Under the pieces are notes generated by a model. That model saw nothing but the letters and a program-made list of their open reading frames with translations. It was not told the origin of the DNA and did no database searches. This document shows, in pieces, positions 1 to 64,000 of a stretch of DNA of 64,000 nucleotides. The DNA comes from Candidatus Coatesbacteria bacterium (GTDB lineage Bacteria; RBG-13-66-14; B26-G2; JAUVZD01): the NCBI GenBank assembly GCA_030602715.1, contig JAUVZD010000001.1:270213-334212 (forward strand), in the 5' to 3' direction. How positions within the stretch are numbered: the stretch's first letter is position 1; the number at the start of each line of letters is the position of its first letter. The position numbers and the translations under genes are program-made.

Positions 1-580
1 GGAGCTGAACAGCTATCTCGGAAAGGACGACATAGCCGGAGGCGTCTATGGCTGAGAAGTCAACCGCTTGCAGGGCGCATCTGCGAAAACAACGAAAACC
101 GTTAGTATAATCTTTGATGGGTATCCCCAACAGTGCCCGGGCGTAGAGGTTAGCCAGCTTGGAGAAGAGGCGGCGCAGGCAGGGCCAGTTGACGATACGA
201 GAGCTCGCCAGGTAGCGAGAGCCGATGACCATATCATACTCGGAGGTTTTCTCTATCAGCCTGGGGAGTTCGGCGGGGTGGTGGGAGAAGTCGGCGTCCA
301 TCTCGCAGATGAGCTCCGCACCGGCGGACAAAGCCCGCTTAAAACCCACAATGGTCGCCCCGCCCCGCCCCTCCTTCCCCCGACGGTGGATGACCTCCAG
401 ATGGGGATACTCTCCCCATAGATTATCAGCCAATCTGCCGGTTCCGTCCGGCGAGTTATCATCAACGATTATCAGGTGCAGATTGGGAACTGCCTCATAC
501 AACTCGGCGACCATTCGTTCAATATTATCCGCCTCGTTGTAGGTGGGGATTATGAGGGCTATTCTCTTAACACCTGCCAT
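1..580 (-). CDS. Glycosyltransferase family 2, polyprenyl-phosphate sugar transferase-like (ArnC/DPM1 type); 3' end lies beyond the window
   Basis: Absent from the ORF track because it is truncated by the window edge. Reverse-strand translation from ATG at 578-580 reads MAGVKRIALIIPTYNEADNIERMVAEL..IIVDDNSPDGTGRLA..GKEGRGGATIVGF..ICEMDADFSHHP, a GT-A/GT2 signature. Start is 27 nt downstream of the DegT-family stop, same strand. Confidence 0.75.
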   Translation of the reverse strand, partial: MAGVKRIALIIPTYNEADNIERMVAELYEAVPNLHLIIVDDNSPDGTGRLADNLWGEYPHLEVIHRRGKEGRGGATIVGFKRALSAGAELICEMDADFSHHPAELPRLIEKTSEYDMVIGSRYLASSRIVNWPCLRRLFSKLANLYARALLGIPIKDYTNGFRCFRRCALQAVDFSAIDASGYVVLSEIAVQL

Positions 581-606
581 TCCAACATCTTCTCCCCTGC
601 CCACCT

Positions 607-1815
607 TCACTCACCAAACTTTTTAAAGAATTCTGCAAAAGTAGCAACTATGTAATCCAGGTCCTCACCGCTGAGGTTTTGGTGAACGCCTATATACAAA
701 CCCCTGCGACCCACCGCCTCAGCGTTGGGGAACTCCCCTTTCTTATGACCCAGATACTCAAAAGCCGGCTGTTGGGTGGGGATGGAGCCGAATGCGGGAC
801 GAGTCTCTATTCGAGAGTGCTCAAGGTGTTTTACCAACTCCCTGCGGGTGAAGGGCGCTTCCTCCGACACCATAATTGGGTAGCAGAGGGGGCTTATCCA
901 CCCATCTTCACCTTCCTCAAATAGGTTTAGATAATCACAAAATTGCCCCAGCCCCTCATTGAGGAAGAAGAAGTTCTTACGTCTTGCCTGAACTATCTGG
1001 TCAAGTCGTTCTATCTGCTCCAGCCCGATAGCCGCCTCCAGATCGTTCATCTTGGCGGAGTAACCGATACGCAGGAAGCTGAAACGGGAATCCTCCAGGT
1101 CGCCACCTTGCTCAAAGCGAATTGAGCAGTAACCGCTGTCCACATTCAACTTGCAGACCGGGCAGGAGCAAGCCCGACCGTGAGCTCTGAGGGAACGGAG
1201 CACCTCAGCCTGCTTCTCATCTCCTGCCAGCACCGCCCCACCCTCGCCGGTGGTTATAATATGGGCGACATAGAAACTGAAAGCCCCCATATCCCCCATA
1301 GTCCCCACCAATTTGCCCTTATACCTGGCTCCATGGGCTTCTGCGGCGTCCTCCACCACGAACAGATTATGCTTCCGAGCCAACTCCAGAAGTGGGTCCA
1401 TATCACAGGGGCGCCCGAAAAGGTGCGTGGGAATCATACCCACAGTCTGGGGACCTATGGCCTGTGCCGCCGCCCGAGGGTCAATATTCCAGCTCTTTGG
1501 GTCCACATCCACAAATTCAGGCACATAACCTGCATGAATTATGGCATTGGCTACGGAGATAAAATTCAGCGCCGGGACCAACACCTCCCCCTGTGGTGGA
1601 TAGCCCAGTTGGCGAAAGGAGGCTAAGGCGATGGTATCTGCGTCGGTGCCGGTGGATACCGCCACGCAGTAGGGCATGCGGTGGTATTCGGCAAAAGCTT
1701 TCTCAAACCGGCGCACATTGACTCCACCGGATATTCTCCCACGTTTCAGGGCATCCACGACCATGTTGATACCCTTCTCCCCGATATCCACCGTACCGAC
1801 GGTTATCTTTCTCAT
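607..1815 (-). CDS. DegT/DnrJ/EryC1/StrS-family sugar-nucleotide PLP/PMP enzyme; His at the Schiff-base Lys position, so possibly a 3-dehydratase-like enzyme rather than an aminotransferase
   Basis: 402 aa ORF. VEDAAEAHGARYKGKLVGTMGDMGAFSFYVAHIITTGEGGAV aligns gap-free with the DegT/ArnB core (IEDAAHA..SFHAIKNITCAEGG), with His185 (codon 1261-1263) where the Lys is expected. CSCPVCKLNVDSGYC Cys cluster at 1126-1170. Confidence 0.8.
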   Translation of the reverse strand: MRKITVGTVDIGEKGINMVVDALKRGRISGGVNVRRFEKAFAEYHRMPYCVAVSTGTDADTIALASFRQLGYPPQGEVLVPALNFISVANAIIHAGYVPEFVDVDPKSWNIDPRAAAQAIGPQTVGMIPTHLFGRPCDMDPLLELARKHNLFVVEDAAEAHGARYKGKLVGTMGDMGAFSFYVAHIITTGEGGAVLAGDEKQAEVLRSLRAHGRACSCPVCKLNVDSGYCSIRFEQGGDLEDSRFSFLRIGYSAKMNDLEAAIGLEQIERLDQIVQARRKNFFFLNEGLGQFCDYLNLFEEGEDGWISPLCYPIMVSEEAPFTRRELVKHLEHSRIETRPAFGSIPTQQPAFEYLGHKKGEFPNAEAVGRRGLYIGVHQNLSGEDLDYIVATFAEFFKKFGE

Positions 1816-1919
1816 AACCCTTTTCTCTCCGCTTGAAGCAGCGACGATATTTAGGCAAAATTAGCATACATCACCGACACTATCAAGTGTGTAAAAATAA
1901 ATTCTAAAAAAGTTTGCAA

Positions 1920-1948
1920 TTGACTTATCTTCCACACTTTGATAGAAT
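1920..1948 (+). promoter_or_regulatory. Sigma-70-like promoter TTGACT-17-TAGAAT immediately upstream of folK; implies a leaderless or near-leaderless transcript
   Basis: TTGACT at 1920-1925, 17-nt spacer, TAGAAT at 1943-1948. folK ATG at 1955 is only 6 nt after the -10 and has no Shine-Dalgarno. Confidence 0.4.
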
Positions 1949-1954
1949 TCGCAG

Positions 1955-2512
1955 ATGGTTTACAACGACAGATTCAGTCACCGGGTATTTCTTGGGTTGG
2001 GTTCAAATCTAGGAGAGCGTGAGAAGAACCTACGGTCCGCCCTCGCCCTGCTGACCAAAGACGGACTGATAGACCTGGTCCACTGTTCAACGATTTACCG
2101 CACCGAAGGGGTTAATTCCGGGCGTGGTGAGCCGGAGTATCTCAACCAGGTCATTGAGGTGAACACCGGCCTCCCCCCGCACCATCTTCTTAAGGTATGC
2201 CGGCGAGTGGAGGAAAGATTAGGGCGTCCCTCCAGACGGAAACGGAGCGGTCCCAGGGTTCTGGACATTGATATACTTTTTTATGACGACATCATCGTAA
2301 ATAACGAGGAGCTGGTAATTCCCCATCCCCGGGCGGCAAGAAGGCGCTTCGTGCTAGAGCCCCTGGCCGAGATCGCTCCCGACCTCTTACACCCGGTAAT
2401 GCAGATGCCGATAAGCAAGCTCCTCAAATCCACCGACGACAACGGCTGGATTAAGGAGTATGAGCGGAAAGATAAGGGGAAGAGCCCGGTAAAACCGAAG
2501 GCGAAAAAATGA
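1955..2512 (+). CDS. folK: 2-amino-4-hydroxy-6-hydroxymethyldihydropteridine pyrophosphokinase (HPPK)
   Basis: VFLGLGSNLGERE..L, LDIDILFYDD, IPHPRAARRRFVLEPLAEIAP are HPPK hallmarks. Confidence 0.9.
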   Translation: MVYNDRFSHRVFLGLGSNLGEREKNLRSALALLTKDGLIDLVHCSTIYRTEGVNSGRGEPEYLNQVIEVNTGLPPHHLLKVCRRVEERLGRPSRRKRSGPRVLDIDILFYDDIIVNNEELVIPHPRAARRRFVLEPLAEIAPDLLHPVMQMPISKLLKSTDDNGWIKEYERKDKGKSPVKPKAKK

Positions 2513-3366
2513 CCGATTTTGACAATCTGCCCAAGATATTCAACCACCACTTCTCGGCGATGAAGGCTGAGAACCACCCCATCACCGCCCTGACCGCCTA
2601 CGATTATCCCACTGCGGAGCTTCTAGATGGCGTCGGTCTGGAGCTCATCCTGGTGGGGGATTCTCTGGGGATGGTGGTTCAGGGAAAGCCGACAACCATA
2701 GGGGTTACCCTGGAGGAGATGCTCTATCACTGTAATATGGTCAGTGGTGCGGTCAAGCGGGCGATGGTCTGCCTGGATATGCCCTTCATGAGCTACCAGG
2801 CAAACCAGGATGAGGCGCTTTATAATGCCGGTCGCTGTCTCGCCGAAGGGGGCGCCGGCTCGGTGAAGGTGGAAGGTGCACACATAGACCTCATCCGCAG
2901 GATGGTGGAGAACGGTATACCCGTCCTCGCCCACCTGGGCTGCACCCCGCAGAGTTACCACCAGCTCGGAGGTTACACTATAGTCGGAAAAGATGTCTCC
3001 CAGGCAAAACAGCTTCTATCCGATGGGTTGGCGGTGGAGGAAGCGGGGGCTTATGCGCTGGTCCTGGAGTGCGTCCCCACCGAAGTAGCCCAGACCATCA
3101 CCGGAAAGCTATCCATCCCCACCATCGGAATCGGTGCCGGTCCCCACTGCGACGGTCAGATTCTGGTGCTCCATGATATCCTCGGGCTCTACCACAAGAT
3201 ACCCAGACACGTAAAAGTCTATAAGGACCTGAATGCGGTAATCCGCCGGGCGATTTCAGAATACAAGCAAGATGTTCGCCGGGGCGATTTTCCCGGTGAG
3301 GATAACTACTACCGACTGGATAAAGCCACCCAAAAAGCGTGGCAGAAGGTTAAAAAGGCGAAGTGA
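2509..3366 (+). CDS. panB: 3-methyl-2-oxobutanoate hydroxymethyltransferase (ketopantoate hydroxymethyltransferase)
   Basis: ITALTAYDYPTAELLDGVGLELILVGDSLGMVVQG, GAGSVKVEG, PVLAHLGCTPQS. Overlaps the folK stop by 4 nt. Confidence 0.9.
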   Translation: MTDFDNLPKIFNHHFSAMKAENHPITALTAYDYPTAELLDGVGLELILVGDSLGMVVQGKPTTIGVTLEEMLYHCNMVSGAVKRAMVCLDMPFMSYQANQDEALYNAGRCLAEGGAGSVKVEGAHIDLIRRMVENGIPVLAHLGCTPQSYHQLGGYTIVGKDVSQAKQLLSDGLAVEEAGAYALVLECVPTEVAQTITGKLSIPTIGIGAGPHCDGQILVLHDILGLYHKIPRHVKVYKDLNAVIRRAISEYKQDVRRGDFPGEDNYYRLDKATQKAWQKVKKAK

Positions 3367-3378
3367 GGGAACAAATAG

Positions 3379-4257
3379 ATGGAGCTGGTAGTTGATGTAA
3401 CGGAGATGCAAGCCCTTGCCGACAAAGCTCGCCTGGAGGGAGAACGCATCGCCCTGGTTCCCACCATGGGCGCACTCCACCAGGGGCACATGTCGCTGGT
3501 GAAATTAGCCCGGGAACGGTGCGATTTCCTGGTGGTCTCCATCTATGTCAACCCCGCCCAGTTTGCTCCCGAAGAAGACCTGGACATCTATCCCCGCACC
3601 TTGGAGAAGGATGAGGAGAGCTGCCGTGGGGCAGGTGTGGATGTCATCTTCGCTCCCGAGGACAAGACGATGTATCCTGAGCGATACTCCACCTATGTCA
3701 ATGTTGAGGGTTTGAGCGAGGTTTTGTGCGGAGCCAGCCGACCGACCCACTTTCGGGGAGTAAGCACCATTGTCGCCAAGCTGTTTAACATCGTCAAACC
3801 GCATATAGCGGTCTTCGGTCAAAAGGATGCCCAGCAGGCTGTGGTCATCAAGCGGATGACCGCCGACTTGAACTGGGATATAGAGATAGCCGTTGCGCCC
3901 ATCTTGCGGGAGGAGGACGGCTTGGCGATGAGCTCCCGCAATCGCCACCTATCAGCACAGGAGCGAAAGGGAGCGGTCCTGCTCCATCAAGCGCTCAGCG
4001 AGGCAAAGGCTTTGCTGGGTGAGGGGGAACGGTCCGCTGAAAAGTTGAAGAAAAGGATGAAAGAGATAATCTCCGCAAAGACACTGAACCGCATTGATTA
4101 TATATCTGTGGTGGAGGCGGATAGCCTGAGGGATGTATCAGAGATAAAAGGCGAAACCCTGCTTGCCCTGGCGGTTTACGCCGGGGAGACGCGACTAATA
4201 GATAATATGCTCATCGGAGCTGACGATTTGAAATCCATTAATGAGGAAGGCAATTGA
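3379..4257 (+). CDS. panC: Pantoate--beta-alanine ligase
   Basis: ALVPTMGALHQGHMSLV, VSIYVNPAQF, VFGQKDAQQ motifs. Confidence 0.9.
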   Translation: MELVVDVTEMQALADKARLEGERIALVPTMGALHQGHMSLVKLARERCDFLVVSIYVNPAQFAPEEDLDIYPRTLEKDEESCRGAGVDVIFAPEDKTMYPERYSTYVNVEGLSEVLCGASRPTHFRGVSTIVAKLFNIVKPHIAVFGQKDAQQAVVIKRMTADLNWDIEIAVAPILREEDGLAMSSRNRHLSAQERKGAVLLHQALSEAKALLGEGERSAEKLKKRMKEIISAKTLNRIDYISVVEADSLRDVSEIKGETLLALAVYAGETRLIDNMLIGADDLKSINEEGN

Positions 4258-4258
4258 G

Positions 4259-4606
4259 ATGCTTAGGAAATTCTGCCGTTCCAAGATATACAACGCCAGG
4301 ATTACCTTCAAACAGTTGGAATATGAGGGTAGTATTACAATTGACGCCCAGCTTATGGAGCTGGCGGAAATTGCCGAGGGGGAGATAGTCGCAGTGCTCA
4401 ATATCAACAATGGGGCTCGCTTTGAGACCTATGTCATCAAAGGAGACAGGGGAAGCGGGGTTGTTGGACTAAACGGCGCCGCCGCCCGTCTCGGGGAGGT
4501 CGGCGATAAAGTGATCATATTCGCCTTCGGGTATCTTTCCCCTGAGGAGACCGAGGACTTCTCCATGCGCCGTCTCCATGTGGATGATAATAACCGTCCC
4601 CAATAA
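4259..4606 (+). CDS. panD: Aspartate 1-decarboxylase
   Basis: MLRKFCRSKIYNARITFKQLEYEGSITID resembles the PanD N-terminus incl. the G-S processing site context. Start chosen at ATG 4259 (1 nt after the panC stop, RBS gaggaagg upstream) rather than the ORF-track start at 4241. Confidence 0.85.
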   Translation: MLRKFCRSKIYNARITFKQLEYEGSITIDAQLMELAEIAEGEIVAVLNINNGARFETYVIKGDRGSGVVGLNGAAARLGEVGDKVIIFAFGYLSPEETEDFSMRRLHVDDNNRPQ

Positions 4607-4659
4607 AATAAACCCCTAAAAACAACCCATAAAATACCCCACCAAGGTCACCCCAGATT

Positions 4660-7242
4660 ATGTTTAATAGAACCATTATAACGATATTGATGATAATCAC
4701 CGCGATTGGGGCGCTGTCCACCTCCAGCCGTGCCGAACTAACCGACAAACTATCGCTGGGGATCGATATGTTCGATCACCAGCTTTTCAATTTAGCCGCT
4801 CATCAGTTCCGGGAATACATCCACCAGAATCCCACCGCATCCGACCTGGACCTGGCGCAGTTCTATTTAGCCCACTGCGACCAATCCCTGGGCAACTATC
4901 ACCAAGCCATTCAGGAATACCGTGACCTGCTCATCACCTACCCCGGCTCCTCCCTGGTTGATGCCGGCTGGCTGGAGCTCTCTCGTTGTTACATGAAGAA
5001 AGGCGATGAGGCAAGCGCCGAGGAGGCACTGCGAAAGGCGCTCAGCCTCCCGATGAAGAAAGAGGTCAACTTCGCCGCCCACTCCGAACTGGGCACTCTG
5101 CTATATAACCAGAATCAATTTGAGCAGGCGGTCTCCGTCTATCTCCAGCTCATGGAGGCCACCCCAGACCTGAACAAGACCGCCTGGGAGAGATACCGCC
5201 TGGCTCAGGTCTATATCACCATGGAAGACTACCAGAAGGCAATAGTCCAACTGGAGTTGATAGACTCAAGTGAACCTCACCCACTGCTCAAGGCTCTAAC
5301 CAACTATCATCTCGCCCACTGCCGGGCGGCTCTGGGGCAGTTGGAAGAAGCTTTAGGAATCCTTGATTACGACCAGCTTTTCCCGGAGGAGATGCTCTCT
5401 CATAAGCTATTCCTGCAAGCAAGCCTGCAGGTGGCGCTAAACGAATATCCGCAGGCTCTGGAGACCTTAAACGAGCTCATAGAGGCAGAGGATTCCATGC
5501 GGTCTCAGGTTCCCATCTTGCAAGACCCAACCATCACCACTGAGGACATCCGCATAATCTCCGCCTGGCTGGATTTTCAGCTGGGAGACCACATCAGTGC
5601 CGAAGGCAAGCTGGCGGAGGTCTATTCCCAGGCGAAGGACGCCGAAACCCAAGCCCAAACTTTGTTTCTGATAGGATACCTCAGCTACCAGAGGGAGAAC
5701 TACCCCTTCGCCCTGGAATATTTCGCCAAGTTCGCCTCCGACTTCCCCCACCATCCCTATCTGGTGCAAGCGATATACTACCAGGGCTGGTGCCACTACA
5801 AAATGGGAGATTATGAGCAGGCCAGGGACATATTCTCCACCCTTCTCGCTCAAAATCCCCAGATTGAGGAGAGCCCCTACTTTGCCTTTCTGGTGGGGGA
5901 GTGCGGCTATAAGACCGAGCACTACCAGCGGGCTATGGAGGATTTTGAGCTCTTCACCCGCAACTACCCCCAAAGCAGTTTGTATCTATACGGTTTTCTG
6001 CGCACCGCCGACTGCCTCTTTCAGCTGGGGGAGAACGAACAGGCGGTTGACCACTACCGTGACTTCATTGATAAATATCCCCAATCCGACATCACCCCCC
6101 TGGCTTACTGGAATCTTGGCAGGGCATATAGCAATCTCGGTCAAACGGAGGAGATGCGCGATGTCTATATTGAGTTTATCACCAACTTCCCGGACCATGA
6201 ACTTGCCGACGATTCCGCCCTGGCTATGGTGAGGTCGCTCTACCTGGAGGGAAAATACGAACTGTGCATCGGATGGGTTGACGACTTCACAGACAGACTT
6301 CCTAAAAGCGACTTTGCTCCCAAGATGCTCTGGTATAAGGGAAAATCGCTCTACGACCTCACCCGCTATGATAGCGCCATGAAGGTTTTTGCCTATATAC
6401 ATAAGAACTACTCCGCCACCATAGTGGGGCAGGATGCGCTCTATTACACCTACCTCACCGACCAGAAATTGGGTAAATACTCCAATCCACTTACCGCATC
6501 CGTTGCCTTCTTGAACGAACATCCCCAGAGCAGTCTGGCTCCAAAAGTCAAAATTTTAGTAGCCCAATACTACAGCGACGAACGAAACTTCAGCTACGCC
6601 ACCAAGTTGTTGAAGGAGATTCTCTCAGAGGAGGAGGATATTGGAATACTCTGTGAGGCTACCGAAAAACTGGCGGACATCTATAAACGCCAGGGGATGG
6701 ATATAGACGCAGCCGAGATTTACGTGTGGCTGGCGGAGCGCATGAAGAGATCGCCCTCCCGCTATGATTATCTGCTAAAGGCGGCGGGGCTCTATAACGA
6801 AGGTGGACTGGCGGAGGAAGCCATAGACATCTATCAGGTCTTTCTGGACGAAATACCCCACGATCCCCGAATAAGCACGGTCCTATACAATCTGGGGTTA
6901 ATTTATAAGGACCTGCGCATGTTTGAAAGCGCTCAGGTGATATTGGATAAGCTGGTGCGGGAGTGGCAAAGCAGTAAGGAGTATCTATTGGGTTGTTTTC
7001 AGCTGGCTTTCGTATATCAATATCTAGCCGACCTTCCCAAAGCCATCAAATATCATAAGATAGTCATATATAACGGCGGGGCAGATCTGGCGGTTCAGTC
7101 TATGTATTGGGTTGGAAAATGTTATTACGATCTGCGAGAGTTTTCGGCGGCGGAGGAATGGTTGAAAAGGCTGGTAAGGGAATATCCCACTCACACCGCT
7201 TGGGTGAATAAGGCAGATGCGCTACTGGAAAAAATGTACTGA
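4660..7242 (+). CDS. Large secreted tetratricopeptide-repeat (TPR) protein
   Basis: 860 aa; N-terminal signal peptide (MFNRTIITILMIITAIGALSTSSRA); repeated TPR-like helical units with W/Y-x-LG-x-Y spacing throughout (e.g. AYWNLGRAYSNLGQ, LYNLGLIYKDLRMF). Confidence 0.7.
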   Translation: MFNRTIITILMIITAIGALSTSSRAELTDKLSLGIDMFDHQLFNLAAHQFREYIHQNPTASDLDLAQFYLAHCDQSLGNYHQAIQEYRDLLITYPGSSLVDAGWLELSRCYMKKGDEASAEEALRKALSLPMKKEVNFAAHSELGTLLYNQNQFEQAVSVYLQLMEATPDLNKTAWERYRLAQVYITMEDYQKAIVQLELIDSSEPHPLLKALTNYHLAHCRAALGQLEEALGILDYDQLFPEEMLSHKLFLQASLQVALNEYPQALETLNELIEAEDSMRSQVPILQDPTITTEDIRIISAWLDFQLGDHISAEGKLAEVYSQAKDAETQAQTLFLIGYLSYQRENYPFALEYFAKFASDFPHHPYLVQAIYYQGWCHYKMGDYEQARDIFSTLLAQNPQIEESPYFAFLVGECGYKTEHYQRAMEDFELFTRNYPQSSLYLYGFLRTADCLFQLGENEQAVDHYRDFIDKYPQSDITPLAYWNLGRAYSNLGQTEEMRDVYIEFITNFPDHELADDSALAMVRSLYLEGKYELCIGWVDDFTDRLPKSDFAPKMLWYKGKSLYDLTRYDSAMKVFAYIHKNYSATIVGQDALYYTYLTDQKLGKYSNPLTASVAFLNEHPQSSLAPKVKILVAQYYSDERNFSYATKLLKEILSEEEDIGILCEATEKLADIYKRQGMDIDAAEIYVWLAERMKRSPSRYDYLLKAAGLYNEGGLAEEAIDIYQVFLDEIPHDPRISTVLYNLGLIYKDLRMFESAQVILDKLVREWQSSKEYLLGCFQLAFVYQYLADLPKAIKYHKIVIYNGGADLAVQSMYWVGKCYYDLREFSAAEEWLKRLVREYPTHTAWVNKADALLEKMY

Positions 7243-8821
7243 TAGGAATAAGCTGGCGCTTTATTCTATTTTCGTCCTCTGTGCAATCCTATGCCCCAGC
7301 GCACAAAGTTGCGCCGACGACGACATAGATAAGAAGGCTGAGGAATCCCTCTTTGCGCCGGATCCTTTCACCGATGTCTATGAATTTTTGCAAAAAGCCT
7401 CTCCCCATAAGTCCGCCTTCCGGGTGGATAGAGTGGAGGAGCTGACCCAGCCGCCAGACGAGCAAGGTGCCGAAAACCACGAACGGCGAGGTTTCTATCA
7501 CACCATAGAGGCTTGCGGGGGATTGGGGGAAAAGAATAGCCGTCAATTTGACGGCATCTACGGTATGGAGAGCAAAATACTCAACCAGGTCATCCTGGGG
7601 AAATATCTATCCCTAGGAAATAGTGGTGCGGAAGGATACCGAGAGAACATACATTTAAAATACGACCTGCTCTTTGACCTCACCTTCGGACGGCAGTTAA
7701 GCTGTGGCTTGGAGTATTTCCGCAACCGATACAGTTACCAATCACCCGAACACCCCGGCACCCCACCAGTTTATTTTTCAACACAAGCAACTGAACATAG
7801 ATATTTTGATATCGGCGCCTTTACCGACCTGGGGAAGTATATCAAAATCTATTTTGACGGCTTTGCCGAATCTGACCACCTGGAAGACGAGAGCTCCAGT
7901 TATAAACACCGCACCTTGGGCGGGGAGTTCTGCGGACAGTTCATCCTGCCAAATTGGGACTATCTAACCAAGGTGGAGTTGGATGTCTATAGAGACTGGA
8001 TGAGTGGAGCCGAAAGTAGGGCTACATTTATAAATATTTCTCTTGAAAACGAACTCCCCATAAAAGACCATCTCTTTCTCACCTTTGGAGGAAGGATTGA
8101 CAGCTACCGCAATCTCATCACCCGGTTCTATCCCACCGCCGGCATCCACCTGCGTATCAACCCCAAGACCGGCTTCTACCTATATTATCAGCCCCAACTG
8201 AGCCGACTTGATTTTCACCATCTCTTCATTGATGAGCGTTATTCCACGGTAAGCGAGCCGCTCAAGCCCACCCAGGAATACACCTCCATCACCGCCGGCT
8301 TCAACTACAACTTCTCCCAGTTGATAGAGAGCAAAGTAGAGTTATACCGCAAGGATGTTCTGGATTACATATACTACACTGATTATGATGGTCTCATCAC
8401 TCCCGCCAATCTCCACCAAGCCACCATCTACGGCATAAAGATAAGCTACTCCTTTAGAGCCAGCGAACGTTTTAATCATTACGCCTCTCTCAACATAGAG
8501 GATATAATTGATGACGAGAACGCTTTCCAGGTTATCCCTTACCACCCCCGCATCACCTTTGACGCCGGAATTGAACTCTCCCCCCTATCCTTATGGGAGT
8601 TGAGCATCGGGGGCAGATTTGTCGGTGACCGCCCCACCTCCTATCCGGAGACTACTCTGGACTCATATTTTATCCTCAACACCCAATCGGTTCTGTGGAT
8701 AACCCCCTATCTCGGTTTTGACCTGCACCTGGACAACCTGCTCAACTCCCAGTATGAGGAAATATCCAACCTCACCCATCCCGGTCGCTTCATCTCCGCC
8801 GGCTTGCGGCTGAAAATATAG
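7217..8821 (+). CDS. Hypothetical secreted protein, beta-rich, possibly outer-membrane associated
   Basis: 534 aa ORF overlapping the TPR gene end by 26 nt; hydrophobic N-terminus (LALYSIFVLCAILCPSAQSC); alternating aromatic/polar stretches typical of beta-strands. No recognisable catalytic motif. Confidence 0.4.
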   Translation: MRYWKKCTDRNKLALYSIFVLCAILCPSAQSCADDDIDKKAEESLFAPDPFTDVYEFLQKASPHKSAFRVDRVEELTQPPDEQGAENHERRGFYHTIEACGGLGEKNSRQFDGIYGMESKILNQVILGKYLSLGNSGAEGYRENIHLKYDLLFDLTFGRQLSCGLEYFRNRYSYQSPEHPGTPPVYFSTQATEHRYFDIGAFTDLGKYIKIYFDGFAESDHLEDESSSYKHRTLGGEFCGQFILPNWDYLTKVELDVYRDWMSGAESRATFINISLENELPIKDHLFLTFGGRIDSYRNLITRFYPTAGIHLRINPKTGFYLYYQPQLSRLDFHHLFIDERYSTVSEPLKPTQEYTSITAGFNYNFSQLIESKVELYRKDVLDYIYYTDYDGLITPANLHQATIYGIKISYSFRASERFNHYASLNIEDIIDDENAFQVIPYHPRITFDAGIELSPLSLWELSIGGRFVGDRPTSYPETTLDSYFILNTQSVLWITPYLGFDLHLDNLLNSQYEEISNLTHPGRFISAGLRLKI

Positions 8822-8838
8822 TTGTTTAAATACAACAT

Positions 8839-8860
8839 ATCTCTCGGCAAGCCGAGAGAT
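8839..8860. terminator. Inverted repeat between convergent genes (putative bidirectional terminator)
   Basis: atctctcggc / gccgagagat perfect inverted repeat 18 nt after the stop at 8821 and 32 nt from the asnB stop on the other strand. Confidence 0.45.
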
Positions 8861-8891
8861 TCAGGGCTCCTCCCAAGCAATCCGTTCGCGG

Positions 8892-10760
8892 TCAAACCAT
8901 ATATCTCTCCCGCCACATCTGGAGAAAGAGCAGAATCCACAGACGATGATAATGGTCCCTCTTCCCCGACCTGTGCTCGGCGACCAATCTTCGCACTCCC
9001 ACCGGTTTCAGAATATCATCCTCCGTAAGTCTTTGCTCGCCGAGATACCGCTCCAGGACGGGCGCCAGTTCCCCCCTAAACCAATCTCCCAGAGGAACCG
9101 CGAAGCCCCTCTTGGGGCGCTCAAAGAGCTCCCTGGGTAGATAGCGTTGGAGCAGACGGCGCAGAAGCAGCTTAGTTTTATTCCCCCTGACTTTCCATTT
9201 CAGCGGAAGCCGAAAAGCGCTCTCCACCACCCGATGGTCCAAGAGGGGAACCCGCACCTCAAGTGAATGAGCCATACTAGCCCTATCCACCTTGACCAGC
9301 AGGTCATCTACCAAATAACTGCTCAGGTCCAAAAGCATCGCCGCTTCCCGCGGGTCCCGTTCCTTCAGTGTGGCACGCATTCGCTCTTCATATTCCGCCC
9401 CGTTCCTCTCCCCCTCAACCAACCATTCCTCACGGAGTATGTCCCCCAAGAAGCGTCTGTCAAATATGGATATCGCTCGCAGGTAAGTCTCTGCCAGATC
9501 ATCCTCATCCTCCAGTCGGCGCAGGCTCTCCCCCCAGGAATCCCGCAAAAGCCCCAGAACCACCCGCAAAGAGCTCATCAGAGGTGACGGTAGGTTCCGA
9601 AATCTCGCCATCCTCCCCAGCCATCTGTAGCGGTCGTAGCCACAGAAGAGCTCGTCCCCTCCGTCGCCGGAGAGGGCAACGGTAACATACCCCCTGGTCA
9701 TCTTGGAGAGCAAGAAGGTGGGTATCGCCGAAGGGTCACCGAAAGGCTCATCATAATAATCCATAAGCAACGGTATCGCTGACAACAGGTCCCGGGGACC
9801 GACATACTGCTCGGTATGCTCACAGCCGAGATGGTGGGCTACCCTTTTAGCAAAGGGCGCCTCATTGTAGGCGGGGTCCTCAAAGCCGATGGTGAATGTC
9901 CTTGGAGGAGACCCTCCCTGCTCAGCCATCAGCGCCACCACCAGGCTGGAGTCTATCCCCCCGGAGAGGAAACTGCCCAGAGGGACATCGCTCACCAAGC
10001 GATCCCTGACCGCCTGACGCAGAATCCGCAGAAACTCCTCCTCAACATCTGCATCGCTCCCCTCCCCCCACTTCACACCGGCTTCACCGATATGCCAATA
10101 CCGCTCCTCCACCAACTCCTTTCCATCAAAGCGAAGGATGGAGCCGGGGGGAAGCTTGCGCACCGACTTGAAGATGGAATGCGGTGCGGGAACATACTGG
10201 AAACGAAGGTAAGCAAGCAGTGCCTGCGGTGAGAGTTCTTTGGAGAACCGGGGTAAGTCAATCAGGGATTTTATCTCCGAGCCGAAAGCTAGGAAACCGG
10301 GGTCGGACAGATAATATAACGGCTTTATTCCCAGCCGGTCTCGGACTAAGTATAACGACCCTTCATCCTCATCCCACAGGGCGAGGGCGAACATACCCAC
10401 AAAACGGTTCACACAACCAATCCCCCACTGCATATAGGCTTTCAGAGCCACCTCGGTATCCGACCGACTCCGAAAACTATGCCCCAACCCCTCAAGTTCC
10501 TCCCTGATCTCCCGGAAATTATAGACCTCGCCGTTATAAGTTATCGCCACACCACCGTCTGAGGAGAGCATGGGGGCGTTCCCGCTCGGTGATGTATCTA
10601 TGACCGCCAGCCGAGCTTGAGCCAAACCCACGGTATGGTCATCGTTTAACCACACGCCTTCGTGGTCCGGTCCCCGGTGGCGGAGGGTGGAGACCATTTT
10701 CTCCAGCGTCCGCAGATCAATCCCACCCGAGAGGGAGAACATCCCCGCTATTCCGCACAT
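8892..10760 (-). CDS. asnB: Asparagine synthase (glutamine-hydrolysing)
   Basis: N-terminal MCGIAGMFS (Ntn Cys2), GMFALALWDED, SGGIDSS PP-loop-type motif. Confidence 0.9.
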   Translation of the reverse strand: MCGIAGMFSLSGGIDLRTLEKMVSTLRHRGPDHEGVWLNDDHTVGLAQARLAVIDTSPSGNAPMLSSDGGVAITYNGEVYNFREIREELEGLGHSFRSRSDTEVALKAYMQWGIGCVNRFVGMFALALWDEDEGSLYLVRDRLGIKPLYYLSDPGFLAFGSEIKSLIDLPRFSKELSPQALLAYLRFQYVPAPHSIFKSVRKLPPGSILRFDGKELVEERYWHIGEAGVKWGEGSDADVEEEFLRILRQAVRDRLVSDVPLGSFLSGGIDSSLVVALMAEQGGSPPRTFTIGFEDPAYNEAPFAKRVAHHLGCEHTEQYVGPRDLLSAIPLLMDYYDEPFGDPSAIPTFLLSKMTRGYVTVALSGDGGDELFCGYDRYRWLGRMARFRNLPSPLMSSLRVVLGLLRDSWGESLRRLEDEDDLAETYLRAISIFDRRFLGDILREEWLVEGERNGAEYEERMRATLKERDPREAAMLLDLSSYLVDDLLVKVDRASMAHSLEVRVPLLDHRVVESAFRLPLKWKVRGNKTKLLLRRLLQRYLPRELFERPKRGFAVPLGDWFRGELAPVLERYLGEQRLTEDDILKPVGVRRLVAEHRSGKRDHYHRLWILLFLQMWRERYMV

Positions 10761-10775
10761 ACAATCACCCCATCC

Positions 10776-13340
10776 TCATTTTTTCTTTGGGGGCATGACC
10801 CCATCGGTGGGCTTCATTGGAATGCTATTGTTGTTGGTGGAGTTGGGTATAGTAATTTCCTCCTGTTCCAGCTCCTGCTCTTCCTCCTCCTTTGCCACCA
10901 GAAGCATGTAGAAAGTCTTGTTCTTGAATATCGCCTCCCGATCCCGCATCAGCCCGGGGAGATTGGCGGCGACATTGTGGCAGTAGCCGATGACTTCCCG
11001 GTCCAGCTTCATCAGCGCCGCCTCCTCCCAGCTTATCCCCTCCACCTTCTTGTGCCAATATGGTCCCAGCCACTTTATCAGCTTGTTAAAACGTTCCCTG
11101 CCCTCTACGGTTGACTCCAATGGAAATTTGTAATCCCCGATTATGTGAGCCACCAAATCCTCACGAAACTTTTTCAGATAGAGTTCCATATCTCCGTCGC
11201 ATTCGCCGAAGAACAGCTCCACAGACTCGTTTTCCTCCGTCTCGGGGTGGTCGTAGAGATAGATTATCATCACCCGGGTGGCTTCCGGACCGGCGTTGTA
11301 GGAAGAGCCGGCCAGCTTCGCCCGCCTTAAAAGCCCCTTCTTGCTGGTGGCATCCAGCATTCCCCCCAGCTTCATCTCCTGGCGAAATCGTTCATCAAAA
11401 CGAGAGCCCCCGCAGTTATCAAACATCTCCTTCAAAAACTGCGCCGCCATCTCTATGTTACAACGGTTTATGTTGCGTAAAAAGTAGCGCTCCTTAAAAG
11501 TCCAATCACCCAGCCGCCTGGATACCAGTTCCTCGCCGTCCCAGAAGGTCATCACATAGTGGGTTGCGCCTATCACATCCGCGGTCATCTGCATATAGCC
11601 GGTAGCCGAGCCCCGTCCCTTACCCGCCCGGTATATGCGCCCACTGCCGGAGATGTGTGCCAAGCCGGACTCCTGGTAGCCAACGGCTATCAGCAGGCTG
11701 ACGAAGGCGTCATCGGAGATATCGTAGATTACCCCCTCCTGCAGACCTCCGGATGAGGGCTGGGGGGTGTAGTTACGGCGGGAGTTGGCACGCCTGCCGA
11801 TCTCCTCAAAGAGATGATAGAGGCTGTAATGGGGATTCTCGGCGTCATAGGCGGGCAGATTGTCCAGGTCCTTGAGGGTGATGGGCACCGGCACCTTGGG
11901 CACATCAAAGGTGGTGTTGAGGATTGCCTCTAAGGTATCGCCGGCGATTATATAGGAGAGTTCTTCTTTCGTGGGCTCATAGTTATATTCCGGAGGAAGG
12001 TTGTCAAAGCGGAGGAGTATCTCCCGCTCCTTTTTCGCATCCACGGAGAAAGTGGACTGATACCACTCCACCATCTCCGCCATATCATCGTCATATACGC
12101 TGGTTATCTCCACCAGCTCCGGAAAATTCACTCCCTTACCCGCCTCATAAAACTCCCAGTAAGCCCCCCGGATTAAATTGAGTGTCCTCTGCAGGGAGCC
12201 GATGCAGGCGGGAGCCACCTCCCCGAAGGGCAACCAGGGACCACGAGTGCCGTAATATAGAAAGTCGTCGCCCTCACCCTTCTGCCGGGTGTAGATGCCG
12301 TCTATACCGTCGGGAAAGGACTGAATCTGCTTTATCCCCCGGCTGGTGTCATAGGGAAAGCCGACGCTGCCATCCCCGAGATGGCGACCTATCAGTTTGG
12401 GGAAGGTGCCGGACATAGCATGGGTTACCGCTATCTCCATCTCCTGTCTGTCGGGGTTGGGTGGAAATGCCAGAAACTCCTCCCCCTCCCGTTCAAAGAC
12501 CAGCAGCGCTGTATATTCCCCCGGCGGAAGAGGACGGGGCGAGCCGAATCTTCCCACATTGCCCCAGCCATACCAGACAAATTCACCCACCGCTTCCTTG
12601 GACAGAGCGTGCGGGTAACCCTCCCGATAACCTATCTCCCCCCGACTGCTCACCTCAAAGACCAGCTCGCCGTCTGAATCGTAGACGCGCAGGTGGATAT
12701 CATCCCTCCCGGCGGGCACCGGATCCAAGGTGTAGCCCACCACCACCTCCTGAGAGACATAGTCGGCATCCTGCACAATCCATGAGCGGAAATCAGCCTC
12801 CTCCAGGACGGCGTAGATTTTTCCGGAATTGTCCAGATACTGCACTCCCAATAGGGAGATAATTCCCCCTCCGTCCACCAGACTGACCTCCACGCTCTCC
12901 CCCCGACCGGGGATATAATAAATATATAGATGTTCCTGGGGATAAGCTATATCCGGCTCGTGAATCTCCCCCTGGATGGAGACGATGGGGTTCTTGATGT
13001 TGAACTGCTCCCCAAAGCCGGTGTATAGAGCATCGCTCTTTCCGTTCAAGGAGAAGGCTACTGTGCCCTTAACCACCAATTTGTAGAGATGACCGCTTGA
13101 CAAGGGGGAAGTGATCATCGGTAATCCGCTTCCCGGAACCGCCAGGTATCGCCCCGGCTCGCTTCCGACGGGGAGCAGAACCGCAAGAAAGATGACCAGC
13201 AAAGCGGAAATAAGACAGATCAGTGGTGGGAAGAAGGGGCGGCGGACATTGACAGCCTCCCGCAAGGAGGGGCGGGGAAGCGAGGGAGCGATCGGTGCGG
13301 AAAGCTCATTCCTTGCGTAAATCTCAGAGCTGATATTCAT
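10776..13340 (-). CDS. Membrane-anchored protein with C-terminal family-1 lytic transglycosylase (Slt-like) domain and a large N-terminal domain of unknown function
   Basis: All three Slt motifs are present: GYQESGLAHIS (E-S), GYMQM (GLMQ-like), SSYNAGPEA (AYNAG). Hydrophobic anchor LICLISALLVIFLAVLL. Acidic C-terminal tail (EEEEQELEQEE). Start set to ATG 13340 (MNISSEIY), 1 nt from the glgC stop; the ORF track extends to 13379. Confidence 0.65.
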   Translation of the reverse strand: MNISSEIYARNELSAPIAPSLPRPSLREAVNVRRPFFPPLICLISALLVIFLAVLLPVGSEPGRYLAVPGSGLPMITSPLSSGHLYKLVVKGTVAFSLNGKSDALYTGFGEQFNIKNPIVSIQGEIHEPDIAYPQEHLYIYYIPGRGESVEVSLVDGGGIISLLGVQYLDNSGKIYAVLEEADFRSWIVQDADYVSQEVVVGYTLDPVPAGRDDIHLRVYDSDGELVFEVSSRGEIGYREGYPHALSKEAVGEFVWYGWGNVGRFGSPRPLPPGEYTALLVFEREGEEFLAFPPNPDRQEMEIAVTHAMSGTFPKLIGRHLGDGSVGFPYDTSRGIKQIQSFPDGIDGIYTRQKGEGDDFLYYGTRGPWLPFGEVAPACIGSLQRTLNLIRGAYWEFYEAGKGVNFPELVEITSVYDDDMAEMVEWYQSTFSVDAKKEREILLRFDNLPPEYNYEPTKEELSYIIAGDTLEAILNTTFDVPKVPVPITLKDLDNLPAYDAENPHYSLYHLFEEIGRRANSRRNYTPQPSSGGLQEGVIYDISDDAFVSLLIAVGYQESGLAHISGSGRIYRAGKGRGSATGYMQMTADVIGATHYVMTFWDGEELVSRRLGDWTFKERYFLRNINRCNIEMAAQFLKEMFDNCGGSRFDERFRQEMKLGGMLDATSKKGLLRRAKLAGSSYNAGPEATRVMIIYLYDHPETEENESVELFFGECDGDMELYLKKFREDLVAHIIGDYKFPLESTVEGRERFNKLIKWLGPYWHKKVEGISWEEAALMKLDREVIGYCHNVAANLPGLMRDREAIFKNKTFYMLLVAKEEEEQELEQEEITIPNSTNNNSIPMKPTDGVMPPKKK

Positions 13341-13341
13341 A

Positions 13342-14679
13342 TCAGGGGTCTTCACCGGATACCGTCCTTTTGAGCACATTCTCCCCGCTTTTCAGAGTCC
13401 GCATCTGACCGTAATCCTCCTCGGCTATATCCGAGCCGATCAGACAGTTTCTCCCGATGACCATTTGGGGAGGAACCGCGCTGTTTTTGCCGATGACCGA
13501 GAGACCGGTGTTCAGCAGGTCGGGAAACTCCCTGTTGGGGATGTCGTCCGCCCCCAGCCCGATACGCACCCCCTCACCGAGGACCACCCTCTTGTCCATA
13601 ATAACCCGGTCCAGAATACAGTCTCTCTGCACCAGGCAGTCGTCCATTATAATGGATGAGATTACCACGCTGTTCTGGTGGACGATGGTGCCGGGGAAGA
13701 TGACCGAATCTACCACCCGCCCGTTGACGATACAGCCTGCGGACAACATACTGTTGTGAACGGAGGCATATTTCCCCAGTTTCACGGGCGGGGGTCCTGT
13801 GCTGGCGGTGAAGATGGGCCAATCCCTGTCGTAGAGGTTCAGCTTGGGCTCGGCGCCCAGGAGGTCCATATTAGCCTCCCAGTATGATTGCAGGGTACCC
13901 ACATCCCGCCAATACCCCTCGTAACGATAGGCATAGAGTTGAGCCCCCCTGCGCAACAGTATGGGGATAATATCTTTACCGAAGTCGTGGCTGGTTCGTT
14001 TTCGGCGGGCGTTTCGCTGTAGTGCATCCAGCAGGACTTTCTTCTTGAATAAATAGACCCCCATTGAAGCCAGGTTGCTCTCGGCTTTCCTGGGCTTCTC
14101 CTTAAAACCAGTTATCCGCCCCTTCTTATCGGTAAAAATTATTCCAAAACGGGAGACATCCTCCGGGGCAACCGGCAGAGCGGAGATGGTTAAGTCGGCA
14201 TCGGTCTTTTTTGCGAAATGGTATAATAAACGGTAGTCCATTTTGTATATGTGGTCGCCGGACAGGACTAGGATATAATTGAAATGACGGGTGGCGATGT
14301 AGCGCCGATTCTGGTAGATGGCGTCTGCGGTTCCCCGATACCAGCCACCGCCCTCGGACATCAACTGCGGCTGAAGGAGCTCCACGCCTCCGCGCCGGCG
14401 GTCCAGGTCCCAGGCTTTGCCGGTAGCGATGTGCTCCATAAGCGAGCGGGGGCGATACTGGGTGAGGACGGCGATGTTATCTATCTGGGAGTTTACGCAG
14501 TTGGACAGGCTGAAGTCAATTATGCGAAACTTCCCCCCAAATGGAACCGAGGGCTTTGCCCGCTTGTCGGATAGCACCGAAAGGCGCGCACCAACCCCTC
14601 CGGCAAGTATCACTGCCAGGACATCATCCACAGTTGAATACCTCATAGATACCTTCGGGAAAATAGTAACATAAGCCAA
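13342..14679 (-). CDS. glgC: Glucose-1-phosphate adenylyltransferase
   Basis: AVILAGGVGARLSVLSDKRAKPSVPFGGKFRIIDFSLSNCVNS, VLSGDHIYKMDY, LASMGVYLF are GlgC hallmarks. Alternative start MRYSTVDD at 14646. Confidence 0.9.
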   Translation of the reverse strand: MAYVTIFPKVSMRYSTVDDVLAVILAGGVGARLSVLSDKRAKPSVPFGGKFRIIDFSLSNCVNSQIDNIAVLTQYRPRSLMEHIATGKAWDLDRRRGGVELLQPQLMSEGGGWYRGTADAIYQNRRYIATRHFNYILVLSGDHIYKMDYRLLYHFAKKTDADLTISALPVAPEDVSRFGIIFTDKKGRITGFKEKPRKAESNLASMGVYLFKKKVLLDALQRNARRKRTSHDFGKDIIPILLRRGAQLYAYRYEGYWRDVGTLQSYWEANMDLLGAEPKLNLYDRDWPIFTASTGPPPVKLGKYASVHNSMLSAGCIVNGRVVDSVIFPGTIVHQNSVVISSIIMDDCLVQRDCILDRVIMDKRVVLGEGVRIGLGADDIPNREFPDLLNTGLSVIGKNSAVPPQMVIGRNCLIGSDIAEEDYGQMRTLKSGENVLKRTVSGEDP

Positions 14680-14770
14680 CCGGTTATAAAAGAGCTTCCC
14701 GGAAGATTCCAGCTCTCTTGGTTATATTCGCTTTTAACAAATGGGAAAGGGCTATCAACTATTTTTTTTC

Positions 14771-14799
14771 TTGATTTCTCGTATTTTGGAATATAAAAT
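14771..14799 (+). promoter_or_regulatory. Sigma-70-like promoter TTGATT-17-TAAAAT upstream of paralog 1
   Basis: TTGATT 14771-14776, 17-nt spacer, TAAAAT 14794-14799, in the AT-rich glgC/paralog-1 divergent intergenic region. Confidence 0.45.
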
Positions 14800-14874
14800 A
14801 TTGATACAGATTTCATTAATGAAACTGTGATTCGTTCACCAACTACTTAAATTTCTTCCACCAATTCCCAGGTT

Positions 14875-15393
14875 ATGTGCATACGGAGCCGCTGCCACCG
14901 CATCACAATAATGTTCGCTTTCCTGGTAATCCTCTCTACCTTCTCGGTCGGTTGCGATTTTTTCTACAGAAAACAGAAAGCCATTGACCACTATGACCGC
15001 ATAAGTGAGATAGTCAACCGAGTAAACCAGAAAGTGATGCGATTGTATGCGCTCCATGATGCCCTGACCCAGAATAGTATCTCCCTGCAGGACGCCCGCT
15101 ATGAGATAGCAAGCCTCCAGCAGGAATTCAGCGCCGACAAACAGGCATATCTGAACGAATCTCCACCCAAAGACCTTAGAGACGAATACGCCCTCCTCGG
15201 TCAGTGGTTTGATGCGGTGGAAATATCCTTTACCAACTTCATCTATGTCATTGATACCGCAGGAACACAATATGAGGATAAATACTACAACTACCTGATA
15301 GATGCCCTCAATCAACAGGAAGAACTCAACGTCCAATCATACAAAGCCTATCAAAACAAGCTGAGCGAGTTGGGCTTCTATGTTGATGACTAA
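14875..15393 (+). CDS. Paralogous secreted lipoprotein family, member 1 (unknown function)
   Basis: Lipobox FSVGC. Shares the family core with members 2-5: DHY..ISEIV, LYALHDAL, ISLQDAR, PPKDLRDEY, WFD...F..FIYVI, AYQNKLSELGFYV. Likely true start at ATG 14911 (MFAFLVIL). Confidence 0.6.
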   Translation: MCIRSRCHRITIMFAFLVILSTFSVGCDFFYRKQKAIDHYDRISEIVNRVNQKVMRLYALHDALTQNSISLQDARYEIASLQQEFSADKQAYLNESPPKDLRDEYALLGQWFDAVEISFTNFIYVIDTAGTQYEDKYYNYLIDALNQQEELNVQSYKAYQNKLSELGFYVDD

Positions 15394-15470
15394 TCCCCTT
15401 AAAAGGACCATTTCCAATCACTAGAGTTTAACAGTCCTCTACAACTTCATAAATTTAGAAAGGAGAAAAC

Positions 15471-15968
15471 TTGAAGAAGGCACTACTACTATGCACGGTG
15501 GCCGTCTCCATTCTGGCACTGATCGGTTGTTGGAAGAGCGCCTCCGACCAGGCGGAAGAACACTACGAGGCTCTGCGCCCCGTCATTGAAGGAGCCACCG
15601 AAGTTCTGGACGAGATGTATGCCATTGATGAGCAGTTGGGCACCGGCACAATCACCTCCCATGCCGCCCGCAATCGGGTCAACCAGCTGAAAGTAAAATT
15701 CCTATCCCTGAAGGGACAGCTCCCTTCAATCAAAGTGCCCAAGGACTTTGAGGATGAGTTCCAGCTGGTGAACAATTGGATGGACCAGGGCGAAAAGACC
15801 TTTGACTTTATGCTTGTGTCCATTGAGAAGGAGGCCGCCAGCATTGCGGAGTTTGACAGAGCCCTGAACGATTTCTATTCCGCTTGGGACAAAGAGACCA
15901 TGATGTATGATTTGATGGATGAAGCCTATAACAAGCAGATGACTGAGAAGGGCGTGGAACTCTACTAA
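15471..15968 (+). CDS. Paralogous secreted lipoprotein family, member 2 (unknown function)
   Basis: TTG start with RBS aaaggag; lipobox LIGC. EEHYEALRPVIEGATEVLDEMYAIDEQLGTGTIT, VPKDFEDEF, NWMDQGEKTFDFMLVSIEKE, FYSAWD, AYNKQM..GVELY. Confidence 0.7.
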   Translation: MKKALLLCTVAVSILALIGCWKSASDQAEEHYEALRPVIEGATEVLDEMYAIDEQLGTGTITSHAARNRVNQLKVKFLSLKGQLPSIKVPKDFEDEFQLVNNWMDQGEKTFDFMLVSIEKEAASIAEFDRALNDFYSAWDKETMMYDLMDEAYNKQMTEKGVELY

Positions 15969-15982
15969 TCTCAAAAAAGACC

Positions 15983-16010
15983 GAAAGCCCCCCTTCTTTG
16001 GGGGGCTTTC
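15983..16010 (+). terminator. Rho-independent terminator-like hairpin after paralog 2
   Basis: gaaagcccccc-ttcttt-ggggggctttc, a perfect 11-bp GC-rich stem 15 nt after the stop. Confidence 0.6.
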
Positions 16011-16036
16011 CATTAAAACCGAATAATATAAAAACA

Positions 16037-16065
16037 TTGATTTCATCACTTAATCATATTATTGT
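16037..16065 (+). promoter_or_regulatory. Sigma-70-like promoter TTGATT-17-TATTGT upstream of paralog 3
   Basis: TTGATT 16037-16042, 17-nt spacer, TATTGT 16060-16065. Confidence 0.4.
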
Positions 16066-16107
16066 GCTAAAGCAGGTCAAGAAAATTCCACTTTTAAAGG
16101 ATGGGAT

Positions 16108-16635
16108 ATGAACAAGCTCACAACCTTCATCTCCGCCCTGGTCTTAACCATTATGGTGATAGTCGCAAGCCCACTCAAGGCGTCGGGCGAGGATGGTGGC
16201 AAGAGTCCAGCAGACCAAGCCAGGGAGCATTATGAGGTTCTAACCTCCATCGTTGAAGGAGCCATCGCCGCTCTTGACGGCATGTATGCCCTTGACGAAA
16301 CGTTGGCTGATGGCACCGTTACTTTGGAATCAGCCAGATCCAAAACCATAGAGCTGAAGGAGGAGTTTCTGTCCCGGAGGGCGGAGCTTGATCACATTGA
16401 TGTGCCAGAGGACTTTGTGGAAGTGTTCAACATGTTGCTCAACTGGATGAATCAAGCCGAAAAGACCTTTGACCTTATGCTGGTAACCATTGAGAAAGAG
16501 ACCGCCGAAGCTGAGGAGTTTGATAAAGCCCTGGACGATTTCTACTCCGCCTGGGATTTGGAAATTCAGATGTATGATGAGATGACCGAAGCCTATGTCC
16601 AGCAGATGGTTGAGTTTGGCTTGGACCTCTACTGA
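16108..16635 (+). CDS. Paralogous secreted protein family, member 3 (unknown function)
   Basis: Signal peptide without Cys (SPase I type). REHYEVLTSIVEGAIAALDGMYALDETLADGTVT, VPEDFVEVF, NWMNQAEKTFDLMLVTIEKE, FYSAWD, AYVQQMVEFGLDLY. Closest to member 2. Confidence 0.7.
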   Translation: MNKLTTFISALVLTIMVIVASPLKASGEDGGKSPADQAREHYEVLTSIVEGAIAALDGMYALDETLADGTVTLESARSKTIELKEEFLSRRAELDHIDVPEDFVEVFNMLLNWMNQAEKTFDLMLVTIEKETAEAEEFDKALDDFYSAWDLEIQMYDEMTEAYVQQMVEFGLDLY

Positions 16636-16709
16636 TGACCTTAGTGGACCTCAGCAATGACCCCCCTGAATACAATCTGAAAAAGTATTTTGAAATATGC
16701 AAAAAAATA

Positions 16710-16738
16710 TTGATTAAGCTCCCGAATTGTAGTATTTT
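16710..16738 (+). promoter_or_regulatory. Sigma-70-like promoter TTGATT-17-TATTTT upstream of paralog 4
   Basis: TTGATT 16710-16715, spacer ending in GAATTGTAG, TATTTT 16733-16738. The spacer 3' half (GAATTGTAGTA) recurs in the paralog-5 promoter. Confidence 0.4.
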
Positions 16739-16783
16739 ATTTGCGATCTTTTCAAATTATCCTCATCACAGAAAGGATGCACT

Positions 16784-17371
16784 ATGAAGAAATTTATAAT
16801 TATCTTTTCCGTCCTGCTACTGCTGGTCTCTCTATCGGGCTGTGAGAGGGTCAAGCAGATTTTCGGCAAAGGAGAGATTGAACTTGACCCCGCCACTCAG
16901 GCAGAAGAACATTACAATCAGCTCAAACCACTGGTAGAGAACGCCGGTCAGTGCCTGGACTATCTCTATGAGCTTGACGAACAGCTGAGTGACGGCACAG
17001 TCGCTCTGGACTACGCCCTTCAGCGCACCAATGAGCTGAAACAGAACTACGCCATGCAGAGGGATACCCTCAAAACGGTCAAGGTGCCCGCCGATTTCCA
17101 GAACGAATGGAAGATGACTCAGCAGTGGTTTGACGAAGGATACAGACTATTTGACCTGATGGCAGACACAATCTATAAGGAAAAAGCCGGCGGGGGACCC
17201 CCCTTTGAGAAATCTATGGATGTCTTCTACGCCGCTCAGGACAGAGAGTTTCAATTCTACGAAAATATGACCGCCGCCTATGACGCCAAGATGGAATCGT
17301 ATGGCTTCACAATGGAAGATACACCAGGGGGCGGTGACTTCCCCAAAGCCATACCCAAAGGTGGAAAGTAG
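16784..17371 (+). CDS. Paralogous secreted lipoprotein family, member 4 (unknown function)
   Basis: Lipobox LSGC. EEHYNQLKPLVENAGQCLDYLYELDEQLSDGTVA, VPADFQNEW, QWFDEGYRLFDLMADTI, FYAAQD, AYDAKMESYGF. Gly-rich C-terminal extension. Confidence 0.7.
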   Translation: MKKFIIIFSVLLLLVSLSGCERVKQIFGKGEIELDPATQAEEHYNQLKPLVENAGQCLDYLYELDEQLSDGTVALDYALQRTNELKQNYAMQRDTLKTVKVPADFQNEWKMTQQWFDEGYRLFDLMADTIYKEKAGGGPPFEKSMDVFYAAQDREFQFYENMTAAYDAKMESYGFTMEDTPGGGDFPKAIPKGGK

Positions 17372-17405
17372 TAGAAGAGTAAAAGCGCCCATCAAAGCAA
17401 CCACG

Positions 17406-17428
17406 AGCCCCCTTTCTCGGGGGCTTTC
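17406..17428 (+). terminator. Rho-independent terminator-like hairpin after paralog 4
   Basis: agccccc-tttctc-gggggct followed by ttc; same stem style as the paralog-2 terminator. Confidence 0.55.
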
Positions 17429-17462
17429 TGCGAAGTTCTTCATCCCAATATCGCTAAAAGGA

Positions 17463-17491
17463 TTGATTGGGCGACTGAATTGTAGTAATCT
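17463..17491 (+). promoter_or_regulatory. Sigma-70-like promoter TTGATT-17-TAATCT upstream of paralog 5
   Basis: TTGATT 17463-17468, spacer ending in GAATTGTAG, TAATCT 17486-17491. Confidence 0.4.
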
Positions 17492-17536
17492 ATCTGCACT
17501 CGCTCTTCAGTTGAAAAATAAGGACCGAACGAGCCA

Positions 17537-18061
17537 ATGACGGTCAAAGGTAATAAAAGGAAATTTGTCATCTGCCTGATGTTCCTGGCAGTGGCTTGGG
17601 CTTCATCGGTAAAAGCCCAGGAAGATGATGCGGTGGAGCTGATGGAGCGGATTACCGCCATCGCCACCCACTACGACCAGGTAACCCCCCTGGTGATGGA
17701 CGCTGTGGAGTTGATGGCAGAGTTATATACATATGAGGAACTGCTCCACTCCGACCCTGCCATCGCCGGTCAATCGGTTAAAGAGATTAAGGACCGTTTG
17801 CAAACCCTGACCTCAGAGATTCATACTATAAGCCCGCCCCCGGAGGCTGAGGATACCTTCAACAAACTGCTCCTCTGGTTTGAGAACCTGGAGGAGGTTA
17901 TTGACCTCTTTCTGGTGACCGCCTCGCCAGACTATTCGTCACCTGTGGAGTATCGTCTCTCCGCCTACCGGGAGTCCAAAGCCTGCGAGGCGAAGCTCTT
18001 CACCGAGGCTAAAGATGCGTATATCCAGCTCCTCGGCGATTACGGCATACCACTGGAATAA
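17537..18061 (+). CDS. Paralogous secreted protein family, member 5 (unknown function, most diverged)
   Basis: Signal peptide (FVICLMFLAVAWASSVKA). Family core is recognisable but diverged: THYDQVTPLVMDAVELMAELY, PPEAEDTFNKLLLWFENLEEVIDLFLV, AYIQLLGDYGIPLE. Confidence 0.6.
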   Translation: MTVKGNKRKFVICLMFLAVAWASSVKAQEDDAVELMERITAIATHYDQVTPLVMDAVELMAELYTYEELLHSDPAIAGQSVKEIKDRLQTLTSEIHTISPPPEAEDTFNKLLLWFENLEEVIDLFLVTASPDYSSPVEYRLSAYRESKACEAKLFTEAKDAYIQLLGDYGIPLE

Positions 18062-18096
18062 TAAGCTCATCCGTTAAGATGTGGCAAAAAAGAAAA

Positions 18097-18118
18097 GGCT
18101 GGGGAGACCACCCCAGCC
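18097..18118. terminator. Bidirectional terminator-like hairpin between the convergent paralog array and nadK
   Basis: ggctgggg-agacca-ccccagcc, a perfect 8-bp stem flanked by an A-tract upstream and T-rich sequence downstream. Confidence 0.55.
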
Positions 18119-18143
18119 ATTTAATCAATCTATGGTTTTTCCC

Positions 18144-19010
18144 CTACACCTTATCCTCCCGCATATCCCTCCAGTCCATCCGTTCCCTGAGGATCTGGAA
18201 AATCTCCCAGCCCTTTACGCGCACCAGGGAGAAATCCACCTCGGCTCGCTTGACGGTCAGTTCCTCCTCCCAGGAAAAGGGCAGGCTGGTCTGTCCGTCC
18301 ACAAAAACCCCCACATCCCCGCCGGTCATTATCTTGGCTTTTACGGTCAGCTCCTCCTCCGCAGGCAGGATGAAGGAGCGCACAAAGCTCGCCTGGGGGC
18401 ATATGGGGGTGCAGAGAATGGCGGATACCGCCGGGTCCAGAATGGGACCCCCGGCGGAGAGCGAGTAGGCGGTGGAACCGGTGGGGGTGGCGATGATCAG
18501 TCCGTCTCCGGCAAAGGAGATGGGGCTCTTTCCCCGACGGCGGATGAGTATGTGAGCCGGTTGGGGGGTTCCCCCCCGGTGGATGACCACCTCGTTTAGT
18601 GCTAACTCGGTCCTGCCCCCAAGCTCCATCTCCAGCATCATCCGTGGTTCAACGGTAAATTTTTCCGCTAAAATCTCCTCCATCGCCGGATAAAGCCCCT
18701 CAATATCCACTTCGGTCAGGAAACCCATTCCGCCCACGTTCACCGGAAAGACGGCCTTTCCCGCAGGAGCCACCGCCCCGGCGACGGATAGCACGGTTCC
18801 ATCCCCGCCGAAAGCCACCACCAAATCCGTCTGCCGGGCAACCTCCAACAGCTCTGTGGTATCCTGCGGGGAGAGGTCCCGGTCAGCTTCGCCAGCACCG
18901 AGGGCGGGGATATGGCAATCCACTCCCCTCTCCGAAAGCCATTCACAGAGCTCCTGAGCCGCCTCTCTGGCCCGGGGCTTGGTCTGGTTGGCAACTATTC
19001 CTATGCGCAT
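18144..19010 (-). CDS. nadK: NAD+ kinase
   Basis: DLVVAFGGDGTVL (GGDG motif), GGMGFLTEV, conserved NadK C-terminal beta-sandwich region. Confidence 0.9.
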   Translation of the reverse strand: MRIGIVANQTKPRAREAAQELCEWLSERGVDCHIPALGAGEADRDLSPQDTTELLEVARQTDLVVAFGGDGTVLSVAGAVAPAGKAVFPVNVGGMGFLTEVDIEGLYPAMEEILAEKFTVEPRMMLEMELGGRTELALNEVVIHRGGTPQPAHILIRRRGKSPISFAGDGLIIATPTGSTAYSLSAGGPILDPAVSAILCTPICPQASFVRSFILPAEEELTVKAKIMTGGDVGVFVDGQTSLPFSWEEELTVKRAEVDFSLVRVKGWEIFQILRERMDWRDMREDKV

Positions 19011-19072
19011 AGACGAACCTCTGAGTTGACCTCATTATTCTACAATTATAGTATACTTCCCCGCCTCAAAAG

Positions 19073-19930
19073 TCAATGTGATTTTTTTCTCATACTCTCC
19101 CCCCAGACCTGCTCCGAAAAAGCCTCACTGACAACCTCCTCCACCGTTGAGGAAATCTCCTCTGCACTCATCCCCTCCCCCCCCACCTGCAATAGGGCAA
19201 AGAACTCCCGATTCCCCTTGGGACCGGGCAGGGGACAGGTGACCACAGCTTGAGGCGCCAGCCCCCGCTCGCAGGCAAAGCCCAGCACCAAAAGGAGCGC
19301 TTCGGCAACGAACTGCCCTTTGCGCACCACCCCGCCGTGGCTGACCTTCTTCCGCCCCACCTCAAACTGGGGCTTGATGAGCGCTAATACATGACCGCCC
19401 GGGGGGAGAATATCCACAAGCGGAGGCAGAATGAGGCGCAGGGAGATGAAGGAGACATCCACGGTGGCAAGCGAGGGCTTTTGTGGGAAATGCTCCGAAG
19501 TGAGGTAGCGGGCGTTTACCCCTTCCATCACCACCACCCTCTCATCTTCCCTCAGCTTCTCGTGGAGTAGTGCTCTGCCCACATCAACCGCATAGACCAG
19601 AGCCGCACCACGAGAGAGGAGCAGGTCGGTGAATCCCCCGGTTGAAGCTCCGATGTCCACACAGATGCGCCCCTCTATGGTAAGCGGGGGAAGTTTCTCC
19701 AGAGACCAGGCGAGCTTATCCCCTCCTCGGGATACATACAGAGAGGGGGGAGCTTTGATTTCTATATCGGCATCAACGGGAAAGGTGCTCCCCGCCTTAT
19801 CCGCACGCTTACCCTCCACCAGCACCTTCCCGGCCATAATCAGCGCCTGAGCCTTTGACCTGGTGGGGGCTAATCCCCGCTCAAGGAGCAGTCTATCCAA
19901 TCTCATTTTTTCGCCTGCTGACAAACCCAT
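19073..19930 (-). CDS. tlyA: TlyA-family rRNA 2'-O-methyltransferase (haemolysin A-like)
   Basis: N-terminal S4-like RLDRLLLERGLAPTRSKAQALIMAGKVLV; FtsJ-like MTase core VCVDIGASTGGFTDLLL, YAVDVG. Likely start at MRLDRLL (19906). Confidence 0.85.
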   Translation of the reverse strand: MGLSAGEKMRLDRLLLERGLAPTRSKAQALIMAGKVLVEGKRADKAGSTFPVDADIEIKAPPSLYVSRGGDKLAWSLEKLPPLTIEGRICVDIGASTGGFTDLLLSRGAALVYAVDVGRALLHEKLREDERVVVMEGVNARYLTSEHFPQKPSLATVDVSFISLRLILPPLVDILPPGGHVLALIKPQFEVGRKKVSHGGVVRKGQFVAEALLLVLGFACERGLAPQAVVTCPLPGPKGNREFFALLQVGGEGMSAEEISSTVEEVVSEAFSEQVWGESMRKKSH

Positions 19931-19952
19931 TCTCCCGATAAAAGGCTCTCTC

Positions 19953-21833
19953 CTAATCCATTATCTCCTTAATCCTGTCGGAGATGCCCACCGCATCAAG
20001 ACCCACCATTTTCAACAGCTCATCCACCTTTCCGTGAGGGATGAACTCATCGGGGATGCCGATGATGTGCACCCTGCATCTGTTCAGCAAGCCCCTCTCC
20101 GCCAGAAGCTCCAGCACCGCCGAGCCGAAACCGGCGGCGGATGTTCCTTCCTCCACGGTTACCAGATGCTCATACTTTCCGGCCAGGTCGGCAATCAGCT
20201 CCTCGTCCAGGGGTTTCACCCAGCGGGCGTTTACCACCGTGGGCTCTATCCCCTCGGAAGCCAACATCTCTACCGCTTCCAGCACAGCACCGACCATCCT
20301 GCCCAGGGCGAGTATGGCAACTCCGCTTCCCTCCCTCAGCACCTCACCTTTTCCTATTGGTGTCGGTTCAGCCTTCCAGTCCACCTCCACACCCTCGCCC
20401 AAGCCGCGGGGATAGCGGATGGCGAAGGGGGTCTTGAAATCGGCGCCGGCGTTGAGCATCGCCACCAGCTCGGCTTCATCCTTCGGCGCCCCCAAAACCA
20501 GATTGGGGATGTGGCGCAGATAGGCAAGGTCAAAAAGACCATGGTGGGTGGGTCCGTCCTCTCCGACCAGACCACCCCGGTCAACCGCCAGGAGCAGGGG
20601 CAGGTTCTGCAAACATATATCGTGGATGAGCATATCATAGGAACGTTGTAAGAAAGTGGAATAGACGGCAAATACGGGGTGATAACCGGCGGCGGACAGA
20701 CCGGCGGAAAAGGTGGTGGCATGCCCCTCGGAGATGCCCACATCGTAGAAGCGGTCGGGGAATCTCTCCCCGAACTGATATGTTCCGGTCCCGTCGGGCA
20801 TGGCTGCGGTTATGACCACCAGTTTGGGGTCCAGCTCCCCCCGCTCCTCCACCCAACGACCGAAAACACTGGTATAGGTCATCCCCTCTATCTTGGGGCA
20901 CTCGCCGGTATTTTGATTGAACTTGCCCAAGCCGTGGAACTTGGTGGCGTCCTGCTCAGCCGGGGTAAATCCCTTCCCCTTCTTGGTAACCACATGGAGC
21001 AAAACCGGACCCTTTAGACCCTTGATGCCCTCCAAAGTGTCCATTAACAAAGGGATATCGTGACCGTCAATGGGTCCCAGATAGCGGTAACCCAGCTCCT
21101 CAAAGAGCACCCCCCGCACCAGCATGTGCTTTAGCCCCTCCTCAAAGCGCCGAGCCAGGTTGAAGAGGGTTCCCCCGTAGGCAGGGATATTCTTGACCAG
21201 CTCCTGCATCTGGGAGCGGAAACGGTCGTAGCCGGGGGTGGTGATCAAACGACCGAGGTAGCGAGCCATTGCTCCGACATTGGGGGAGATAGCCATCTCG
21301 TTGTCGTTCAAGACGACCAGTATATCCTTTCCCAGCTCCCCGCCTCTATCCAGACCCTCCAGCGCTAATCCGCCGGTAAGCGAGCCGTCGCCGATGACCG
21401 CCACCACATGATAGTCCTCACCAGCCAAATCCCGGGCGCAGACACAGCCCAGAGCCGAGGAGATGGAGGTGGAGGCATGTCCCACCCCGAAGGCATCGTG
21501 GACGCTCTCCTCCATACGAGGAAAACCGGATATTCCGCCCAGTTGGCGCAGTGTTGAAAAGCTCTGGCGGCGCCCGGTCAGTATCTTATGGGTATAAGCT
21601 TGATGACCGACATCCCAGATGAGCTTGTCGGTGGGAGAATCAAAGACCCGGTGCAGGGCAATGCCCAGCTCCACAGCACCAAGGCTGGGGGCTAGATGAC
21701 CGCCGGTCTTTGCCACCGTGGTGATGATGAAAGAGCGAAGCTCGGCGGCAAGGCGGGGCAGGTCCTCCGTTTTCAGCGCCTTCAGGTCAGAAGGACCTTC
21801 AATCCGGCTCAACAGGGGGTATTCGCTTCTCAT
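19953..21833 (-). CDS. dxs: 1-deoxy-D-xylulose-5-phosphate synthase
   Basis: GGHLAPSLGAVELGIALH, WDVGHQAYTHKILTGRR, thiamine-diphosphate motif GDGSLTGGLALEGL, transketolase-like C-terminus. Confidence 0.95.
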   Translation of the reverse strand: MRSEYPLLSRIEGPSDLKALKTEDLPRLAAELRSFIITTVAKTGGHLAPSLGAVELGIALHRVFDSPTDKLIWDVGHQAYTHKILTGRRQSFSTLRQLGGISGFPRMEESVHDAFGVGHASTSISSALGCVCARDLAGEDYHVVAVIGDGSLTGGLALEGLDRGGELGKDILVVLNDNEMAISPNVGAMARYLGRLITTPGYDRFRSQMQELVKNIPAYGGTLFNLARRFEEGLKHMLVRGVLFEELGYRYLGPIDGHDIPLLMDTLEGIKGLKGPVLLHVVTKKGKGFTPAEQDATKFHGLGKFNQNTGECPKIEGMTYTSVFGRWVEERGELDPKLVVITAAMPDGTGTYQFGERFPDRFYDVGISEGHATTFSAGLSAAGYHPVFAVYSTFLQRSYDMLIHDICLQNLPLLLAVDRGGLVGEDGPTHHGLFDLAYLRHIPNLVLGAPKDEAELVAMLNAGADFKTPFAIRYPRGLGEGVEVDWKAEPTPIGKGEVLREGSGVAILALGRMVGAVLEAVEMLASEGIEPTVVNARWVKPLDEELIADLAGKYEHLVTVEEGTSAAGFGSAVLELLAERGLLNRCRVHIIGIPDEFIPHGKVDELLKMVGLDAVGISDRIKEIMD

Positions 21834-21960
21834 CGGTTACCTTCCTTAAACAATTGGGATTTCAGCAAGGATTTTTCACCACACGATTTAAATAGACCAA
21901 CCCCCCAAAATTATAGATGTAAATGGGGGGAGATTGGCGAACAAGCAGACATTCAAAAGA

Positions 21961-22827
21961 CTATTCTTCTTCCACCTCACCGCCTTCGGTCTCAATCGGG
22001 GTCTCATCCACGCTGACCTCGCCGCCCTCGGTCTCAATCGGAGTCTCATCCATGCTAAACTCGCCGTGGTAGGGGGTAATGGTATAGACGATGCCCGGCG
22101 TCTTTGCTCCGCCGAATCCGCTTCCCTTCGCCGCCCGCTCCACATGTTCCCGGTCCATTCCCTGCCAGGTCTCCTCGCTTACCCCCTCGGTCTTGCGGAT
22201 TAACATCTCCTGGATGGTGCTGTAGGTCAACTTGGTCCTGTGCGGACCGGTCCAGATTAAGGTGTAGATGGCCCTATGTGGGGTTTCCTCCATTACCCGC
22301 AAAAGCTCACCCGCCTGTTGAACTGAGTCAAATAGATGTCCCTTCTCGCCGAGATGGACCACATGCTCCTCGTTGATGATATAATCCTTGCCCTTATCCT
22401 CCGCCAGCCCGGCGATGTCAAAGATTATAGATTCTCGGAAGCCGGGCTTGGTGATGCGCAGGCGAGCCAGGAGGTGGGAGATGTCCACATCCATCTTTTT
22501 GGCAAACTTTATGTCATCAAAGACATCTATCTGCACCATATCGTATTCAGCATATTTGTCCTTCTCAAAGTAGTCCAGCAGTCGCTGTAGTTCCTCGGCT
22601 TTTGTCCCGGCGGGAACGGAGATGGCCATCCTGATATATCTTATGTCTTTTTTGGCGTCATCGGAGCCGTAGGGATTCTCGGTTTTTATCTGCCCGATGG
22701 CATACTCCACCGGCGGAGAGGTGCTGGTGGTGGTTACACTCCCCTGGTCCTCCCTCCGTCCACAGGACGAAAGCCCAAGTAGTGCGGAAATTATTAAAAT
22801 CACACTCAGACGCACCAACATCTCCAA
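21961..22827 (-). CDS. Hypothetical lipoprotein with C-terminal tandem peptide repeat
   Basis: Lipobox LSSC after a hydrophobic signal; C-terminus carries two copies of DETPIETEGGEV; no catalytic motif recognised. Confidence 0.5.
   Translation of the reverse strand: MEMLVRLSVILIISALLGLSSCGRREDQGSVTTTSTSPPVEYAIGQIKTENPYGSDDAKKDIRYIRMAISVPAGTKAEELQRLLDYFEKDKYAEYDMVQIDVFDDIKFAKKMDVDISHLLARLRITKPGFRESIIFDIAGLAEDKGKDYIINEEHVVHLGEKGHLFDSVQQAGELLRVMEETPHRAIYTLIWTGPHRTKLTYSTIQEMLIRKTEGVSEETWQGMDREHVERAAKGSGFGGAKTPGIVYTITPYHGEFSMDETPIETEGGEVSVDETPIETEGGEVEEE
21976..22059. repeat. Two-copy imperfect 42-bp tandem direct repeat inside the lipoprotein 3' end
   Basis: ..cggtctcaatcggggtctcatccacgctgac.. 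followed by ..cggtctcaatcggagtctcatccatgctaaa..; encodes the duplicated ETPIETEGGEV peptide. Confidence 0.6.
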
Positions 22828-22848
22828 ATCCTCATAGCCAAACCAAAC

Positions 22849-23229
22849 TCAGTTCTTTTTAGCTTGCTCCATAGCGACCAACTTCCTGAGTAGGTCCCTA
22901 TCCCTCTCGGAAACATCCAAGAAGTGGATAGCTATAGCGTATGGCATAGACGAGTCGTGTCCGTCTTCTGCACACCGCACCACTATCCCCTCGCAGATAA
23001 TCTCCTGTGTCTTCCCCTTGGAGGGTTTGGGGAAAGATACCAGCAAGCGCAACTGCACAATGGTAAATACTTCAAAAGGGACCTCACAGTCGCAATATAG
23101 TCCACTCTCGCTGATATTGCGGGTGATTATGGTGTTTTCGGGGACCTTTTTCAACGGCTCGTGCAGTCCCCCACCCAGGCGGGCATCTACTCTGGAAAAT
23201 CTCCTTCTCTCCTTCTGGTTATCACCCAC
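22849..23229 (-). CDS. PilZ-domain protein (putative c-di-GMP receptor)
   Basis: RRFSR (RxxxR) followed by NISESG ((D/N)xSxxG), the two c-di-GMP-binding PilZ motifs at the expected spacing. Start overlaps the upstream gene stop by 8 nt. Confidence 0.65.
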   Translation of the reverse strand: MGDNQKERRRFSRVDARLGGGLHEPLKKVPENTIITRNISESGLYCDCEVPFEVFTIVQLRLLVSFPKPSKGKTQEIICEGIVVRCAEDGHDSSMPYAIAIHFLDVSERDRDLLRKLVAMEQAKKN

Positions 23230-24277
23230 CTATCTTCACCTCCTTGCTAATATCATAATCTGTAATCCGTCCCTCCTCCACCTCTTTACGTTTGGTATAA
23301 TCACTCAGTCTGACATTCCCCACCCACAGGAATATCAACCCCACAAAAATTATAGGTAAAATCTGCATCAAATGCAATATCAAAGCGAAGGAGAGCGCTT
23401 CCCCCATGGTGATAGCCGGGTTGGCGATATTGAGTGAGAAATAGGTGGAAAGCTCAAAGGTTCCGATGTAGCCCGGTGAGGAAGGGATGGCGATGCCCAG
23501 ACAGACCAGAGCCACCAGAAGAAATGAGGTGTATGCGGGAAAGCCAACGGAGAAATTGAAGCCCTGCATCACCAGCCAGGTGGACGTCACCGAACACCCC
23601 CAGACCAACAGGGAGTAATAGACAGCCATTCCCAGATGCCTTCTGTTGCTGAAGACATTGAGCCCGTCGGCGAAGGATACCAAGATACGTCCCACCCGGA
23701 CTGCCAGGCGCATGTTGAAACGAGCCACCGCCCGCTTAATCCATCCGATAGTGCGGTCACTGAAGCGATAGAACATATAGATGAGAGAGGTGAGGACAAT
23801 ATAGCCGACAAAAAGCATAGCTATGACAATCACATTGCCGGATTTTTCCACCCCGATGGCTAACACGGTGCCCAGCCAGATGACCATCAGAGTAAAACCG
23901 TCAAGCAGGCGATTGATAACCGCGCTGGCAATCACCGAAGATTTTTTAATGCGCTCATCCCGAGCCAGCACCAGAGGTCCGATTATCTCCCCCACCCTCG
24001 CCGGCAGGATGCTGTTAGCCATAAAGCCGATCATGGTGGCTTTAAACAAAGGCATGAAGCGAATCCTCTTTATCCGCCTGAGCAGATAACCCCAGCGCTT
24101 TGCCCTGGCCAGAAATCCAGCCATAAAAACCACCACCGCCGGTAATATCCACCAGTAATTTGCGGTGGTGAAAGCCTCACCCGCATTCACCCAGTCCACA
24201 GTTACCACCAGCACCAGTATGGAACCGATGCTGATCAGTATGCCTAGGTAAAATTTTTTGGACCTGAGAAGGGGCAA
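23222..24277 (-). CDS. Flippase-like / lysylphosphatidylglycerol synthase TM-region family membrane protein (UPF0104-like)
   Basis: 351 aa polytopic membrane protein with the R/K-rich loop after TM1 (AKRWGYLLRRIKRIR) and a layout typical of the LPG_synthase_TM family. Family call made by resemblance, not search. Confidence 0.55.
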   Translation of the reverse strand: MPLLRSKKFYLGILISIGSILVLVVTVDWVNAGEAFTTANYWWILPAVVVFMAGFLARAKRWGYLLRRIKRIRFMPLFKATMIGFMANSILPARVGEIIGPLVLARDERIKKSSVIASAVINRLLDGFTLMVIWLGTVLAIGVEKSGNVIVIAMLFVGYIVLTSLIYMFYRFSDRTIGWIKRAVARFNMRLAVRVGRILVSFADGLNVFSNRRHLGMAVYYSLLVWGCSVTSTWLVMQGFNFSVGFPAYTSFLLVALVCLGIAIPSSPGYIGTFELSTYFSLNIANPAITMGEALSFALILHLMQILPIIFVGLIFLWVGNVRLSDYTKRKEVEEGRITDYDISKEVKIGG

Positions 24278-24360
24278 ACGAACCTCTCCGGGATTGCTCC
24301 GATTAATAAAGTATCATAACACAGAGCTACTCAAGATAAAAGTTTTTCCTTTCCAGGCGA

Positions 24361-25254
24361 CTAGTAAAGTATCCAAATGACCGCCAATATCCACAAAACT
24401 ATGGCCGCCATCAAGGGTTTGTCCTTGAGCAGGATACGGCTGGGGGCTCCCCCTTCTTGGCGCACGTAGAGAAGATAGAGATAGCGGAAGATGCCGAAGA
24501 CGACGAAGGGGATGGTATAGACCAGATTAGCGGTAGCCATCTTCTCTATAGTCCGCTCGGAGATGGTGTAGAGGGTATATGACATCACTGTGGATGCGGT
24601 AACCACCGCTATCATACCATCTATAAATTGGGTGGAGTATTCCTTCAGGGCTTTGCGGTGTCTGCCCGCTTTTCCCTCCAGAAGCACAAGCTCGTGCCGC
24701 CTTTTGGCGATTGCCAGGAACAGGGACAGGAAGAAGGTGCATACTAAAAGCCAGGTGGAAAGCTCTACCGTAGGCACCAGTGCCTCCACCCCGGCTATCG
24801 CCCGGAGCACAAAACTTATGGAGATGGTGATAACATCCAGGATGATGACCTTCTTGAGGACCAGCGAATAGGAGATATTGAGGACAAAATATATAACCGC
24901 TACCAACCCAAAGGCGGGGGGCAGAACCAGGAAGGAGGCGCTCAGGCTGACCAGGGTGAGGATAATAAAGACCACGAAAGCCACGACCAGCGGTATCCTC
25001 CCCGAGGGAATGGGACGATGTCTTTTTCGGGGATGCGCCTTATCTGAATCCCTGTCAATAATATCGTTGAAGGTATAGACCGCACCCGAGAGCAGGCAGA
25101 AGACGATGAATCCAAGCACGGCGCTTACCAGATAAGCCCAGTTGAAGATGTTTTTGGAGAAGATGAGTGCGGCGAAGACAACCGCATTCTTGGTCCACTG
25201 GGTAGGACGCACCAGCTCCACAATCCCCTTAACCATAGCCGCTCCGCCTATCAA
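24361..25254 (-). CDS. UbiA-family prenyltransferase, decaprenyl-phosphate phosphoribosyltransferase-like
   Basis: NDIIDRDSDKAHPRKRHRPIPSG is the Asp-rich motif of DPPR-synthase-type UbiA enzymes; about 8 TM helices. ATGA start/stop overlap with the upstream GHL10 gene. Confidence 0.7.
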   Translation of the reverse strand: MIGGAAMVKGIVELVRPTQWTKNAVVFAALIFSKNIFNWAYLVSAVLGFIVFCLLSGAVYTFNDIIDRDSDKAHPRKRHRPIPSGRIPLVVAFVVFIILTLVSLSASFLVLPPAFGLVAVIYFVLNISYSLVLKKVIILDVITISISFVLRAIAGVEALVPTVELSTWLLVCTFFLSLFLAIAKRRHELVLLEGKAGRHRKALKEYSTQFIDGMIAVVTASTVMSYTLYTISERTIEKMATANLVYTIPFVVFGIFRYLYLLYVRQEGGAPSRILLKDKPLMAAIVLWILAVIWILY

Positions 25255-26630
25255 CTCTGAGCCTCCTCCATCTCCTTGCGCAGTATGTTTATCCCCTCTA
25301 TACTGGTCTCTTTCCCGATAAAAACATCGTAACCGCCCTCATCTCCACCGATGAAGACCGGGGCATCGGTCAGCCCCACCATCATCTTGGCGACCATAAT
25401 GGCGTGACGATGGGGCACCGCCTCAACCGCCCGGAGGGAGTAAAGCTTTCCGGTGGAGGTGGAAAGCTCCACCACCGGATAGTAGTATTCTATCGGCACC
25501 TGATAGATGGGTGGGGGAAGGTAGCGGTCAAAGAATTCCTCTCTAAAAAGCTCAAATCGCTTTCCTCCTTCATCAGCCAGCCCACCGTAGGCGAAGACCA
25601 CCACCCCCGGGGATTCCAACTGAATACAGCGTTCCATTCTTTCCACCAACGACTGAGGCGTATCCCACCGCCCCCCACTCCGCTCCAGTATCCCCAACCC
25701 GACCACCACTCTGTTCTTGGGCGCTGCGGACAGGTCAACCTGGGCATATCCGCCCATCACATCTGCGGATTCAGCATAGCACATGGGGATGACAAAATCC
25801 ACCAACTCCTCATCTATCCACAGGGGCCAATCCTGAAAGACCTCCTCCCGTGATGTGCTCAGAGAGCCGAAGACCGCGACGGAGAGGGGAAGACCGGGGC
25901 TTGCCCAATCTATGCCCTGGCGAAGACGCTCTATCAGGTCGGTTATGCAGTCCTGCCGCCACTTGATGAAACCGTCGGGGTTATCCCCGGGACTTGTGTC
26001 GTAAATCTCCCTGAAGCGAGCCACCGAGATGGGACTGTAGCCGAAACCATGCTCATAGCGGATGTAGTCCAGATGGAAGCCGTCCAGGTCATAATTACTG
26101 ATTATGTCCAAAAAGACCCCCGCCAGATACTCATTTACCCCCGGCACCCCGGCATCAAGCCAGTATTGGGAACTCCCGTCCCGGTAGGTGCCGTCTTTTT
26201 TACAGCTCAGCCAATCGGCGGGGTAATGATAATCGTCAAGCGTATCCCCCCTGCCGGTAGCGATATAGACCGTCACCCAGGCGTGCAGGTCCATCCCCAG
26301 ACGATGAGCCTCACGGATAGCCAAATCCAGTGGGTCGTAGTCGTCTCCTCCGCCGGCGATGAAGGAGGAGCGTTTCTCCGGGTTGGTAAAGAGCTCATTG
26401 CTCTTGTTGGGGATGTAGAGGGCGTCGGAGCGATAGCGCACCTCAAGAAAGATGGTATTGAAGTTAGCCGCCCGAATCTGGTGGATGACCTCCACCAAAC
26501 GCTTTGGGGTGGGAAACTCCCAGGCGGGAAGCCAGACCCCGCGCATCTCCCCGATTATCTCCGAGCAAGGTGCCAAGGTAGGCCAGGCAAAAAACAGCAA
26601 TAAGAATACAACTCCTCTAAGTCTCTTCAC
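25251..26630 (-). CDS. Secreted glycoside-hydrolase-like protein (GHL10/YngK-like TIM-barrel), tentative
   Basis: Signal peptide; FNTIFLEVRYRSDALY, LHAWV, GFHLDYIRY resemble the GHL10 family. Call by resemblance only. Confidence 0.45.
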   Translation of the reverse strand: MKRLRGVVFLLLFFAWPTLAPCSEIIGEMRGVWLPAWEFPTPKRLVEVIHQIRAANFNTIFLEVRYRSDALYIPNKSNELFTNPEKRSSFIAGGGDDYDPLDLAIREAHRLGMDLHAWVTVYIATGRGDTLDDYHYPADWLSCKKDGTYRDGSSQYWLDAGVPGVNEYLAGVFLDIISNYDLDGFHLDYIRYEHGFGYSPISVARFREIYDTSPGDNPDGFIKWRQDCITDLIERLRQGIDWASPGLPLSVAVFGSLSTSREEVFQDWPLWIDEELVDFVIPMCYAESADVMGGYAQVDLSAAPKNRVVVGLGILERSGGRWDTPQSLVERMERCIQLESPGVVVFAYGGLADEGGKRFELFREEFFDRYLPPPIYQVPIEYYYPVVELSTSTGKLYSLRAVEAVPHRHAIMVAKMMVGLTDAPVFIGGDEGGYDVFIGKETSIEGINILRKEMEEAQS

Positions 26631-26641
26631 CCCATCCCCCC

Positions 26642-27655
26642 TCAGGTTCTCCTCTGGGGGTCAAATTCACCGTTCAACATCAAATGCCACACCTCATCCA
26701 CCTGTTTGGCAACATCCTGGGTGATAATATCCTTATTACTTTCGTCGCGCACAATGTTCACCCAGAAGCCGGCAAGCCCACATTCGTGAGGTCCACCGGG
26801 GAAGTTACCCTCAAGATAACCGCATAATGCTTCATAGGTTGCCCTGTCCAGCGCCCTGACCACGCTGGTCAGCACATAACCCACCTCCACCCAGTTCTGG
26901 TTGGAGTCGGCTCCCACAGCCACCAACCCGGTCTCCGCAGCCGCCGCCAAAACCCCCTGACTTGCCCCCCCGCAGGGAGCAAATATCACCTGACAGCCCC
27001 CTGCAAACATCTCCAAACCCAGCTCCTTTCCCGCATCCTCGTCTGCGCAGGCGCAGAAGCCGCCGGGAAGGACCTCCGCCCTTAGGGTTAACTCATCGTT
27101 GGAATATTGTAAGCCGTCTATAAAACCCCGCATTATATCCCGGCTGAAGTCGGTGTGGTCTGCGCCGATGAAGCCCACCTCTCCTTTCGCCAGCACATTG
27201 CCCACCACCACCCCACCCAGCACACCGGCGGCATAATTATCAAAGTTATAACTGGCTACATTGGGCAAATCCAGAAGGGAGTCAAAGACCACAAAATTGA
27301 CTTTGGGATGCTTAATTGCCGATTCGCCGACCTTCTGGTGGAGACCTCTGGGAGCTACTATTATCAGTTTTGCCCCCCTCTCAAGGCTAACAGTTATTGC
27401 TTCCTCGGCTTCCTTCCGGGTGGTCGGCTCCAACACATCTATGGTCAGGGCATACTCGTCTATCACCCTCTGGCACCCCACCCAGATGGCGGAGTTGTAG
27501 CTCTTGTCGTCCTTGCTTCCCGGCGCAAGGATTAACACTATCTCACTTTCACCCACCCCCCCCTTTAAGGGTTTTCCGCAGGAGACAAGGGCAGAGACTA
27601 TCGCAGAGGATAGAAGAAGCGTCAGTGCAAAGAGACCTATCCTTCCTTTACACAT
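26642..27655 (-). CDS. BMP-family (PnrA-like) substrate-binding lipoprotein, tentative
   Basis: Lipobox LVSCG. Start set to ATG 27655 (MCKGRIG), 1 nt after the NlpC/P60 stop; the ORF track extends to 27712. Periplasmic-binding-protein-like pattern (IVLILAPGS, GFIGADHTDFS). Confidence 0.45.
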   Translation of the reverse strand: MCKGRIGLFALTLLLSSAIVSALVSCGKPLKGGVGESEIVLILAPGSKDDKSYNSAIWVGCQRVIDEYALTIDVLEPTTRKEAEEAITVSLERGAKLIIVAPRGLHQKVGESAIKHPKVNFVVFDSLLDLPNVASYNFDNYAAGVLGGVVVGNVLAKGEVGFIGADHTDFSRDIMRGFIDGLQYSNDELTLRAEVLPGGFCACADEDAGKELGLEMFAGGCQVIFAPCGGASQGVLAAAAETGLVAVGADSNQNWVEVGYVLTSVVRALDRATYEALCGYLEGNFPGGPHECGLAGFWVNIVRDESNKDIITQDVAKQVDEVWHLMLNGEFDPQRRT

Positions 27656-27656
27656 C

Positions 27657-28640
27657 TTATTGTAAATAGGTTCCAAAGCCATATACCCTGTCTTTCCAGT
27701 AAGGAGCGTCAAATTTGGTGATGGTTACCCCGGCATCGGACGATTCCGCATGTATGAAGCTGTCCCCGCCGATGTAGATGCCCACATGGCTGGGACCGCT
27801 TGAGGTGGTGGAGAAGAAGACCAGATCCCCCGGTCTCAACAGGTCCCGGTTGATGTGGTTAGAGCCATCATACTGGTCATGACAACCCCGCAGAATGGAT
27901 ATTCCCACCTCACTGTAAACCTTCTGCACCAGCCCGGAGCAGTCCATCCCCTCCCGGCTCTGTCCACCATAAACATAGGGCACGCCCAGATAGCTTTTTG
28001 CCGATTCCACAATCTTCGCCCGAATTGTACCCGCAACCGCCCGGTCGTCCTTGACGGTTACATAAGAGGCGAGAATCCATCCCTCGGCGCCGTCGCTGGT
28101 GCGCACCGCAAGCCAGTCATCGGACGAGCCCAGAACCTGAATCTTGGTCCCCCGCTCAAGATAGGCGAGCGGAGCAGAATCCGCCGAGGGGTCGCCCATC
28201 AGGGGGAACTGACTCTGGGAATAATCCCCTTGGTCAGCGGGACTGTCCAGGGCTTCAATCTGCACCCTTATCTGTGAGGGGCTCCCGTCATATTTCTTGC
28301 GGTATATGCGATAGCGCACCTGACCTGAGCAGACCACAGCCAGCCGAGCCACCAGAGGGTTATACTTATACTGCCACAGGTTCAGCTCGGCGACCAGACC
28401 GCCCGACGCCAACTCCGTCACCTCGTCGGAAATAGTGGTGCCCAACATGTCAATATATATCGTGGGCGGGGATTCCTCGGTGCTAACCTTTATCCTCGGG
28501 GGATAAAGCTCGCTGGTGGAAATTACCAGCCAATCCCCCTCCAGGCTCACCCCGGTTATCTCTCCCCCTTCATCGCCTGCGGAGATGCCGACCCAAAGGT
28601 ATATAGAAAATAAAAAAATGGCTGTGAAAGAGATTCGCAA
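27657..28640 (-). CDS. NlpC/P60 (C40) cell-wall peptidase with N-terminal SH3-like domains
   Basis: GVPYVYGGQSREGMDCSGLVQKVY (catalytic Cys), GDLVFF, SHVGIYIGGDSFIHA (catalytic His); signal peptide. Confidence 0.85.
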   Translation of the reverse strand: MRISFTAIFLFSIYLWVGISAGDEGGEITGVSLEGDWLVISTSELYPPRIKVSTEESPPTIYIDMLGTTISDEVTELASGGLVAELNLWQYKYNPLVARLAVVCSGQVRYRIYRKKYDGSPSQIRVQIEALDSPADQGDYSQSQFPLMGDPSADSAPLAYLERGTKIQVLGSSDDWLAVRTSDGAEGWILASYVTVKDDRAVAGTIRAKIVESAKSYLGVPYVYGGQSREGMDCSGLVQKVYSEVGISILRGCHDQYDGSNHINRDLLRPGDLVFFSTTSSGPSHVGIYIGGDSFIHAESSDAGVTITKFDAPYWKDRVYGFGTYLQ

Positions 28641-28761
28641 CTTAAAGCTTTCCCCTCAGATATTTTAGCCATATTACGATTTTTCATATGGCAGGTCAAG
28701 GCTATATGATTTGGAGGTTCTACGCCAGACGGAGCCGATCATTGCGGATTATGTGATGACC

Positions 28762-28790
28762 TTGACACCCACTCAAGCATATGATACTCT
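28762..28790 (+). promoter_or_regulatory. Candidate promoter (TTGACA-17-TACTCT with extended-10 TG) for the 28.8-39.1 kb operon
   Basis: TTGACA 28762-28767; TGATACTCT 28782-28790; first gene starts at 28829 with RBS agaggagg. Confidence 0.35.
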
Positions 28791-28828
28791 TTTTATAAAC
28801 AGTTGAGCAAGAGGAGGAAAATCCGAAT

Positions 28829-30970
28829 ATGAGGCAAAGGTTAATCCCTTTTAAGGAAAAGGGACGTGTTCTCTTAATATCCGGCATAGCTATCATCATC
28901 CTGTTTACGATACTTGCCAACCGAACCTCATTCTGTGCCCAGATGCAAGGGGAACTCCTCTCCCACCTGCCGGACGGCGGATTTCTATACATTGACATCG
29001 TCTCCCTTCCTAAGATGATTATCACCACCCTGGAACAGCCCCACATGATAATACTGCAGGAGGAGAGCGGCGATGAGAGCATCACCGAGTTGATAGACGC
29101 CGCCCTGGACGAAGTCCTCCCCGGGCTTTCTCTGGAGAAGCTATTGCTCCTCTTCCCCGCTGAGTTCTCCTGTGGGGCTTACTACGAAGAAGAGGATTTC
29201 CAATTTATAGTTGCGGTAGATATTGTAAGTGGTGATGAATTCAACCCCCTCCTCAAGCGGTTTCTGGCACTTGGAGAAGAGAAGGGGGGTATCAAAGTAA
29301 AAGAGAAGACCAAAGGTGATTTCCTCTTCTATGAGCTGAAGGGAGATGCAAATGTGGTATATCTTGCCTTTGACGACTCCGTTCTGCTGGTAAGCACAAC
29401 CAAGGAGATGGTTGAAGGAGCGATGAAAAACTTCGCCGAAGCCAAGACCCCCCTAAACGACAATTCCGCCCTGACCAGCGCAAGAGAAAATCTCTCCGAT
29501 GGGGCTGACTATTATCTCCTCTGCGACGGGCAAAAGCTGAGTGAGCTGATATTGGGAAAATTCCCTTCCGAGGAGGAAGGGGGCGAGGTGGAAGAAGCCC
29601 TCCTGTCCGGCCTGACGGAATGGCTGAACACCTTCCTGCAAGACCTGAGATGTATCTCCCTGAGCTTCCGCTTCCCTCCCCAGGAAGCCTCCGCAGTTGA
29701 CCTGCTCACCCCCAGCGACGAGGTTTTCCTCCAGCTCCAGCCCGGCTCGGAAACCGCCGCCCAATTCGGAATGTTGCAGGGGAAAGACCGTCCCAAATGG
29801 ACGCCGCAAGTTGTCCCCGGCGAGACGGTGATGTTATCGTGCAGCACCGGCGAGGAGACTATCACCCCAAAATCCCAAAATTACCTCTCCTATCTCCTCT
29901 CCTTCCTCCCCTTCCCCCGAAGCGAAGCGGAGCTGATGAACGAGGTCCTTGAGCTGCTCCCCACCCCGCCGGAGCTCGCCTTTCTCTCGGATGAGGACCT
30001 GACCGCCGGTCTGGGGCAGGAGACAGCCACCGCCTATATGCCCGGTCCTGACCCATTAAGCTATCTGTTCTCGTTGACCGACAAAGCAGAAGCCAACAGG
30101 TTCTCCCTGCTCCTCTACTCGTTGAAGGAGCCGGGGGACTTTGAAGGGAAGTATCTTGCCCATCTGAACCAGTCGGAACTGGTGGAGGTGGAGACCGTCC
30201 CCTACCTGGGGAAAAATATCTACCACCTGACCCCCACCGAGTCGGCTTATAGGATAAACGAGGAGGCGGTTACCGACTGGATTAACAAGATAATGGGGGA
30301 GATGGGCACAGGCCTCTTTGAGAGGGACGAATGGGACGTGTCGGAGAAGGAGTTCGGCTGGAATATATATGGACAAATAAGTGAGCTGTTCCCCATCATG
30401 GAATCCTATGTCTTCTTCCTCTCGGACTTTATGGTTATAGCCTACGACCCCGATGTCGCCCAGAAGACCATCGCCCACTACATGGAAGGCGATGTCCTGG
30501 CTCAGAACCCCCAGTTTCAGAGATACCTGGCTCATGTTGATGAGGATAACTATTCCCTCTTCTATGTCTCCACCTTCTTCCCCCCAGAGCGCTACGACCT
30601 TCCCGACGACGAAGACCTGGAACAGATGACCACCATGAAAGAAAAACAGACCAAGCCGATAGATGACGACGGTGATGAGGCGCCCTTCACCGAAGGCTAT
30701 CAGTTTTCCTATCAACACCAGCCGACTGAGCTCACCGAAATATGGCAGATGTATTCCGGTGAAGGCTTCATCATCAGCACCACTCTGGGAGCAAACTCTC
30801 TAAAGATAGAGGGTTACCCCAAAGCCTTTGAGAAGCTCTTCATGTCCATCCTCCTCTCAGCCTTCTTCGCCGTCTCTGAGCTGGACGCTTTTGAGTTTGA
30901 CATTGAAGAGAGCGAGGAATATGTCATTGAAGATGAACTCCCTCCAACAAATCCCCTCCACGAAGAATAG
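28829..30970 (+). CDS. Hypothetical membrane-anchored acidic protein (first gene of operon)
   Basis: 713 aa; single N-terminal TM (VLLISGIAIIILFTILA); very acidic C-terminal third; no catalytic motif recognised. Confidence 0.5.
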   Translation: MRQRLIPFKEKGRVLLISGIAIIILFTILANRTSFCAQMQGELLSHLPDGGFLYIDIVSLPKMIITTLEQPHMIILQEESGDESITELIDAALDEVLPGLSLEKLLLLFPAEFSCGAYYEEEDFQFIVAVDIVSGDEFNPLLKRFLALGEEKGGIKVKEKTKGDFLFYELKGDANVVYLAFDDSVLLVSTTKEMVEGAMKNFAEAKTPLNDNSALTSARENLSDGADYYLLCDGQKLSELILGKFPSEEEGGEVEEALLSGLTEWLNTFLQDLRCISLSFRFPPQEASAVDLLTPSDEVFLQLQPGSETAAQFGMLQGKDRPKWTPQVVPGETVMLSCSTGEETITPKSQNYLSYLLSFLPFPRSEAELMNEVLELLPTPPELAFLSDEDLTAGLGQETATAYMPGPDPLSYLFSLTDKAEANRFSLLLYSLKEPGDFEGKYLAHLNQSELVEVETVPYLGKNIYHLTPTESAYRINEEAVTDWINKIMGEMGTGLFERDEWDVSEKEFGWNIYGQISELFPIMESYVFFLSDFMVIAYDPDVAQKTIAHYMEGDVLAQNPQFQRYLAHVDEDNYSLFYVSTFFPPERYDLPDDEDLEQMTTMKEKQTKPIDDDGDEAPFTEGYQFSYQHQPTELTEIWQMYSGEGFIISTTLGANSLKIEGYPKAFEKLFMSILLSAFFAVSELDAFEFDIEESEEYVIEDELPPTNPLHEE

Positions 30971-31381
30971 ATGAGAGGAATCGCTAAAAAGATGAAGAGT
31001 GCTATAATAATAATCTTCTCCCTCCTGCTGGTTCCCGCAACCATCTGGGGACAGGAGATGGTGATAGATACATTTTACGCTTATCCCAATCCCTTCTCCT
31101 GCGAAGACATCCTGAATATAGTGCTGAAATTCACCGGTCAGCCCCACACAGTTTCTGCAACCCTGCAGGTATTTGACCAGGTTGGTGACCTGGTAACCAC
31201 AATAGCCGAGGACCGGCAGGTTACTTCCAATACAAAAGTAAGAATCACCTGGGATGGATTGGACGAGAACGGCGAACGACCCAATCCGGGGGGCTACTTC
31301 ATCCGACTGCAAATGGAAGCTGACACCGGGGAGAGGATAAGTGAGATCTACAAGGTGGTATATTTAGAGGTCAGCAAATGA
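30971..31381 (+). CDS. Small secreted protein consisting only of a FlgD-Ig-like / T9SS C-terminal-sorting-domain-like module
   Basis: Signal peptide, then YAYPNPFS..VLKF.....VSATLQVFDQVGDLVTTI......VRITWDGLDENGERPNPGGYFIRL, matching the YPNPF...vyD..G..V...W.G.d..G....sGvYfyrL pattern of Por_Secre_tail/FlgD Ig-like domains. Starts 1 nt after the upstream stop. Confidence 0.65.
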   Translation: MRGIAKKMKSAIIIIFSLLLVPATIWGQEMVIDTFYAYPNPFSCEDILNIVLKFTGQPHTVSATLQVFDQVGDLVTTIAEDRQVTSNTKVRITWDGLDENGERPNPGGYFIRLQMEADTGERISEIYKVVYLEVSK

Positions 31382-33060
31382 AGCCCCAATCCACAATAAC
31401 CCTCCTCCTCCTGTGTATCAGCTTGGCGCTCCCCTCACAGTCATCCGCTTATGTGGGCGGGCAAAGCGACCTATTCTACGGCGCTAGTGGGGGGCGCCCC
31501 ACCGCCATGGGCGGTGCCTACATCGCCCTCTCCGACGACAGCGTGGGCTTCAATTATAATCCTGCGGGGATAGCCTTCATCACCCAACATCATATAAACT
31601 TTTCCTACTCACTGCGCTTCACGGAGGGAAGTGATTTTCAGGAGTTCTCCTATGCCGGACCGATACCACCCATAATCAACCTGGGCGCATCTCTGGAGAG
31701 GCTTTCCTTCGGGGAGGTGGAGTGGCGCAATCCCGGTGGTAAGCTGGTGGGAAGTTACACCAGCTCAAATATCCGTTTCTCCTTCGGCGGGGCAAGGGCG
31801 TTTTTTGGCATCTTCTCCCTGGGTGGAAAGGTCTCCTACGAGAAATTTAGTGCCGCAGATCAGGAAGATTCACACCCGGACATCAGTATAGGCTTCCAGT
31901 TGCGCCCCGGGGCAGACCCGGAGGAGGGCAGAAGGGGAAACTTCTGCCTGGCTGGCGTCCTTTACGGCACCAACCCCCTGCAGGGGAGCTTCGGCGCCTC
32001 CTTCACTTATGATATAGCAACCCTCAGCGGTCAGGTGGACGCCATCACCGAAGGAATTTATCACCTCCGCTTCGGCGGGGAGCTCTCACTCATAGATTCC
32101 TTTGCCATCCGTGCTGGGTTGGACGACTCAAGTCCCACCTTCGGTATAGGCGTGAAGGCAGGCGGTATCTCCATTGATTACTCCTACGCTTACAAGGAGC
32201 TGGGGACCATTCACACCGCAACGCTGGGTTTCGTCTTCGGTCCTGACCTAACCAGTATCGCCCTCAGGAAGAAACGGATTAAACTGTTGTTGCAGGAGGG
32301 GAAATACCATCTGCAAGTGAAAAATTATACCCTGGCAATAGAGCGCTTTGAGAACGTCCTCTCCTGGGATGAGGAGAACTACGAAGCCAGGGAGCTGTTG
32401 CAGAAAGCCCGTTTGGAGATGCTCCTTGAGGAGAGAGGGGGACTTCTGGAAGCCGGGGAGTATGAGCGGGCTCTGGAGCTCCTCCATCAGGCGAAAGACC
32501 TGGACCCGCAGAACAAGCGCATAGACGGTCACATTGAGGCAACGCTGGAGGCTATCCGCAAACGGGAGTGGGCATACATTGAGCAAGAACATATCTGGGA
32601 GCTTTACGCACAAGCCAGTGAACAGGTCAGAAAGCTCAACCTGTATAGAGCGGTTGGAATTTTAGAGGAGATACTTGAGCTTGACCCCGACAACTCATTC
32701 ATCAAAGACCGCTTAAAGGAAGTGCGGCTGAAGATTACGCCAGTCGCTGTAGTGCCCACGGTGGAGATTACCGCAGACATAATCTCCACCTATGAAGCGG
32801 GAGTGGCGGCGATAGACTCCGGTCGGCTGAACGAAGGCATAAGCCTTCTGGAGGGGGTATATTCCCAGGTGGGCGGATATGAGAGCACGGTCAGCAAACT
32901 CAACGACGGCTACTTCTATCTGGGCATGGACAGCTACAGCCGAGGTCGCCTGAGGGAGGCTATCGGCTACTGGCAGAGGATTCTGGCTCTGGACCCGGGG
33001 GACGCCCAGGCAACTAAACTGATAGACAAAGCCCAGAAGGAATTAGCGGGGATGGAATAG
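31378..33060 (+). CDS. Putative outer-membrane beta-barrel-like protein (FadL/PorV-like N-terminal motif) fused to C-terminal TPR-like repeats
   Basis: Signal peptide; N-terminal half Gly/aromatic-rich with GGRPTAMGGAYIALSDDSVGFNYNPAGIAF (FadL/OMPP1-type motif); C-terminal ~250 aa helical repeats (LDPQN, LDPDN, LDPGD periodicity). ATGA overlap with the upstream gene. Confidence 0.45.
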   Translation: MKPQSTITLLLLCISLALPSQSSAYVGGQSDLFYGASGGRPTAMGGAYIALSDDSVGFNYNPAGIAFITQHHINFSYSLRFTEGSDFQEFSYAGPIPPIINLGASLERLSFGEVEWRNPGGKLVGSYTSSNIRFSFGGARAFFGIFSLGGKVSYEKFSAADQEDSHPDISIGFQLRPGADPEEGRRGNFCLAGVLYGTNPLQGSFGASFTYDIATLSGQVDAITEGIYHLRFGGELSLIDSFAIRAGLDDSSPTFGIGVKAGGISIDYSYAYKELGTIHTATLGFVFGPDLTSIALRKKRIKLLLQEGKYHLQVKNYTLAIERFENVLSWDEENYEARELLQKARLEMLLEERGGLLEAGEYERALELLHQAKDLDPQNKRIDGHIEATLEAIRKREWAYIEQEHIWELYAQASEQVRKLNLYRAVGILEEILELDPDNSFIKDRLKEVRLKITPVAVVPTVEITADIISTYEAGVAAIDSGRLNEGISLLEGVYSQVGGYESTVSKLNDGYFYLGMDSYSRGRLREAIGYWQRILALDPGDAQATKLIDKAQKELAGME

Positions 33061-33063
33061 AAG

Positions 33064-34656
33064 ATGGCGGAGCCGAAAAATACAATCGCTTTGGTGAACG
33101 AGAAAGATAAGCCCAAAGAACGCTATATTTCTCTACGCTTACAGATTGCCGCCGCAACCGTCTTGCTAATAGTGGCGACAACCATCACTCTGGGCACTTT
33201 CTCCCTGCGCCATGAACGCCAAGCACTCCACCGCGAGTTCATCGCCCGCATTCTTGCCCAGACCCGCTCAGTGGCGGGGACCAGCTCCGGCTCCATTCTG
33301 CTGGATATAGCGGAAACATATACCCAGCCCCTTGCCCTCAGTACTCTGGAGGAGAACGAGGATTGCATTGATATCACCATCGTGAACAAGGAGAATATTA
33401 TCTACGGGGCAAAAGAGACTTTTCTTCTGGGCAAACCCTACCAACCGGAGCAGGACCTGGCTGCTATTGGGGGGGATTTCGGACAACTCAGCGGTGAGAC
33501 CGTCGCCGAGAAAGGAGACCTGATATATATCAGTGTCCCCATAAGAAAGGGGGAGATGGGAACGATAGGTTACGTCTATGCTTCCTACAGCAGTGCCAAC
33601 CTAACCCATATGCTCACCCTGGCCCGAAACAACCTGATAATTATCTCCCTGATCGTCCTGGTGGTGGGAATATTCGCCGCTTATTTTGTCTCCATGATGC
33701 TGGTAAGTCCGGTGCGCAAGCTGGCAAATGCCGCCCGCCAGGTGGGGATGGGAAACTTTGATGTTACCGTGGAGGCAAAAACACGCAACGAACTGGGGCA
33801 GTTAGCGAACACCTTCAACCGTATGGCAGAGAGTCTGAAAGAAGCCCAGAAGATGATTTTGGAGAAGAACCGCATGGAGCAGGAGCTGACCATCGCCCGC
33901 CAACTGCAGAAGAGCTTCCTGCCCAGCATATTCCCCCACTTGCAGGGGGTGGATATCTATGCCCGTTGCCGCACCGCTCAGGCGGTAGGCGGAGACTACT
34001 ACGATTTCCTGGAGCTGGATGAGGACAACATCGGGCTATTGATAGCGGATATCTCCGGCAAGGGTTTATCCGGTCTCATAATCATGAGCATGGTGCGCAA
34101 TGTTCTCCGCTCGCAAGCCCGCAGGTATCAGTCGCCACGTCGGGCGTTGATAGAGACCAACACCCTGCTCACCCCGGACTTTCAAAAGGGGCGCTTCGTC
34201 ACCGCCTTCCTGGGGACCTACCACCGCCCCACCCGACTGCTCACCTACGCCAATGCCGGACACACTCCCCTGCTCTACTACCGTGCCGATGACAACATCG
34301 TTGCCATGCTGGAGAAATCGGGGCGACCTATAGGTCTCTTCTCCAGCGAGGTCTTTGAAGAGCGCCTGGAGGAAGGACAGCTGGAGCTTTCGGAGAACGA
34401 CCTCATCTTACTCTTCACCGACGGGATAACCGAGGCGATTAACAACGCCGGTCAACTATACGGCGAAAGCCGTCTATTGAAGCTCATCCCCCACCTCAAG
34501 GACCTTGATGCAAAAAGCATAGTGGAGGAGGTCTTCAACAATGTACACCGCTTCCGGGGCAAAGGCGGCACCTTAAGCGACGACATAACTATTATGGTTA
34601 TGAGAACCACAGCCCAAAGTGAGCTGGAAAAGCTCTATACAGCCCAGGAGATATAA
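33064..34656 (+). CDS. Membrane sensor PP2C phosphatase (two TM + periplasmic domain + HAMP + SpoIIE/RsbU-type PP2C)
   Basis: TM1 AAATVLLIVATTITLGTF, TM2 LIIISLIVLVVGIFAAYFV; HAMP (SPVRKLANAARQVGMGNFDVTVEAKTRNELGQLANTFNRMAESL); PP2C motifs VGGDYYDF, LLIADISGKGLSG, FTDGITEA. Confidence 0.85.
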   Translation: MAEPKNTIALVNEKDKPKERYISLRLQIAAATVLLIVATTITLGTFSLRHERQALHREFIARILAQTRSVAGTSSGSILLDIAETYTQPLALSTLEENEDCIDITIVNKENIIYGAKETFLLGKPYQPEQDLAAIGGDFGQLSGETVAEKGDLIYISVPIRKGEMGTIGYVYASYSSANLTHMLTLARNNLIIISLIVLVVGIFAAYFVSMMLVSPVRKLANAARQVGMGNFDVTVEAKTRNELGQLANTFNRMAESLKEAQKMILEKNRMEQELTIARQLQKSFLPSIFPHLQGVDIYARCRTAQAVGGDYYDFLELDEDNIGLLIADISGKGLSGLIIMSMVRNVLRSQARRYQSPRRALIETNTLLTPDFQKGRFVTAFLGTYHRPTRLLTYANAGHTPLLYYRADDNIVAMLEKSGRPIGLFSSEVFEERLEEGQLELSENDLILLFTDGITEAINNAGQLYGESRLLKLIPHLKDLDAKSIVEEVFNNVHRFRGKGGTLSDDITIMVMRTTAQSELEKLYTAQEI

Positions 34657-34680
34657 AAGCATATGCGGAGGATATAGTAA

Positions 34681-35148
34681 ATGCCAAGGGACAATAAGAA
34701 TATTCAGGAATACTCAATTCGGATAGGAAGCAACCCCAAATCGCTGGGACATGCCCGAGACTTCGTGATTCAATTGCTAAAAGAAAGCGGTTTTTCCAAC
34801 GACGAGATAAGCATTCTGGAGCTGGTGACCTATGAGGCTTGTGCCAACTCCATAGAACACGCTTACAGCAATCAACCGGATTTCTATGTAGATTTGAATA
34901 TCCAGATTCGCGGGCGGGAGGTGTTCATCAAAATTGAGGATAGCGGTCAGGAATTCCAACCCGGGGATATCCACCCGCTGGACATCGGCGATCGCATAGA
35001 CCGCCGTGCCAGCAGGGGTATGGGCTTGCCGTTGATGAAGACTTTGATGGATGAGGTGACAATTGAACGCACATTTGACAACCATAATCGCATTACCATG
35101 AGAAAGGATTTCTCCAAAAAAAAGAAAGCGCCTAAAGGAAAAACTTAG
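34681..35148 (+). CDS. RsbW/SpoIIAB-like anti-sigma regulatory factor (GHKL serine kinase)
   Basis: N-box LVTYEACANSIEHAY, G-box RGMGLPLMKTLMDEV; 155 aa; 24 nt after the phosphatase gene. Confidence 0.85.
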   Translation: MPRDNKNIQEYSIRIGSNPKSLGHARDFVIQLLKESGFSNDEISILELVTYEACANSIEHAYSNQPDFYVDLNIQIRGREVFIKIEDSGQEFQPGDIHPLDIGDRIDRRASRGMGLPLMKTLMDEVTIERTFDNHNRITMRKDFSKKKKAPKGKT

Positions 35149-35156
35149 GAGGAATA

Positions 35157-37160
35157 GTGAGAGAGCTGGATATATCTCTGAGTAAAAAAACGGAAGAGGG
35201 AATCTACACCTTTAAGCTGGCCGGGAGTTTGGGGGTAGAGGGCTCCCGGGGACTGACGAAATTGTTTGACGCCTGCCTTAAGGAGAAAGTCTATAGCATT
35301 ATCATTGACCTCTCCCAGGTTGATTTCATCTCCAGCGCCGGGATGGGGGTATTCCTCTCCGTTGTCGGTGAACTGAGAGAACACAATGGGGATATTATCT
35401 TCATGGCTATGCCCGATAAAATCAGAAAGATATTCTCCTCCCTGGATGTTCTGGACTACTTTGAAAACTATAAGAGCGAGGATAAAGCCAGAACCGCTCT
35501 AAGGAAGAAGGGGAAAAAGACAACCGGGGAGTTAGCAAAAACAAAGAAAGCTTTAAGCAAATTAGACCATTTGCAGTTCATCTCCGAATCTACCAAAAGT
35601 ATCTCCCTGGAGAAGAAAAGCGTTCTGGTCATCCCCTCCATCATGGAATCGCTGATGAGCCACCTGGATGTGGAAGATTTACTCTTTGTACCCATCTCCA
35701 TACCACTGCGCCAGGAGTTTGACTTCATCAGTCTGGGCCGGGGCAATCTGCGGGAGATAACCGTGGAGGAGACCCAGCAGTTAAGCTCTCTTTTAAAAAA
35801 CTACCAGGCGCCGGTTCAGCTGTCCGAACTACCCGATGTCTATGAGGATATCTATGTAAAGCTGGCTCGTACCGGCTGTGAATTGGTAGTGCCCATCTTC
35901 TCCGAGGAGATCCTCTCCTCCCTGCTCTTTTTAGGGCAAAGGGGGTTGGGAGCCCGCTATCAAAAAGAAGACATGCTCATGCTCCAAACCATAGCCGGAA
36001 TGCTCGGCTCCGCCATTCAAAACCATCGTCTGCAGAAGCGCCTGGATGATGCAGTCTCCTCCGAAGAGCTGGAGAACGCCCATGTTCGCCTGGAGAGGAA
36101 GGTGCAAGAACTGGAGACCTTGTTCATCGTCAGCCAACAACTGGGCAGTTCCATGGAAGTTGATGAACTGCTCAACAACTTCCTGGTGGTAACTGTGGGG
36201 CAGATGGGCACCAACAAAGGGCTTATCTTCCTCACCGACGAGGGGGATTACAATCTGACCTGCAAAGCCTTCAAGGGTCAATTCGCCCGCATTCCCTTGG
36301 ATGTCACCCTCCCCATAGACGGCAAGCTGGTCCAGTTGGTATCAAGCGCAAATCACCCCATTAAGGCGCACGACAAAGATGTCTTCAACAAGTTGAGTTC
36401 CGACGAGCGTAAGTTCATCACCGACAACGACATCTCCCTTCTGGGAGCCATCAAATATAAAGGCGAGCTTCGGGGCTTGAACGCTGTAGGTTCCAAGGTG
36501 AGCAAGAAGGAGTATACTACCGAGGATTTTGACCTCTTCTCCATCCTCAATTTCCAGGCAGCCACCGCCCTGGAGAATGTCAAACTCTTTGACAAGCTGA
36601 AAAATGTTTACAGCGGGGTGATGAGGGCTCTGGTGACCGCACTGGAAGCGAAAGACCCCCACTACAAGGGACATACCGAACGGGTCACCCGCCTATCCGC
36701 CCAGATGGGGGAAAAGTTGGGTTTCAATAATGAGAGACTGCGCAACCTCATCTTCGGCGCTGTATTGCACGATATCGGTAGAGTGGGGGTGCGGGAGTCC
36801 ATCCTCAATAAGGTTGAACCCCTGACCGAAGAGGAGAAGGAGGAACTCATGCGCCATCCGGTCATCGGCACGGAGATACTCAAGGAGGTTGAATTCTTCA
36901 AGGGTTCATTGGCTATAGTCCGCAACCATCACGAGAACTACGACGGTAGCGGCTATCCCGATGGTCTCGCCGGTGAATCCATCCCCATTGAAGTGCGCAT
37001 CGTGACCCTAGCCAACGCCTACGAGGCGATGACCTCCACCCGCCGTTATCGGGGCGCATTGACCAATAAAGAGGCTATAGAGGAGATCCGCAGAAATGCA
37101 GGCACCCAGTTTGACCCCAACCTGGCAAAAATCTTCATCAACCTGATATCCAGCAAGTAA
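35157..37160 (+). CDS. STAS (anti-sigma-antagonist-like) - GAF - HD-GYP fusion protein (putative phosphorylation-controlled c-di-GMP phosphodiesterase)
   Basis: N-terminal STAS with phospho-acceptor context IIIDLSQVDFISSAGMGVF; central GAF-like region; C-terminal HD-GYP with KDPHYKGHTERV, LHDIGRVGV (HD) and HHENYDGSGYPDGL (GYP). Confidence 0.85.
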   Translation: MRELDISLSKKTEEGIYTFKLAGSLGVEGSRGLTKLFDACLKEKVYSIIIDLSQVDFISSAGMGVFLSVVGELREHNGDIIFMAMPDKIRKIFSSLDVLDYFENYKSEDKARTALRKKGKKTTGELAKTKKALSKLDHLQFISESTKSISLEKKSVLVIPSIMESLMSHLDVEDLLFVPISIPLRQEFDFISLGRGNLREITVEETQQLSSLLKNYQAPVQLSELPDVYEDIYVKLARTGCELVVPIFSEEILSSLLFLGQRGLGARYQKEDMLMLQTIAGMLGSAIQNHRLQKRLDDAVSSEELENAHVRLERKVQELETLFIVSQQLGSSMEVDELLNNFLVVTVGQMGTNKGLIFLTDEGDYNLTCKAFKGQFARIPLDVTLPIDGKLVQLVSSANHPIKAHDKDVFNKLSSDERKFITDNDISLLGAIKYKGELRGLNAVGSKVSKKEYTTEDFDLFSILNFQAATALENVKLFDKLKNVYSGVMRALVTALEAKDPHYKGHTERVTRLSAQMGEKLGFNNERLRNLIFGAVLHDIGRVGVRESILNKVEPLTEEEKEELMRHPVIGTEILKEVEFFKGSLAIVRNHHENYDGSGYPDGLAGESIPIEVRIVTLANAYEAMTSTRRYRGALTNKEAIEEIRRNAGTQFDPNLAKIFINLISSK

Positions 37161-37228
37161 TCCATCAATTCAGAGTATTGTTGGATAAAAGATAAATCTC
37201 ACCTCAATTCTTTTAAAGGGAGAAATAG

Positions 37229-37819
37229 ATGGGCACTCACAGATACTCCTGGATAGTAAAACTCTCGCTAGTAGTACTTATCGCAACGCTCACCTTCTGG
37301 GTGGGGGCATCGTTCAGCAAAGACGACGGACAAATATCCGACAAGACCAAGACCCGCATTCAGGAATTGCTGGAGGAGGGAAATCGTTTTGTCTTGGAGG
37401 GGGAATACCGTAAAGCGGAGGAGAAGTTCAAGAAGATTTTAGAGATAGACCCCGACAATCCCATGGCTCACAACAATCTGGGATTGATGTATAAGGAGAA
37501 GGAACTTTACCACTCCGCCAAGGCGGAGTTTGAGCTGGCACTTGAGGTAATGCCAAACTATTATAAAGCGCTGAACAACCTGGGCAACACCTATTTCGCC
37601 ATGGGACGCTACGGTTCAGCAAGGGATGCCTACCTCAAAGCCCTGGAGGTAAAACCCGATTTCTCCGAGGCTCACTGGAACCTTGCCCTCACCTACGAAA
37701 AGCTGGACAACAATCTTCTGGCATTGAAGGAGTGGCGCAGTTTCATCGCCAACAGCGACGGTTCAGCCAATGTTTCTCTGGCAAAAGACCACATTGATAG
37801 AATACTTGAGGAGATGTAG
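37229..37819 (+). CDS. Membrane-anchored TPR-repeat protein
   Basis: N-terminal anchor LSLVVLIATLTFWVGA; three to four canonical TPRs (AHNNLGLMYKEKELYHSAKAEFELALEV, YKALNNLGNTYFAMGRYGSARDAYLKALEV). Confidence 0.8.
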   Translation: MGTHRYSWIVKLSLVVLIATLTFWVGASFSKDDGQISDKTKTRIQELLEEGNRFVLEGEYRKAEEKFKKILEIDPDNPMAHNNLGLMYKEKELYHSAKAEFELALEVMPNYYKALNNLGNTYFAMGRYGSARDAYLKALEVKPDFSEAHWNLALTYEKLDNNLLALKEWRSFIANSDGSANVSLAKDHIDRILEEM

Positions 37820-39067
37820 ATGCGCCGTTCTCTCATCACAACCGCCCTCCTGCTCCTCTCCCTGACCGCAGTAAGTGCGGGTCAGACTATTGACACCATG
37901 GATGTCCTCTCCACAGCCGAGGAAGTGGTTGGATATGAGAAAATCTCCGACAGGTCTCCACGAGATGTCTTCGCCACCGCCGATGACGTGGCGGTCTTCT
38001 ATAGCAACCCAGATGCGGTCATGGATACTATCGGCGTCTATGAGGATTTCATATACCGGAAATATGGTGTTGTTTCTGGAGATGAGGTAATCTACTCCCT
38101 GGGCGAGAAGGATGACCTTATGGAGGTCTATATCGCAGAGCTGAAAAACGCCGAGTCAGAGGAGCACCGCTGTGTCATCCTCACATATCACCGTTTTGAG
38201 CCCTTCCCCCGAAACGCCTACGAGGTCTCCCCGGCGGTCTTTGACCAGCAGATGGCATACATCGCCGAGAACGGCTACACAGTAATATCATTGGACCAAC
38301 TCCTGGAGGCAATCTATCTTCAGGACCCTGACCTGCTACCGGAAAATTCGGTGGTCATCACCGTGGACGACGGCTTCCGTTGTTTCCTGACCCGGGCGGT
38401 GCCCATCCTTCAAAAATACGGCTTCACCGCCACCCTCTTCGTCTATACCGCATACGTCAATGCCGGTGGTCGCTCCCTCACCTGGGACGAACTGCGCCTG
38501 GTAGAGAGTATGGGCTTCTCCGTTGAGTGCCACTCCTATACCCATCCCAACTTCAACAACTTTAAAAAATACGGCTCCATCAAAGGCTCCTACAACCAGT
38601 TCGCCTACCACGAACTGCTGGACTCAAAGAAGTTGATTGAGAAGAACCTGGAGAAAGAGGTCAAGTTCTTCTGCTGGCCCTATGGGGAGTTAAACGACTA
38701 CGCCATGCACCTGGCAATCAAGTGCGGTTATGAGAGCACGGTGACGGTCAAGGGGGGAGCAGTGGGGCTCAAATCCAACCCCCTATACCTCAATCGCTTC
38801 GGTGTCTATTCCAAGACTACTATGGAGACCTTTAAAAAGCGCCTGGAGGGAAAGATAGTCTATCAGTATGAAGAGGACAAAGGAACCTACTTCAGTGATA
38901 AATATTACGGCATCACCACCCACTTCTACAAGTTCCCCGAAGAGCTACCACCAGCGGCGGACATAGACGCCTTGTGGGACGCCATCTTTGAGGAGGAAGA
39001 GATTGACCTATCGCCTGCGGAAGGGGAGGTGCCGCCGGGTTTTGAGGGTGAACTCATCCTTGAATAA
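37820..39067 (+). CDS. Secreted polysaccharide deacetylase (CE4/NodB-homology) family protein
   Basis: Signal peptide; VVITVDDGF (NodB motif 1), ECHSYTHPN (His-His metal motif), FFCWPYGE. Confidence 0.8.
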   Translation: MRRSLITTALLLLSLTAVSAGQTIDTMDVLSTAEEVVGYEKISDRSPRDVFATADDVAVFYSNPDAVMDTIGVYEDFIYRKYGVVSGDEVIYSLGEKDDLMEVYIAELKNAESEEHRCVILTYHRFEPFPRNAYEVSPAVFDQQMAYIAENGYTVISLDQLLEAIYLQDPDLLPENSVVITVDDGFRCFLTRAVPILQKYGFTATLFVYTAYVNAGGRSLTWDELRLVESMGFSVECHSYTHPNFNNFKKYGSIKGSYNQFAYHELLDSKKLIEKNLEKEVKFFCWPYGELNDYAMHLAIKCGYESTVTVKGGAVGLKSNPLYLNRFGVYSKTTMETFKKRLEGKIVYQYEEDKGTYFSDKYYGITTHFYKFPEELPPAADIDALWDAIFEEEEIDLSPAEGEVPPGFEGELILE

Positions 39068-39094
39068 AAAGTGAGAATAGAATCCTCACAGCAA

Positions 39095-39131
39095 AAAAGC
39101 CGGCGCCCCGAACTTCCGGGGCGCCTTGTTG
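39095..39131. terminator. Bidirectional rho-independent terminator between convergent operons
   Basis: aaaaaagcc-GGCGCCCCG-aacttc-CGGGGCGCC-ttgttgtat: A-tract, perfect 9-bp GC stem, T-rich tail. Confidence 0.65.
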
Positions 39132-39155
39132 TATAAATTCAATGACCTCTCTTGC

Positions 39156-39806
39156 TTACTCCTCTTCCTTCTTCTCCGTCTTCTTGAAGGGCTCATAAAC
39201 ACCGCCTTCCCTCGGCGGCTGCAACATGTGCTTCAACATGGTATTGCCGGCGCGGATATCCTGGATAACGCTCAGGATTTCCCGCTGAAAGGTCTCCTCA
39301 AAGATCAGGAACCTGCCCAGCTGGATATCATCCAGCACCTCCCCCATTGAAACGAATATATCAGCTTCCTGCCCCACCAGACTGGCTTTGGTCGCCAGAA
39401 GCTCCTCCGTCTTGTCCTTCACTTCATCCACATCCGGTTCGGCGTTGTTCAATAAGTCCAGCAACTCCCTTATCGTACCCTCCCGCTCAATGAAATGCTC
39501 CTGGCGTACATCCTCCAATTGTCTGTATAATGGGAAGAATGTGGTTGACTGCTCCACGGAGAGCCCCAGCACTTCTGTCATACGCCAGATCTTTATCGCC
39601 TCCAGCCGCTCCTCGGCATCCCTGACCTTCTCCTCAAATTCCGCCCCAAATCCAAGGTCATAGGCGCCCTCTGAAGCGCCCCAATAGCCCCAGTAAAACT
39701 CCTGGATGAAGGTGTCCTCCTGGGCAAATCCCACGGAGGCGATTAAGACCATAAAGGAAAGGGTGAGGAATGCAACCACAATCCGAGGGCGATTATCCAT
39801 AGCCAA
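39156..39806 (-). CDS. Periplasmic CpxP/Spy-like (LTXXQ-motif) protein, tentative
   Basis: Signal peptide; helical and acidic; LSVEQSTTFFPLYRQLEDVRQ resembles the LTXXQ motif. Last gene of the ECF sigma/anti-sigma operon. Confidence 0.45.
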   Translation of the reverse strand: MAMDNRPRIVVAFLTLSFMVLIASVGFAQEDTFIQEFYWGYWGASEGAYDLGFGAEFEEKVRDAEERLEAIKIWRMTEVLGLSVEQSTTFFPLYRQLEDVRQEHFIEREGTIRELLDLLNNAEPDVDEVKDKTEELLATKASLVGQEADIFVSMGEVLDDIQLGRFLIFEETFQREILSVIQDIRAGNTMLKHMLQPPREGGVYEPFKKTEKKEEE

Positions 39807-39886
39807 CCTCCTGGAATTCCCGTTGTAAATCTACACAAATCAGGTACAATCTATGGGAAGAATAAAAGCTGGAATTTAATTTTTGC

Positions 39887-40978
39887 CTACTCTCCCAAAA
39901 TGGCAAATACTTTGGTTCTCTCCTCATGGCTCAGGCTGCCTATCACCACATATATTGACGAACCATTCCTTCTGTTGGTGAACTCCTCCAGGAGCACGTT
40001 CTCCAGATAGACCGCATCCTCAGGGGAGATTGATGAGGAGAAGGTAACATAGGTCCCTTCACCGCTGATCTCTGTGCCGGAAGTGACCACATAGGGTAAA
40101 CCGCTACGCACCACCATCTCATCAACCACCAAAGGCAACATCGTGCCCGATATCATCCTCGCAGTAACCGGCATAACCGGGTCCTTTACCGCATAAAAAT
40201 CGGTGATATCCCCATCGGATACCCGGAAGAACCCACCGGAAGAGGAGACGCTGTCCATCAGGTCCCTATCAAATGTTATCACGGGGGAGACATCCGTCTC
40301 CGGGACAGCCATCTCTGTGAAGGGAACCTCCTCCCGGGAATAACGCCCAAAAGTATACTCTAGCTCGTCAGAGACAACCCCTTCTGCGGGAGCGTGGTAA
40401 ATATCAGCACCGCTCAATGCCCCAAGGGTTGTAGATACCGCCTCCTTCTCAGCGGTTAAAGTATGCGGCGGCTTAACGTGCACAAGGGTGGGAACCGGCG
40501 CCTCTTCCTCGGTAACCAGGCCGGGAGCCTCCTCCGTCTTGGGCTTTAACCCTTCAAAATCCCTCGTCTCCAGGGATGAAATATCAAGACCCTCAGGCTC
40601 CTGCGTGTAAGAAAGAACATAGGGAAGAATGTAGAAGCCGGCAAGTCCCACCAGGATAATACCGGCTATTGTTGCCGCTGCAAGGAGCGTCCTGGGCTTC
40701 AAGAGGGGCTTCATTGACAGCACCCTGCCGGCACCCCTCCCCTCAGCTTTAGCCCTCTCTCTCACCCGGATGGCTAGAGTGGACATAAACAGCACCCCGG
40801 CGGAAGCGACTTCCATATCGCCCACCATAGAGAGAAGCTCTCTACCCTGCCTCAAGTAATCACGGCAGAGGGGACATTCCCTCAGATGCTCCTGGACCGA
40901 AAGGGGAAGCTCCTCCTCACTGGTGAGGGTCTCGTCTATAAGATACTGTATTTTTTCACACTTCATATCACTCACCAA
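39887..40978 (-). CDS. Membrane-spanning anti-sigma factor with N-terminal zinc-finger motif
   Basis: CEKIQ..(x)..HLRECPLCRDY (H-x3-C-x2-C), single TM (LLAAATIAGIILVGLAGFYIL), periplasmic C-terminal domain; immediately follows and overlaps the ECF sigma gene. Alternative start MKCEKI at 40966. Confidence 0.6.
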   Translation of the reverse strand: MVSDMKCEKIQYLIDETLTSEEELPLSVQEHLRECPLCRDYLRQGRELLSMVGDMEVASAGVLFMSTLAIRVRERAKAEGRGAGRVLSMKPLLKPRTLLAAATIAGIILVGLAGFYILPYVLSYTQEPEGLDISSLETRDFEGLKPKTEEAPGLVTEEEAPVPTLVHVKPPHTLTAEKEAVSTTLGALSGADIYHAPAEGVVSDELEYTFGRYSREEVPFTEMAVPETDVSPVITFDRDLMDSVSSSGGFFRVSDGDITDFYAVKDPVMPVTARMISGTMLPLVVDEMVVRSGLPYVVTSGTEISGEGTYVTFSSSISPEDAVYLENVLLEEFTNRRNGSSIYVVIGSLSHEERTKVFAILGE

Positions 40979-41556
40979 TCTGTTTCACCCAAAGCGGCGA
41001 CCGAGTCGCCCAGAATCTTGCGCAGTTTGCCCAAGGCAAATGCTCCACTGGCCTTCACCGAGCCTTCACTTATCCCCAGAGTTGAAGCGACCTCGGCGAC
41101 GGAGAGCCCGTTAAGATGGCGCATTTGAAACACCTCTCGTTGCCTGCTGGGCAGGGAATCTATCGCCCGGCACAGTCGCTCATACACCTGCCTCGCCACC
41201 GCCCTCCTGAAAGGATTATCTATACTCTGGTGGAAATTGATGACCACTTCCAGGGAGACCTCCTGTTCCCGACGAATCACCTTACGCAATCGATTCTTGG
41301 CGGTGTTGACCGCGATGCGTAGAAGCCAGGTCTTGAAACTGGATAATCCCTTGAAGGTATGGGCTTTGCGGTAAAGTTTGAAGAAGACATCCTCGGTAAC
41401 TTCCTCGGCGGCTTCACGATTGCGCAGGATGGATATCACTGTGGCAAAGACCGCCTCCCTGTACTTTGCTACCAGTGCCTCAAAGGCGGTCTCATCACCA
41501 CCTAAGAACTCCACAAGAAGTCTGTCATCGCCGACCCCGGGCGTGCGCCCCGCCAT
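40972..41556 (-). CDS. ECF-type RNA polymerase sigma-70 family sigma factor
   Basis: Region 2 (FEALVAKYREAVFATVISILRNREAAEEVTEDVFFKLYRKAHTF) and region 4 HTH (QREVFQMRHLNGLSVAEVASTLGISEGSVKA). Confidence 0.9.
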   Translation of the reverse strand: MAGRTPGVGDDRLLVEFLGGDETAFEALVAKYREAVFATVISILRNREAAEEVTEDVFFKLYRKAHTFKGLSSFKTWLLRIAVNTAKNRLRKVIRREQEVSLEVVINFHQSIDNPFRRAVARQVYERLCRAIDSLPSRQREVFQMRHLNGLSVAEVASTLGISEGSVKASGAFALGKLRKILGDSVAALGETDW

Positions 41557-41652
41557 GAGGCCATCCTCTCGTTTAATTAGACCAAACTGCTATAGTCGGG
41601 GTTTAATCCCCCTACCCAAAAGAACCGCCTTGCTCTATCCCTGCCTTGACCG

Positions 41653-41994
41653 CTATCCCTGGTCCCCTTCTTCCCTTTCTTTGGACATTTTTACCTTCTC
41701 AATCTCTTCTTCGGTATCTTTTATCTCCTTCTCCAGAGCCTTCACCTCGTCAAGCAGGCGAGACACCTCCGGGTCGGCTAAAACCCCCTTCTTTTTCCTG
41801 CTGACCAGGTCATATATCCGCCCACCCAACTCAAAGAAGTTATCGTGAATCTTGCGATGAACTCCAATTATGCGGATGCGCAATCTGGCAATCTGGGTCA
41901 GTTCTCCGGTCTTCTCCAGAAGGGTGGAGATGCCCTCCCGGGTAGCTGTATAACCCTCATCCAGCGTCTTGCTAATCCTCTCCCACAGCGTCAT
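41653..41994 (-). CDS. Hypothetical small coiled-coil protein
   Basis: 113 aa, K/E-rich C-terminal helix; no motif recognised; co-directional with flanking genes. Confidence 0.35.
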   Translation of the reverse strand: MTLWERISKTLDEGYTATREGISTLLEKTGELTQIARLRIRIIGVHRKIHDNFFELGGRIYDLVSRKKKGVLADPEVSRLLDEVKALEKEIKDTEEEIEKVKMSKEREEGDQG

Positions 41995-42072
41995 CTGTCC
42001 CCTCCTTGTGTTAAAAAACCAAGTATCCTCATCAAAGCATCAATCCAGAACTGGTGGTATCCTCCGTGTCAC

Positions 42073-42447
42073 CTACTTGCTCTCATCCAGGAGAGTTTTA
42101 ATCTCCCGCACCGCCCGGTTTATGGTACTGCGACATCTCATATGCGGGTCAGCCAGAACCACCAATGTAAGCACGGTATCGTTCAGGGGGATATAACGGC
42201 AGACTAGAGAATAACCCTCCTCAAGACGGATCACCGTCTCCAGGGCTTCCAGGTCAAAAAGCTTCTTACTCACAGTGCGAATATTCTTTAAACTGGGGGA
42301 AAGGACCACAGCGGTGGGCAGAGGTCCAGCCCCGATGCGGTGGGCTACCTCAAATCCCTCAAAATCTATCAACTCGGCAAGCCCCATTCCCTGCTGCACC
42401 AGATTGAGCATAACCCCGTCAAGTTTAGCGATTATACTGGTCTTCAT
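42073..42447 (-). CDS. Roadblock/LC7-like domain protein, tentative
   Basis: 124 aa; size and pattern (GVMLNLVQQGMGLAELIDFEGFEVA .. LTLVVLADPHMRCRSTINRAVREIKTLL) resemble MglB/roadblock fold proteins; by resemblance only. Confidence 0.4.
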   Translation of the reverse strand: MKTSIIAKLDGVMLNLVQQGMGLAELIDFEGFEVAHRIGAGPLPTAVVLSPSLKNIRTVSKKLFDLEALETVIRLEEGYSLVCRYIPLNDTVLTLVVLADPHMRCRSTINRAVREIKTLLDESK

Positions 42448-42550
42448 AGCCAGAAAGGTCCCCCTGAAAGATACCCACGCCCTCCATCTTATTCATCTCC
42501 CGACCCGAGGCGAAATCCTCAGCCCTCAGGGAGGCACGGGAAAACTTTTT

Positions 42551-43621
42551 TTACTGAAGGATTGAGTAGATATCGTCCTCGCTTTTCTTAAAATGCATAT
42601 AACCCGTATCTTCCAAAGGGCGCCGACTTCCAGCATGTATCAGGGAAAGCCCCCTATCCTCCTCCACAACCCTGCCGATTACGGAAAAATGCAGGTCGGC
42701 GGGGAGGCGTATGTCCTCTATCTTGGCATCAGGCTTCAAGGTAACCAGAAGCTCAAAGTCCTCGCCGGCACCAAGGGCTACCCGCAGGGGCTCAACACCC
42801 AGAAAATCGGCGGCGGTTTTTGCACCCTCACACAAAGGTAACGACTCCTGCTCAATCTCCACACCGACACCGCTCGCCCTGCACAGATGATAGAGTTGAG
42901 TGGAGAGGCTGTCGCTGGTATCCGCCATTGAGGTCACCAGTCCGGTCTGTGCCAGTCGGCGGGCTTCTTCCAACCTCGGTTTGGGGTGCAGATGACGCTC
43001 CACAGACGATTCAAAGGAGAGCCCACCCTGCACTCCCTCCAACCTCCCCCGCAGATAAGCCAGCCCACTCCAGGAAGCCCCCAGACCGCCGGTGAGGGCG
43101 ATAATGTCGCCGGGGTTAGCCCCCTTGCGCCGACAGAGTTGCTTGCTCTCCACCCGACCGCGGATGAAGGCGGTGAGAACCATTGTGCCTTCGGTGGCAA
43201 CAGTGTCCCCGCCCACCAGGCTGATGTTCAGTTCCCCACAAGCCTCACCTATCCCCCCGGCAATTCCGGCAATTACCTCCCTTTCTGTATTTTTAGGAAC
43301 CGCCCAGGAGACCAGCGCATAATCGGGTGTGCCAGCCATAGCGGCAATATCGCTGGCGCAGGCGTATATCAGCTTTATTCCCACATCCCCGGGGGAGAAT
43401 ATGTCCCAACTGAAGTGAATCCCTTCAACCAGAGTATCGTCGGTGGCAAGTTCCACCATACCATCGGCATCCGGCGGTCCTGCCCAGGCATCATCCCCGG
43501 GCCAGAGGGGACCCGAAGCGTTATCGGGATAGATTCTTTCGGCTATCTGCCGAATTATCCCCAGCTCATTCAGCGATTCGGCTGAGGATGAGCGCTCTTT
43601 TTTCCCCTTTTCCATAGGCAA
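42551..43621 (-). CDS. thiL: Thiamine-monophosphate kinase (AIR synthase-related family)
   Basis: DDTLVEGIHF, IYACASDIAAMAGTP, GGDTVATEG, ALTGGLGAS are ThiL/PurM-superfamily motifs. Confidence 0.8.
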   Translation of the reverse strand: MPMEKGKKERSSSAESLNELGIIRQIAERIYPDNASGPLWPGDDAWAGPPDADGMVELATDDTLVEGIHFSWDIFSPGDVGIKLIYACASDIAAMAGTPDYALVSWAVPKNTEREVIAGIAGGIGEACGELNISLVGGDTVATEGTMVLTAFIRGRVESKQLCRRKGANPGDIIALTGGLGASWSGLAYLRGRLEGVQGGLSFESSVERHLHPKPRLEEARRLAQTGLVTSMADTSDSLSTQLYHLCRASGVGVEIEQESLPLCEGAKTAADFLGVEPLRVALGAGEDFELLVTLKPDAKIEDIRLPADLHFSVIGRVVEEDRGLSLIHAGSRRPLEDTGYMHFKKSEDDIYSILQ

Positions 43622-43673
43622 TTATATTTCAAGCCTGCAGTTTTTACAAGCGCTTAATTGCATAAGAGCTGAC

Positions 43674-44753
43674 CTACAGGAAAAAGAAGGCTACCGCTAA
43701 AACCAGATACAGCCCCAGCAGTTGGAGTCCCTCAAGCCAGTTGGAACGACCGTCGTTGGACATAAGCACCGTGCTTACCACGGCAAAAGCGATGGCTACC
43801 AGCTCCAGAGGTTCAAAGACCAAATCCATGGGACTGCCCAGAGCGAGACTGATGAGCACTAAAAATGGCGCCACCAAGAGGGCAATCTGCTGTGCGGAGG
43901 AGGAGCAGATGGCAAAGGACAGGTCCATATTGTTCTTATAGGCGAAAAGGACCGCGCTGGAGTGTTCTGCGGCGTTGGCGATGATAGCCACTATCACCAC
44001 CCCCATAAATATCTCCCCCCAACCAAGGGCTACGATGGTCGGCTCTATTGCCCCCACCAACACCTCGGCGGCGAAAAACAGCCCCACACCGCTGAATATC
44101 AAGGTGAGCACAGAGCGAGGCAGACTCCAGCCGAAAGGAGATTCGTGCTTGGGGGTCATCCTCTCCTCCACCCCAATCTTTTTGAGGAGGAAGTGATGGC
44201 GATGGGTGCGGAAGATAAACAGGAGGCTTGCCAGATATATGATGATAAGCACGATGGAGATGACTATGCTCATCTCCATCAGGTCAACTTTGAGGTGGGC
44301 TGAGGAGACGGTCATGAAGAAAATGGAGGGGATGACCAGCGCCGCCACCGCCAGAGCCATCATATTACTGTTCATGGATGCCATCTTAATACTGAAATGC
44401 TGGACTTTATGGGAGATTCCCCCCACCAGGGCGGACAATCCCCAAACCAGAAGCAGGTTGCCTATGATGGAGCCGGTGATGGATGCTTTTACCACCACGG
44501 AAAGCCCCGCCTTCAGCCCCACTATCCCCACGATGATCTCCGCTCCGTTGCCCATGGTGGCGTTCAGGAGACCGCCGGAGACCGGACCGATTCGGCTGGA
44601 GAGCTCCTCGGTTGACCAGCCAAGCATTATCGCCAGAAGGACAATCCCCACCGCGGAGACGACAAACTCCACAAGCGGATTGATGGATGCAAACATCAAG
44701 ACCGCTGAAAACAGGGTAAAGACTACGCATATGATTATGACCACCCGTACCAT
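43674..44753 (-). CDS. Ca2+/H+ antiporter (CaCA family)
   Basis: Two alpha-repeat signatures (GNGAEIIVGIVG..; GIAIPSS.. NAAEHSSAVLFAYK), about 11 TM helices. Start set to ATG 44753 (MVRVVIII), 4 nt after the galT stop; the ORF-track extension overlaps galT. Confidence 0.8.
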   Translation of the reverse strand: MVRVVIIICVVFTLFSAVLMFASINPLVEFVVSAVGIVLLAIMLGWSTEELSSRIGPVSGGLLNATMGNGAEIIVGIVGLKAGLSVVVKASITGSIIGNLLLVWGLSALVGGISHKVQHFSIKMASMNSNMMALAVAALVIPSIFFMTVSSAHLKVDLMEMSIVISIVLIIIYLASLLFIFRTHRHHFLLKKIGVEERMTPKHESPFGWSLPRSVLTLIFSGVGLFFAAEVLVGAIEPTIVALGWGEIFMGVVIVAIIANAAEHSSAVLFAYKNNMDLSFAICSSSAQQIALLVAPFLVLISLALGSPMDLVFEPLELVAIAFAVVSTVLMSNDGRSNWLEGLQLLGLYLVLAVAFFFL

Positions 44754-44757
44754 AGTC

Positions 44758-45780
44758 TCACTCACCCATAAGAAACTCCCGCACCCTCTCCGGAGGGGTG
44801 GGGTTGATGTAAAAGCCGGTGCCCCACTCAAAGCCCGCCACCCGGGTAAGGCGGGGGAATATCTCAAAATGCCAGTGGTAGTCCACCTCTATGGTAGTCC
44901 AATAGCCGGAGCGGGGGGTGCGCAAGGGGGCGGTGTGCAGGAGCATGTTGTAGTCCGGATTTTCCAGATTTTCCCGCAACTTTATCAATATCATTTTGAG
45001 AATCTTAGAGAGGGAGGTCAACTCCTGCGGGCTAATTTTATGGTAATCGGATTGATGCTTCTTGGGAATAACCCACATCTCAAAGGGGAAGCGAGAGGCG
45101 AAGGGGGCGATGACCGCAAAATGCTCATCATCCATCACCAGACGCTCCCCGGCTTTCATCTCCTGCTTCAGGTAGTCGCAGAAGATACAGCGCTCCTTCT
45201 CCTGATAATACTTCTTGGAGCTTTGGAGCTCCTCCTTCACCGTGATGGGGGTAACCGGGGTGGCTATCAGCTGGGAGTGGGCATGGGGCAGGCTGGCTCC
45301 GGCCCGAATCCCCTGATTCTTGAATACCATTGCGTAGCGCAGGCGGTCATCTCTGTCCAGTTCTATAATCCGCTCCCTGAAAGCCCCCAGAACAAGCTCA
45401 ATATGCTCCTCCGGTAGGTCCGATAACCTCTGGTCATGACGGGGGGTCTCCACGATCACCTCGTGCGCTCCCACTCCCTCAGCCATGTCGCACATCCCTA
45501 TCCCCCGCCGGGCGACATCCCCTTCAATGCGCAGGACGGGATACTTGTTGGGAATTACTCGCACCAGCCAGCCGGGCCCGTTCGCCTTTCCCCCACCGGG
45601 ACGGACCGCATATATCTCCGGCGGGGTCATATGCTCGTTTCCCTCGCAGAAGGGACAGCCCTCGCTCTTTGTATCCGACGGCGTTTCAGCGCTACTTTTG
45701 AAATGGTGCGGTCTAGCATCCCTTTCGGTGGCAATTATCACCCAACGGGAAACTATGGGGTCCTTTCGCAACTCGGACAT
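44758..45780 (-). CDS. galT: Galactose-1-phosphate uridylyltransferase
   Basis: CPFCEGNE zinc knuckle, HEVIVETPRH, LPHAHSQL (HxH active site), FEMWVIPKKH. Confidence 0.9.
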   Translation of the reverse strand: MSELRKDPIVSRWVIIATERDARPHHFKSSAETPSDTKSEGCPFCEGNEHMTPPEIYAVRPGGGKANGPGWLVRVIPNKYPVLRIEGDVARRGIGMCDMAEGVGAHEVIVETPRHDQRLSDLPEEHIELVLGAFRERIIELDRDDRLRYAMVFKNQGIRAGASLPHAHSQLIATPVTPITVKEELQSSKKYYQEKERCIFCDYLKQEMKAGERLVMDDEHFAVIAPFASRFPFEMWVIPKKHQSDYHKISPQELTSLSKILKMILIKLRENLENPDYNMLLHTAPLRTPRSGYWTTIEVDYHWHFEIFPRLTRVAGFEWGTGFYINPTPPERVREFLMGE

Positions 45781-45809
45781 CGTTCCTCCTGCACTCTATC
45801 AGTAAAGGT

Positions 45810-46364
45810 TCATATCTTGAGGGAGATGTATTCTGCGGGAATATACTGGCAGAGATAATCCCTCTCGCTTCTGAAAAACTTCACCCCAGCCTGGTGAGCT
45901 CTCTTTGCGGAGACTGCGATAATTACCGGGCTGGGGGAGACCTTTCCTCCCTGATACCAGGCTTCGTCAACGGTCTCAGCCAGGAAGATGAAGCGCCTTC
46001 CCAGGGGCTTCAGCCCATATTTGGTGACCGAGGAGACCATAAGCTGAGGCAGACCGTGATAGAGGATTTCAGGGGGGATGACCTCCTCCGGTTCGGGGCG
46101 AATCATATATCGGTGACCGCTCACCGCCTTGACCCGCTCCTGCCACCGCTCAAAATGTGACCCGTCGCCGATAACTTCCTCAATCTGCCGGGGGGTAGCC
46201 CAGTTGGAGACCGTCCTTACCACCAGCTTCAACTGCTCCAAGCTCACAAAGCCCCATTCATCTACCTTAATCCCAAACTGCTCGGGGTCCTCCCGAAGAA
46301 TCCTCAACAGTAAATCTCGCAGTTCCTCCCTCTGCTTGCGGGATGCAAAGAGACTTTCACCCAT
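45810..46364 (-). CDS. kptA: KptA/Tpt1-family RNA 2'-phosphotransferase homologue
   Basis: LLRILREDPEQFGIKVDEWGFVSLEQL and ILYHGLPQLMVSSV..GLKP..RRFIFL align with E. coli KptA ([38 protein letters not shown]..GL); but LRE replaces LRH. Confidence 0.7.
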   Translation of the reverse strand: MGESLFASRKQREELRDLLLRILREDPEQFGIKVDEWGFVSLEQLKLVVRTVSNWATPRQIEEVIGDGSHFERWQERVKAVSGHRYMIRPEPEEVIPPEILYHGLPQLMVSSVTKYGLKPLGRRFIFLAETVDEAWYQGGKVSPSPVIIAVSAKRAHQAGVKFFRSERDYLCQYIPAEYISLKI

Positions 46365-46434
46365 ATTTGAATTCTATTAAAGGGCGCAGGTCATGTCAAC
46401 TATATTATATTTTCCGCAAAGATGCCCACAGTTG

Positions 46435-46464
46435 TTGACTTAACCGACCCCGCTGTGCTATCAT
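46435..46464 (+). promoter_or_regulatory. Sigma-70-like promoter TTGACT-18-TATCAT upstream of murA
   Basis: TTGACT 46435-46440, 18-nt spacer, TATCAT 46459-46464; murA TTG start at 46495 with RBS aaaaggag. Confidence 0.4.
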
Positions 46465-46494
46465 TTTCCACCAACCCGAAAAAAGGAGCAGAGT

Positions 46495-47763
46495 TTGGAG
46501 AAGATAATAATCGTGGGCGGAAGTGTCCTGAGGGGCAAGGTTAGACCCTCGGGCTCTAAAAATTCCGCCCTGCCGATAATGGCCGCCTCCCTGCTCAGCA
46601 CTGAACCCATCATCCTGCACCATGTCCCACGCCTGGTGGATATTGAGACCATGGCTCAGGTTATGGACGTGTTAGGGGCGAAGGTGGAGTGGACAGGCGA
46701 CCACGACCTGCGCATAGACCCCGTAGGGCTCTCCTCCTATGAAGCGCCCTACGACCTGGTGCGGCGCATGCGAGCCTCCATCTATGTGTTGGGTCCGCTC
46801 GTCGCCCGCCTGAAAAAAGCCAAGGTGAGCCTGCCCGGCGGATGTTCCTTCGGTCCCCGACCGGTGGACCTTCATCTCAAGGGCATAGAGGCTCTGGGAG
46901 GAAAGGTCAGTTTGGAGCATGGTTATATTATGGTGAATGCGGATGAACTGGTGGGTGCAAAGATGAATCTTGCCGGCGCCTCCGGACCCAGTCGTGGGGC
47001 AAGCTCCAATGTAATGATGGCCGCCTCACTTGCCGAAGGAGTTACGGTTATAAACGGCGCCGCCCAGGAGCCGGAGCTTGTCCAACTGCAGGAATTCATC
47101 AATTCCATGGGCGGAAAGGTGAGCGGTGCGGGTAGCGACAAGCTCACCGTAGAGGGGGTATCCCAGTTAAAAGGCAGCGAATTTGAGATAATGGACGACT
47201 ACATAGAGGCGGGCACCTATCTGGTGGCTGGGGCTATGGCCGGGGAAATGGTGGCTGTGGAGGGCGATTTTTCCGCCAACCTCAAGCCGGTCCTTGCCTC
47301 CCTGGAGGAGACCGGCGCCCGTTTGGAGGTCGGTGAGGGGAAAGTGACCGTCCACGGCAACCCCCGACCGACCGCTGTCAACATAACCACCGCCCCCTAT
47401 CCCGGTTTCCCCACCGATATGCAGGCACAGATGATGGCTTACCTCTGTCGTGGGCGGGGAAGCTCGGTCATACGGGACACCATCTACCCCGACCGCTTCA
47501 ACCACGCCCAGGAGCTTCTTCGTCTGGGTGCGGACATCGTGAGGGAGGACGGAAGTGCCATCATAAACGGCGTGGAGGAGCTGTCCGGAGCCTACCTCAT
47601 GGCTAGCGACCTGCGCGCCTCGGCCGCCCTGATCCTCGCCGGTCTGGTAGCCAGAGGGGAGACGCATGTGCGCCGAATCTATCACATTGACCGGGGCTAT
47701 GAGCGCATTGAGGAGAAATTGGGACAGTTGGGGGCTGAAATCCGGCGGGTGGAGGAGGAGTGA
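46495..47763 (+). CDS. murA: UDP-N-acetylglucosamine 1-carboxyvinyltransferase
   Basis: IIVGGSVLRGKVRPSGSKNSALPIMAASLL, LPGGCSFGPRPVDLH (catalytic Cys), HIDRGYERIEEKL. Confidence 0.95.
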   Translation: MEKIIIVGGSVLRGKVRPSGSKNSALPIMAASLLSTEPIILHHVPRLVDIETMAQVMDVLGAKVEWTGDHDLRIDPVGLSSYEAPYDLVRRMRASIYVLGPLVARLKKAKVSLPGGCSFGPRPVDLHLKGIEALGGKVSLEHGYIMVNADELVGAKMNLAGASGPSRGASSNVMMAASLAEGVTVINGAAQEPELVQLQEFINSMGGKVSGAGSDKLTVEGVSQLKGSEFEIMDDYIEAGTYLVAGAMAGEMVAVEGDFSANLKPVLASLEETGARLEVGEGKVTVHGNPRPTAVNITTAPYPGFPTDMQAQMMAYLCRGRGSSVIRDTIYPDRFNHAQELLRLGADIVREDGSAIINGVEELSGAYLMASDLRASAALILAGLVARGETHVRRIYHIDRGYERIEEKLGQLGAEIRRVEEE

Positions 47764-47785
47764 GGTTGTGCTATAACTAGAAAGT

Positions 47786-47819
47786 AAAAAACCGGCGCAG
47801 TGTGCCGGTTCTTGTTTTT
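47786..47819. terminator. Bidirectional rho-independent terminator after murA
   Basis: aaaaa-AACCGGC-gcagtgt-GCCGGTT-cttgttttt: A-tract, 7-bp stem, T-tract. Confidence 0.65.
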
Positions 47820-47837
47820 AACCTTGGTCTGCAATTA

Positions 47838-48314
47838 TCATATCCGCTTCGTCAACTCCAAAGGATAATCAATAGTCCCAATCCAGGTCTTTACATGGAC
47901 CGTGCCCTTCAATGTCAAATCCACCCCTCCGGAAAGGATCGTCGCCAGCAGGGCTCTGCCCACCTCCTTGCTGTTTATGGTCAGGCTCAAATTGAGCCCA
48001 CCCTCCTGCTCCGGCTCAATCTCCAACTTCTCAGTATGAACGCCGGTGGATACCAATATATCCTCCTGAACATATATCTGATATTCAAAGCTGTCAACCA
48101 CCACTTTGATGTCGTTGGGGTTGGTCACCGATAACTTCACCCTGAGCTGGATACCCTCCAGGGAGATGCTCTCCACTACCACATCATCCAGCCTGAACTT
48201 ACAGTCCTTTATCGCCTTGCGCTGGGTTATGGTCTTGCAGGAGACCTGAGCGAGGACCAGGACGATGAGGATTAGATAGATAACCGGCGAACATCTCACT
48301 TCTTCTGGCAACAT
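47838..48314 (-). CDS. LEA_2/WHy-like (late-embryogenesis-abundant type 2) lipoprotein, tentative
   Basis: Lipobox LAQVSC; FRLDDVVVESISLEGIQLRVKLSVTNPND..VVVDSFEYQIYV matches the LEA14/WHy beta-sandwich pattern; by resemblance. Confidence 0.45.
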   Translation of the reverse strand: MLPEEVRCSPVIYLILIVLVLAQVSCKTITQRKAIKDCKFRLDDVVVESISLEGIQLRVKLSVTNPNDIKVVVDSFEYQIYVQEDILVSTGVHTEKLEIEPEQEGGLNLSLTINSKEVGRALLATILSGGVDLTLKGTVHVKTWIGTIDYPLELTKRI

Positions 48315-48413
48315 CTCCTAAAACCATCCCTCCATTTACCCAAGCGCTTATGAAAAAGGCTCCTGGCAAAAAGAGCCCCCTCTCGCCCTCTCAAAACCTG
48401 AAAACGACCTCTC

Positions 48414-48740
48414 TCACTTCTCCAGACCGGGGGGGTTGTATATCTTCTCCACAAACTCCATAACCCGCCCGAATTCGTCGGGGTCTATCCTCTCCAGGAC
48501 GATACGCCCGTCGCAGAAGAGGGTCACCTCCACCTCGCCTATTTTGAAAAGACAGGTCTCGCTGTCCATGCCATTCAGGTCGTAGCCACAGCTCCGATAA
48601 CAGGAGGAGAACCTATCCAGGTCCAACTTCAGATTCTTGAATGGCGCCACCTCAAAGTCCCCGATGTTTTTGGCACTGCAGAGTCTGGTAATCTCCAGGA
48701 CAATGGGTCCATTAGTAATGGTATCTATCTCCTCACGCAT
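48414..48740 (-). CDS. Hypothetical small Cys-containing protein translationally coupled to the cysteine desulfurase
   Basis: 108 aa; start overlaps the desulfurase stop by 8 nt; five Cys incl. CYRSC; no family assigned. Confidence 0.4.
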   Translation of the reverse strand: MREEIDTITNGPIVLEITRLCSAKNIGDFEVAPFKNLKLDLDRFSSCYRSCGYDLNGMDSETCLFKIGEVEVTLFCDGRIVLERIDPDEFGRVMEFVEKIYNPPGLEK

Positions 48741-49986
48741 CTCCCACCAGCTCCAATATCCTCTCGGTAACTTCCATAAATTTATCTATCTCCTCAACCG
48801 TGTTGTAGAATGCCATTGACGCCCGCACGGTTCCCCGCTCTACCCCCAGCACCTCCTGGTGCAGGGGGATGGCGCAGTGGTGACCACTGCGCAGGACGAT
48901 ATTGCCAAACTGGTCGTATAGAGAAGCGACCCTGTGTACCCCCAGGTCCGCAATATGGAAGGCGAAGATTCCCAGCCGCTTGTCGGTCCCCTCTGCCCCG
49001 AAGACCCGCAGTCGGTCATAGGAACGGATTTTGTGGTCAAACTCCCCGGTCAAGTGCTTACATCGCTTCTCTATGTTATCAAATCCAACCTCGCCTATGA
49101 AATCAACCGCCCGGGCAAAACCCGCAACCGCCGCTATCGGCTGGGTCCCGGCTTCAAAGCCCGTCGGCGTCTCCGCAACCCGGAATCCATCCAGCATAAC
49201 ATCGGTGACCATCCCCCCACCGACCAACAGGGGCTGGGGCTGGGGCGCATCCTTGCTGATATACAACGCTCCTATCCCGGTGGGTCCATACATTTTGTGC
49301 GCCGATATGGCCAGATAGTCAACCCCCAACTCCTTCACATTGATGGGAAAGTGAGGCGCCGCCTGAGCGGCATCCACCATGGTCAGTGTCCCCCGCTCCT
49401 TCGCCATCCGCACTACCTCCGCCACCGGTAGCCTCACGCCCAGCACATTGGAGACATAGACCATTGAGACCAATCGGGGCTTACTCTCCAGCGCTTTGTT
49501 ATAGGGCTCAAGGTCACCTAGATCATTGAGGTCGGGAATGACATACTCCAGTTTAAGACCGTTTCTTTTGGCGGTCACCTGCCAGGGGAGTAAGTTGGAA
49601 TGGTGTTCCGCCAGGGTGGTCACCACCCGGTCGCCCTTCTTCCAGGGCAGTCCGCAAGCGATGATGTTTATGGCTTCGGTGGTGTTGCGCACAAAGACTA
49701 TCTCCCGGGGTTCCGCCCCCAAAAAGTCGGCCACCTTCTCCCGACCCTCCTCAAAGACCCCGGTTGTCCTCTTGGTGTGGCGGGAGAGTCCCCGCCCCAC
49801 ATTGGCGCGGTAATAGAGGTCGCTCTCCATCATCGCCTCGGCAACCTGCCGGGGCATCAAGGAGGTGGCGGCGTTATCAAAATAGATTATGCCGCCCTCG
49901 GCTAGAATGGGAAACTGGTGGCGAATTGACTCAATGTCCATTGTCAACTCTACCTCTGGGGGGGATTTTGATTCTGGGTTGGTCAA
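48733..49986 (-). CDS. sufS: Cysteine desulfurase, SufS/CsdA-type (aminotransferase class V)
   Basis: FDNAATSL, PLP-Lys context AISAHKMYGPTGIGALY, group-II signature RSGHHCAIP. Possible start MDIESIRHQF at 49941. Confidence 0.85.
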   Translation of the reverse strand: MTNPESKSPPEVELTMDIESIRHQFPILAEGGIIYFDNAATSLMPRQVAEAMMESDLYYRANVGRGLSRHTKRTTGVFEEGREKVADFLGAEPREIVFVRNTTEAINIIACGLPWKKGDRVVTTLAEHHSNLLPWQVTAKRNGLKLEYVIPDLNDLGDLEPYNKALESKPRLVSMVYVSNVLGVRLPVAEVVRMAKERGTLTMVDAAQAAPHFPINVKELGVDYLAISAHKMYGPTGIGALYISKDAPQPQPLLVGGGMVTDVMLDGFRVAETPTGFEAGTQPIAAVAGFARAVDFIGEVGFDNIEKRCKHLTGEFDHKIRSYDRLRVFGAEGTDKRLGIFAFHIADLGVHRVASLYDQFGNIVLRSGHHCAIPLHQEVLGVERGTVRASMAFYNTVEEIDKFMEVTERILELVGDA

Positions 49987-50387
49987 GGGTTATTCCGCCA
50001 GTCGTTTGTTGGATTATGCAAAAACGGGGTAAAGGTGTTTCTACGATTTTACCCTAATCGGGAAAAATGTCAAGGAAAGAGGTTCAAAAAAATACCCCAA
50101 AAATATGTTGCTGGAGTTACAATTATTCTGCCGATATCAGTATTGCCCCGGATCAACCAGATTCATACAACTTCCTGATATAGTTCTCCTTTCATCATCT
50201 AGATTTTTGCTCACTTTCAAAAGTCAAGCCAACTTTTGAGTAAAAAAACCGAGTGCCTTGGCACCCATTTTGAGACACTCATGGCGTCAACAAAGCGGTT
50301 ATCTGCCCACTTCCCGATACTACCAGCATCGGTGGCATTTTCCATAAGATACTTTTCCGTCTTTTTCTTGCTTTTATCATCGCATTA

Positions 50388-50416
50388 TGATATATTTCTT
50401 GAGGAGAAGTTAACAC
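50388..50416 (+). promoter_or_regulatory. Candidate promoter TTGCTT-17-TATATT upstream of the 537-aa secreted protein gene
   Basis: TTGCTT 50388-50393, 17-nt spacer, TATATT 50411-50416, in a ~450-bp AT-richer divergent intergenic region. Confidence 0.3.
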
Positions 50417-50442
50417 TAACCATCCCACGGGGGGTGATTTGA

Positions 50443-52056
50443 GTGAGTAGATATTTGGTGATGGCAACCGTTCTACTAATGACATCTGTCCCCGCTGCCA
50501 TTCATTCGGGGCTCACCCAGCAGGGCAGTTCGCTCATATCGGGTGGGGTCCCCAGCCTCATTGGCTCCACCGACACGCATTTCCTGCCCACTCCCGGCTC
50601 CGAGACCCAGCTCATAGAAGCCACCAACTGTTACCTGAACGCCACCTATTACGGCACCTTTGGTGAAACCTGGAACACAGACCAGGGTTTCTACTACAAC
50701 ACCACGGAGATGTTTAACCCGGACCATTACAGCAACCCCTTTGCTTTCACCGAGAGTCCAGCAGGTCCTTACGGCAACTATAAGGACATCACCGCCGGGA
50801 TGAGCCAGGACCTGGCCATCTCCCCATCATACAGTTCCGCCACCCTCTCCTTCTACGCCCATTGGGACATTGAGGTTGATTTTGACGGCATGGAACTGGA
50901 GGTCTCACCCAACGGTGGATTCAACTGGTATAACCTGCAGGCAACCTACACCGTCCTGGGTTGTAACCCCCCTTCCATCGGTCAGCCGAACCCCTCCCAC
51001 TATTACTTTGAGGGTAATGAAGGAGAATATGGTGATTTCGTGCTGGTAACCGCAAACCTCAACCCCTACATCGGCGTTAGCCAACTGCGCATCCGCTTCC
51101 ATTTCCGCACCGATGGATACAATGAGTATCCCTACGACGGCTTCTTCTTAGACAACTTCAAAATTGTGGGTGACACCACTACCCTCTTCTTCCTGGACTT
51201 TGACAATGGTTTTCAAGCTGTCTGGGAATATCAATCCCCCTGGGGAAAGACCCAATCCATCAGCCGTATCTGCAATGGGTTGGACTTCGGTCAGGTGCTG
51301 GCAGGAATAAGCAATGAATATGTGGCTTATGGAGGTTATATTGGAAGTTACGACGACTGGTATCCGCTGGGCCCCTGGACCACAGACCCCTACTATTGCA
51401 AGTTTGAAAACACTCAGGAACCCCCCTACGGACCCCACCTGGAGGTGCACGAATTCATCTATGGAATAGACATGAGTTACGACGACTACATCATCATTGA
51501 CTCCTACTATCACAATGTCGGGGTGGAATACATCAACGACATTTATCTGGGTCCCCAGATGGACATGCGGGTGGCACATACCGGGAACGAGGAAATATGG
51601 GGTCCCTGGTATGACATAGCCCGCTACGACAGCTACCAGCATCTCGCATATCTCTACGACTACGAAGAGGAAGATAATATCTGCTTCGGATTGGCGCTCT
51701 TCACCGATAACCCCTACTCGGTGAACTTCTTTGAGCCCTCCACCTACGCAGTGTTCACCGACCCCAATCTACTCTTCCCACAACTCTCCAATGGACAGAA
51801 GGACTGGGAATCGGGACCCAGCCCGCCCCCGGGCAACAACTGGGCGGTCACCATGGGAGTGGGACCCATAGACCTATCCCCCAACGATGTCTATCGTGTC
51901 TGCTTTGCGATTATCGGTGGGGATTCGGTGGACGACCTGAAGAACAACACCACCCGTGCCTACAATAGTTATACCCAGCTTCCCGATATGTCCGGCTTCA
52001 TAGTTTTAATACAGCCATGTAGTCTTGGGCGTCTGAAGGCTATGTTCGCCGAATAA
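50443..52056 (+). CDS. Hypothetical secreted aromatic-rich protein
   Basis: 537 aa; GTG at 50443 or ATG at 50461 (MATVLLMTSVPAAIHS signal); very Tyr/Trp/Phe/Asn/Pro/Gly-rich; segment AHWDIEVDFDGMELEVSPNGGFNWYNL..LRIRFHFRTDGYNEYPYDGFFLDNFKIVG has the look of a beta-sandwich domain. No catalytic motif. Confidence 0.5.
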   Translation: MSRYLVMATVLLMTSVPAAIHSGLTQQGSSLISGGVPSLIGSTDTHFLPTPGSETQLIEATNCYLNATYYGTFGETWNTDQGFYYNTTEMFNPDHYSNPFAFTESPAGPYGNYKDITAGMSQDLAISPSYSSATLSFYAHWDIEVDFDGMELEVSPNGGFNWYNLQATYTVLGCNPPSIGQPNPSHYYFEGNEGEYGDFVLVTANLNPYIGVSQLRIRFHFRTDGYNEYPYDGFFLDNFKIVGDTTTLFFLDFDNGFQAVWEYQSPWGKTQSISRICNGLDFGQVLAGISNEYVAYGGYIGSYDDWYPLGPWTTDPYYCKFENTQEPPYGPHLEVHEFIYGIDMSYDDYIIIDSYYHNVGVEYINDIYLGPQMDMRVAHTGNEEIWGPWYDIARYDSYQHLAYLYDYEEEDNICFGLALFTDNPYSVNFFEPSTYAVFTDPNLLFPQLSNGQKDWESGPSPPPGNNWAVTMGVGPIDLSPNDVYRVCFAIIGGDSVDDLKNNTTRAYNSYTQLPDMSGFIVLIQPCSLGRLKAMFAE

Positions 52057-52160
52057 CAGCTCCGCCTTCAGAGCCCGACAGCTTAGCAAAGACCCTTGCC
52101 AAAGGGTCTTTGCTATATTATCATTTCGCCATCGGCAAAAATTTGGAACGGAGCAGAAAG

Positions 52161-53567
52161 ATGATACGCTTTTACAACACCATGAGCAGAAGGATTGAGG
52201 AGTTCAAGCCCCTGGTAGCCGGTCAGGTGGGTATGTATAACTGCGGACCGACGGTCTATGGCTACACCCACATAGGCAATCTGCGCACTTTTATGTTTGA
52301 GGACCTACTGCGCCGAACCCTCAAGCACTTCGGATATAAGGTGACCCAGGTGATGAACATAACCGACATTGACGACAAGACCATAAAGGGGGCAAACGAA
52401 AAGGGCATCTCCTTGAGCGAATATACCGAGCCTTACACCCAAGCCTTCTTTGAGGACATCGGCACCCTGAACATTGAACCGGCAGAGATCTACCCCCGAG
52501 CCACCGAACATATCCCGGATATGGTCAAGCTGGTTGAACGGCTTGCGAAAGCGGGGCTGACCTACGACGCCGAGGACGGCATCTACTTCCCCATCGCCAA
52601 GTTTCCCGCTTATGGACGCCTCTCCGGTTTTGACATCAGCCAGGTCAAGGTGGGAGCGCGCATCTCTCAGGATGAATACGACAAGGAGGACGCCCGGGAC
52701 TTCGCCCTGTGGAAGAAGGAGTCACCGAACGAGCCGGCATGGGACGCCCCCTTCGGGCGGGGCCGTCCCGGCTGGCACATTGAGTGCTCGGCGATGTCAA
52801 TGAAATATCTCGGAGAAACCTTTGACATCCATACCGGCGGGGTGGACAACATCTTCCCCCACCACGAAAACGAGATCGCCCAGAGCGAGGGAGCCAGCGG
52901 CGAAACCTTCGTCCACTACTGGCTGCACAGCGAACATCTCATCGTGGAAGGGCAGAGGATGGCTAAGTCCCTGGGCAATTTCTACATCCTGCGCCAGCTC
53001 CTGGACAAGGGACATCACCCCATGGCAATCCGCTACCTGTTACTCTCCACCCACTACCGCAAACGGCTCAACTTCACCTTTGAGGGCTTGGAGGGAGCCA
53101 AAACCTCCGTTCGCCGAATGCAGGACCTGAAGCTCAGACTGGGTGATGTTGCGCAGGCTGGTGTGAAGAAAGATATGGCGGGACCGCTCCCGGCGGTGTT
53201 GCAGGCACAAACAGAGAAATTCAATTCCGCTCTAGCCGATGACCTCTCCATCTCCCCCGCTCTAGCCGCCGTCTTTGAGGTCGTCCGGGTGGCAAACATC
53301 AGCCTGGAGGAGGCTTCTCTCTCCTCCACCGAGGCGCAAGAGGCTCTGGAGTTTTTCTCCCGGGTGGATAAAGTGCTGGGCGTATTGGGCAACGAGGGTG
53401 ATGAGGGGGAGGTTCCAGAAGAGGTGCTGGAGCTCTCAAAGAGGAGAGAGCTGGCTCGCCAGGAGAAGAACTTCACCCTGGCTGACGAACTCCGCTCCAA
53501 GATAGAGGCTTTAGGGTATGAGGTGAAGGACACACCCCGGGGAAGCAGACTGAAGCGGAAAACATAA
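52161..53567 (+). CDS. cysS: Cysteine--tRNA ligase
   Basis: MIRFYNTMSRRIEEFKP..MYNCGPTVYGYTHIGN (HIGH), WHIECSAM (zinc site), RMAKSLGN (KMSKS). Start chosen at ATG 52161 (RBS ggagcagaaag) rather than the ORF-track 52110. Confidence 0.95.
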   Translation: MIRFYNTMSRRIEEFKPLVAGQVGMYNCGPTVYGYTHIGNLRTFMFEDLLRRTLKHFGYKVTQVMNITDIDDKTIKGANEKGISLSEYTEPYTQAFFEDIGTLNIEPAEIYPRATEHIPDMVKLVERLAKAGLTYDAEDGIYFPIAKFPAYGRLSGFDISQVKVGARISQDEYDKEDARDFALWKKESPNEPAWDAPFGRGRPGWHIECSAMSMKYLGETFDIHTGGVDNIFPHHENEIAQSEGASGETFVHYWLHSEHLIVEGQRMAKSLGNFYILRQLLDKGHHPMAIRYLLLSTHYRKRLNFTFEGLEGAKTSVRRMQDLKLRLGDVAQAGVKKDMAGPLPAVLQAQTEKFNSALADDLSISPALAAVFEVVRVANISLEEASLSSTEAQEALEFFSRVDKVLGVLGNEGDEGEVPEEVLELSKRRELARQEKNFTLADELRSKIEALGYEVKDTPRGSRLKRKT

Positions 53568-53571
53568 CTGA

Positions 53572-53600
53572 GGACGGAAATTTGCTCCCCGTCCCTTTTC
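53572..53600 (+). terminator. Weak terminator-like hairpin after cysS
   Basis: ggacgg-aaatttgctcc-ccgtcc followed by cttttc; 6-bp stem only. Confidence 0.3.
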
Positions 53601-53714
53601 ATCAATTGCGTCTATTGCACTCCCGCACCGCCCTCGTTCAATCACAAAATCTCTACATAAGCTGAATCCTCGTTCTGTGGGGGGAAATTATGCTTGGAAA
53701 ATCCAGCCCCCCCC

Positions 53715-54443
53715 CTACCTATTGAATATCTCCTGCACAAAGTATATCAAGAAGCGCGCAGTGTCCATAACCACATTTATCTTGCTCTGCTCCTCACCGG
53801 TATATACCGTTTCTATCGGAGTGTTGCCGATGCGGTAACCGAGGCGGGAGGCTTTGAAGAGTAGTTCTGCCTCCAGCTCAAAGCCTCGCTTGGTGAAGGT
53901 CATCCCGTTCACCACCCGGGTGGCTATCCCCCGATAGCCGTTCTGGCTGTCCGGGATATACTGCCCGGCGATCAGAGAGATGACCAGGGAGGTGCTCAGG
54001 TTGCTGAAGCGCCTTTCCAGGGGCATCCCGCTCAGGTCAGCCATGCGGTTTCCCAGCACCACATCGTAGCCACGCTCCAGCTGGGCGACGAACTGGGGGA
54101 TATGCTTGGGCGGGTGCTGACCGTCGCCATCCAGGGTGATAATATATTCCACCCCGCACTCCTGCGCCCAGCGGAAACCCCGTTCCAGCGCCGCTCCCTT
54201 GCCCATATTTCTCGACTGGGAGAGGACCACCGCCCCCGCTTGTCGTGCTTTCCGGGCGGTCCCATCCACAGAGCCGTCGTCTACCACAACCACATAGTCC
54301 ACCAGCGGAAGGCACTGCGCAACCACATCCGCCACCTTCCGCTCCTCGTTGTAGGCGGGAATAAGAGCCATCACAACGGGTCTGGAAACGCTTTCTTGCA
54401 GGAGCATGGTCCTAATTTTAGCCTCCATTTTTCGCAATGTCAA
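53715..54443 (-). CDS. Glycosyltransferase family 2 (DPM1/GtrB-like)
   Basis: MALIPAYNEE, VVVDDGSVDGT, IITLDGDGQHPP (DxD region) are the GT-A fold signature. Confidence 0.85.
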   Translation of the reverse strand: MTLRKMEAKIRTMLLQESVSRPVVMALIPAYNEERKVADVVAQCLPLVDYVVVVDDGSVDGTARKARQAGAVVLSQSRNMGKGAALERGFRWAQECGVEYIITLDGDGQHPPKHIPQFVAQLERGYDVVLGNRMADLSGMPLERRFSNLSTSLVISLIAGQYIPDSQNGYRGIATRVVNGMTFTKRGFELEAELLFKASRLGYRIGNTPIETVYTGEEQSKINVVMDTARFLIYFVQEIFNR

Positions 54444-54543
54444 GGACTGTAACCTTTAGCAACCAGTAATAACTTGATTTTTTCACCGCACTGTGGTAAG
54501 ATATTGAGTTGAAAAATAGATTTCAGTTGGAGGTTTCTGAGGA

Positions 54544-55194
54544 GTGTTCAACCGATTCATCTTGGCAATTGTTCTGACGGGTGTTTTTTTTGTAACTCCC
54601 GCCCAGGCCAGGTATGTCATCGGTGTGGATGATATACTTTATATACAGCTCTATGGTGACCCCTCCATGACCGGTCACTGGGAGGTGCGGGAGGACGGCA
54701 ACATCAAATATCCCCTGCTGGGTGAGGTAAAATCCGCCGGCTACACCCTAAGCGAATTCAACGACTCGCTCACCGAAAAACTAAAAAAATACTATCAGGA
54801 CCCCCAGGTAACCGTAACCGTTGGCACCTACGGTAGCTGTAAGGTCTTCGTCCTCGGTCAGGTTGCCCGACCGGGTGTATATTACTACAAGCGGGAGGCT
54901 TCGGTCCTTGAGATTTTACTCCTCGCCGGAGGAGCGCTGGATTCCGGCAAGAAGAGTTCGGTGGTGGTGATCCGCCAGTTGGAATCCACCCCACAAATTA
55001 TGCGGGTCAATATTGATAAGGTGATAGACGAGGGGCTGGTCGCGCTAAACATACCGGTTAGACCACATGATATCGTCTTTGTGCCCAAGACATTCATAAC
55101 CAACTTAAATGATTTCCTGAACAAGATATATCCCTCCTTACGCACTTTTATGACCATAAACAGCATCTATCGCATGGAATGGACCCGTCCGTAA
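54544..55194 (+). CDS. Polysaccharide export protein (Wza/OPX family, short form)
   Basis: Signal peptide; Poly_export motif YVIGVDDILYIQLYGDP..YPLLGEVKSAGYTLSEF; SLBB-like VFVLGQVARPGVYYY. GTG start with RBS ggagg. Confidence 0.8.
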   Translation: MFNRFILAIVLTGVFFVTPAQARYVIGVDDILYIQLYGDPSMTGHWEVREDGNIKYPLLGEVKSAGYTLSEFNDSLTEKLKKYYQDPQVTVTVGTYGSCKVFVLGQVARPGVYYYKREASVLEILLLAGGALDSGKKSSVVVIRQLESTPQIMRVNIDKVIDEGLVALNIPVRPHDIVFVPKTFITNLNDFLNKIYPSLRTFMTINSIYRMEWTRP

Positions 55195-55209
55195 CACCTT
55201 CATTCTACC

Positions 55210-57573
55210 ATGAATAAAATTCTTGACAAGCATACCACCTTTCAGGATTATATCCAGATCTTCGTTAAGCGGCGCTGGTTGCTACTGGCTATCTTTCTGG
55301 GGGTTACCGCCATCGGGGCTTTCCTCAGCCTGCGAATGACCTCCATCTACAGCGCCACCACCACCATCCGGGTGGAGAAGAAACCCAGCATAATCTCAGC
55401 GTTAATGTATTATTACATGTGGGACCCCAATTTCTTTGACACCGAAGTCGCCTTCATCAAAAGCCGAAGCCTCTCAATGCGGGTGGTCAACCACCTGAAA
55501 TCAGCATACCAGACCGACCCACCCGTATGGAAGAAGAGCTACCTTGCCGATTTCACCCTGGAATTGTCCGTCCTCCCCGGGCAGTATACTTTACTAGTGG
55601 AGGATGAGGAGGGAAACTTCGTTGTCAAGGATTCCAGCGGTGCCACTATAGGAAGTGGAAAAAACTACGAGGAGTTTTCCCGTATGGGAATCTCCTTCAC
55701 CCTGAAACACCCCGAACCCCGCAAGGGTCTTTCCTGCAAGATAAATATAGACAACTTCGCCGCAAAGGTTGACGGCCTGCGAGCCAGTATTACCGCAAAA
55801 CCGATGAGGAATGTGAATATTATTGAGGTGCAGGTGTTGGGCAACAACCCCATTAAAGTGGCTAATCTAGCCAATGTCGTCGCAGAACAATACATCATTG
55901 AAAGCCAGCAAGCCAAGACCCAGCAGGTTACCGCCACCCGTCTGTTCATTGAGGAACAAATGAACATAATAAACACCCAGCTGGTGGAGCTGGAGGATGC
56001 CATCAGGGACTATAAGGAGAAGGAGGGGGTGGTTGACATATCGCAAAAGGCAAATTTCCTCATCCAGGAAATCGGCGACTATGAAAGACTGAAGGCGTCA
56101 AGCGAGATAGACCTGTTTATCGCCGAATCTGAACTAAACCGCATTCATTCCGCTTTGAGTAGTGATGGCGGTTCTCTAGAATCTTATATGGATGTATATT
56201 CCTCCCCCTATCTTTTGCAAAGCAGTAGGTATATCAACTTCTACGCTAATATGCAGGCTCTATACGAGGAGCGGAAGAGACTGCTTGAATTCTACACCGA
56301 AGAACATCCCCAGGTCAAGGAGTTGGACGCTCAGATAAAATCTATTGAAGACGCCTTCATGGACAGCATTCAGGACACACTCATATACGGCGACCTGGGC
56401 ACCAAGAAGGTGGAGCTCACTAATTACATCACTATGCTCAACAAGAAGATTGCCATACTGGATGAAGAGCTCTCCTATATGCCGGAGAAACAACTTATGC
56501 TCCTGCGCCTGGAGCGGGAAGCCAACGCCCAAGCGGAGATTTACAACATGCTCCTCTCCAAATATCAGGAGGCAAAGATAAGCGAAGCGATGAAGGAGAC
56601 CGAAATCCAAATTATGGACCCAGCCACCCCTGCGATGCGCCCCATAAGACCCAATCACTTCACAAATATCGGCTTGGCTGCCGCTCTGGGCTTGATACTC
56701 GCTATCATCACTATCTTAATACTGGAGATTCTGGACAACACCCTCAACACCGCCGAAGAGGTGAAGCGCTTCACCGGTTTACCTCTTGTGGGTCTGATTC
56801 CCAAAGCCCGACAGGGACCCATCCCCAAGATAACCGCCATAAGACGCAGAGACCTCTTGGGACGACGAAGACCCATCTCCATAGATCGGGACAAATATTT
56901 GATGGTTCATCTTGAGCCGAAATCGCCGGAAGCTGAGGCATACCGTTCTCTGCGCACCAACCTGGCAGCGGTCAAAGTTGACGGCATCCTCCAGAGTATC
57001 CTGATCACCAGCTCGGTCCTCTCCGAAGGAAAGACCTCCATAGCTACCAATCTAGCGACAATCTTTGCCATGGCTGGGCGAAAGACCGTATTGGTGGATA
57101 CCGACCTGCGCCGTTCCATCATCCATCACATATTCAGGCAAAAACGTTCCCCGGGACTGACCGAGGTCTGTGTGGAAAAGAAACCTTTGTCCAAAGTGCT
57201 GCGCAAGACCGATATCCCCAATCTCCACATCCTCACCAGCGGATTCCGCCCCCCCAATCCGGCGGAGATACTTGACTCCAAGACAATGGATGACCTTATC
57301 ACCAACCTGCGAAAAAGCTACGAGACGATCATCTTTGACTCCCCACCAATCCTGGCGGTGACCGACCCAATAATCCTGGCAAAGAAAGTGGACGCTACAT
57401 TTATCGTCATCCTCTCCCAATCCACCACATATCATTCCATAAAAATGGCTCACCAGTTCCTCACCAATGCCGGGGTGGAGCCAAACGGCACCATCCTGAA
57501 CGGCATAGACTTCGCCAGAAGCTACGGTCCCTACGGTTACAAATACTACCACTACTACTCCGAGGAAGATTAG
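55210..57573 (+). CDS. Polysaccharide co-polymerase / BY-kinase (Wzc-like chain-length determinant with C-terminal tyrosine autokinase)
   Basis: N-terminal TM + Wzz-like periplasmic coiled-coil region + second TM; C-terminal Walker A (SEGKTSIATNLA), Walker A' (VLVDTDLRR), Walker B (IIFDSPP) and Tyr-rich tail YGPYGYKYYHYY. Confidence 0.85.
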   Translation: MNKILDKHTTFQDYIQIFVKRRWLLLAIFLGVTAIGAFLSLRMTSIYSATTTIRVEKKPSIISALMYYYMWDPNFFDTEVAFIKSRSLSMRVVNHLKSAYQTDPPVWKKSYLADFTLELSVLPGQYTLLVEDEEGNFVVKDSSGATIGSGKNYEEFSRMGISFTLKHPEPRKGLSCKINIDNFAAKVDGLRASITAKPMRNVNIIEVQVLGNNPIKVANLANVVAEQYIIESQQAKTQQVTATRLFIEEQMNIINTQLVELEDAIRDYKEKEGVVDISQKANFLIQEIGDYERLKASSEIDLFIAESELNRIHSALSSDGGSLESYMDVYSSPYLLQSSRYINFYANMQALYEERKRLLEFYTEEHPQVKELDAQIKSIEDAFMDSIQDTLIYGDLGTKKVELTNYITMLNKKIAILDEELSYMPEKQLMLLRLEREANAQAEIYNMLLSKYQEAKISEAMKETEIQIMDPATPAMRPIRPNHFTNIGLAAALGLILAIITILILEILDNTLNTAEEVKRFTGLPLVGLIPKARQGPIPKITAIRRRDLLGRRRPISIDRDKYLMVHLEPKSPEAEAYRSLRTNLAAVKVDGILQSILITSSVLSEGKTSIATNLATIFAMAGRKTVLVDTDLRRSIIHHIFRQKRSPGLTEVCVEKKPLSKVLRKTDIPNLHILTSGFRPPNPAEILDSKTMDDLITNLRKSYETIIFDSPPILAVTDPIILAKKVDATFIVILSQSTTYHSIKMAHQFLTNAGVEPNGTILNGIDFARSYGPYGYKYYHYYSEED

Positions 57574-57578
57574 TAGAA

Positions 57579-58547
57579 GTGAGCCCAGAAAAACCCCCCC
57601 CATTCCCCTTCCAGAACTGTCTGGTGACCGGCGGTGCCGGTTTCATCGGCTCCCATGTCGTTGAACGGTTGCTTGCGCTGGGCTGTGCGGTGCGGGTGAT
57701 AGACGACCTCTCCACCGGGCGGAAGGAGAACCTCGCCCATCTCAAGGGATATGAGTTCATCCAGGGCAGGATTCAAGACAGGGCAACAATGCGTGAGTGT
57801 CTTGCCGACATCCAGGTGGTCTTCCATCTAGCCGCACGCACCTCCGTTCCCCGCTCCTTTGAGGACCCCCAGAAGACCCATCTGGTGAACTCAGGCGCAA
57901 GCCTGCTCATCGCAAAACTTTCTGCGGAGATGGGTGTAAAGGTGCTGGTCTATTCCTCCTCATCATCCATATACGGGGACAAACAAAACCCAGTGAAATC
58001 CGAGCGCATGCGACCGGAACCGAAATCGCCTTACGCCATCTCCAAGCTGGCCGGCGAGCGATACTGCCTCCTTTACGGTGGCGTCTCCCCCCTGAAAGCG
58101 GTCTCCCTGCGCTACTTCAATGTATTCGGTCCCCGCCAGGACCCCTCCTCACCTTACTCTGCGGTGATTCCTCGCTTCATAGAGGCACAGCTTAAGGCAG
58201 AACCCCCGGTCATTTTCGGCGACGGCACCCAGACCCGGGACTTCACCTTCGTGGATAATGTCGTCTCCGCCAATCTGCTTGCTGCTTCCGCTTCCCCTAC
58301 AAAACCACAGGCTTTTAACATAGGCACCGGGGAAAGAACCTCAATCAACCAACTGCTGGGCATCATCCAGTCCCACATTAAATCTCCTCCACCAATGAAG
58401 CCAGAATACCAACCCCCTCGCAAAGGCGATGTCCTCCACTCCCAGGCGAACATCCGCAAGGCAGAACACCTGTTAGGCTACAATCCCCGAGTCTCCTTGA
58501 AGGAAGGCTTGGTGCGAACCATCCGATGGTTTCAGACGCACAGATAG
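57579..58547 (+). CDS. NAD-dependent nucleotide-sugar epimerase/dehydratase (UDP-hexose 4-epimerase-like SDR)
   Basis: Rossmann motif VTGGAGFIGSH; catalytic YxxxK (SPYAISK); extended-SDR layout. Confidence 0.85.
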   Translation: MSPEKPPPFPFQNCLVTGGAGFIGSHVVERLLALGCAVRVIDDLSTGRKENLAHLKGYEFIQGRIQDRATMRECLADIQVVFHLAARTSVPRSFEDPQKTHLVNSGASLLIAKLSAEMGVKVLVYSSSSSIYGDKQNPVKSERMRPEPKSPYAISKLAGERYCLLYGGVSPLKAVSLRYFNVFGPRQDPSSPYSAVIPRFIEAQLKAEPPVIFGDGTQTRDFTFVDNVVSANLLAASASPTKPQAFNIGTGERTSINQLLGIIQSHIKSPPPMKPEYQPPRKGDVLHSQANIRKAEHLLGYNPRVSLKEGLVRTIRWFQTHR

Positions 58548-59609
58548 ATGAACCTGCCGGCAAAAAAATACCAGGAGCATAACACCTCGCCCTCGCCTAT
58601 AAAATTAGGGCAGATAATCTTAAGCTCAGCCCTAAAAAGAACCCCGGCGACGAATATCCCCTGCAACTGGACCGCCGAGCGTCTTGGTGAGGAGAGGGTG
58701 CTATATCTTGCCCTCCGGGCGGATAAAGACGGACACCTCTCCCTGGATACAGCGATCATCTCCAGGCGCAGTGAGTGCGAAAACGAAGCCCTGACCGGAC
58801 TGATGCAGTCTGAGGTGGCAGTCAGGCGCCTGACGAAGCTCCTTTCCGGCAGAGTGGAGTTTATCCTTTTTAAGGGGCTGGCGCTGGCAGATTCGGTCTA
58901 TCCTGCACCCCACCTCCGTCCCTGTGCAGATGCGGACATACTCGCCCATCCCCAAAAGGCGACCGTCCTGGACCGTATTCTACTGGACGCGGGATACAGA
59001 AAATTGCTAAGCTCACTCAGGGGAGGGACTCTTTTCAAGAGTTCCTATCTTGACCCGGATGACTATTATGTAGAGGTCCACTTCCACATCTCCCCGCCCG
59101 ACCGGCGCAAGCCACAAAGTGCTCTGGCGTTTGAAGAGAGCAGATATGAGGGGGGAATCAGGGTATTTTCGGCGGAGATGCATCTTGTTGCCCTCACCCT
59201 CCACGCCGAGAGCCACCATTTTTCCCTGCCCCTGCTCAACTATCTTGATGTGGCTCTCATGGCTATATTCAAACCCTGGGAGCCTGAAAAGCTATACCAA
59301 CTGGTATCCCGCCACCAATGCCTGCGAAGTCTTGCCGTCCTCCTTAGCCGGGCGGAGGAACTGATACCTGAGGATGTGTGGGATGATGAGCTGCGGAGGC
59401 TCTTCGCCATACCCGGCAGACTGAATACCAACCTCATCCGCAGGGTCAGTTCCCGAATATCCACCACCAGGTTCCATCCCCTATTCCCCATCCTGCGTGG
59501 TGCGGTGCTGTTTCTATCCCTCCCTTCGTTCCCCTCATTTTTCAGGTCGCTGGTTACCCGCCTCAGAGGGCAGGATAAGATTCCGACCAATCCTATAATT
59601 AAAGATTGA
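58548..59609 (+). CDS. Hypothetical protein, possibly the uncharacterised nucleotidyltransferase family often found in polysaccharide loci
   Basis: 353 aa; starts 1 nt after the epimerase stop; GLALADSVYPAPHLRPCADADILAHP resembles a pol-beta-type NTase Asp pair context; by resemblance only. Confidence 0.4.
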   Translation: MNLPAKKYQEHNTSPSPIKLGQIILSSALKRTPATNIPCNWTAERLGEERVLYLALRADKDGHLSLDTAIISRRSECENEALTGLMQSEVAVRRLTKLLSGRVEFILFKGLALADSVYPAPHLRPCADADILAHPQKATVLDRILLDAGYRKLLSSLRGGTLFKSSYLDPDDYYVEVHFHISPPDRRKPQSALAFEESRYEGGIRVFSAEMHLVALTLHAESHHFSLPLLNYLDVALMAIFKPWEPEKLYQLVSRHQCLRSLAVLLSRAEELIPEDVWDDELRRLFAIPGRLNTNLIRRVSSRISTTRFHPLFPILRGAVLFLSLPSFPSFFRSLVTRLRGQDKIPTNPIIKD

Positions 59610-59616
59610 GCCTTGA

Positions 59617-59639
59617 CTTACCATACTTTTTATGGTAAG
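59617..59639 (+). promoter_or_regulatory. Perfect 9-bp inverted repeat upstream of rplU (terminator of upstream operon and/or ribosomal-protein leader element)
   Basis: cttaccata-ctttt-tatggtaag, overlapping a TTGACT hexamer at 59613-59618; 42 nt upstream of the rplU ATG. Confidence 0.4.
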
Positions 59640-59680
59640 TTTAACAGCTAATCTTGATTGCCACTTGTGGAGGAGTGAAT

Positions 59681-60001
59681 ATGCAGGCACTGGTCAAGCT
59701 AAGCGGGTCACAATATCTGGTAAACGAGGGCGACAAACTGACCGTCAACCTACTTGACTTCCCCGAGGGCGATAAGTTCGCCATCAAAGAGGTACTTTTG
59801 GTCGTAGATGGGAAAAAAACTCACATCGGCTCCCCACTGGTCAAAGGAGCCAAGGTGGAATGCGAGGTTATGCGCCACTATCTGGGCAAAAAAGTGGTGG
59901 CTTTCAAGCACAAAAGGCGCAAAGACTACAGTCGCACCAGAGGGCATCGTCAGAGGTTGAGCGATATTCGGGTCAAATCCATCACTATTGGCAGTCAATA
60001 G
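59681..60001 (+). CDS. rplU: 50S ribosomal protein L21
   Basis: MQALVKLSGSQYLVNEGDKL...KRRKDYSRTRGHRQ matches bL21. Start at ATG 59681 (RBS ggagg 9 nt upstream); the ORF track starts at a TTG at 59654. Confidence 0.9.
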   Translation: MQALVKLSGSQYLVNEGDKLTVNLLDFPEGDKFAIKEVLLVVDGKKTHIGSPLVKGAKVECEVMRHYLGKKVVAFKHKRRKDYSRTRGHRQRLSDIRVKSITIGSQ

Positions 60002-60035
60002 CTTGACATGGTAATTTTTTATGGAGGAATAGATA

Positions 60036-60290
60036 ATGGCTCACAAAAAATCCGGCGGCTCAAGCAGAAACGGTAGAGACAGTGCCGGCCGGCGTTTGGG
60101 AATAAAATCTTCCGGCGGTCAGCTGGTGAGCGGGGGTAGTATCATCGTGCGCCAGCGAGGAACTCGCTTCAAGCCGGGAAACAACTGCGGATTGGGCAGT
60201 GACGATACCGTATTCGCCAAGGTGACCGGTCGGGTGATCTTCTCCAGCCTGAAGGGCGGGCGTAAGCTGGTCTCCGTCATCCCCGTCTGA
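60036..60290 (+). CDS. rpmA: 50S ribosomal protein L27
   Basis: [39 protein letters not shown] is the near-invariant bL27 N-terminus. Confidence 0.95.
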
Positions 60291-60300
60291 TTGCAAAATC

Positions 60301-61329
60301 ATGTTCGTAGATGAGGTAACCATCACCCTCAAAGCCGGAGACGGAGGACGGGGGACGGTCAGCTTCCGGCGGGAGAAATTCATCCCCCGGGGTGGTCCCG
60401 ACGGCGGCGACGGCGGCCATGGTGGGAGTATCTACCTCGCTGTGGACGCTAATCTGAGCACCTTGAGCCACCTGCGAGGACAGCACCATTTCCACGCCCA
60501 GGACGGCAAGCCCGGCGGGCGAAATAAACGTCGGGGCAAATCGGGTCAGGATGCGACTATTCTCGTGCCTGCAGGGACCCGGGTAAGGCGCAGCGTTGAC
60601 GGACCCATCTTCTGCGAGCTGAATCAGGTCGGCGAGCGGGTGCTGGCGGCGAAGGGTGGAAGTGGAGGCAGGGGAAACTCTCGCTTCGCCACTTCAACCA
60701 ATAGAGCACCCCGCACCTACGAGGATGGAGAAGAGGGAGAGAAGTTCACCTTCTTTCTAGAACTTCGCCTGTTGGCTCAGGTGGCATTGATCGGTCCGCC
60801 CAATGCCGGAAAATCTACCATTCTCAGAGCCATAACCAACGCCACCCCCAAGGTCAGCGGTTATCCCTTCACCACTCTCACCCCCAATCTGGGGGTGGTG
60901 GATGTTGATGAACTTAATAGCTTCGTCATCTCCGACCTGCCCGGCATAATAAACGGCGCCCACCTGGGGGTGGGGCTGGGCGACCGCTTTCTGCGCCACA
61001 TAGAACGTTCGGCGGTCCTCTGTGCGGTCATTGATGTAGGCGGGGAGGTCCCCTCCGACCCGGCGGAGGATCTGGAGACCATTATAAAAGAGCTTCACTT
61101 GCGCAACGCCCGCCTGGCGGAGCGGTTGGCTCTGGTGATTGCCAACAAGATGGACCTGCCCAACGCAGCACAACAGTTGGAGATGCTGAAGCGGAAATGT
61201 CACCTGCCGATAGTAGCGGTAAGTGCGCTCAAGCGCCGGGAGCTTAATCGGCTGGTGGGGGAGCTCTTCTCCCTGGTTTTAGAGCGAAAACAACCGACCG
61301 AGGTGTCCATAGGTGATTCAGGGCTTTAA
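60301..61329 (+). CDS. obg: GTPase Obg
   Basis: Obg fold MFVDEV.I.LKAGDGGRG..SFRREKFIPRGGPDGGDGGHGGSIYL; G-domain GPPNAGKST, DLPGII. Confidence 0.95.
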   Translation: MFVDEVTITLKAGDGGRGTVSFRREKFIPRGGPDGGDGGHGGSIYLAVDANLSTLSHLRGQHHFHAQDGKPGGRNKRRGKSGQDATILVPAGTRVRRSVDGPIFCELNQVGERVLAAKGGSGGRGNSRFATSTNRAPRTYEDGEEGEKFTFFLELRLLAQVALIGPPNAGKSTILRAITNATPKVSGYPFTTLTPNLGVVDVDELNSFVISDLPGIINGAHLGVGLGDRFLRHIERSAVLCAVIDVGGEVPSDPAEDLETIIKELHLRNARLAERLALVIANKMDLPNAAQQLEMLKRKCHLPIVAVSALKRRELNRLVGELFSLVLERKQPTEVSIGDSGL

Positions 61330-61639
61330 CACCGAAATCACTCTGAAAGACAGCACCTACCACATCCAGACCGAACTGGTGGGCTCACGTATCGTAAGCC
61401 TCATCTTCCTGAACGGTGCGGTCATCGCCGACAAACAGACCAAGATAGAGGAGCCCTATCATACCGAATCCCTCTCAAAAGAGGAACTGAAGGTTCTAAG
61501 GAAATCCATGCGGGAACAGCACATGAACATGATTGAACAGCTCAAGGGAGGAGAGGAACTGCCCAGAGATGCGAAACGACCGATTGATGAGGATAAGGAC
61601 CTTATCAGCAAATTTCTGGATGAGTGGGCGCAGGAATAG
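61313..61639 (+). CDS. Hypothetical small protein overlapping the obg 3' end
   Basis: 108 aa ORF overlapping obg by 17 nt in another frame; helical K/E-rich C-terminus; no motif. Could be spurious. Confidence 0.3.
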   Translation: MIQGFNTEITLKDSTYHIQTELVGSRIVSLIFLNGAVIADKQTKIEEPYHTESLSKEELKVLRKSMREQHMNMIEQLKGGEELPRDAKRPIDEDKDLISKFLDEWAQE

Positions 61640-61775
61640 AACAGTTTACAGCTGCATCCGTGGGGAACGAGAACCACACTAAAAGCAAAGCCCTGTGAAC
61701 GATTTCGTCAAGCTACTTAATGTTTAAGCCCGCCCAAAGTGGTCGGCGCTTTTTTAAACCAAGATAGATAGCTAT

Positions 61776-63119
61776 ATGCCCCTCCGCACAATCGTCATCA
61801 CAGTTTTTTTCCTCTTTTTCATATCCACAGCCCGGGGAGATGAACCGAACCCACCCCCAACACAGGCTGAGGGTGAGGAGACCCTCACCACCTATCCCCA
61901 ACCCCCTGACGATTACGCCGGCTCCATCACCGTCAAAGAGATACGGGTGCGGGGGAACACCTACAGCGACACCTCCACCATAATCAATTACATGACCATA
62001 GATGTGGGCGAGGTATTCGCAGACCAGGGTGGGCTGGAATCGGCTGTGGACAAGAGCCTGCGACGGCTGATGGACACTCAGTTGTTCTCCCTGATTCAAG
62101 TATATGACCTTCCCCGCAGCGACCCCTCGCAGGCGGTCATCTATGTCCTCATCCGGGAGGGCGAGCACTGGTCAATCGGTGGGGACTTCTGGTATGGCAC
62201 CCTGGGACGAAAGAATCTGTTCGGAACCGGCAAGGAGGTGGGCATCACCCTGGGGTTCAACCGTCTCGGCGCATACTATCACGACCCCTATCTGTTCAAC
62301 ACCCCCCTCACCTACAGTCTCTCCCTCCATCACTACCGGGGAAGCAGATACAGCCTGGAGCCCGACGACGGCGAGAATGTGGTGGAGGGCGCATCCTTCT
62401 CCCTCAACCGCACCATTGCCAGATTTGATTTCGGACTCCATCTCTCCGATGACCTCACCCTCGTCGCCAGGTTCAGTGCCGAACATTACTACCCCTATAA
62501 TCAGAGCGAGGGCTTTGACTTCGCCCCTTTCTCCGCCGACACGGTGCACAACAACAACACCCTGGGCGCCTCCCTAACCCTGGACCTGCGGGACACCAAC
62601 TGGAACCCCAATTCGGGTGCTCTCCTCCTTGCCAACTACGAGCGGGGCTTTCCCCGCTTGGGCGGAGACTTCTCCTACGAAAAATACGGCCTGGACGCCC
62701 GCTTCTACCTCCCCATCCCGGTAAGCAGACACACAATCATCGCCTCCCGTCTCTATATACAGAGAGCGGAAGGGGAGACGCCCTACTTCCTCCTTCCCAA
62801 CATCGGCGGGCTGGGCGGCTTGCGAGCCCCCAACTACGGTCATTACACCGCTCCCACCGCACTGCTTGCCTCCCTGGAGCTACGACAACGCCTATTCTCC
62901 CTGCCCCTCTTCGGGGTCTGGTTTGAAGGGGCTTTTTTTGTGGATGTGGGGCGAGCCTTTGAGGAGGGAGAAAAGTTTGAGGTCTCCGAACTGTTGTGGG
63001 CGGTGGGACCCAGCCTGCGCCTGCACATGTTCGCATTCGGCAGGCACAGTGCCCGTCTGGATGTGGGCTTCGGCAGGGAAGGCTACGAGCTATATCTGAC
63101 CTGGGACCATGCTTTTTGA
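61776..63119 (+). CDS. Omp85/BamA-TamA-like outer-membrane protein (single POTRA-like region + beta-barrel)
   Basis: Signal peptide; POTRA-like ITVKEIRVRGNTYSDTSTIINYMTIDVGEVF; barrel region with alternating aromatics and C-terminal aromatic (..YLTWDHAF). Confidence 0.6.
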   Translation: MPLRTIVITVFFLFFISTARGDEPNPPPTQAEGEETLTTYPQPPDDYAGSITVKEIRVRGNTYSDTSTIINYMTIDVGEVFADQGGLESAVDKSLRRLMDTQLFSLIQVYDLPRSDPSQAVIYVLIREGEHWSIGGDFWYGTLGRKNLFGTGKEVGITLGFNRLGAYYHDPYLFNTPLTYSLSLHHYRGSRYSLEPDDGENVVEGASFSLNRTIARFDFGLHLSDDLTLVARFSAEHYYPYNQSEGFDFAPFSADTVHNNNTLGASLTLDLRDTNWNPNSGALLLANYERGFPRLGGDFSYEKYGLDARFYLPIPVSRHTIIASRLYIQRAEGETPYFLLPNIGGLGGLRAPNYGHYTAPTALLASLELRQRLFSLPLFGVWFEGAFFVDVGRAFEEGEKFEVSELLWAVGPSLRLHMFAFGRHSARLDVGFGREGYELYLTWDHAF

Positions 63120-63122
63120 GCT

Positions 63123-63863
63123 ATGAGAATAGACCGCAGACATATACTGCTCCCCTGGATTTTAGTTACCATGTTGGTAATCTTTTTGCCGACTCCGTCC
63201 GGGCTGTATGCCGACGAAGAACCACAAGGCGACGACGACAGCCCCGCTTCAGTGGAGGATGATTCAAGGAATCAGTTCTACCAGCAGGAAGCCTCCGTAA
63301 AGACCAGGCATCCTGAACACCTGCTGGAGGGTATCTTGCTTATGGAGCAAGGAAAAACCGAGGGGAACTGTGAACTGTTGAAAAAGGCGGAGGAGCTGTT
63401 CAAGTCGGCGCTTGAGGAGGACCCGGAGGACGCTTACGCAATGGCATATCTGGGCAACAGCGAGGTGCTTAGAGGGATGTTGGGCGGATTTCTGTCCACC
63501 AAGATTCTGACCATATCCAGAGGATTCAAGCATCTGGATGAGGCAAATAAACTCTGGCCGATGAACCCCCGGATAATGCTCATGACCGCATGGCGGGGTC
63601 TGGAGGCGGACATACTCTACGGTCGCCTGTGGCAATCGGCTGACTACTTCTCTATTTTGGCGGAGGGCTTTGAGGGGGGAAGCGACGCCGGTTGGGTGAG
63701 CGCGGACATCGCTCAACAGGCATATCTGGGGCTGGGCGAGTGTCTATTGCTGTTGGGCGACCTCTACGGGGCACGCTCCTGCTTTATTATCGCCCTGACC
63801 ATAAATCCCGCCACCGAGTGGGGCGGGCGGGCTGAGGAGCTATTGGAGGATACGGAGGGGTAG
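63123..63863 (+). CDS. Hypothetical secreted helical (TPR-like) protein
   Basis: Hydrophobic N-terminus (LPWILVTMLVIFL); acidic linker; helical repeats (AYAMAYLGNSEVL; YLGLGECLLLLGDLYGARSCF). Confidence 0.4.
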   Translation: MRIDRRHILLPWILVTMLVIFLPTPSGLYADEEPQGDDDSPASVEDDSRNQFYQQEASVKTRHPEHLLEGILLMEQGKTEGNCELLKKAEELFKSALEEDPEDAYAMAYLGNSEVLRGMLGGFLSTKILTISRGFKHLDEANKLWPMNPRIMLMTAWRGLEADILYGRLWQSADYFSILAEGFEGGSDAGWVSADIAQQAYLGLGECLLLLGDLYGARSCFIIALTINPATEWGGRAEELLEDTEG

Positions 63864-64000
63864 AGGGGGGGGATTTATATTTAGGGAACTATGCCTTTGC
63901 CAAAACCATGGCTCGGTTTCACGGCTTTGGGTTTCTCTGTAAGCACGGCCTTTAACGCCTTTTCCAAAGGTAATAGATAAAGCGAGAGGGGCGGCGTGGA

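Follow-up and report, generated by a model that had tools for sequence, protein, structure and literature searches.

The first 1,815 nucleotides of the window (that is, the whole stretch of DNA analysed, with a length of 64,000 nucleotides) hold on the minus strand a gene for a 402-aa protein of the DegT family and, downstream of it, the 5' part of a gene for a GT2 glycosyltransferase. The features of this region are the following:

607..1815, minus strand: E1-like His-type DegT-family gene, 402 aa, putative PMP-dependent NDP-4-ketosugar 3-dehydratase (PF01041, PDB, NCBIfam, AF2)
1342..1344, minus strand: Ala158 codon, at the position of the E1 distal [2Fe-2S] ligand Cys193 (E1 EDCCDALG aligned with query EDAAEAHG)
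1270..1272, minus strand: Tyr182 codon, within SFY (alignment with E1 Tyr217; invariant in the family)
1261..1263, minus strand: His185 codon, presumed general acid/base at the Schiff-base lysine position (alignment with E1 His220 and perosamine synthase Lys186)
1126..1170, minus strand: four-Cys loop C216-S-C218-P-V-C221-x8-C230, putative Fe-S or other metal site (alignment with the E1 loop)
581..606, minus strand: spacer of 26 nt between the E1-like gene and the GT2 gene, zero if GTG 610 or 604 is the start (sequence)
1..580, minus strand: DPM1-like GT2 polyprenyl-phosphate glycosyltransferase gene, 5' part, 193 codons (PF00535)
1816..1954, no strand: divergent intergenic region between the E1-like gene (minus) and folK (plus) (ORF map)

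The GT2 reading frame begins with an ATG at 580, on the same strand as the E1-like gene, and is open to base 2, so the gene is cut by the window edge, as had been predicted; the view past this edge was taken from contig L001, which encodes a 97%-identical protein (P0001), the exact sequence of the 402-aa protein not being on record. The gap from this ATG to the TGA of the E1-like gene (607-609) is 26 nt instead of the 27 nt given originally, and a start at either of two in-frame GTG codons, 610 or 604, would make the GT2 gene overlap the E1-like gene (GTGA). On L001 the GT2 gene has been called with a 4-nt overlap. No terminator-like site was found on the minus strand of the 26-nt spacer, and a scan for promoters and terminators gave nothing over shuffled expectation. 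The divergent folK-panBCD arrangement beside the E1-like gene is also found in Coatesbacteria and Zixibacteria.

The codon of His185 lies within SFYVAHIITTGEGG, and this residue was predicted to replace the Schiff-base lysine of the sugar aminotransferases. HMMER alignments agree with this: the segment AFSFYVAHIITTGEGG is aligned without gaps to ATFSFFGNKIITTGEGG of GDP-perosamine synthase, with His185 at the catalytic Lys186, and also to VSFYPAHHITMGEGG of E1, with His185 at His220 and Tyr182 at Tyr217. A corrected alignment with a lysine at the Schiff-base position, named in the original prediction as the result that would speak against it, was not seen, and the lysine of the SF..x.K..T.GEGG motif is absent from the 402-aa protein. 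His185 and Tyr182, as well as Cys216, Cys218, Cys221 and Cys230, are invariant in 119/119 homologues (48-97% identity) and in 81/81 genome and metagenome loci. The His-for-Lys substitution at position 185 is real and not an artefact of the alignment, and its invariance is far beyond chance.

The 402-aa protein matches PF01041 with an E value of 1.4e-97 (327.6 bits versus a gathering cutoff of 19.8). Its best match in the PDB is E1 (3bcx; E 4.6e-67, residues 11-397, about 32% identity), compared with an E value of 7e-44 for ColD, and its large domain scores 164 bits with GDP-perosamine synthase. When the AF2 model (pLDDT 93.6) was used in Foldseek, E1 had again the highest query TM-score (TMq 0.89-0.90), and the assignment to the ColD/E1-like members of PF01041 is sustained by sequence and by predicted structure. 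On the other hand, identity with E1 (DdhC/AscC) itself does not hold. The top NCBIfam model is RfbH (NF011936), with 284.9 bits, below its equivalog cutoff of 423, and in an NJ tree the family of the 402-aa protein forms a clade apart from the RfbH/E1 type and from the ColD-like enzymes, with the Lys-type enzymes as outgroup; the score and the separate clade rule out an RfbH/E1/DdhC orthologue. Membership of the ColD group was rejected too, because the loop has four invariant Cys, while the 'HGW' loop of the ColD-like representatives contains no Cys and these representatives form a cluster of their own. Another family considered was that of the C. jejuni 3,6-dideoxyheptose C3-dehydratases, rejected because they are reported to be 62-67% identical to the two characterised PLP-dependent C3-dehydratases, those of E. 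coli O55:H7 and Y. pseudotuberculosis IVA.

In the databases the homologues are named 'DegT/DnrJ/EryC1/StrS family aminotransferase' or 'dTDP-4-amino-4,6-dideoxygalactose transaminase'; the 402-aa protein is more likely a relative of E1 than the sugar aminotransferase of these annotations. Its branch is present in at least 568 species-level genomes, from Coatesbacteria, Zixibacteria, Chloroflexota, Omnitrophota, Planctomycetota, Elusimicrobiota, Nitrospirota and Desulfobacterota. Among the His-type relatives there are fusions to RmlD-like reductases, 4,6-dehydratase-like SDRs, GT2 and GT4, which places the whole group in NDP-4-keto-sugar pathways.

The Cys loop comprises residues 216-230 (CSCPVCKLNVDSGYC) and has the lowest pLDDT of the AF2 model (66-89). 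Its Cys216, Cys218, Cys221 and Cys230 are aligned with C251-x-C253-x3-C257-x3-C261 of E1, the query loop being 5 residues longer, and at residues 213-242 the alignments with the Lys-type aminotransferases, which have no Cys loop, break. Agnihotri et al. in 2004 reportedly described the [2Fe-2S] motif of E1 as C-x57-C-x1-C-x7-C (C193, C251, C253 and C261), and this ligand numbering agrees with the 3BCX sequence; the review PMC8987622 is a further source for the motif. Three of these positions (C251, C253 and C261) are matched by the invariant C216, C218 and C230, with spacing x1 and x11, and C221 is an extra invariant Cys with respect to the E1 ligand set. The complete E1 motif is absent from the 402-aa protein: the equivalent of C193 is Ala158, and this position is Ala in 105/119 homologues and Cys in only 6. 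Related to this, the original prediction of E1-like ligands included an upstream cysteine, Cys137, at a distance of 78 residues from Cys216. Whereas the loop aligns with the [2Fe-2S] loop of E1 and its four cysteines are conserved throughout, Cys137 is not conserved, being replaced by Ala in 100/119 homologues.

In the RfbH-type representatives position 158 is Cys and the third loop position is variable, the pattern being reversed in the query clade, which is consistent with a relocated ligand. As Cys137 is unconserved, position 158 is Ala and four local Cys are invariant, the motif is the all-local C-x-C-x2-C-x8-C, a variant of the C-x57-C-x-C-x7-C of E1. The putative metal centre of the Cys216/218/221/230 loop is in all likelihood a [2Fe-2S] cluster, with the fourth ligand shifted from the distal position of E1 Cys193 into the loop; such an all-local loop could also bind zinc, or nothing.

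As for the partner gene, the 193 residues of the GT2 encoded in the window match PF00535 (E 4.7e-28), and the top NCBIfam matches are PpgS, AglJ and ArnC, all of them polyprenyl-phosphate glycosyltransferases and all under their equivalog cutoffs. The full-length protein, taken from the contig of the 97%-identical protein, has around 249 aa; its best PDB match is the DPMS from P. furiosus (5mlz; E 1.4e-34, residues 6-233), followed by ArnC. The alignment with DPMS reaches the interface-helix region, with the DAD, GSRY and KD..(S/N)GF motifs aligned, and no hydrophobic C-terminal segment was found in the full-length GT2. From these matches the GT2 is a polyprenyl-phosphate glycosyltransferase, as had been proposed, and of a catalytic-only, DPM1-like kind.

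The predicted coupling of both proteins is borne out in the closest clade, where a DPM1-like GT2 gene is directly downstream in all the members examined (the window, L001, L002, L004, L008, L009, L012 and L013). Besides, four more distant homologues (P0092, P0102, P0103 and P0122) have a GT2 domain fused to the E1-like protein, with 26-30% identity to the window GT2. A pairing universal in the family was rejected: among the 81 loci, an orthologous GT2 directly downstream is seen only in the closest clade, which comprises proteins with some 54% identity or more, and most relatives at 45-51% identity are located in a different operon.

It had also been suggested that genes for an E3-type reductase, a 4,6-dehydratase and a nucleotidyltransferase might accompany the pair. 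The surroundings of the gene contain none of them, nor a 4-ketoreductase gene, and the same holds for the loci of close relatives, including the contigs of these that continue past the window edge. E3 (AscD/RfbI) and the CDP-glucose genes (RfbF, RfbG) are likewise missing beside the gene, both here and at the loci of its relatives, and the ten most recurrent neighbour families over the 81 loci include no E3-type reductase. The other sugar genes of the window (GlgC, GalT and a TviC/GalE-like SDR) lie far away and do not suggest themselves as partners. PMT_2 is encoded near the E1-like gene in three loci (L004, L020 and L048), YfhO in two (L006 and L010), and there is a weak GT87 match in L008; beside the pair itself, neither the window nor the part of L001 past its edge shows a GT-C or a flippase, and no flippase was found in relatives. 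In the sister clade, the operon contains a nucleotidyltransferase, a kinase and an SDR whose best matches are ManC/HddC, HddA and Fcl. The neighbours there resemble the heptose-activation genes HddA, HddC and GmhA, and a ThDP enzyme of two subunits and a B12-radical SAM enzyme are encoded with them; this gene set suggests an uncommon sugar, perhaps a branched or higher-carbon one, and no report on it was found in a literature search.

The reading to which we incline, with moderate confidence, is that the 402-aa protein is an E1/SpnQ-type PMP-dependent deoxygenase acting on a nucleotide-activated 4-keto sugar, with a product that the GT2 would then link to lipid. The data themselves show the homology, the replacement of Lys by His, the invariant Cys residues, the type of the GT2 and the conserved pairing. 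From this point we infer the cluster, the reaction, the source of electrons, the substrate and the downstream use.

By homology with E1, whose mechanism has been reviewed together with those of ColD and SpnQ (PMC8987622), PMP would form a ketimine with the C4 carbonyl of the sugar, the PMP C4' proton would be taken by His185, and the loss of the 3-OH would give a delta-3,4-hexoseen-PMP adduct. The metal centre of the loop would supply two single electrons, and hydrolysis would release the 3-deoxy-4-keto sugar nucleotide and regenerate PMP. With no gene for a dedicated E3 reductase close by, the source of the electrons would be general ferredoxin or flavodoxin systems; SpnQ, too, is reported to work with general ferredoxin/flavodoxin reductase pairs and without a dedicated E3 (PMC8987622). 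The product, possibly first reduced by a ketoreductase encoded elsewhere, would be moved onto polyprenyl phosphate by the co-transcribed DPM1-like GT2, and outside the cytoplasmic membrane a GT-C enzyme would use the lipid-linked 3-deoxy sugar as its donor, following a logic like that of ArnB/ArnC/ArnT with deoxygenation replacing amination. A 4-keto product is an unusual GT2 donor unless it is reduced beforehand. Between them, the E1-like enzyme and the GT2 probably make a lipid-linked 3-deoxy sugar. The nucleotide is probably GDP, as is weakly suggested by the best match of the GT2 (a DPMS using GDP-mannose), by the sister-clade ManC/HddC, HddA and Fcl, and by the 164 bits to GDP-perosamine synthase.

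Compact Cys4 loops often bind zinc, and if the Cys loop were a structural zinc site the protein could be a redox-neutral 3-dehydratase like ColD, in which His catalyses the loss of the 3-OH, the enamine is then hydrolysed and glutamate regenerates PMP, no electrons being needed. Such an enzyme would fit with the Ala at the equivalent of E1 Cys193, with the clear homology to ColD (E 7e-44) and with the fact that an E3-type reductase is not conserved near the gene in the 81 loci. Nevertheless, we consider it somewhat unlikely: the loop aligns with the cluster loop of E1 and not with the Cys-free 'HGW' loop of the ColD type, the family falls outside the ColD-like clade in the NJ tree, and the missing E3 is not diagnostic because SpnQ uses general ferredoxin/flavodoxin systems (PMC8987622). 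The explanation contained in the database names, that is, an ordinary sugar aminotransferase forming with the GT2 an amino-sugar pair like ArnB/ArnC, is very improbable. The Schiff-base lysine is missing and His is invariant at its position, the ArnB and WecE equivalog models are far under their cutoffs (145.7 versus 631 and 160 versus 375 bits, respectively), and the Lys-type enzymes, without Cys loop, constitute the outgroup. These observations stand against the names of the homologues, the membership of PF01041 and the transamination reported for SpnQ in the absence of its reductase (PMC8987622).

The same PMP and metal-cluster chemistry might also be directed at something different from a 4-keto-6-deoxyhexose nucleotide, in which case the product would not be a 3,6-dideoxyhexose. 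The substrate might be a 4-keto-heptose, a pentose or a uronate derivative, or else a sugar that the GT2 has previously placed on polyprenyl phosphate; no DegT-family enzyme is known to act on a lipid-linked sugar. A different substrate would agree with the lack of an adjacent 4,6-dehydratase in the window and in close relatives, and with the position of the sister clade beside heptose-activation genes, the ThDP enzyme and the B12-radical SAM enzyme, and the fusion or tight coupling of the GT2 would suit channelling between both activities. The characterised His-type members E1, ColD and SpnQ, however, all use NDP-4-keto-6-deoxy sugars (PMC8987622), and a departure from them is judged unlikely.

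Returning to the E1/SpnQ-type deoxygenase, a wider proposal can be made, though only tentatively: the 402-aa protein may be the first example of a large, so far uncharacterised group of PMP-dependent sugar deoxygenases, with the redox cluster in a self-contained C-x-C-x2-C-x8-C loop and no E3, which in this clade is tied, through an operon or a fusion, to a GT2 and would provide a lipid-linked 3-deoxy (possibly 3,6-dideoxy) donor for periplasmic glycosylation. If this were true, the lipid-linked 3-deoxy sugar would be a donor type for which three-component systems have so far offered no description. The family has thousands of database entries with the name 'aminotransferase', and the invariant His and the Cys4 loop speak for deoxygenases in their place; such a reassignment would alter the envelope glycan chemistry that is predicted for many uncultured phyla. 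The relocated fourth ligand, if real, would be a natural experiment on how E1-type PMP chemistry is coupled to one-electron transfer, and the pairing or fusion with the GT2 suggests that deoxy sugars can enter ArnC/ArnT-like routes of extracytoplasmic glycosylation. All this would extend a known enzyme class and would not overturn the current understanding.

Among the known systems, E1 (AscC/DdhC/RfbH, the CDP-6-deoxy-L-threo-D-glycero-4-hexulose 3-dehydrase of Yersinia and Salmonella; 3BCX) shares with the 402-aa protein the fold, the His with its preceding Tyr, and a Cys-rich loop inserted after an 'HGR/WGR' motif and followed by the same '..RF'. However, the 402-aa protein has Ala instead of Cys193, the extra C221 and a loop 5 residues longer, its gene is not close to E3 (AscD) or to CDP-glucose pathway genes, and the partner gene encodes a polyprenyl-phosphate GT2. 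SpnQ (TDP-4-keto-2,6-dideoxyglucose 3-dehydrase from spinosyn biosynthesis), compared here by its description (PMC8987622), is also His-type, contains Fe-S and has no dedicated E3, but it serves an actinomycete natural-product pathway instead of a cell-envelope module that includes a lipid-carrier GT2. ColD (GDP-4-keto-6-deoxymannose 3-dehydratase; 2GMS) is likewise a PMP enzyme with His for Lys and may have in common the class of GDP-sugars; on the other hand it lacks the Cys loop, is redox-neutral with glutamate-dependent regeneration of PMP, and belongs to another clade with ~25% identity. In the ArnB/ArnC/ArnT system of lipid A aminoarabinose, the gene of a DegT-family sugar-nucleotide enzyme also adjoins that of a polyprenyl-phosphate GT2, whereas the 402-aa protein is a His-type, dehydratase-like protein and not a Lys aminotransferase as ArnB is, and the window-type GT2 is catalytic-only, without the transmembrane helices of ArnC. 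As for three-component systems (GT2, flippase and GT-C), GT-C proteins (PMT_2/ArnT-like and YfhO) are encoded nearby in relatives, and neither a GT-C nor a flippase is visible beside the pair in the window. Finally, the DPMS of P. furiosus (5MLZ; DPM1/Ppm1 type) is the best solved match of the GT2 over the catalytic domain, and differs from it in having a C-terminal four-helix membrane domain.

The putative sugar-modifying protein studied here (the query) is encoded by an intact gene, followed on the same strand by a glycosyltransferase gene (GT2) whose reading frame is open at base 2 and is therefore cut by the window edge. The features are:

607..1815, minus strand: query open reading frame, intact, 402 codons
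1261-1263, minus strand: codon of His185, within SFYVAHIITTGEGG
1126-1170, minus strand: Cys loop CSCPVCKLNVDSGYC, residues 216-230, as read from the sequence
From ATG 580 (MAGVKRIALIIPTYNEADN...) to the open end at base 2, minus strand: 5' part of the GT2 open reading frame, 193 codons

The positions originally predicted for His185 and the Cys loop, as well as the 78 residues from Cys137 to Cys216, each match the sequence reading. The spacer between the query TGA (607-609) and the GT2 ATG had been put at 27 nt and is 26 nt. A GT2 start at either in-frame GTG (610 or 604) would instead make the genes overlap, and in L001, a 97%-identical metagenomic contig, GT2 is called with a 4-nt overlap. 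No terminator-like site was found on the minus strand between the two genes.

The query matches PF01041 (E 1.4e-97), and its best match among all PDB sequences is E1, CDP-6-deoxy-L-threo-D-glycero-4-hexulose 3-dehydrase (3BCX; E 4.6e-67), in a single stretch covering query residues 11-397. GDP-perosamine synthase (E 1.5e-60), ColD (E 7e-44) and ArnB (E 1e-32) are weaker. His185 and Tyr182 lie opposite the catalytic His220 and Tyr217 of E1, and His185 is opposite the Schiff-base Lys186 of perosamine synthase. The alignments with Lys-type aminotransferases consist of two stretches broken around residues 213-242, so the Cys-rich segment is an insertion common to the query and E1. The top NCBIfam model is RfbH (NF011936; 284.9 bits, below its equivalog cutoff of 423), and the ArnB model gives 145.7 bits (cutoff 631). 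In the confident AlphaFold2 model, made from 119 homologues (mean pLDDT 93.6), the Cys loop is the sole soft region; Foldseek against the PDB placed perosamine synthase and E1 jointly on top, the highest query-normalised TM-score (0.89-0.90) being that of E1.

Thousands of relatives came from a search in 5.8 billion proteins; the best 120 are 49-97% identical to the query. Aligning 118 of these with the query gave 119 sequences, in all of which His185, Tyr182, Cys216, Cys218, Cys221, Cys230 and Arg233 are invariant. The same residues are invariant in 81/81 loci, mostly from one-genome-per-species contigs, the first Cys being demanded by the scan pattern. Cys137, predicted to be an upstream cluster ligand, is not supported as such, its position being Ala in 100/119 sequences. 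The E1 ligands described by Agnihotri et al. in 2004 are reportedly C193, C251, C253 and C261 (C-x57-C-x-C-x7-C), and the residue numbering of 3BCX gives exactly these spacings.

Correspondence of E1 and query positions
E1 C193: query Ala158 (Ala in 105/119, Cys in 6/119)
E1 C251: query C216
E1 C253: query C218
E1 C257: query C221
E1 C261: query C230

Among 50%-identity representatives, the RfbH-type loop is WGRDCWCAPGxDNTCxKRF, with Cys at 158 and a variable C257 position, and that of the query family is HGRACxCxxCxLNxxSxYCxxRF, in which the extra Cys is invariant, position 158 being Ala. Most simply, this would mean that the putative fourth ligand has left the distal strand for the loop.

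In a representative alignment of 159 sequences (the query, an E1 fragment and the nearest representatives), the Schiff-base position is His in 134 and Lys in 24. The His-type loops comprise an E1/RfbH-like class (CxC plus Cys158), a ColD-like class (HGW, without Cys; its member P0188 matches ColD at E 4e-83), a Cys-free 'HGRDSIYLSIDDDD' class, short-loop types, a short CxCxxCxRxxGxCP type and the query type. In a rough neighbour-joining tree, where the Lys enzymes are the outgroup, the query type forms a clade of its own, separate from those of E1/RfbH and ColD. Family members score about 400 bits, and with the next representatives the score drops to about 290 bits, at 41% identity. His-type relatives are fused to RmlD-like reductases, 4,6-dehydratase-like SDRs, and GT2 and GT4 domains, which anchors the group in NDP-4-keto-sugar metabolism. 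One RfbH-type protein, P0239 (778 aa), has its E1-type Cys loop split by about 380 aa of inserted, intein-like sequence (WGRSC/F...VHN/CWCKPGKDNTCGKRF).

The incomplete GT2 matches PF00535 (E 4.7e-28), and its best NCBIfam models, all below cutoffs, are PpgS, AglJ and ArnC, each a polyprenyl-phosphate glycosyltransferase. The full-length GT2 beside the 97%-identical homologue (about 249 aa) matches the dolichol-phosphate mannose synthase of P. furiosus over residues 6-233 (E 1.4e-34), with the DAD, GSRY and KD..(S/N)GF motifs aligned, ArnC being the next match (1e-15). A hydrophobic C-terminal segment is absent from this protein and its orthologues (233-259 aa), all of them DPM1-like, catalytic-only enzymes. 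As predicted, GT2 is paired with the query: an orthologous GT2 (285-560 bits against that of L001) lies directly downstream in every close relative examined (the P0001 contig, Coatesbacteria, Zixibacteria, Schekmanbacteria and Chloroflexi/Anaerolineae). In four family members that are more distant (P0092, P0102, P0103 and P0122), a GT2 domain forms the C-terminal part of one and the same polypeptide; in the three tested (P0092, P0102 and P0103) its identity to the window GT2 is no more than 26-30%, so that it is not orthologous.

Past the window edge, the 97% relative has GT2, then alpha/beta hydrolase, DUF202 and pyrimidine genes. One flank of the pair in Coatesbacteria and Zixibacteria is the divergent folK-panBCD-TPR block found in the window; the other holds unrelated genes. 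No E3-like reductase, 4,6-dehydratase, nucleotidyltransferase or 4-ketoreductase adjoins the pair in the window, the 97% relative, Coatesbacteria or Zixibacteria; the first three had been named as genes to look for beyond the edge. No obvious partner is seen elsewhere in the window, which has GlgC, GalT, a TviC/GalE-like SDR, a Wzz-kinase and a DPPR-synthase-like UbiA enzyme.

The divergent block (1955-8821, plus strand) contains folK-panB-panC-panD, a TPR protein (860 aa) and a TonB-receptor-like beta-barrel. The order HPPK, PanB, PanC, PanD, a protein of about 850 aa (TPR in Coatesbacteria) and one of about 525 aa recurs in Coatesbacteria CP070755 and a Zixibacteria MAG, as lineage synteny and not as a functional link. 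At 8892-13379 (minus) an AsnB-type glutamine-dependent asparagine synthase (622 aa) adjoins an 867-aa protein without Pfam match; AsnB homologues recur near the query-like gene in loci L031 and L049 and may have a sugar-amidating role. LPG_synthase_TM, UbiA-family decaprenyl-phosphate phosphoribosyltransferase-like (NF008977, 296 bits; cutoff 234) and GHL10 glycosyl-hydrolase-like genes lie side by side at 23222-26630 (minus), suggesting that this region encodes a second polyprenyl-phosphate-sugar route, of the pentofuranose type. A Wzz/GNVR tyrosine-kinase-like protein (787 aa), the TviC/GalE-like SDR (322 aa) and NTP_transf_5 (353 aa) form a polysaccharide-export-type set at 55210-59609 (plus). 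At 33064-37160 (plus), a HAMP-SpoIIE (PP2C) phosphatase, a 155-aa ORF and a STAS-GAF-HD(HD_5) protein, in this order, resemble a signalling module of the partner-switching type.

Relatives at 45-51% identity (Omnitrophota, Planctomycetota including Brocadia, Elusimicrobiota, Nitrospirota, Geobacter, Syntrophales and others) carry the gene in another, strongly conserved operon, found within loci L014-L090 (for example L048:1-8900, L020:3000-17000, L022, L039 and L049).

Neighbours in this operon, counted from our own ORF clustering and annotated afterwards
Fcl-like SDR(s): 58 loci
B12-binding radical SAM enzyme: 56 loci
HddA-like GHMP kinase: 51 loci
Transketolase-C / PDH-E1-beta-like subunit: 49 loci
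ManC/HddC-like nucleotidyltransferase: 46 loci
PpgS/AglJ-like GT2: 28 loci
PDH-E1-alpha subunit: 17 loci
Transketolase-N subunit: 17 loci
GmhA: 8 loci

In this operon, transketolase-C together with PDH-E1-alpha or transketolase-N makes up a ThDP enzyme of two subunits. The operon is followed by PMT_2 (ArnT-like) GT-C genes in L020 and L048; YfhO occurs in L006 and L010, and PMT_2 lies about 9 kb from the pair in the Zixibacteria locus. A literature search found no description of this gene combination, which is apparently undescribed and suggests a pathway for a branched or methylated deoxy sugar, perhaps a heptose. This context supports a biosynthetic, not catabolic, role, lipid-carrier export to a GT-C enzyme, and a substrate that is an activated sugar, probably GDP-linked.

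The mechanisms of E1 and SpnQ have been reviewed (PMC8987622, which also cites Agnihotri et al.), and that proposed for the query follows from homology with both. PMP would join the C4 ketone of the nucleotide sugar; His185 would take the C4' proton and the 3-OH would depart; the conjugated hexoseen-PMP would be reduced via a Cys4-bound cluster in two one-electron steps; and hydrolysis would release PMP and a 3-deoxy-4-keto sugar nucleotide. Since no E3 is encoded nearby, electrons would come from general ferredoxin/flavodoxin systems, as in SpnQ. The DPM1-like GT2 would then load the sugar, possibly ketoreduced first, onto polyprenyl phosphate, and the membrane's outer side would be the place of its use. 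Beyond the homology with E1, with His and Cys kept, we infer every step.

A ColD-like redox-neutral dehydratase would share the His, with the four Cys as a structural (zinc) site; it is an unlikely reading, and ColD-like loops have no Cys. Use of the proposed E1-like chemistry on a non-canonical substrate, for which the unusual neighbours of the 45-51% relatives leave some room, seems slightly less likely still. A genuine aminotransferase is very improbable. Database names favour it: those of the best 120 relatives that have a name nearly all go under 'DegT/DnrJ/EryC1/StrS family aminotransferase' or 'dTDP-4-amino-4,6-dideoxygalactose transaminase', with one entered as 'E1'. Against it, His stands at the Schiff-base position in every relative aligned.

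The preferred reading is a putative family of His-type PF01041 deoxygenases whose four-Cys motif is wholly local, coupled here to a lipid-carrier GT2. Of the original prediction, which holds in large part, the His substitution, the Cys loop aligned with E1 and the GT2 pairing stand; the Cys137 ligand and the adjacent pathway genes do not. The biology extends chemistry that is already well understood and is no surprise. The query fails on three tested features of the RfbH/E1 equivalog (cutoff, ligand motif and locus partners) and differs from ColD in loop and clade, and it is proposed to work like E1 and SpnQ.

Follow-up and report, generated by a model that had tools for sequence, protein, structure and literature searches.

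A probable membrane-anchored lytic transglycosylase with a very divergent SLT domain in Candidatus Coatesbacteria

The gene analysed here lies on the minus strand of a 64,000-nucleotide stretch of a Candidatus Coatesbacteria contig (JAUVZD010000001.1), hereafter the window, between glgC and an asnB-type amidotransferase gene (Table 1). The ORF is real, intact and under purifying selection: in the ORF list of the window it runs without interruption to its end at 10776, and comparison with the copy on a twin contig (95% identical) gives a dN/dS of 0.16. Three candidate starts are available, ATG 13340 (854 aa), GTG 13355 (859 aa) and ATG 13379 (867 aa). Because the twin has ATA at the position of ATG 13340 while keeping GTG 13355, and because AAGGA lies 9 nt 5' of the latter, the true start is probably GTG 13355, 15 nt upstream of ATG 13340. 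Residue numbers are counted throughout from ATG 13340.

Both neighbours are identified by NCBIfam models. GlgC scores above cut-off with PRK05293 (478 bits; cut-off 470) and with TIGR02091 (433 bits), and the amidotransferase with TIGR01536 (496 bits; cut-off 267); its 595 bits with TIGR03108 fall below the cut-off of that model. An earlier note on this DNA had given gaps of 15 nt to asnB, which is exact, and of 1 nt to glgC, which applies only if translation begins at ATG 13340, since a start at 13355 produces a 14-nt overlap with glgC. The same note had presented the gene as sandwiched between glgC and asnB; the glgC side of this arrangement recurs in divergent relatives, but adjacency to asnB is confined to the window and the twin at 95% identity. 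The terminator-like hairpin past asnB possibly ends a transcription unit formed by the three genes; the number of terminator-like sites is not above shuffled expectation. We rejected a mobile or phage origin, given the flat composition, the housekeeping flanks and the finding of no tRNA gene within the window.

Table 1. Coordinates of the gene, its modules and its neighbours in the window
Feature	Position	Strand	Residues	Basis or remark
Terminator-like hairpin, 9-bp stem and T-rich tail	8839..8860	-		consensus scan; ~30 nt past asnB
asnB-type glutamine-dependent amidotransferase	8892..10760	-		NCBIfam; 15 nt downstream
Whole gene	10776..13355	-		GTG 13355 start, 859 aa; ATG 13340 start, 854 aa
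Disordered tail	10776..10904	-	813-854 + stop	pLDDT below 50
Helical C-terminal extension	10905..11240	-	701-812	WLGPYWHKK.EGISWEEAALMKLDREV
Divergent SLT (family-1 LT, GH23) core	11241..11720	-	541-700	
Codon of Glu557, predicted single catalytic acid/base	11670..11672	-	557	invariance; alignment to P. aeruginosa Slt
Conserved helical linker	11721..12005	-	446-540	DNLPP, DN.PAYD, SLYH.F.E.G
PG_binding_1-like three-helix bundle (putative)	12006..12209	-	378-445	LQRTLNL ... ITSVYDDDMAEMVEWYQSTF
Low-confidence segment	12210..12425	-	306-377	pLDDT below 50 for 307-358
Domain 2, Ig-like β-sandwich	12426..12752	-	197-305	
Domain 1, β-sandwich	12765..13157	-	62-192	profile matches, alignment
Hydrophobic anchor (predicted)	13161..13229	-	38-60	PPLICLISALLVIFLAVLLPVGS; hydropathy, model, homologues, checked translation
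glgC (glucose-1-phosphate adenylyltransferase)	13342..14679	-		NCBIfam; directly upstream

Among 5.8 billion proteins the family comprises 15 clusters, and its named members all belong to Candidatus Coatesbacteria; judged by these matches, the protein is almost confined to this uncultured phylum. We recovered 15 full-length homologues at 35–95% identity. Conservation is uneven along the chain, reaching 50–52% in the catalytic half as against 31–37% in the N-terminal modules. Public copies that carry a source name are nearly all called “hypothetical protein”, and one is named lytic transglycosylase (LT). The conserved supermodule made of the PG_binding_1-like bundle, the helical linker and the SLT core also occurs in a few other uncultured lineages, and in the distant homologue P0021 it is also preceded by an Ig-like sandwich.

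The three motifs of family-1 LTs fall 65–80% along the length of the protein: YQES (motif I, residues 555–558, checked by translation of 11667–11678), GYMQM (motif II, residues 581–585) and SYNAGPEA (motif III, residues 680–687). Across 16 sequences sharing 35–95% identity, E557, G581, Y582, M583 and Q584 are invariant and Y681, N682, A683 and G684 at least 90% conserved, while the serine of the ES motif is replaced by cysteine in 9 of the 16. P0021 and P0026, two distant relatives, keep Glu557 as well. Motif spotting alone is no proof in this case, because the protein's own score with Pfam SLT is sub-threshold (13.6 bits, E 0.05, cut-off 21.3 bits). SLT is nonetheless the sole Pfam family matched by the window protein and by 12 of the 16 members, the best E value within the family being 3.8e-4. 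No NCBIfam model matches the protein, and PDB sequence searches with the protein, the full-length profile and the core profile returned no significant match.

The connection to SLT is thus transitive and runs through P0021, which clears the cut-off (29.8 vs 21.3 bits) and aligns with residues 185–722 of the window protein, motifs on motifs, at an hhalign probability of 99% (E 5e-18); P0026 aligns likewise motif on motif at 98%. In the PDB search with the core profile, P. aeruginosa Slt ranked first and was colinear over QES, ATGLMQ, N..GA.YL and AYNAGPG, with E557 aligned to QES, GYMQ to ATGLMQ and SYNAG to AAYNAGPG. The predicted model has a lysozyme-like α-helical fold that is superposable on solved LTs, its best structural matches, and its helix 543–558 carries the motif I glutamate at its end. 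Taken together, these comparisons assign the C-terminal domain to SLT as a very divergent member, and the assignment holds.

Hallmarks of the family are an ES motif on the catalytic helix and a clamping loop with motif II (PMC11327851). PaMltD has 14 residues from the catalytic Glu to motif II (E144...G159; PMC11327851), whereas 23 residues separate them in the window protein, resulting in an enlarged clamping loop. An insertion of ~60 residues with a β-hairpin follows motif II, and a helix bearing N..E.GAQFL then leads to motif III. Compared with the family-1 LTs Slt70, MltC and MltE of E. coli and Slt and MltD of P. aeruginosa (PF01464, GH23), the window protein scores below the Pfam cut-off, carries this β-hairpin insertion between motifs II and III together with a conserved helical C-terminal extension of ~110 residues, and is devoid of the Slt70 superhelical U/L domain, of LysM and of a lipobox, its anchor being a predicted transmembrane segment. 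The extension is the best conserved part of the protein and probably constitutes the catalytic domain's lower lobe in an enlarged form. In the tail beyond it, an acidic EEEEQELEQEE stretch is followed by basic PPKKK, with a mean identity of 24%. An SLT domain can therefore drift far, through an enlarged clamping loop, large insertions and a Ser-to-Cys exchange, and yet retain its motifs. We regard the protein as an unusual variant of a known enzyme type, the LT, and not as a new enzyme; it extends the catalogue of LT architectures and leaves current understanding in place.

Such divergence, together with an active-site loop that is poorly modelled in the predicted structure and the presence of several binding-type modules, would also suit a catalytically dead SLT-like domain in a protein that serves as a structural or regulatory peptidoglycan-binding tether from the inner membrane to the wall. 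We consider this highly improbable, as relatives of 35% identity all retain the catalytic Glu and the two substrate-binding motifs unchanged and the catalytic half is the best conserved part, which is not how a degenerate enzyme would be expected to look.

At the N-terminus, residues 38–60 form the only strongly hydrophobic segment, with a Kyte-Doolittle 19-residue maximum of 3.1 and no other segment above 1.6. Five K/R residues precede it, the predicted model places a helix at 39–55, and homologues are hydrophobic at the same place. The segment is thus predicted to be an N-in/C-out signal anchor, or else a signal peptide, uncleaved or cleaved. A lipoprotein anchor was rejected, since the Cys in PLIC has no lipobox around it and lacks conservation. 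PMC8135044 describes MltG (YceG family) as an inner-membrane-anchored LT. As in MltG, a single N-terminal transmembrane anchor would put the LT domain of the window protein in the periplasm beside the membrane; the catalytic fold family differs, however (YceG, not SLT), the accessory modules are not in common, and YceG gave no Pfam match in the window protein. Genes for an NlpC/P60 endopeptidase, a polysaccharide deacetylase and an Omp85 protein elsewhere in the window lead us to take its source to be a diderm with a wall.

Between the anchor and the catalytic half, the model shows β-strands over residues 62–362, with structural matches to sandwiches of the Ig-like, PorU and GH2 types. When the full model was compared with the PDB by Foldseek, the GH2 N-terminal sandwich was the only kind of match, at a TM of ~0.09, which is too weak to name a family and indicates no more than two β-sandwiches. 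Domain 1 carries the conserved motifs G..YK..V.G, DA.Y, H.Y.YY..G.G and Y.DN.G. About 50 proteins of unrelated architecture match solely profile positions ~60–185, which correspond to domain 1, and an HMM of domain 1 only finds at least 55 proteins among the matches listed, some with tandem copies. Domain 1 is, by these profile matches, a mobile module that recurs in other protein clusters, at least 55 of them.

Its relatives approach the Pfam PA-IL family (PF07828) with sub-threshold scores of 18.1 and 19.0 bits (GA 22.5), the former over profile positions 14–114 of 121; the domain 1 of the window itself has no Pfam match, PA-IL included. In the PDB, the domain-1 profile has just two matches, both non-significant and both PA-IL lectins (6ygq, E 0.058; PllA 5odu, E 0.7). 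PA-IL, as in P. aeruginosa LecA and Photorhabdus PllA, and domain 1 both open with G..Y.v.a.G and close with Y.DN.G..v.v; domain 1, in contrast to these lectins, is a module within a large enzyme and not a free tetrameric lectin. We therefore suggest a weak, remote resemblance of domain 1 to PA-IL/LecA lectins. It is a widespread extracellular module outside Pfam and NCBIfam, with a putative remote lectin relationship.

The low-confidence segment after domain 2 bears the motifs FPY...R and G(I/V)..(I/V)Y...FLYY, with P329, Y330, G345, F360, L361 and Y362 invariant. Residues 378–445 that follow adopt the three-helix fold of PG_binding_1 (PF01471) and match PG_binding_1 bundles; helices 1 and 2 are separated by an insertion. 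Pfam PG_binding_1 does not match this segment of the window protein, and the corresponding segments of three relatives score 12.4–15.1 bits against a cut-off of 23; the PG-binding and lectin assignments, both drawn from fold-level or sub-threshold similarity, are putative. The helical linker connects the PG-binding-like bundle with the catalytic domain, has 15 of its 95 columns invariant and is kept also in P0021 and P0026. A PG_binding_1 module likewise lies N-terminal to the LT domain in phage phiKZ gp144 (family 1H) and in the spore cortex enzymes SleB and SleC; the catalytic domains of SleB and SleC belong to a different LT family. Unlike in these proteins, the bundle of the window protein has the helix 1–2 insertion and falls below the Pfam threshold, is set apart from the catalytic domain by the ~95-residue linker, and follows a membrane anchor and two β-sandwich modules.

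Several statements of the earlier note can be weighed against this domain map. The three Slt family-1 motifs it had recognised were located as E557-S558, G581-YMQ and S680-YNAG and are conserved in 16 sequences, and the N-terminal anchor and acidic tail were likewise found. Its view of some 500 unassigned residues as one large domain has to be abandoned, as the region resolves into a β-sandwich, an Ig-like domain, the PG_binding_1-like bundle and the helical linker. An Slt70 superhelix, which it had named as the finding that would make this an ordinary Slt70-like enzyme, is not what the N-terminal region contains: residues 62–362 are β-strands and residues 378–445 match PG_binding_1. The note had also suggested that the N-terminal domain may direct the enzyme to a specific envelope structure. 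Given a chain of recognisable module types, this target would most simply be peptidoglycan itself, possibly along with a glycan to which the lectin-like module binds.

The reading we favour, and hold to be probable, is that of a periplasmic family-1 peptidoglycan LT with an SLT/GH23 fold, an inner-membrane signal anchor and an architecture specific to Coatesbacteria; a whole candidate phylum would thereby gain a probable cell-wall-remodelling enzyme along with its domain map. The analysis itself shows the ORF with its conservation and motifs, the similarities of fold, the modularity and the narrow taxonomic range; we infer the membrane topology, substrate, chemistry and accessory-module roles as follows. 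From its place at the tip of the YQES helix, Glu557 would act as the single general acid/base and cleave the MurNAc-β1,4-GlcNAc bond, leaving a product that ends in 1,6-anhydroMurNAc. The sugar-binding groove would be lined by SYNAG and by the enlarged loop G-R-G-S-A-T-G-Y-M-Q, the clamping loop that carries motif II, and would be lengthened by the ~60-residue insertion and the conserved helical C-terminal lobe. The PG_binding_1-like bundle would dock the enzyme on the sacculus, while the Ig-like and PA-IL-lectin-like sandwiches may act as a spacer between membrane and wall, and might in addition supply a second glycan-binding module.

A GH23/lysozyme-like fold could also belong to a protein that does not cut peptidoglycan in the manner of an LT, either a hydrolase of the goose-lysozyme or chitinase type or an enzyme acting on another envelope glycan of Coatesbacteria that the lectin-like domain selects. 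This appears unlikely: none of the three family-1 LT motifs has been lost, LTs are the best structural matches, the PG_binding_1-like module adjoins the catalytic domain in the way seen among known wall enzymes, and a non-rigorous look for a second conserved acidic catalytic residue identified none.

Cutting that is local and targeted would be in keeping with the membrane anchor and the additional protein- or glycan-binding modules, and in two relatives Por_Secre_tail (type IX-type) substrates are encoded a few genes away, so that the protein might instead be a specialised “space-making” transglycosylase for one envelope-spanning machine such as a secretion system, pilus or flagellum, like the dedicated SLT-domain enzymes whose genes lie within the clusters for such machines. 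Genes for secretion, pilus or flagellar assembly recur beside the gene in none of the 15 loci, and the surroundings are housekeeping in every locus, with glgC, metK/ahcY, mfd and TPR genes as neighbours; we judge this alternative distinctly improbable. In a search of the 15 loci for a conserved operon partner, glgC alone recurred across clades. Other neighbours vary by clade and include baeRF-like, TPR, OMP β-barrel, methyltransferase and Zn-ribbon/PEGA genes and one for a 287-aa protein without Pfam match. Because neighbours other than glgC differ between clades, we no longer considered that the gene belongs to a dedicated operon or serves a dedicated machine. With no secretion, pilus or flagellar genes recurring beside the gene, the anchored LT likely serves housekeeping wall remodelling or turnover and not the assembly of a particular machine.

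The glgC gene overlaps or lies tightly spaced upstream in the window, L001, L003/4 and L006/7, and is also upstream in L012 and L015, where the family member shares just ~30% identity with the query. Such an arrangement could reflect coupling of a glgC–LT operon to glycogen or ADP-glucose metabolism, for example if the enzyme acted on an α-glucan or a glucose-containing envelope polymer or were regulated together with it. We find this very unlikely, however, as glgC is absent upstream in three other clades (L002/L005/L010, L008/L009 and L013/L014), GlgC is cytoplasmic whereas the enzyme body is predicted outside the membrane, other glg genes are not found nearby and the protein has no likeness to α-glucan enzymes. 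The recurrent glgC adjacency is unaccounted for by the anchored-LT explanation and counts against it. A further, rather doubtful reading is that the protein founds a new family-1 LT subfamily with a substrate logic of its own, and that it is perhaps the main, or even the sole, SLT-type enzyme of Coatesbacteria. In this subfamily the PA-IL-like lectin module would bind a lineage-specific envelope glycan and the enzyme would cut peptidoglycan solely where the wall meets that glycan. The PG_binding_1-like module would in that case bind the wall, and the glycan would perhaps derive from the NDP-glucose that the neighbouring glgC-type enzyme produces.

The gene for the putative lytic transglycosylase (LT) is a single uninterrupted minus-strand frame in the ORF list, ending at window position 10776. 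The start chosen in the earlier note, ATG 13340, from which residues are numbered here, yields 854 residues and lies 1 nt past the glgC stop (junction TGA-T-ATG). This position reads ATA in the 95%-identical twin contig, where a GTG 15 nt upstream (window 13355), with AAGGA 9 nt before it, is kept and is also the start called in the twin's assembly. On these grounds the gene probably starts at 13355, giving 859 residues and a 14-nt overlap with glgC. Of the two gaps in the earlier note, the 15 nt to the downstream asnB-type gene is exact, whereas the 1 nt to glgC would probably be replaced by that overlap. Comparison with the twin (dS 0.138, dN 0.022, dN/dS 0.16) indicates a protein-coding gene under purifying selection.

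The catalytic motifs lie where they had been placed: YQES at 555-558 (translation checked), GYMQM at 581-585 and SYNAGPEA at 680-687. From the target protein by itself, evidence for an LT domain is thin. Its Pfam SLT match (E 0.05, 13.6 bits) falls under the 21.3 cut-off, no NCBIfam model matches, and neither the protein nor its full-length profile finds a significant sequence match in the PDB. SLT is the sole Pfam family matched in 12 of 16 members, and in the 16-sequence alignment conservation is highest in the catalytic half, with E557, G581, Y582, M583 and Q584 invariant and Y681-N-A-G684 at least 90% conserved. A distant relative of 1014 residues (P0021) scores 29.8 bits against SLT, above the cut-off, and hhalign aligns it with target residues 185-722 (probability 99%, E 5e-18), placing its LQES, SAKGIYQ and AAYSRG onto YQES, SATGYMQ and SSYNAG; a second relative (P0026) gives the same motif alignment at 98%. 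The top PDB match of a core-region profile including both relatives is P. aeruginosa Slt, colinear across four motifs at a non-significant E of 0.12-0.46. These further lines converge on LT identity for the C-terminal domain. A tether devoid of catalytic activity is the least likely of the rival readings and highly improbable.

The target matches the family-1 hallmarks described for MltD (PMC11327851), in which the catalytic helix carries the ES motif and motif II sits on a clamping loop. It would work like the family-1 LTs and, by motif and fold evidence, likely belongs to them, though it scores under the Pfam threshold. Four features make the domain atypical. The catalytic Glu and motif II are 23 residues apart, with 14 residues between them in PaMltD, about 60 extra residues including a β-hairpin separate motifs II and III, and a conserved helical extension of ~110 residues follows the SLT core. 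Fourth, the Ser of the ES motif is replaced by Cys in 9 of 16 family sequences. The active-site loop is poorly modelled (pLDDT <50). A GH23-fold enzyme with a different chemistry or substrate is the foremost rival to a family-1 LT, and an improbable one.

The protein has one strongly hydrophobic segment (38-60), preceded by five Lys/Arg, and a tail that is acidic and then basic; this agrees with the predicted anchor and the acidic tail of the earlier note, the latter with a basic stretch added. The ~500 unassigned residues, a single domain in that note, resolve instead into several modules: domain 1 (62-192), domain 2 (197-305), a PG_binding_1-like three-helix bundle (378-445) and a linker (446-540). 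An Slt70 superhelix, which that note had named as the outcome that would refute its reading, is ruled out: residues 62-362 are modelled as β-strands and match only Ig-like, PorU and GH2-type sandwiches in structure comparison. The target is not like Slt70. Domain 2 is an Ig-like sandwich by model and structure comparison, and residues 306-377 form a conserved, unmodelled segment.

About 50 of 65 exhaustive-profile-search matches cover just profile positions ~60-185, and proteins with a domain-1-only match have architectures quite different from the target; by sequence, domain 1 is a mobile module. It is present in at least 55 protein clusters (proteins P0020-P0077), occasionally in tandem duplicate, beside PEP-CTERM and PGF-CTERM anchors, DUF11 repeats, Peptidase_C39_2, M23, NAGPA and C-type lectin domains. 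Its consensus reads GTYRYD.GEPGEFADAQYRED ... H.Y.YYV.G.G ... YGDN.G.L. Two members match Pfam PA-IL near full length at 18-19 bits, below the 22.5 threshold. In the PDB the module profile finds two sequences and no others, each a PA-IL-family lectin (E 0.058 and 0.7). We read these matches as a probable but still tentative remote relationship with the LecA lectin fold. Though widespread and extracellular, the module has no Pfam or NCBIfam model and deserves its own family definition.

The conserved helical linker, the bundle and the SLT core are shared with both distant relatives and so make up a supermodule that predates the Coatesbacteria family; with P0021 the shared region extends to the Ig-like sandwich. 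The lectin-like domain 1 joined the architecture separately. A 185-residue metagenomic ORF (P0033) carries ~40 residues nearly identical to the linker (YQAYNEADPYHSLYHTFWEVGRRVSAERRRYGPP) and is otherwise unrelated; a frameshift or a chimeric gene model is the probable cause.

In the mechanism we propose, the N-terminal segment would enter the inner membrane with its short basic N-terminus inside, the remaining protein being periplasmic, and the predicted bundle would dock the enzyme to the sacculus. The catalytic domain would bind the glycan strand in its groove, the walls of which are the motif II loop and SYNAG. By analogy with other family-1 enzymes, Glu557 would protonate the glycosidic oxygen and then deprotonate the MurNAc C6 hydroxyl, yielding a 1,6-anhydro product. 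The two β-sandwiches may provide reach from the membrane and possibly a second carbohydrate specificity. We think it probable that this scheme is right in its essentials. PG_binding_1-type modules already occur together with LT domains in phage phiKZ gp144 and SleB/SleC, and MltG, of a different fold, has the one-helix inner-membrane tether predicted here. New are the specific module chain, the putatively lectin-like N-terminal module on an LT, the strongly expanded catalytic domain and the confinement to one candidate phylum. The analysis helps annotation and the catalogue of wall enzymes; specialists will find no surprise.

Both neighbours were correctly named, the upstream gene passing NCBIfam equivalog cut-offs for glucose-1-phosphate adenylyltransferase (glgC) and the downstream gene that for glutamine-hydrolysing asparagine synthase. 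The glgC half of the proposed sandwich recurs: glgC lies directly upstream, with an overlap or a gap of at most a few tens of nucleotides, in the window and its twin, in two relatives at ~46-48% identity and at two Coatesbacteria loci with only ~30%-identical proteins. It is absent in three other clades, where metK-ahcY-unknown, TPR genes or a GYF/FapA-like gene lie upstream. We take the linkage as retained ancestral synteny, and it is the one observation that our favoured model leaves unaccounted for; genuine coupling to ADP-glucose metabolism, third among the rivals, is very unlikely. The asnB half holds in the window and twin only; elsewhere a baeRF-like protein, an OMP β-barrel, a methyltransferase or a convergent Zn-ribbon/PEGA protein follows. 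A wall-opening enzyme dedicated to one machine ranks second among the rivals and is distinctly unlikely, as recurring secretion-system, pilus or flagellar genes were not found beside the family loci. The asnB-type amidotransferase scores 595 bits against TIGR03108 (XrtA/PEP-CTERM system amidotransferase; cut-off 817); the cut-off it clears is that of the general asparagine synthase model. There are AsnB homologues that amidate peptidoglycan.

Among 5.8 billion proteins, a word-indexed search yields only 15 full-length clusters (about 800-870 aa, one truncated; 35-95% identity). When 1.84 billion 50%-representatives were searched exhaustively with the profile, only about seven family representatives came up. 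Named members come from Candidatus Coatesbacteria MAGs, bar a few copies submitter-labelled 'Firmicutes'/Bacillota; nearly all are annotated 'hypothetical protein' and one 'lytic transglycosylase domain-containing protein'. Scanning one genome per GTDB species gives eight loci, the named ones Coatesbacteria and one on a 2.6-Mb chromosome.

The window is ordinary chromosome, with genes for DXP synthase, NAD kinase, CysRS, an EPSP-synthase-family enzyme, Omp85, an NlpC/P60 endopeptidase and a polysaccharide deacetylase. Five tandem paralogues (165-195 aa) have lipoprotein-like hydrophobic N-termini and no Pfam match; BLASTP groups them together, and they are kept in twin contigs. So is a gene pair overlapping by 26 nt, encoding an 860-aa TPR protein and a 534-aa protein whose sole Pfam match is to a TonB-dependent-receptor-type β-barrel.

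Coordinates of features in the window and at related loci
Feature	Coordinates	Strand	Remark
Start-codon site	13340 and 13355; twin contig L006 4512	-	ATG in window, ATA in twin; GTG conserved
Domain 1 module	12765-13157	-	
asnB-type amidotransferase	8892-10760	-	
TPR protein	4660-7242	+	pair spans 4660-8821
β-barrel protein	7217-8821	+	
Tandem paralogues	14875-15393, 15471-15968, 16108-16635, 16784-17371, 17537-18061	+	ORF list; within 14875-18061
Envelope/wall genes	25251-28640	-	with next row: GHL10-family glycosyl-hydrolase-like, Bmp/PnrA-type binding protein, NlpC/P60 endopeptidase with SH3, polysaccharide deacetylase
Envelope/wall genes	37820-39067	+	
Wzz/GNVR tyrosine-kinase-like protein	55210-57573		
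Omp85 protein	61776-63119		
Small genes at two relatives' loci	L002 18448-20765; L005 18295-19515		four to six genes (73-84 aa), no Pfam match, 3' of a MurJ/Polysacc_synt-type gene

Follow-up and report, generated by a model that had tools for sequence, protein, structure and literature searches.

Envelope polymer machines gated by PilZ include BcsA, which carries its own PilZ domain, and the Alg44-Alg8 pair, and the Pel system comprises the receptor PelD, the transporter-like protein PelG and the lipoprotein PelC. The locus described here, located in a 64-kb stretch of DNA (hereafter the window) from an uncultivated bacterium related to Candidatus Coatesbacteria, resembles these systems by analogy, since a putative c-di-GMP receptor is genetically tied to a candidate inner-membrane export component, and the analogy with Pel would extend to a lipoprotein. 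In BcsA, Alg44 and Pel, however, the partner is a GT2 synthase or a PST/MATE protein, whereas in the trio of genes considered here it is a PF03706 flippase-like protein, the PilZ domain forms a separate protein of 126 aa and the module has no polymerase. Stand-alone PF03706 proteins ("flippase-like", UPF0104) are very widespread, and we know of none with a proven activity or function; the only characterised PF03706 domains are those in MprF, which flip aminoacyl-phospholipids.

Upstream of the trio lies a gene for a UbiA-family polyprenyl-phosphate 5-phosphoribosyltransferase (PPPRS), which connects the locus to two further known systems. With the mycobacterial decaprenyl-phosphoarabinose pathway (Rv3806c, Rv3807c, DprE1/E2, Rv3789, Emb/Aft) the likeness is the full-length homology of UbiA to Rv3806c, but the window UbiA has no further gene of that pathway nearby and the host is not an actinobacterium. 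The O1/O2 pentofuranose systems of Citrobacter youngae consist of a PPPRS (ORF15), a MATE flippase (ORF14) and a GT-C transferase (ORF12) (PMC11127046). The window shares with them a UbiA-family PPPRS followed by a candidate flippase gene, but this candidate is a PF03706 protein encoded 83 nt downstream, not a MATE or SMR/GtrA protein, and PilZ and a novel lipoprotein are added. Furthermore, PPPRS systems as a rule also have a 5'-phosphatase, a GT-C transferase and epimerases, all of which the window lacks: its scanned ORFs contain no HAD, PAP2 or PHP phosphatase domain and gave no match to GT-C transferase families and no epimerase, and the sole large ORF left unassigned (10776-13379) has just one hydrophobic segment. 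A GT-C gene could lie in another part of the genome.

Table 1. Features of the locus, listed from the upstream end of the co-directional run.
Feature	Position	Strand	Evidence and remarks
NlpC/P60 endopeptidase with SH3 domain, at the head of the run	27657..28640	-	PF00877, E 1.4e-30; PF08239
Bmp/PnrA-like substrate-binding lipoprotein	26642..27712	-	PF02608, E 5e-36
GHL10 TIM-barrel hydrolase-like protein	25251..26630	-	PF02638, E 4.6e-39
UbiA-family PPPRS, Rv3806c-like	24361..25254	-	PF01040, E 4.1e-25
Extended -10-like element TGTTATGAT	24313..24321	-	In the 83-nt spacer; precedes the flippase start by 44 nt
PF03706 (MprF-flippase-like) polytopic membrane protein, trio gene 1	23222..24277	-	LPG_synthase_TM, E 1.7e-45
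Single-domain PilZ protein, 126 aa, trio gene 2	22849..23229	-	PF07238, E 9.4e-12
Novel lipoprotein, trio gene 3	21961..22827	-	Lipobox LSSC; 42-nt repeat at 3' end

The initial annotation placed four genes, GHL10, UbiA, flippase-like and PilZ, on the minus strand of this region, and all four are present with their Pfam domains (PF02638, PF01040, PF03706 and PF07238) confirmed. They belong to a longer tight co-directional run, extending from the NlpC/P60 gene (28640) to the NAD kinase gene (18144). Their junctions had been described as overlapping or nearly so, which holds true for two of the three. The flippase and PilZ genes indeed overlap by 8 nt (GTGGGTGA), and AAGGAGGTG is located 7 nt upstream of the PilZ GTG start. 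The GHL10 and UbiA genes overlap by 4 nt if UbiA starts at TTG 25254, or are 14 nt apart if it starts at the equivalent of ATG 25236, as in relatives, the ATG being the likely true start. On the other hand, UbiA and the flippase gene are separated by the 83-nt gap. Further upstream, the Bmp gene stops 11 nt before the GHL10 start.

Comparison with related genomes revealed a conserved unit different from the four genes proposed earlier, namely the trio of flippase, PilZ and lipoprotein genes, the last of which had been overlooked. The order of the trio is identical in four lineages, namely A (L008, L014), B (L005, L006, L010, L015, L016), C (L001, L002) and D (L013, L017, L018; L013 is a Candidatus Coatesbacteria MAG and L017 a Coatesbacteria-like contig). 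Spacing is tight in all of them, ranging from -8 to +24 nt between flippase and PilZ (12-24 nt in lineage C, 15 nt in lineage D) and from -4 to +21 nt between PilZ and the lipoprotein; the 8-nt overlap of the window is also kept in lineage B, i.e. it occurs in two lineages. PilZ thus persistently accompanies the flippase-like gene, to which it may be translationally coupled. Identity to the window is 36-52% for the trio proteins of lineages C and D and 46-49% for TlyA and NadK, two housekeeping proteins, of lineage C; the GC content is 38% in lineage C versus 53% in the window. The flanks vary as well: Robl_LC7 and an Arf-like GTPase are encoded upstream of the lineage C trio, and in lineage D all ORFs upstream of the trio lie on the opposite strand, while the genes downstream of it are unrelated. 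The lipoprotein represents a tiny novel family restricted to the trio-bearing group.

The PilZ protein matches PF07238 with 45.6 bits (cut-off 22.5) over profile positions 1-101 of 102, a profile search matches it to YpfA/MotI (5VX6), and no TM segment was found in it. Both motifs read earlier from the sequence, RRFSR (RxxxR, R9-R13) and NISESG ([DN]xSxxG, N38-G43), are present; R9, R10, R13, N38, S40 and G43 are invariant among six homologues, and the corresponding motifs in L013 are RRFKR and DISQGG. With its binding motifs intact, we infer that the protein would bind c-di-GMP. In its surroundings, an HD-GYP protein had been placed about 12 kb away, and the ORF at 35157-37160 on the plus strand, 11.9 kb from the PilZ start, indeed encodes a STAS-GAF-HD_5 (PF13487) protein. 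The reported absence of a GGDEF cyclase from the window was upheld by two scans: no GGDEF domain was found in any of the ORFs scanned, which were all of the 60 selected ORFs of at least 80 aa but that of ribosomal L27, and a six-frame search of the window for G[GAS][DE]EF gave no match.

The lack of a cyclase in the window would be consistent with PilZ being merely co-located with ordinary neighbours, either acting on an unrelated target (motility, transcription) or having lost c-di-GMP binding. Indeed, action in trans on distant targets is common among single-domain PilZ proteins, examples being MapZ, HapZ and MotI. However, the order of the trio is constant over four lineages despite changing flanks, the stop/start overlap is retained in two of them and the binding motifs are invariant. 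Moreover, none of six more distant PF03706 homologues (at most 37% identity) has a PilZ neighbour, which points to a specific, co-inherited flippase-PilZ pairing. In our judgement, mere co-location has little chance of being correct.

Unlike the trio, the set of four genes occurs together only in the closest lineages, A and B, where GHL10 and UbiA adjoin the trio within a syntenic block of about 15 kb. Since this block reflects general synteny, the adjacency of UbiA and the trio in A and B amounts to one evolutionary observation. The set is absent from lineages C (L001) and D (L017), where neither GHL10 nor UbiA lies within 5-6 kb upstream of the trio, the upstream sequence visible in these lineages being 5-7 kb; such a lack of co-occurrence in relatives is what the initial annotation had named as refuting its model. 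The NlpC/P60 gene, too, is syntenic only in A and B. The GHL10 protein itself matches PF02638 with 134.8 bits (cut-off 27.9), and its N-terminus has one hydrophobic, signal-like segment. Its nearest solved relative, by sequence match to the PDB, is the peptidoglycan hydrolase Cwp19 of C. difficile (5OQ2, E 6.8e-22), which it resembles in the PF02638 domain; in contrast to Cwp19, the window protein has no cell-wall-binding repeats and its gene lies between those of the Bmp lipoprotein and UbiA. DigH/YddW of E. coli is likewise a GHL10 peptidoglycan hydrolase. GHL10 is probably part of a cell-wall hydrolase set together with NlpC/P60 and Bmp, whose genes lie upstream, and not of the pathway discussed below.

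These data bear on the model of the initial annotation, in which GHL10, acting in the periplasm, UbiA, the flippase-like protein and PilZ form one c-di-GMP-gated glycan pathway. The four genes are co-directional and closely spaced, GHL10 and UbiA are at most 14 nt apart in lineages A and B, and all four are found together in lineage B with 53-78% identity. But in lineage B the whole neighbourhood is shared, with dxs, tlyA and nadK among its genes, and conservation of the four genes there reflects general synteny. In addition, the trios of lineages C and D have no GHL10 beside them, GHL10 is missing from all 17 PPPRS clusters inspected, and the affinity to a peptidoglycan hydrolase and the position after NlpC/P60 argue for a cell-wall role. 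We regard the four-gene pathway as unlikely.

The flippase-like protein, of 351 aa, matches PF03706 over its full length, and this is the sole domain in 63/63 of its homologues. A sequence-level PDB search gave no match. The AF2 model of the protein (pLDDT 88.3), compared against the PDB with Foldseek, has MprF chains as its best five matches (prob 1.00, TMq 0.51-0.57), and the three matches at E <= 0.001 are all MprF. The likeness to MprF thus concerns the PF03706 domain and the predicted fold, which best matches the MprF flippase domains. MprF, however, has about 800-830 aa and a C-terminal aminoacyl-phosphatidylglycerol synthase domain, whereas Pfam finds only PF03706 in the window protein, which is not an MprF proper, and no such synthase domain is encoded nearby. 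Since the N-terminus and the loops are rich in Lys/Arg and the C-tail is charged, the positive-inside rule predicts an N-in/C-in topology.

The assignment of UbiA to the DPPR-synthase type was borne out. The protein has 291-297 aa and carries no further domain. It exceeds the cut-offs of two NCBIfam models, scoring 296.4 bits with the equivalog NF008977 (decaprenyl-phosphate phosphoribosyltransferase; cut-off 234) and 218.9 bits with NF008978 (cut-off 207), and aligns over its full length with Rv3806c (8J8J, HMMER, E 2.1e-38). Among the 13 Rv3806c residues named as binding PRPP, Mg or the lipid phosphate (PMC10994848), 11 are identical (R22, K28, Y70, N73, D77, K87, R90, Y138, K143, K191 and K208) and the remaining two carry conservative substitutions, Q135N and Y157F, the latter found in some mycobacteria (PMC10994848). 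A function as polyprenyl-phosphate phosphoribosyltransferase is therefore credible on sequence grounds.

In PPPRS clusters elsewhere, a small flippase candidate is encoded near PPPRS in 11 of 17 annotated clusters, usually just downstream, in agreement with the three-component scheme (PMC11127046). The candidates include GtrA in three annotated records and EamA in three, and a GtrA-like ORF was recognised by eye in an unannotated Prevotella record. In four Natrialbaceae records a PF03706 protein takes this slot, the order being PPPRS, PHP phosphoesterase, PF03706, and genes for GT-C and epimerase are close by. These Natrialbaceae also provide the closest PPPRS relatives of the window UbiA in the plasmid collection (40-42% identity), and their PF03706 proteins are only remotely related to that of the window (phmmer E 3.6e-4). 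Both loci pair PPPRS and PF03706 on the same strand, but the archaeal megaplasmid clusters, annotated and, as far as the literature surveyed shows, uncharacterised, have the phosphatase between the two genes and a GT39/DolP-Man GT-C together with the epimerase, and they lack PilZ and the lipoprotein. PilZ is absent from all 17 clusters. Since the slot next to PPPRS usually holds a flippase candidate, which in four cases is PF03706, a pathway link from UbiA to PF03706 in the window is plausible.

This link has to be weighed against the possibility that the trio is a c-di-GMP module for a membrane phospholipid, in the manner of MprF, or for another lipid unrelated to UbiA, the adjacency to UbiA being a lineage-specific accident. 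Lineages C and D, where the trio stands without UbiA or GHL10 nearby, are in favour of it, as is the substrate of the MprF domains. The 83-nt spacer also suggests separate transcription: its -10-like element is conserved as TGTTATGAT in lineage A and TGTTAATAT in lineage B, the rest of the spacer having diverged. The element, not among the results of a sigma-70 scan that requires a -35 hexamer, is a possible internal promoter. On the other hand, a PPPRS beside one of the genome's few PF03706 genes is unlikely to arise by chance, the PPPRS-PF03706 pairing recurs independently in Natrialbaceae, and the aminoacyl-phosphatidylglycerol synthase domain is missing. A phospholipid or UbiA-unrelated cargo seems to us rather unlikely.

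Our preferred reading, held with a confidence just short of even, is that the 83-nt spacer divides the region into two units, and that the downstream one (24277-21961), made up of flippase, PilZ and lipoprotein, is a c-di-GMP-controlled module whose cargo comes from the PPPRS. The PF03706 protein would carry a lipid-linked head group across the inner membrane, and cytoplasmic PilZ, once loaded with c-di-GMP, could dock on its Arg/Lys-rich cytoplasmic loops or C-tail, thus switching translocation, with the lipoprotein taking up or handling the cargo on the periplasmic side. Since the trio lies directly behind the PPPRS here and in the closer relatives, this cargo would most likely be polyprenyl-phosphate-linked ribofuranose or its 5-phosphate. 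Such a module would put the "lipid-linked pentofuranose donor plus flippase" logic under c-di-GMP control. Against this reading count the trios of lineages C and D with no UbiA in the visible upstream sequence, the single evolutionary observation that A and B provide, the phosphatase, GT-C and epimerase genes missing from the window, the remoteness of the haloarchaeal PF03706 proteins, the lack of a diguanylate cyclase in the 64 kb and the want of any known activity among stand-alone PF03706 proteins. The fully specified scheme, in which c-di-GMP gates PF03706 flipping of polyprenyl-phosphate ribofuranose through the stand-alone PilZ and the periplasmic lipoprotein is the acceptor, is unlikely to be right in every part.

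Known from gene order in an uncultivated lineage, the trio is a lead, not a result, and suggests that lipid flipping, as a step in building the envelope, may be under second-messenger control. If the full scheme holds true, a second messenger would for the first time be seen to act at flipping instead of polymer synthesis, and a stand-alone PF03706 protein would have its first assigned function; should PilZ indeed act as a gate on the flippase, donor translocation would be a new step at which c-di-GMP controls envelope glycans. For the PF03706 family, two independent genomic associations, one with PPPRS, seen both in the present lineage and in haloarchaea, and the other with a PilZ receptor, provide testable hypotheses. 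As for the envelope concerned, the window also encodes Omp85, a TonB-dependent receptor barrel and Poly_export, indicating that the host is a diderm.

The four minus-strand open reading frames proposed in the initial annotation, encoding a GHL10-like hydrolase, a UbiA prenyltransferase, a flippase-like protein and a PilZ protein, are all present exactly as described, and each domain assignment is backed by a Pfam match. The overlapping or near-overlapping junctions ascribed to this run were observed for GHL10/UbiA and flippase/PilZ, but UbiA and the flippase-like gene are 83 nt apart. The PilZ gene indeed starts, with a GTG, inside the flippase-like gene, whose stop it overlaps by 8 nt; the sequence of the junction shows a strong AAGGAGGTG 7 nt before the GTG. 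With TTG 25254 as its start, UbiA shares 4 nt with GHL10; the UbiA genes of relatives start at an ATG equivalent to position 25236, leaving 14 nt between the two genes. Furthermore, the tightly spaced same-strand run exceeds the four genes previously claimed, since it begins with NlpC/P60 and Bmp lipoprotein genes and continues after PilZ with a 288-aa lipoprotein gene, followed by Dxs, TlyA-like methyltransferase and NAD kinase genes, which close it in this order. Scans for promoters and terminators gave counts not above those of shuffles (10 vs 7.0 ± 2.7 and 9 vs 8.8, respectively) and lend no statistical support to operon boundaries.

Features of the window and of related loci (positions refer to the window unless a locus is named)
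Feature	Position	Strand	Detail
NlpC/P60-SH3	27657-28640	-	first gene of run
Bmp lipoprotein	26642-27712	-	second gene of run
GHL10	25251-26630	-	PF02638, E 4.6e-39
UbiA	24361-25254	-	PF01040, E 4.1e-25
UbiA/flippase spacer	24278-24360		83 nt
Flippase-like protein, LPG_synthase_TM	23222-24277	-	PF03706, E 1.7e-45
PilZ	22849-23229	-	PF07238, 45.6 bits (cut-off 22.5)
288-aa lipoprotein	21961-22827	-	next after PilZ
Tandem repeat, 3' end of lipoprotein gene	21974-22066	-	42 nt, 2.2 copies, encodes ETPIETEGGEVSVD
Dxs, TlyA-like methyltransferase, NAD kinase		-	end of run
Partner-switching module	33064-37160	+	Cache-HAMP-SpoIIE phosphatase, HATPase_c_2 anti-sigma-type kinase, STAS-GAF-HD-GYP protein (35157-37160)
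Small-protein paralogues	14875-18061	+	five in tandem, 165-195 aa, signal-like N-termini
867-aa ORF	10776-13379	-	one hydrophobic segment, no Pfam match
Envelope polysaccharide gene set	53715-58547		small GT2, Poly_export/SLBB (Wza-like), Wzz-GNVR-AAA_31 tyrosine-kinase-like protein, NAD epimerase
Omp85	61776-63119
TonB-dependent receptor-like barrel	7217-8821
Por_Secre_tail signals	30971-31381; L001 2565-5282; L005 20004-20393	+ (window)	weak to clear
First-TM region of lineage B flippase	L005 8884-9067		also L010, L016
Roadblock/LC7 and Arf-like small GTPase, lineage C	L001 5388-6492	same as trio	adjoin trio upstream
Natrialbaceae megaplasmid cluster	L025 3954-11177; L035 1691-8609; L036 2978-8547; L027		GT39 and/or DolP-Man GT-C, NAD epimerase, PPPRS, PHP phosphoesterase, PF03706 protein

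Comparison of related loci revealed that the conserved unit is the trio flippase-PilZ-lipoprotein, since two of four lineages keep it without GHL10 or UbiA nearby. The percentages given for each lineage span the protein identities to the window across the compared genes. Lineage A (window, L008, L014; 94-99%) carries the full run, and lineage B (L005, L006, L010, L015, L016; 53-78%) keeps the whole ~15-kb neighborhood, its conserved block extending from the genes divergent of NlpC/P60 to NAD kinase and including the paralogous small-protein array. Lineage C (L001, L002; GC 38%; 36-52%) has the order Flippase-PilZ-lipoprotein-TlyA-NadK, with genes for a Robl_LC7 protein and for an Arf-like GTPase upstream and without GHL10, UbiA and Dxs; by our reading, the Roadblock/LC7 and GTPase genes of L001 are an MglB/MglA-like pair. 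In lineage D (L013, a Candidatus Coatesbacteria genome record, L017, L018; 38-51%), the trio is flanked by upstream ORFs all on the opposite strand and by unrelated downstream genes. When all window proteins were used as phmmer queries, neither GHL10 nor UbiA turned up in the lineage C and D loci. The four genes first proposed are therefore not the unit, and the third trio member, the lipoprotein, had been missed.

The trio junctions are tight in all lineages: flippase and PilZ overlap by 8 nt in A and B and are separated by 12-24 nt in C and 15 nt in D, and PilZ and the lipoprotein gene overlap by 4 nt in B and D, with gaps of 3 nt in C and 21 nt in A. The lineage is sparsely sampled; homologue searches returned 63 PF03706 relatives, just three of them above 40% identity, five PilZ relatives and four relatives of the lipoprotein, whose family has only eight representatives among 1.84 billion clusters in an exhaustive profile search. 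No PF03706-PilZ fusion occurs among the 63 homologues, and PilZ is not a neighbor of any of six more distant ones (identity of at most 37%). That PilZ is merely co-located with the flippase-like gene is improbable in our estimation. Lengths of the trio lipoprotein of 274, 288 and 300 aa among 97-98% identical relatives suggest copy-number variation of its C-terminal repeat.

Both c-di-GMP-binding motifs claimed for the PilZ protein are borne out by a profile match above cut-off and by their residues, R9, R10 and R13 (RRxxR) and N38, S40 and G43 ([DN]xSxxG), which are invariant in six homologues; both motifs are also kept in lineage D. The family profile matches the c-di-GMP-binding PilZ protein YpfA/MotI, and the absence of a hydrophobic segment indicates a cytoplasmic location. 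The flippase-like protein yielded a confident AF2 model (61 sequences, pLDDT 88.3), the top five PDB matches of which are MprF flippase domains (probability 1.00, TMq 0.51-0.57), three of them at E ≤ 0.001. MprF was found by this fold search alone, the sequence having no match in the PDB, and the protein differs from MprF in having no synthase domain. Its Lys- and Arg-rich N-terminus, loop after the second helix and C-tail suggest an N-in/C-in topology with cytoplasmic docking surfaces. The lineage B flippase only appears to be truncated at its N-terminus: an in-frame sequence encodes its first TM helix, but since this region has no ATG, GTG or TTG, gene callers shorten the protein to 296-313 aa; a CTG is aligned with the TTG start used in the window.

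Building on the established protein identities, motifs and gene order, we tentatively read the trio as a c-di-GMP-responsive translocation module, a plausible proposal held with limited confidence. The PF03706 protein would flip a lipid-linked head group, PilZ, once loaded with c-di-GMP, would dock on the cytoplasmic face of the flippase and switch translocation, and the lipoprotein could act on the periplasmic side. The cargo in the window genome would probably be the product of the adjacent phosphoribosyltransferase.

The UbiA protein is, as claimed, DPPR-synthase-like: it scores 296 bits against a cut-off of 234 on the NCBIfam equivalog NF008977 (decaprenyl-phosphate phosphoribosyltransferase) and aligns over its full length with Rv3806c (8J8J; E 2.1e-38). 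Among the 13 Rv3806c residues named for PRPP, Mg and lipid-phosphate binding (PMC10994848), 11 are identical and the other two are conservative (Q135N and Y157F). In favor of a link between UbiA and the trio, PMC11127046 describes systems that pair such a polyprenyl-phosphate phosphoribosyltransferase (PPPRS) with both a flippase and a GT-C transferase. Using the window UbiA as query against annotated plasmids and megaplasmids (100 records), we examined 17 contexts. A small flippase candidate lies near the synthase in 11 of these clusters, usually just downstream: GtrA in Rhizobium, Cereibacter and Lactococcus, as annotated, and in an unannotated Prevotella record, by eye; EamA in Roseomonas, Vibrio and Marivivens. 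Neither GHL10 nor PilZ occurs in any of the 17. GHL10 has a signal-like N-terminal segment, lies downstream of the NlpC/P60 endopeptidase gene and has the C. difficile peptidoglycan hydrolase Cwp19 as nearest solved relative (E 6.8e-22); it more likely belongs with NlpC/P60 to a cell-wall hydrolase set. The strict four-gene pathway initially proposed is thus improbable.

The main alternative, in which the trio acts on a different lipid and its adjacency to UbiA is incidental, is not very likely. In its favor, UbiA adjoins the trio in lineages A and B only, within general synteny, and in the spacer between them both lineages conserve a TGnTAnnAT element that could be an internal promoter; this function is an inference, since the consensus scan counts did not exceed those of shuffles. 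On the other hand, in four Natrialbaceae records (two Natronococcus, Haloterrigena, Halostagnicola) the synthase, a PHP phosphoesterase and a PF03706 protein follow in order, next to genes for GT39/DolP-Man GT-C and epimerase. The synthases of these records are the nearest relatives of the window UbiA in the plasmid collection (40-42% identity), and the PF03706 assignment is upheld by its profile (E 1e-24 to 1e-28). That the two families are also paired, independently, in another domain of life makes a chance adjacency in the window unlikely. The Natrialbaceae cluster itself has the appearance of a pentofuranose glycosylation system in archaea, with the PF03706 protein as its candidate flippase.

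As proposed, the c-di-GMP-responsive trio would work like PilZ-gated envelope machines (BcsA, Alg44/Alg8; Pel by analogy), yet it is not one of them, having no synthase or polymerase partner. It likewise resembles lipid-linked pentofuranose donor systems without being a member, and differs from the three-component system in its phosphatase and GT-C features, as no 5'-phosphatase, GT-C or epimerases of this kind were found within the 64-kb window. In the literature searched, PilZ was linked neither to PF03706 nor to lysyl-PG synthase, and PPPRS was not linked to MprF or PF03706. The finding draws on the gene order of an uncultivated lineage; it offers two concrete leads, both testable, toward the function of the large, uncharacterized stand-alone PF03706 family.

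With respect to c-di-GMP turnover, the window does contain the HD-GYP protein noted previously (STAS-GAF-HD_5), and the reported absence of GGDEF held both in the domain scan (all selected ORFs of at least 80 aa except ribosomal L27) and in a six-frame motif scan of the window. Comparison with Rfam gave no family in the window, including at E ≤ 1 across 21700-28900, and hence no c-di-GMP riboswitch. The HD-GYP protein, which joins a STAS output domain to a c-di-GMP phosphodiesterase, is encoded by the last of three consecutive genes making up a partner-switching module; lineage B shows synteny for the first two of them.

The tandem small-protein paralogues, kept in lineages A and B, are ~20% identical, with a few invariant residues (H39, Y40, W111) and no Pfam match, and the 867-aa ORF is flanked by sugar-phosphate nucleotidyltransferase and asparagine synthase genes. 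The envelope polysaccharide set, Omp85 and the TonB-dependent receptor-like barrel indicate a diderm envelope. Type IX secretion C-terminal (Por_Secre_tail) signals in the window, L001 and L005 are consistent with this lineage having an FCB-like secretion system.
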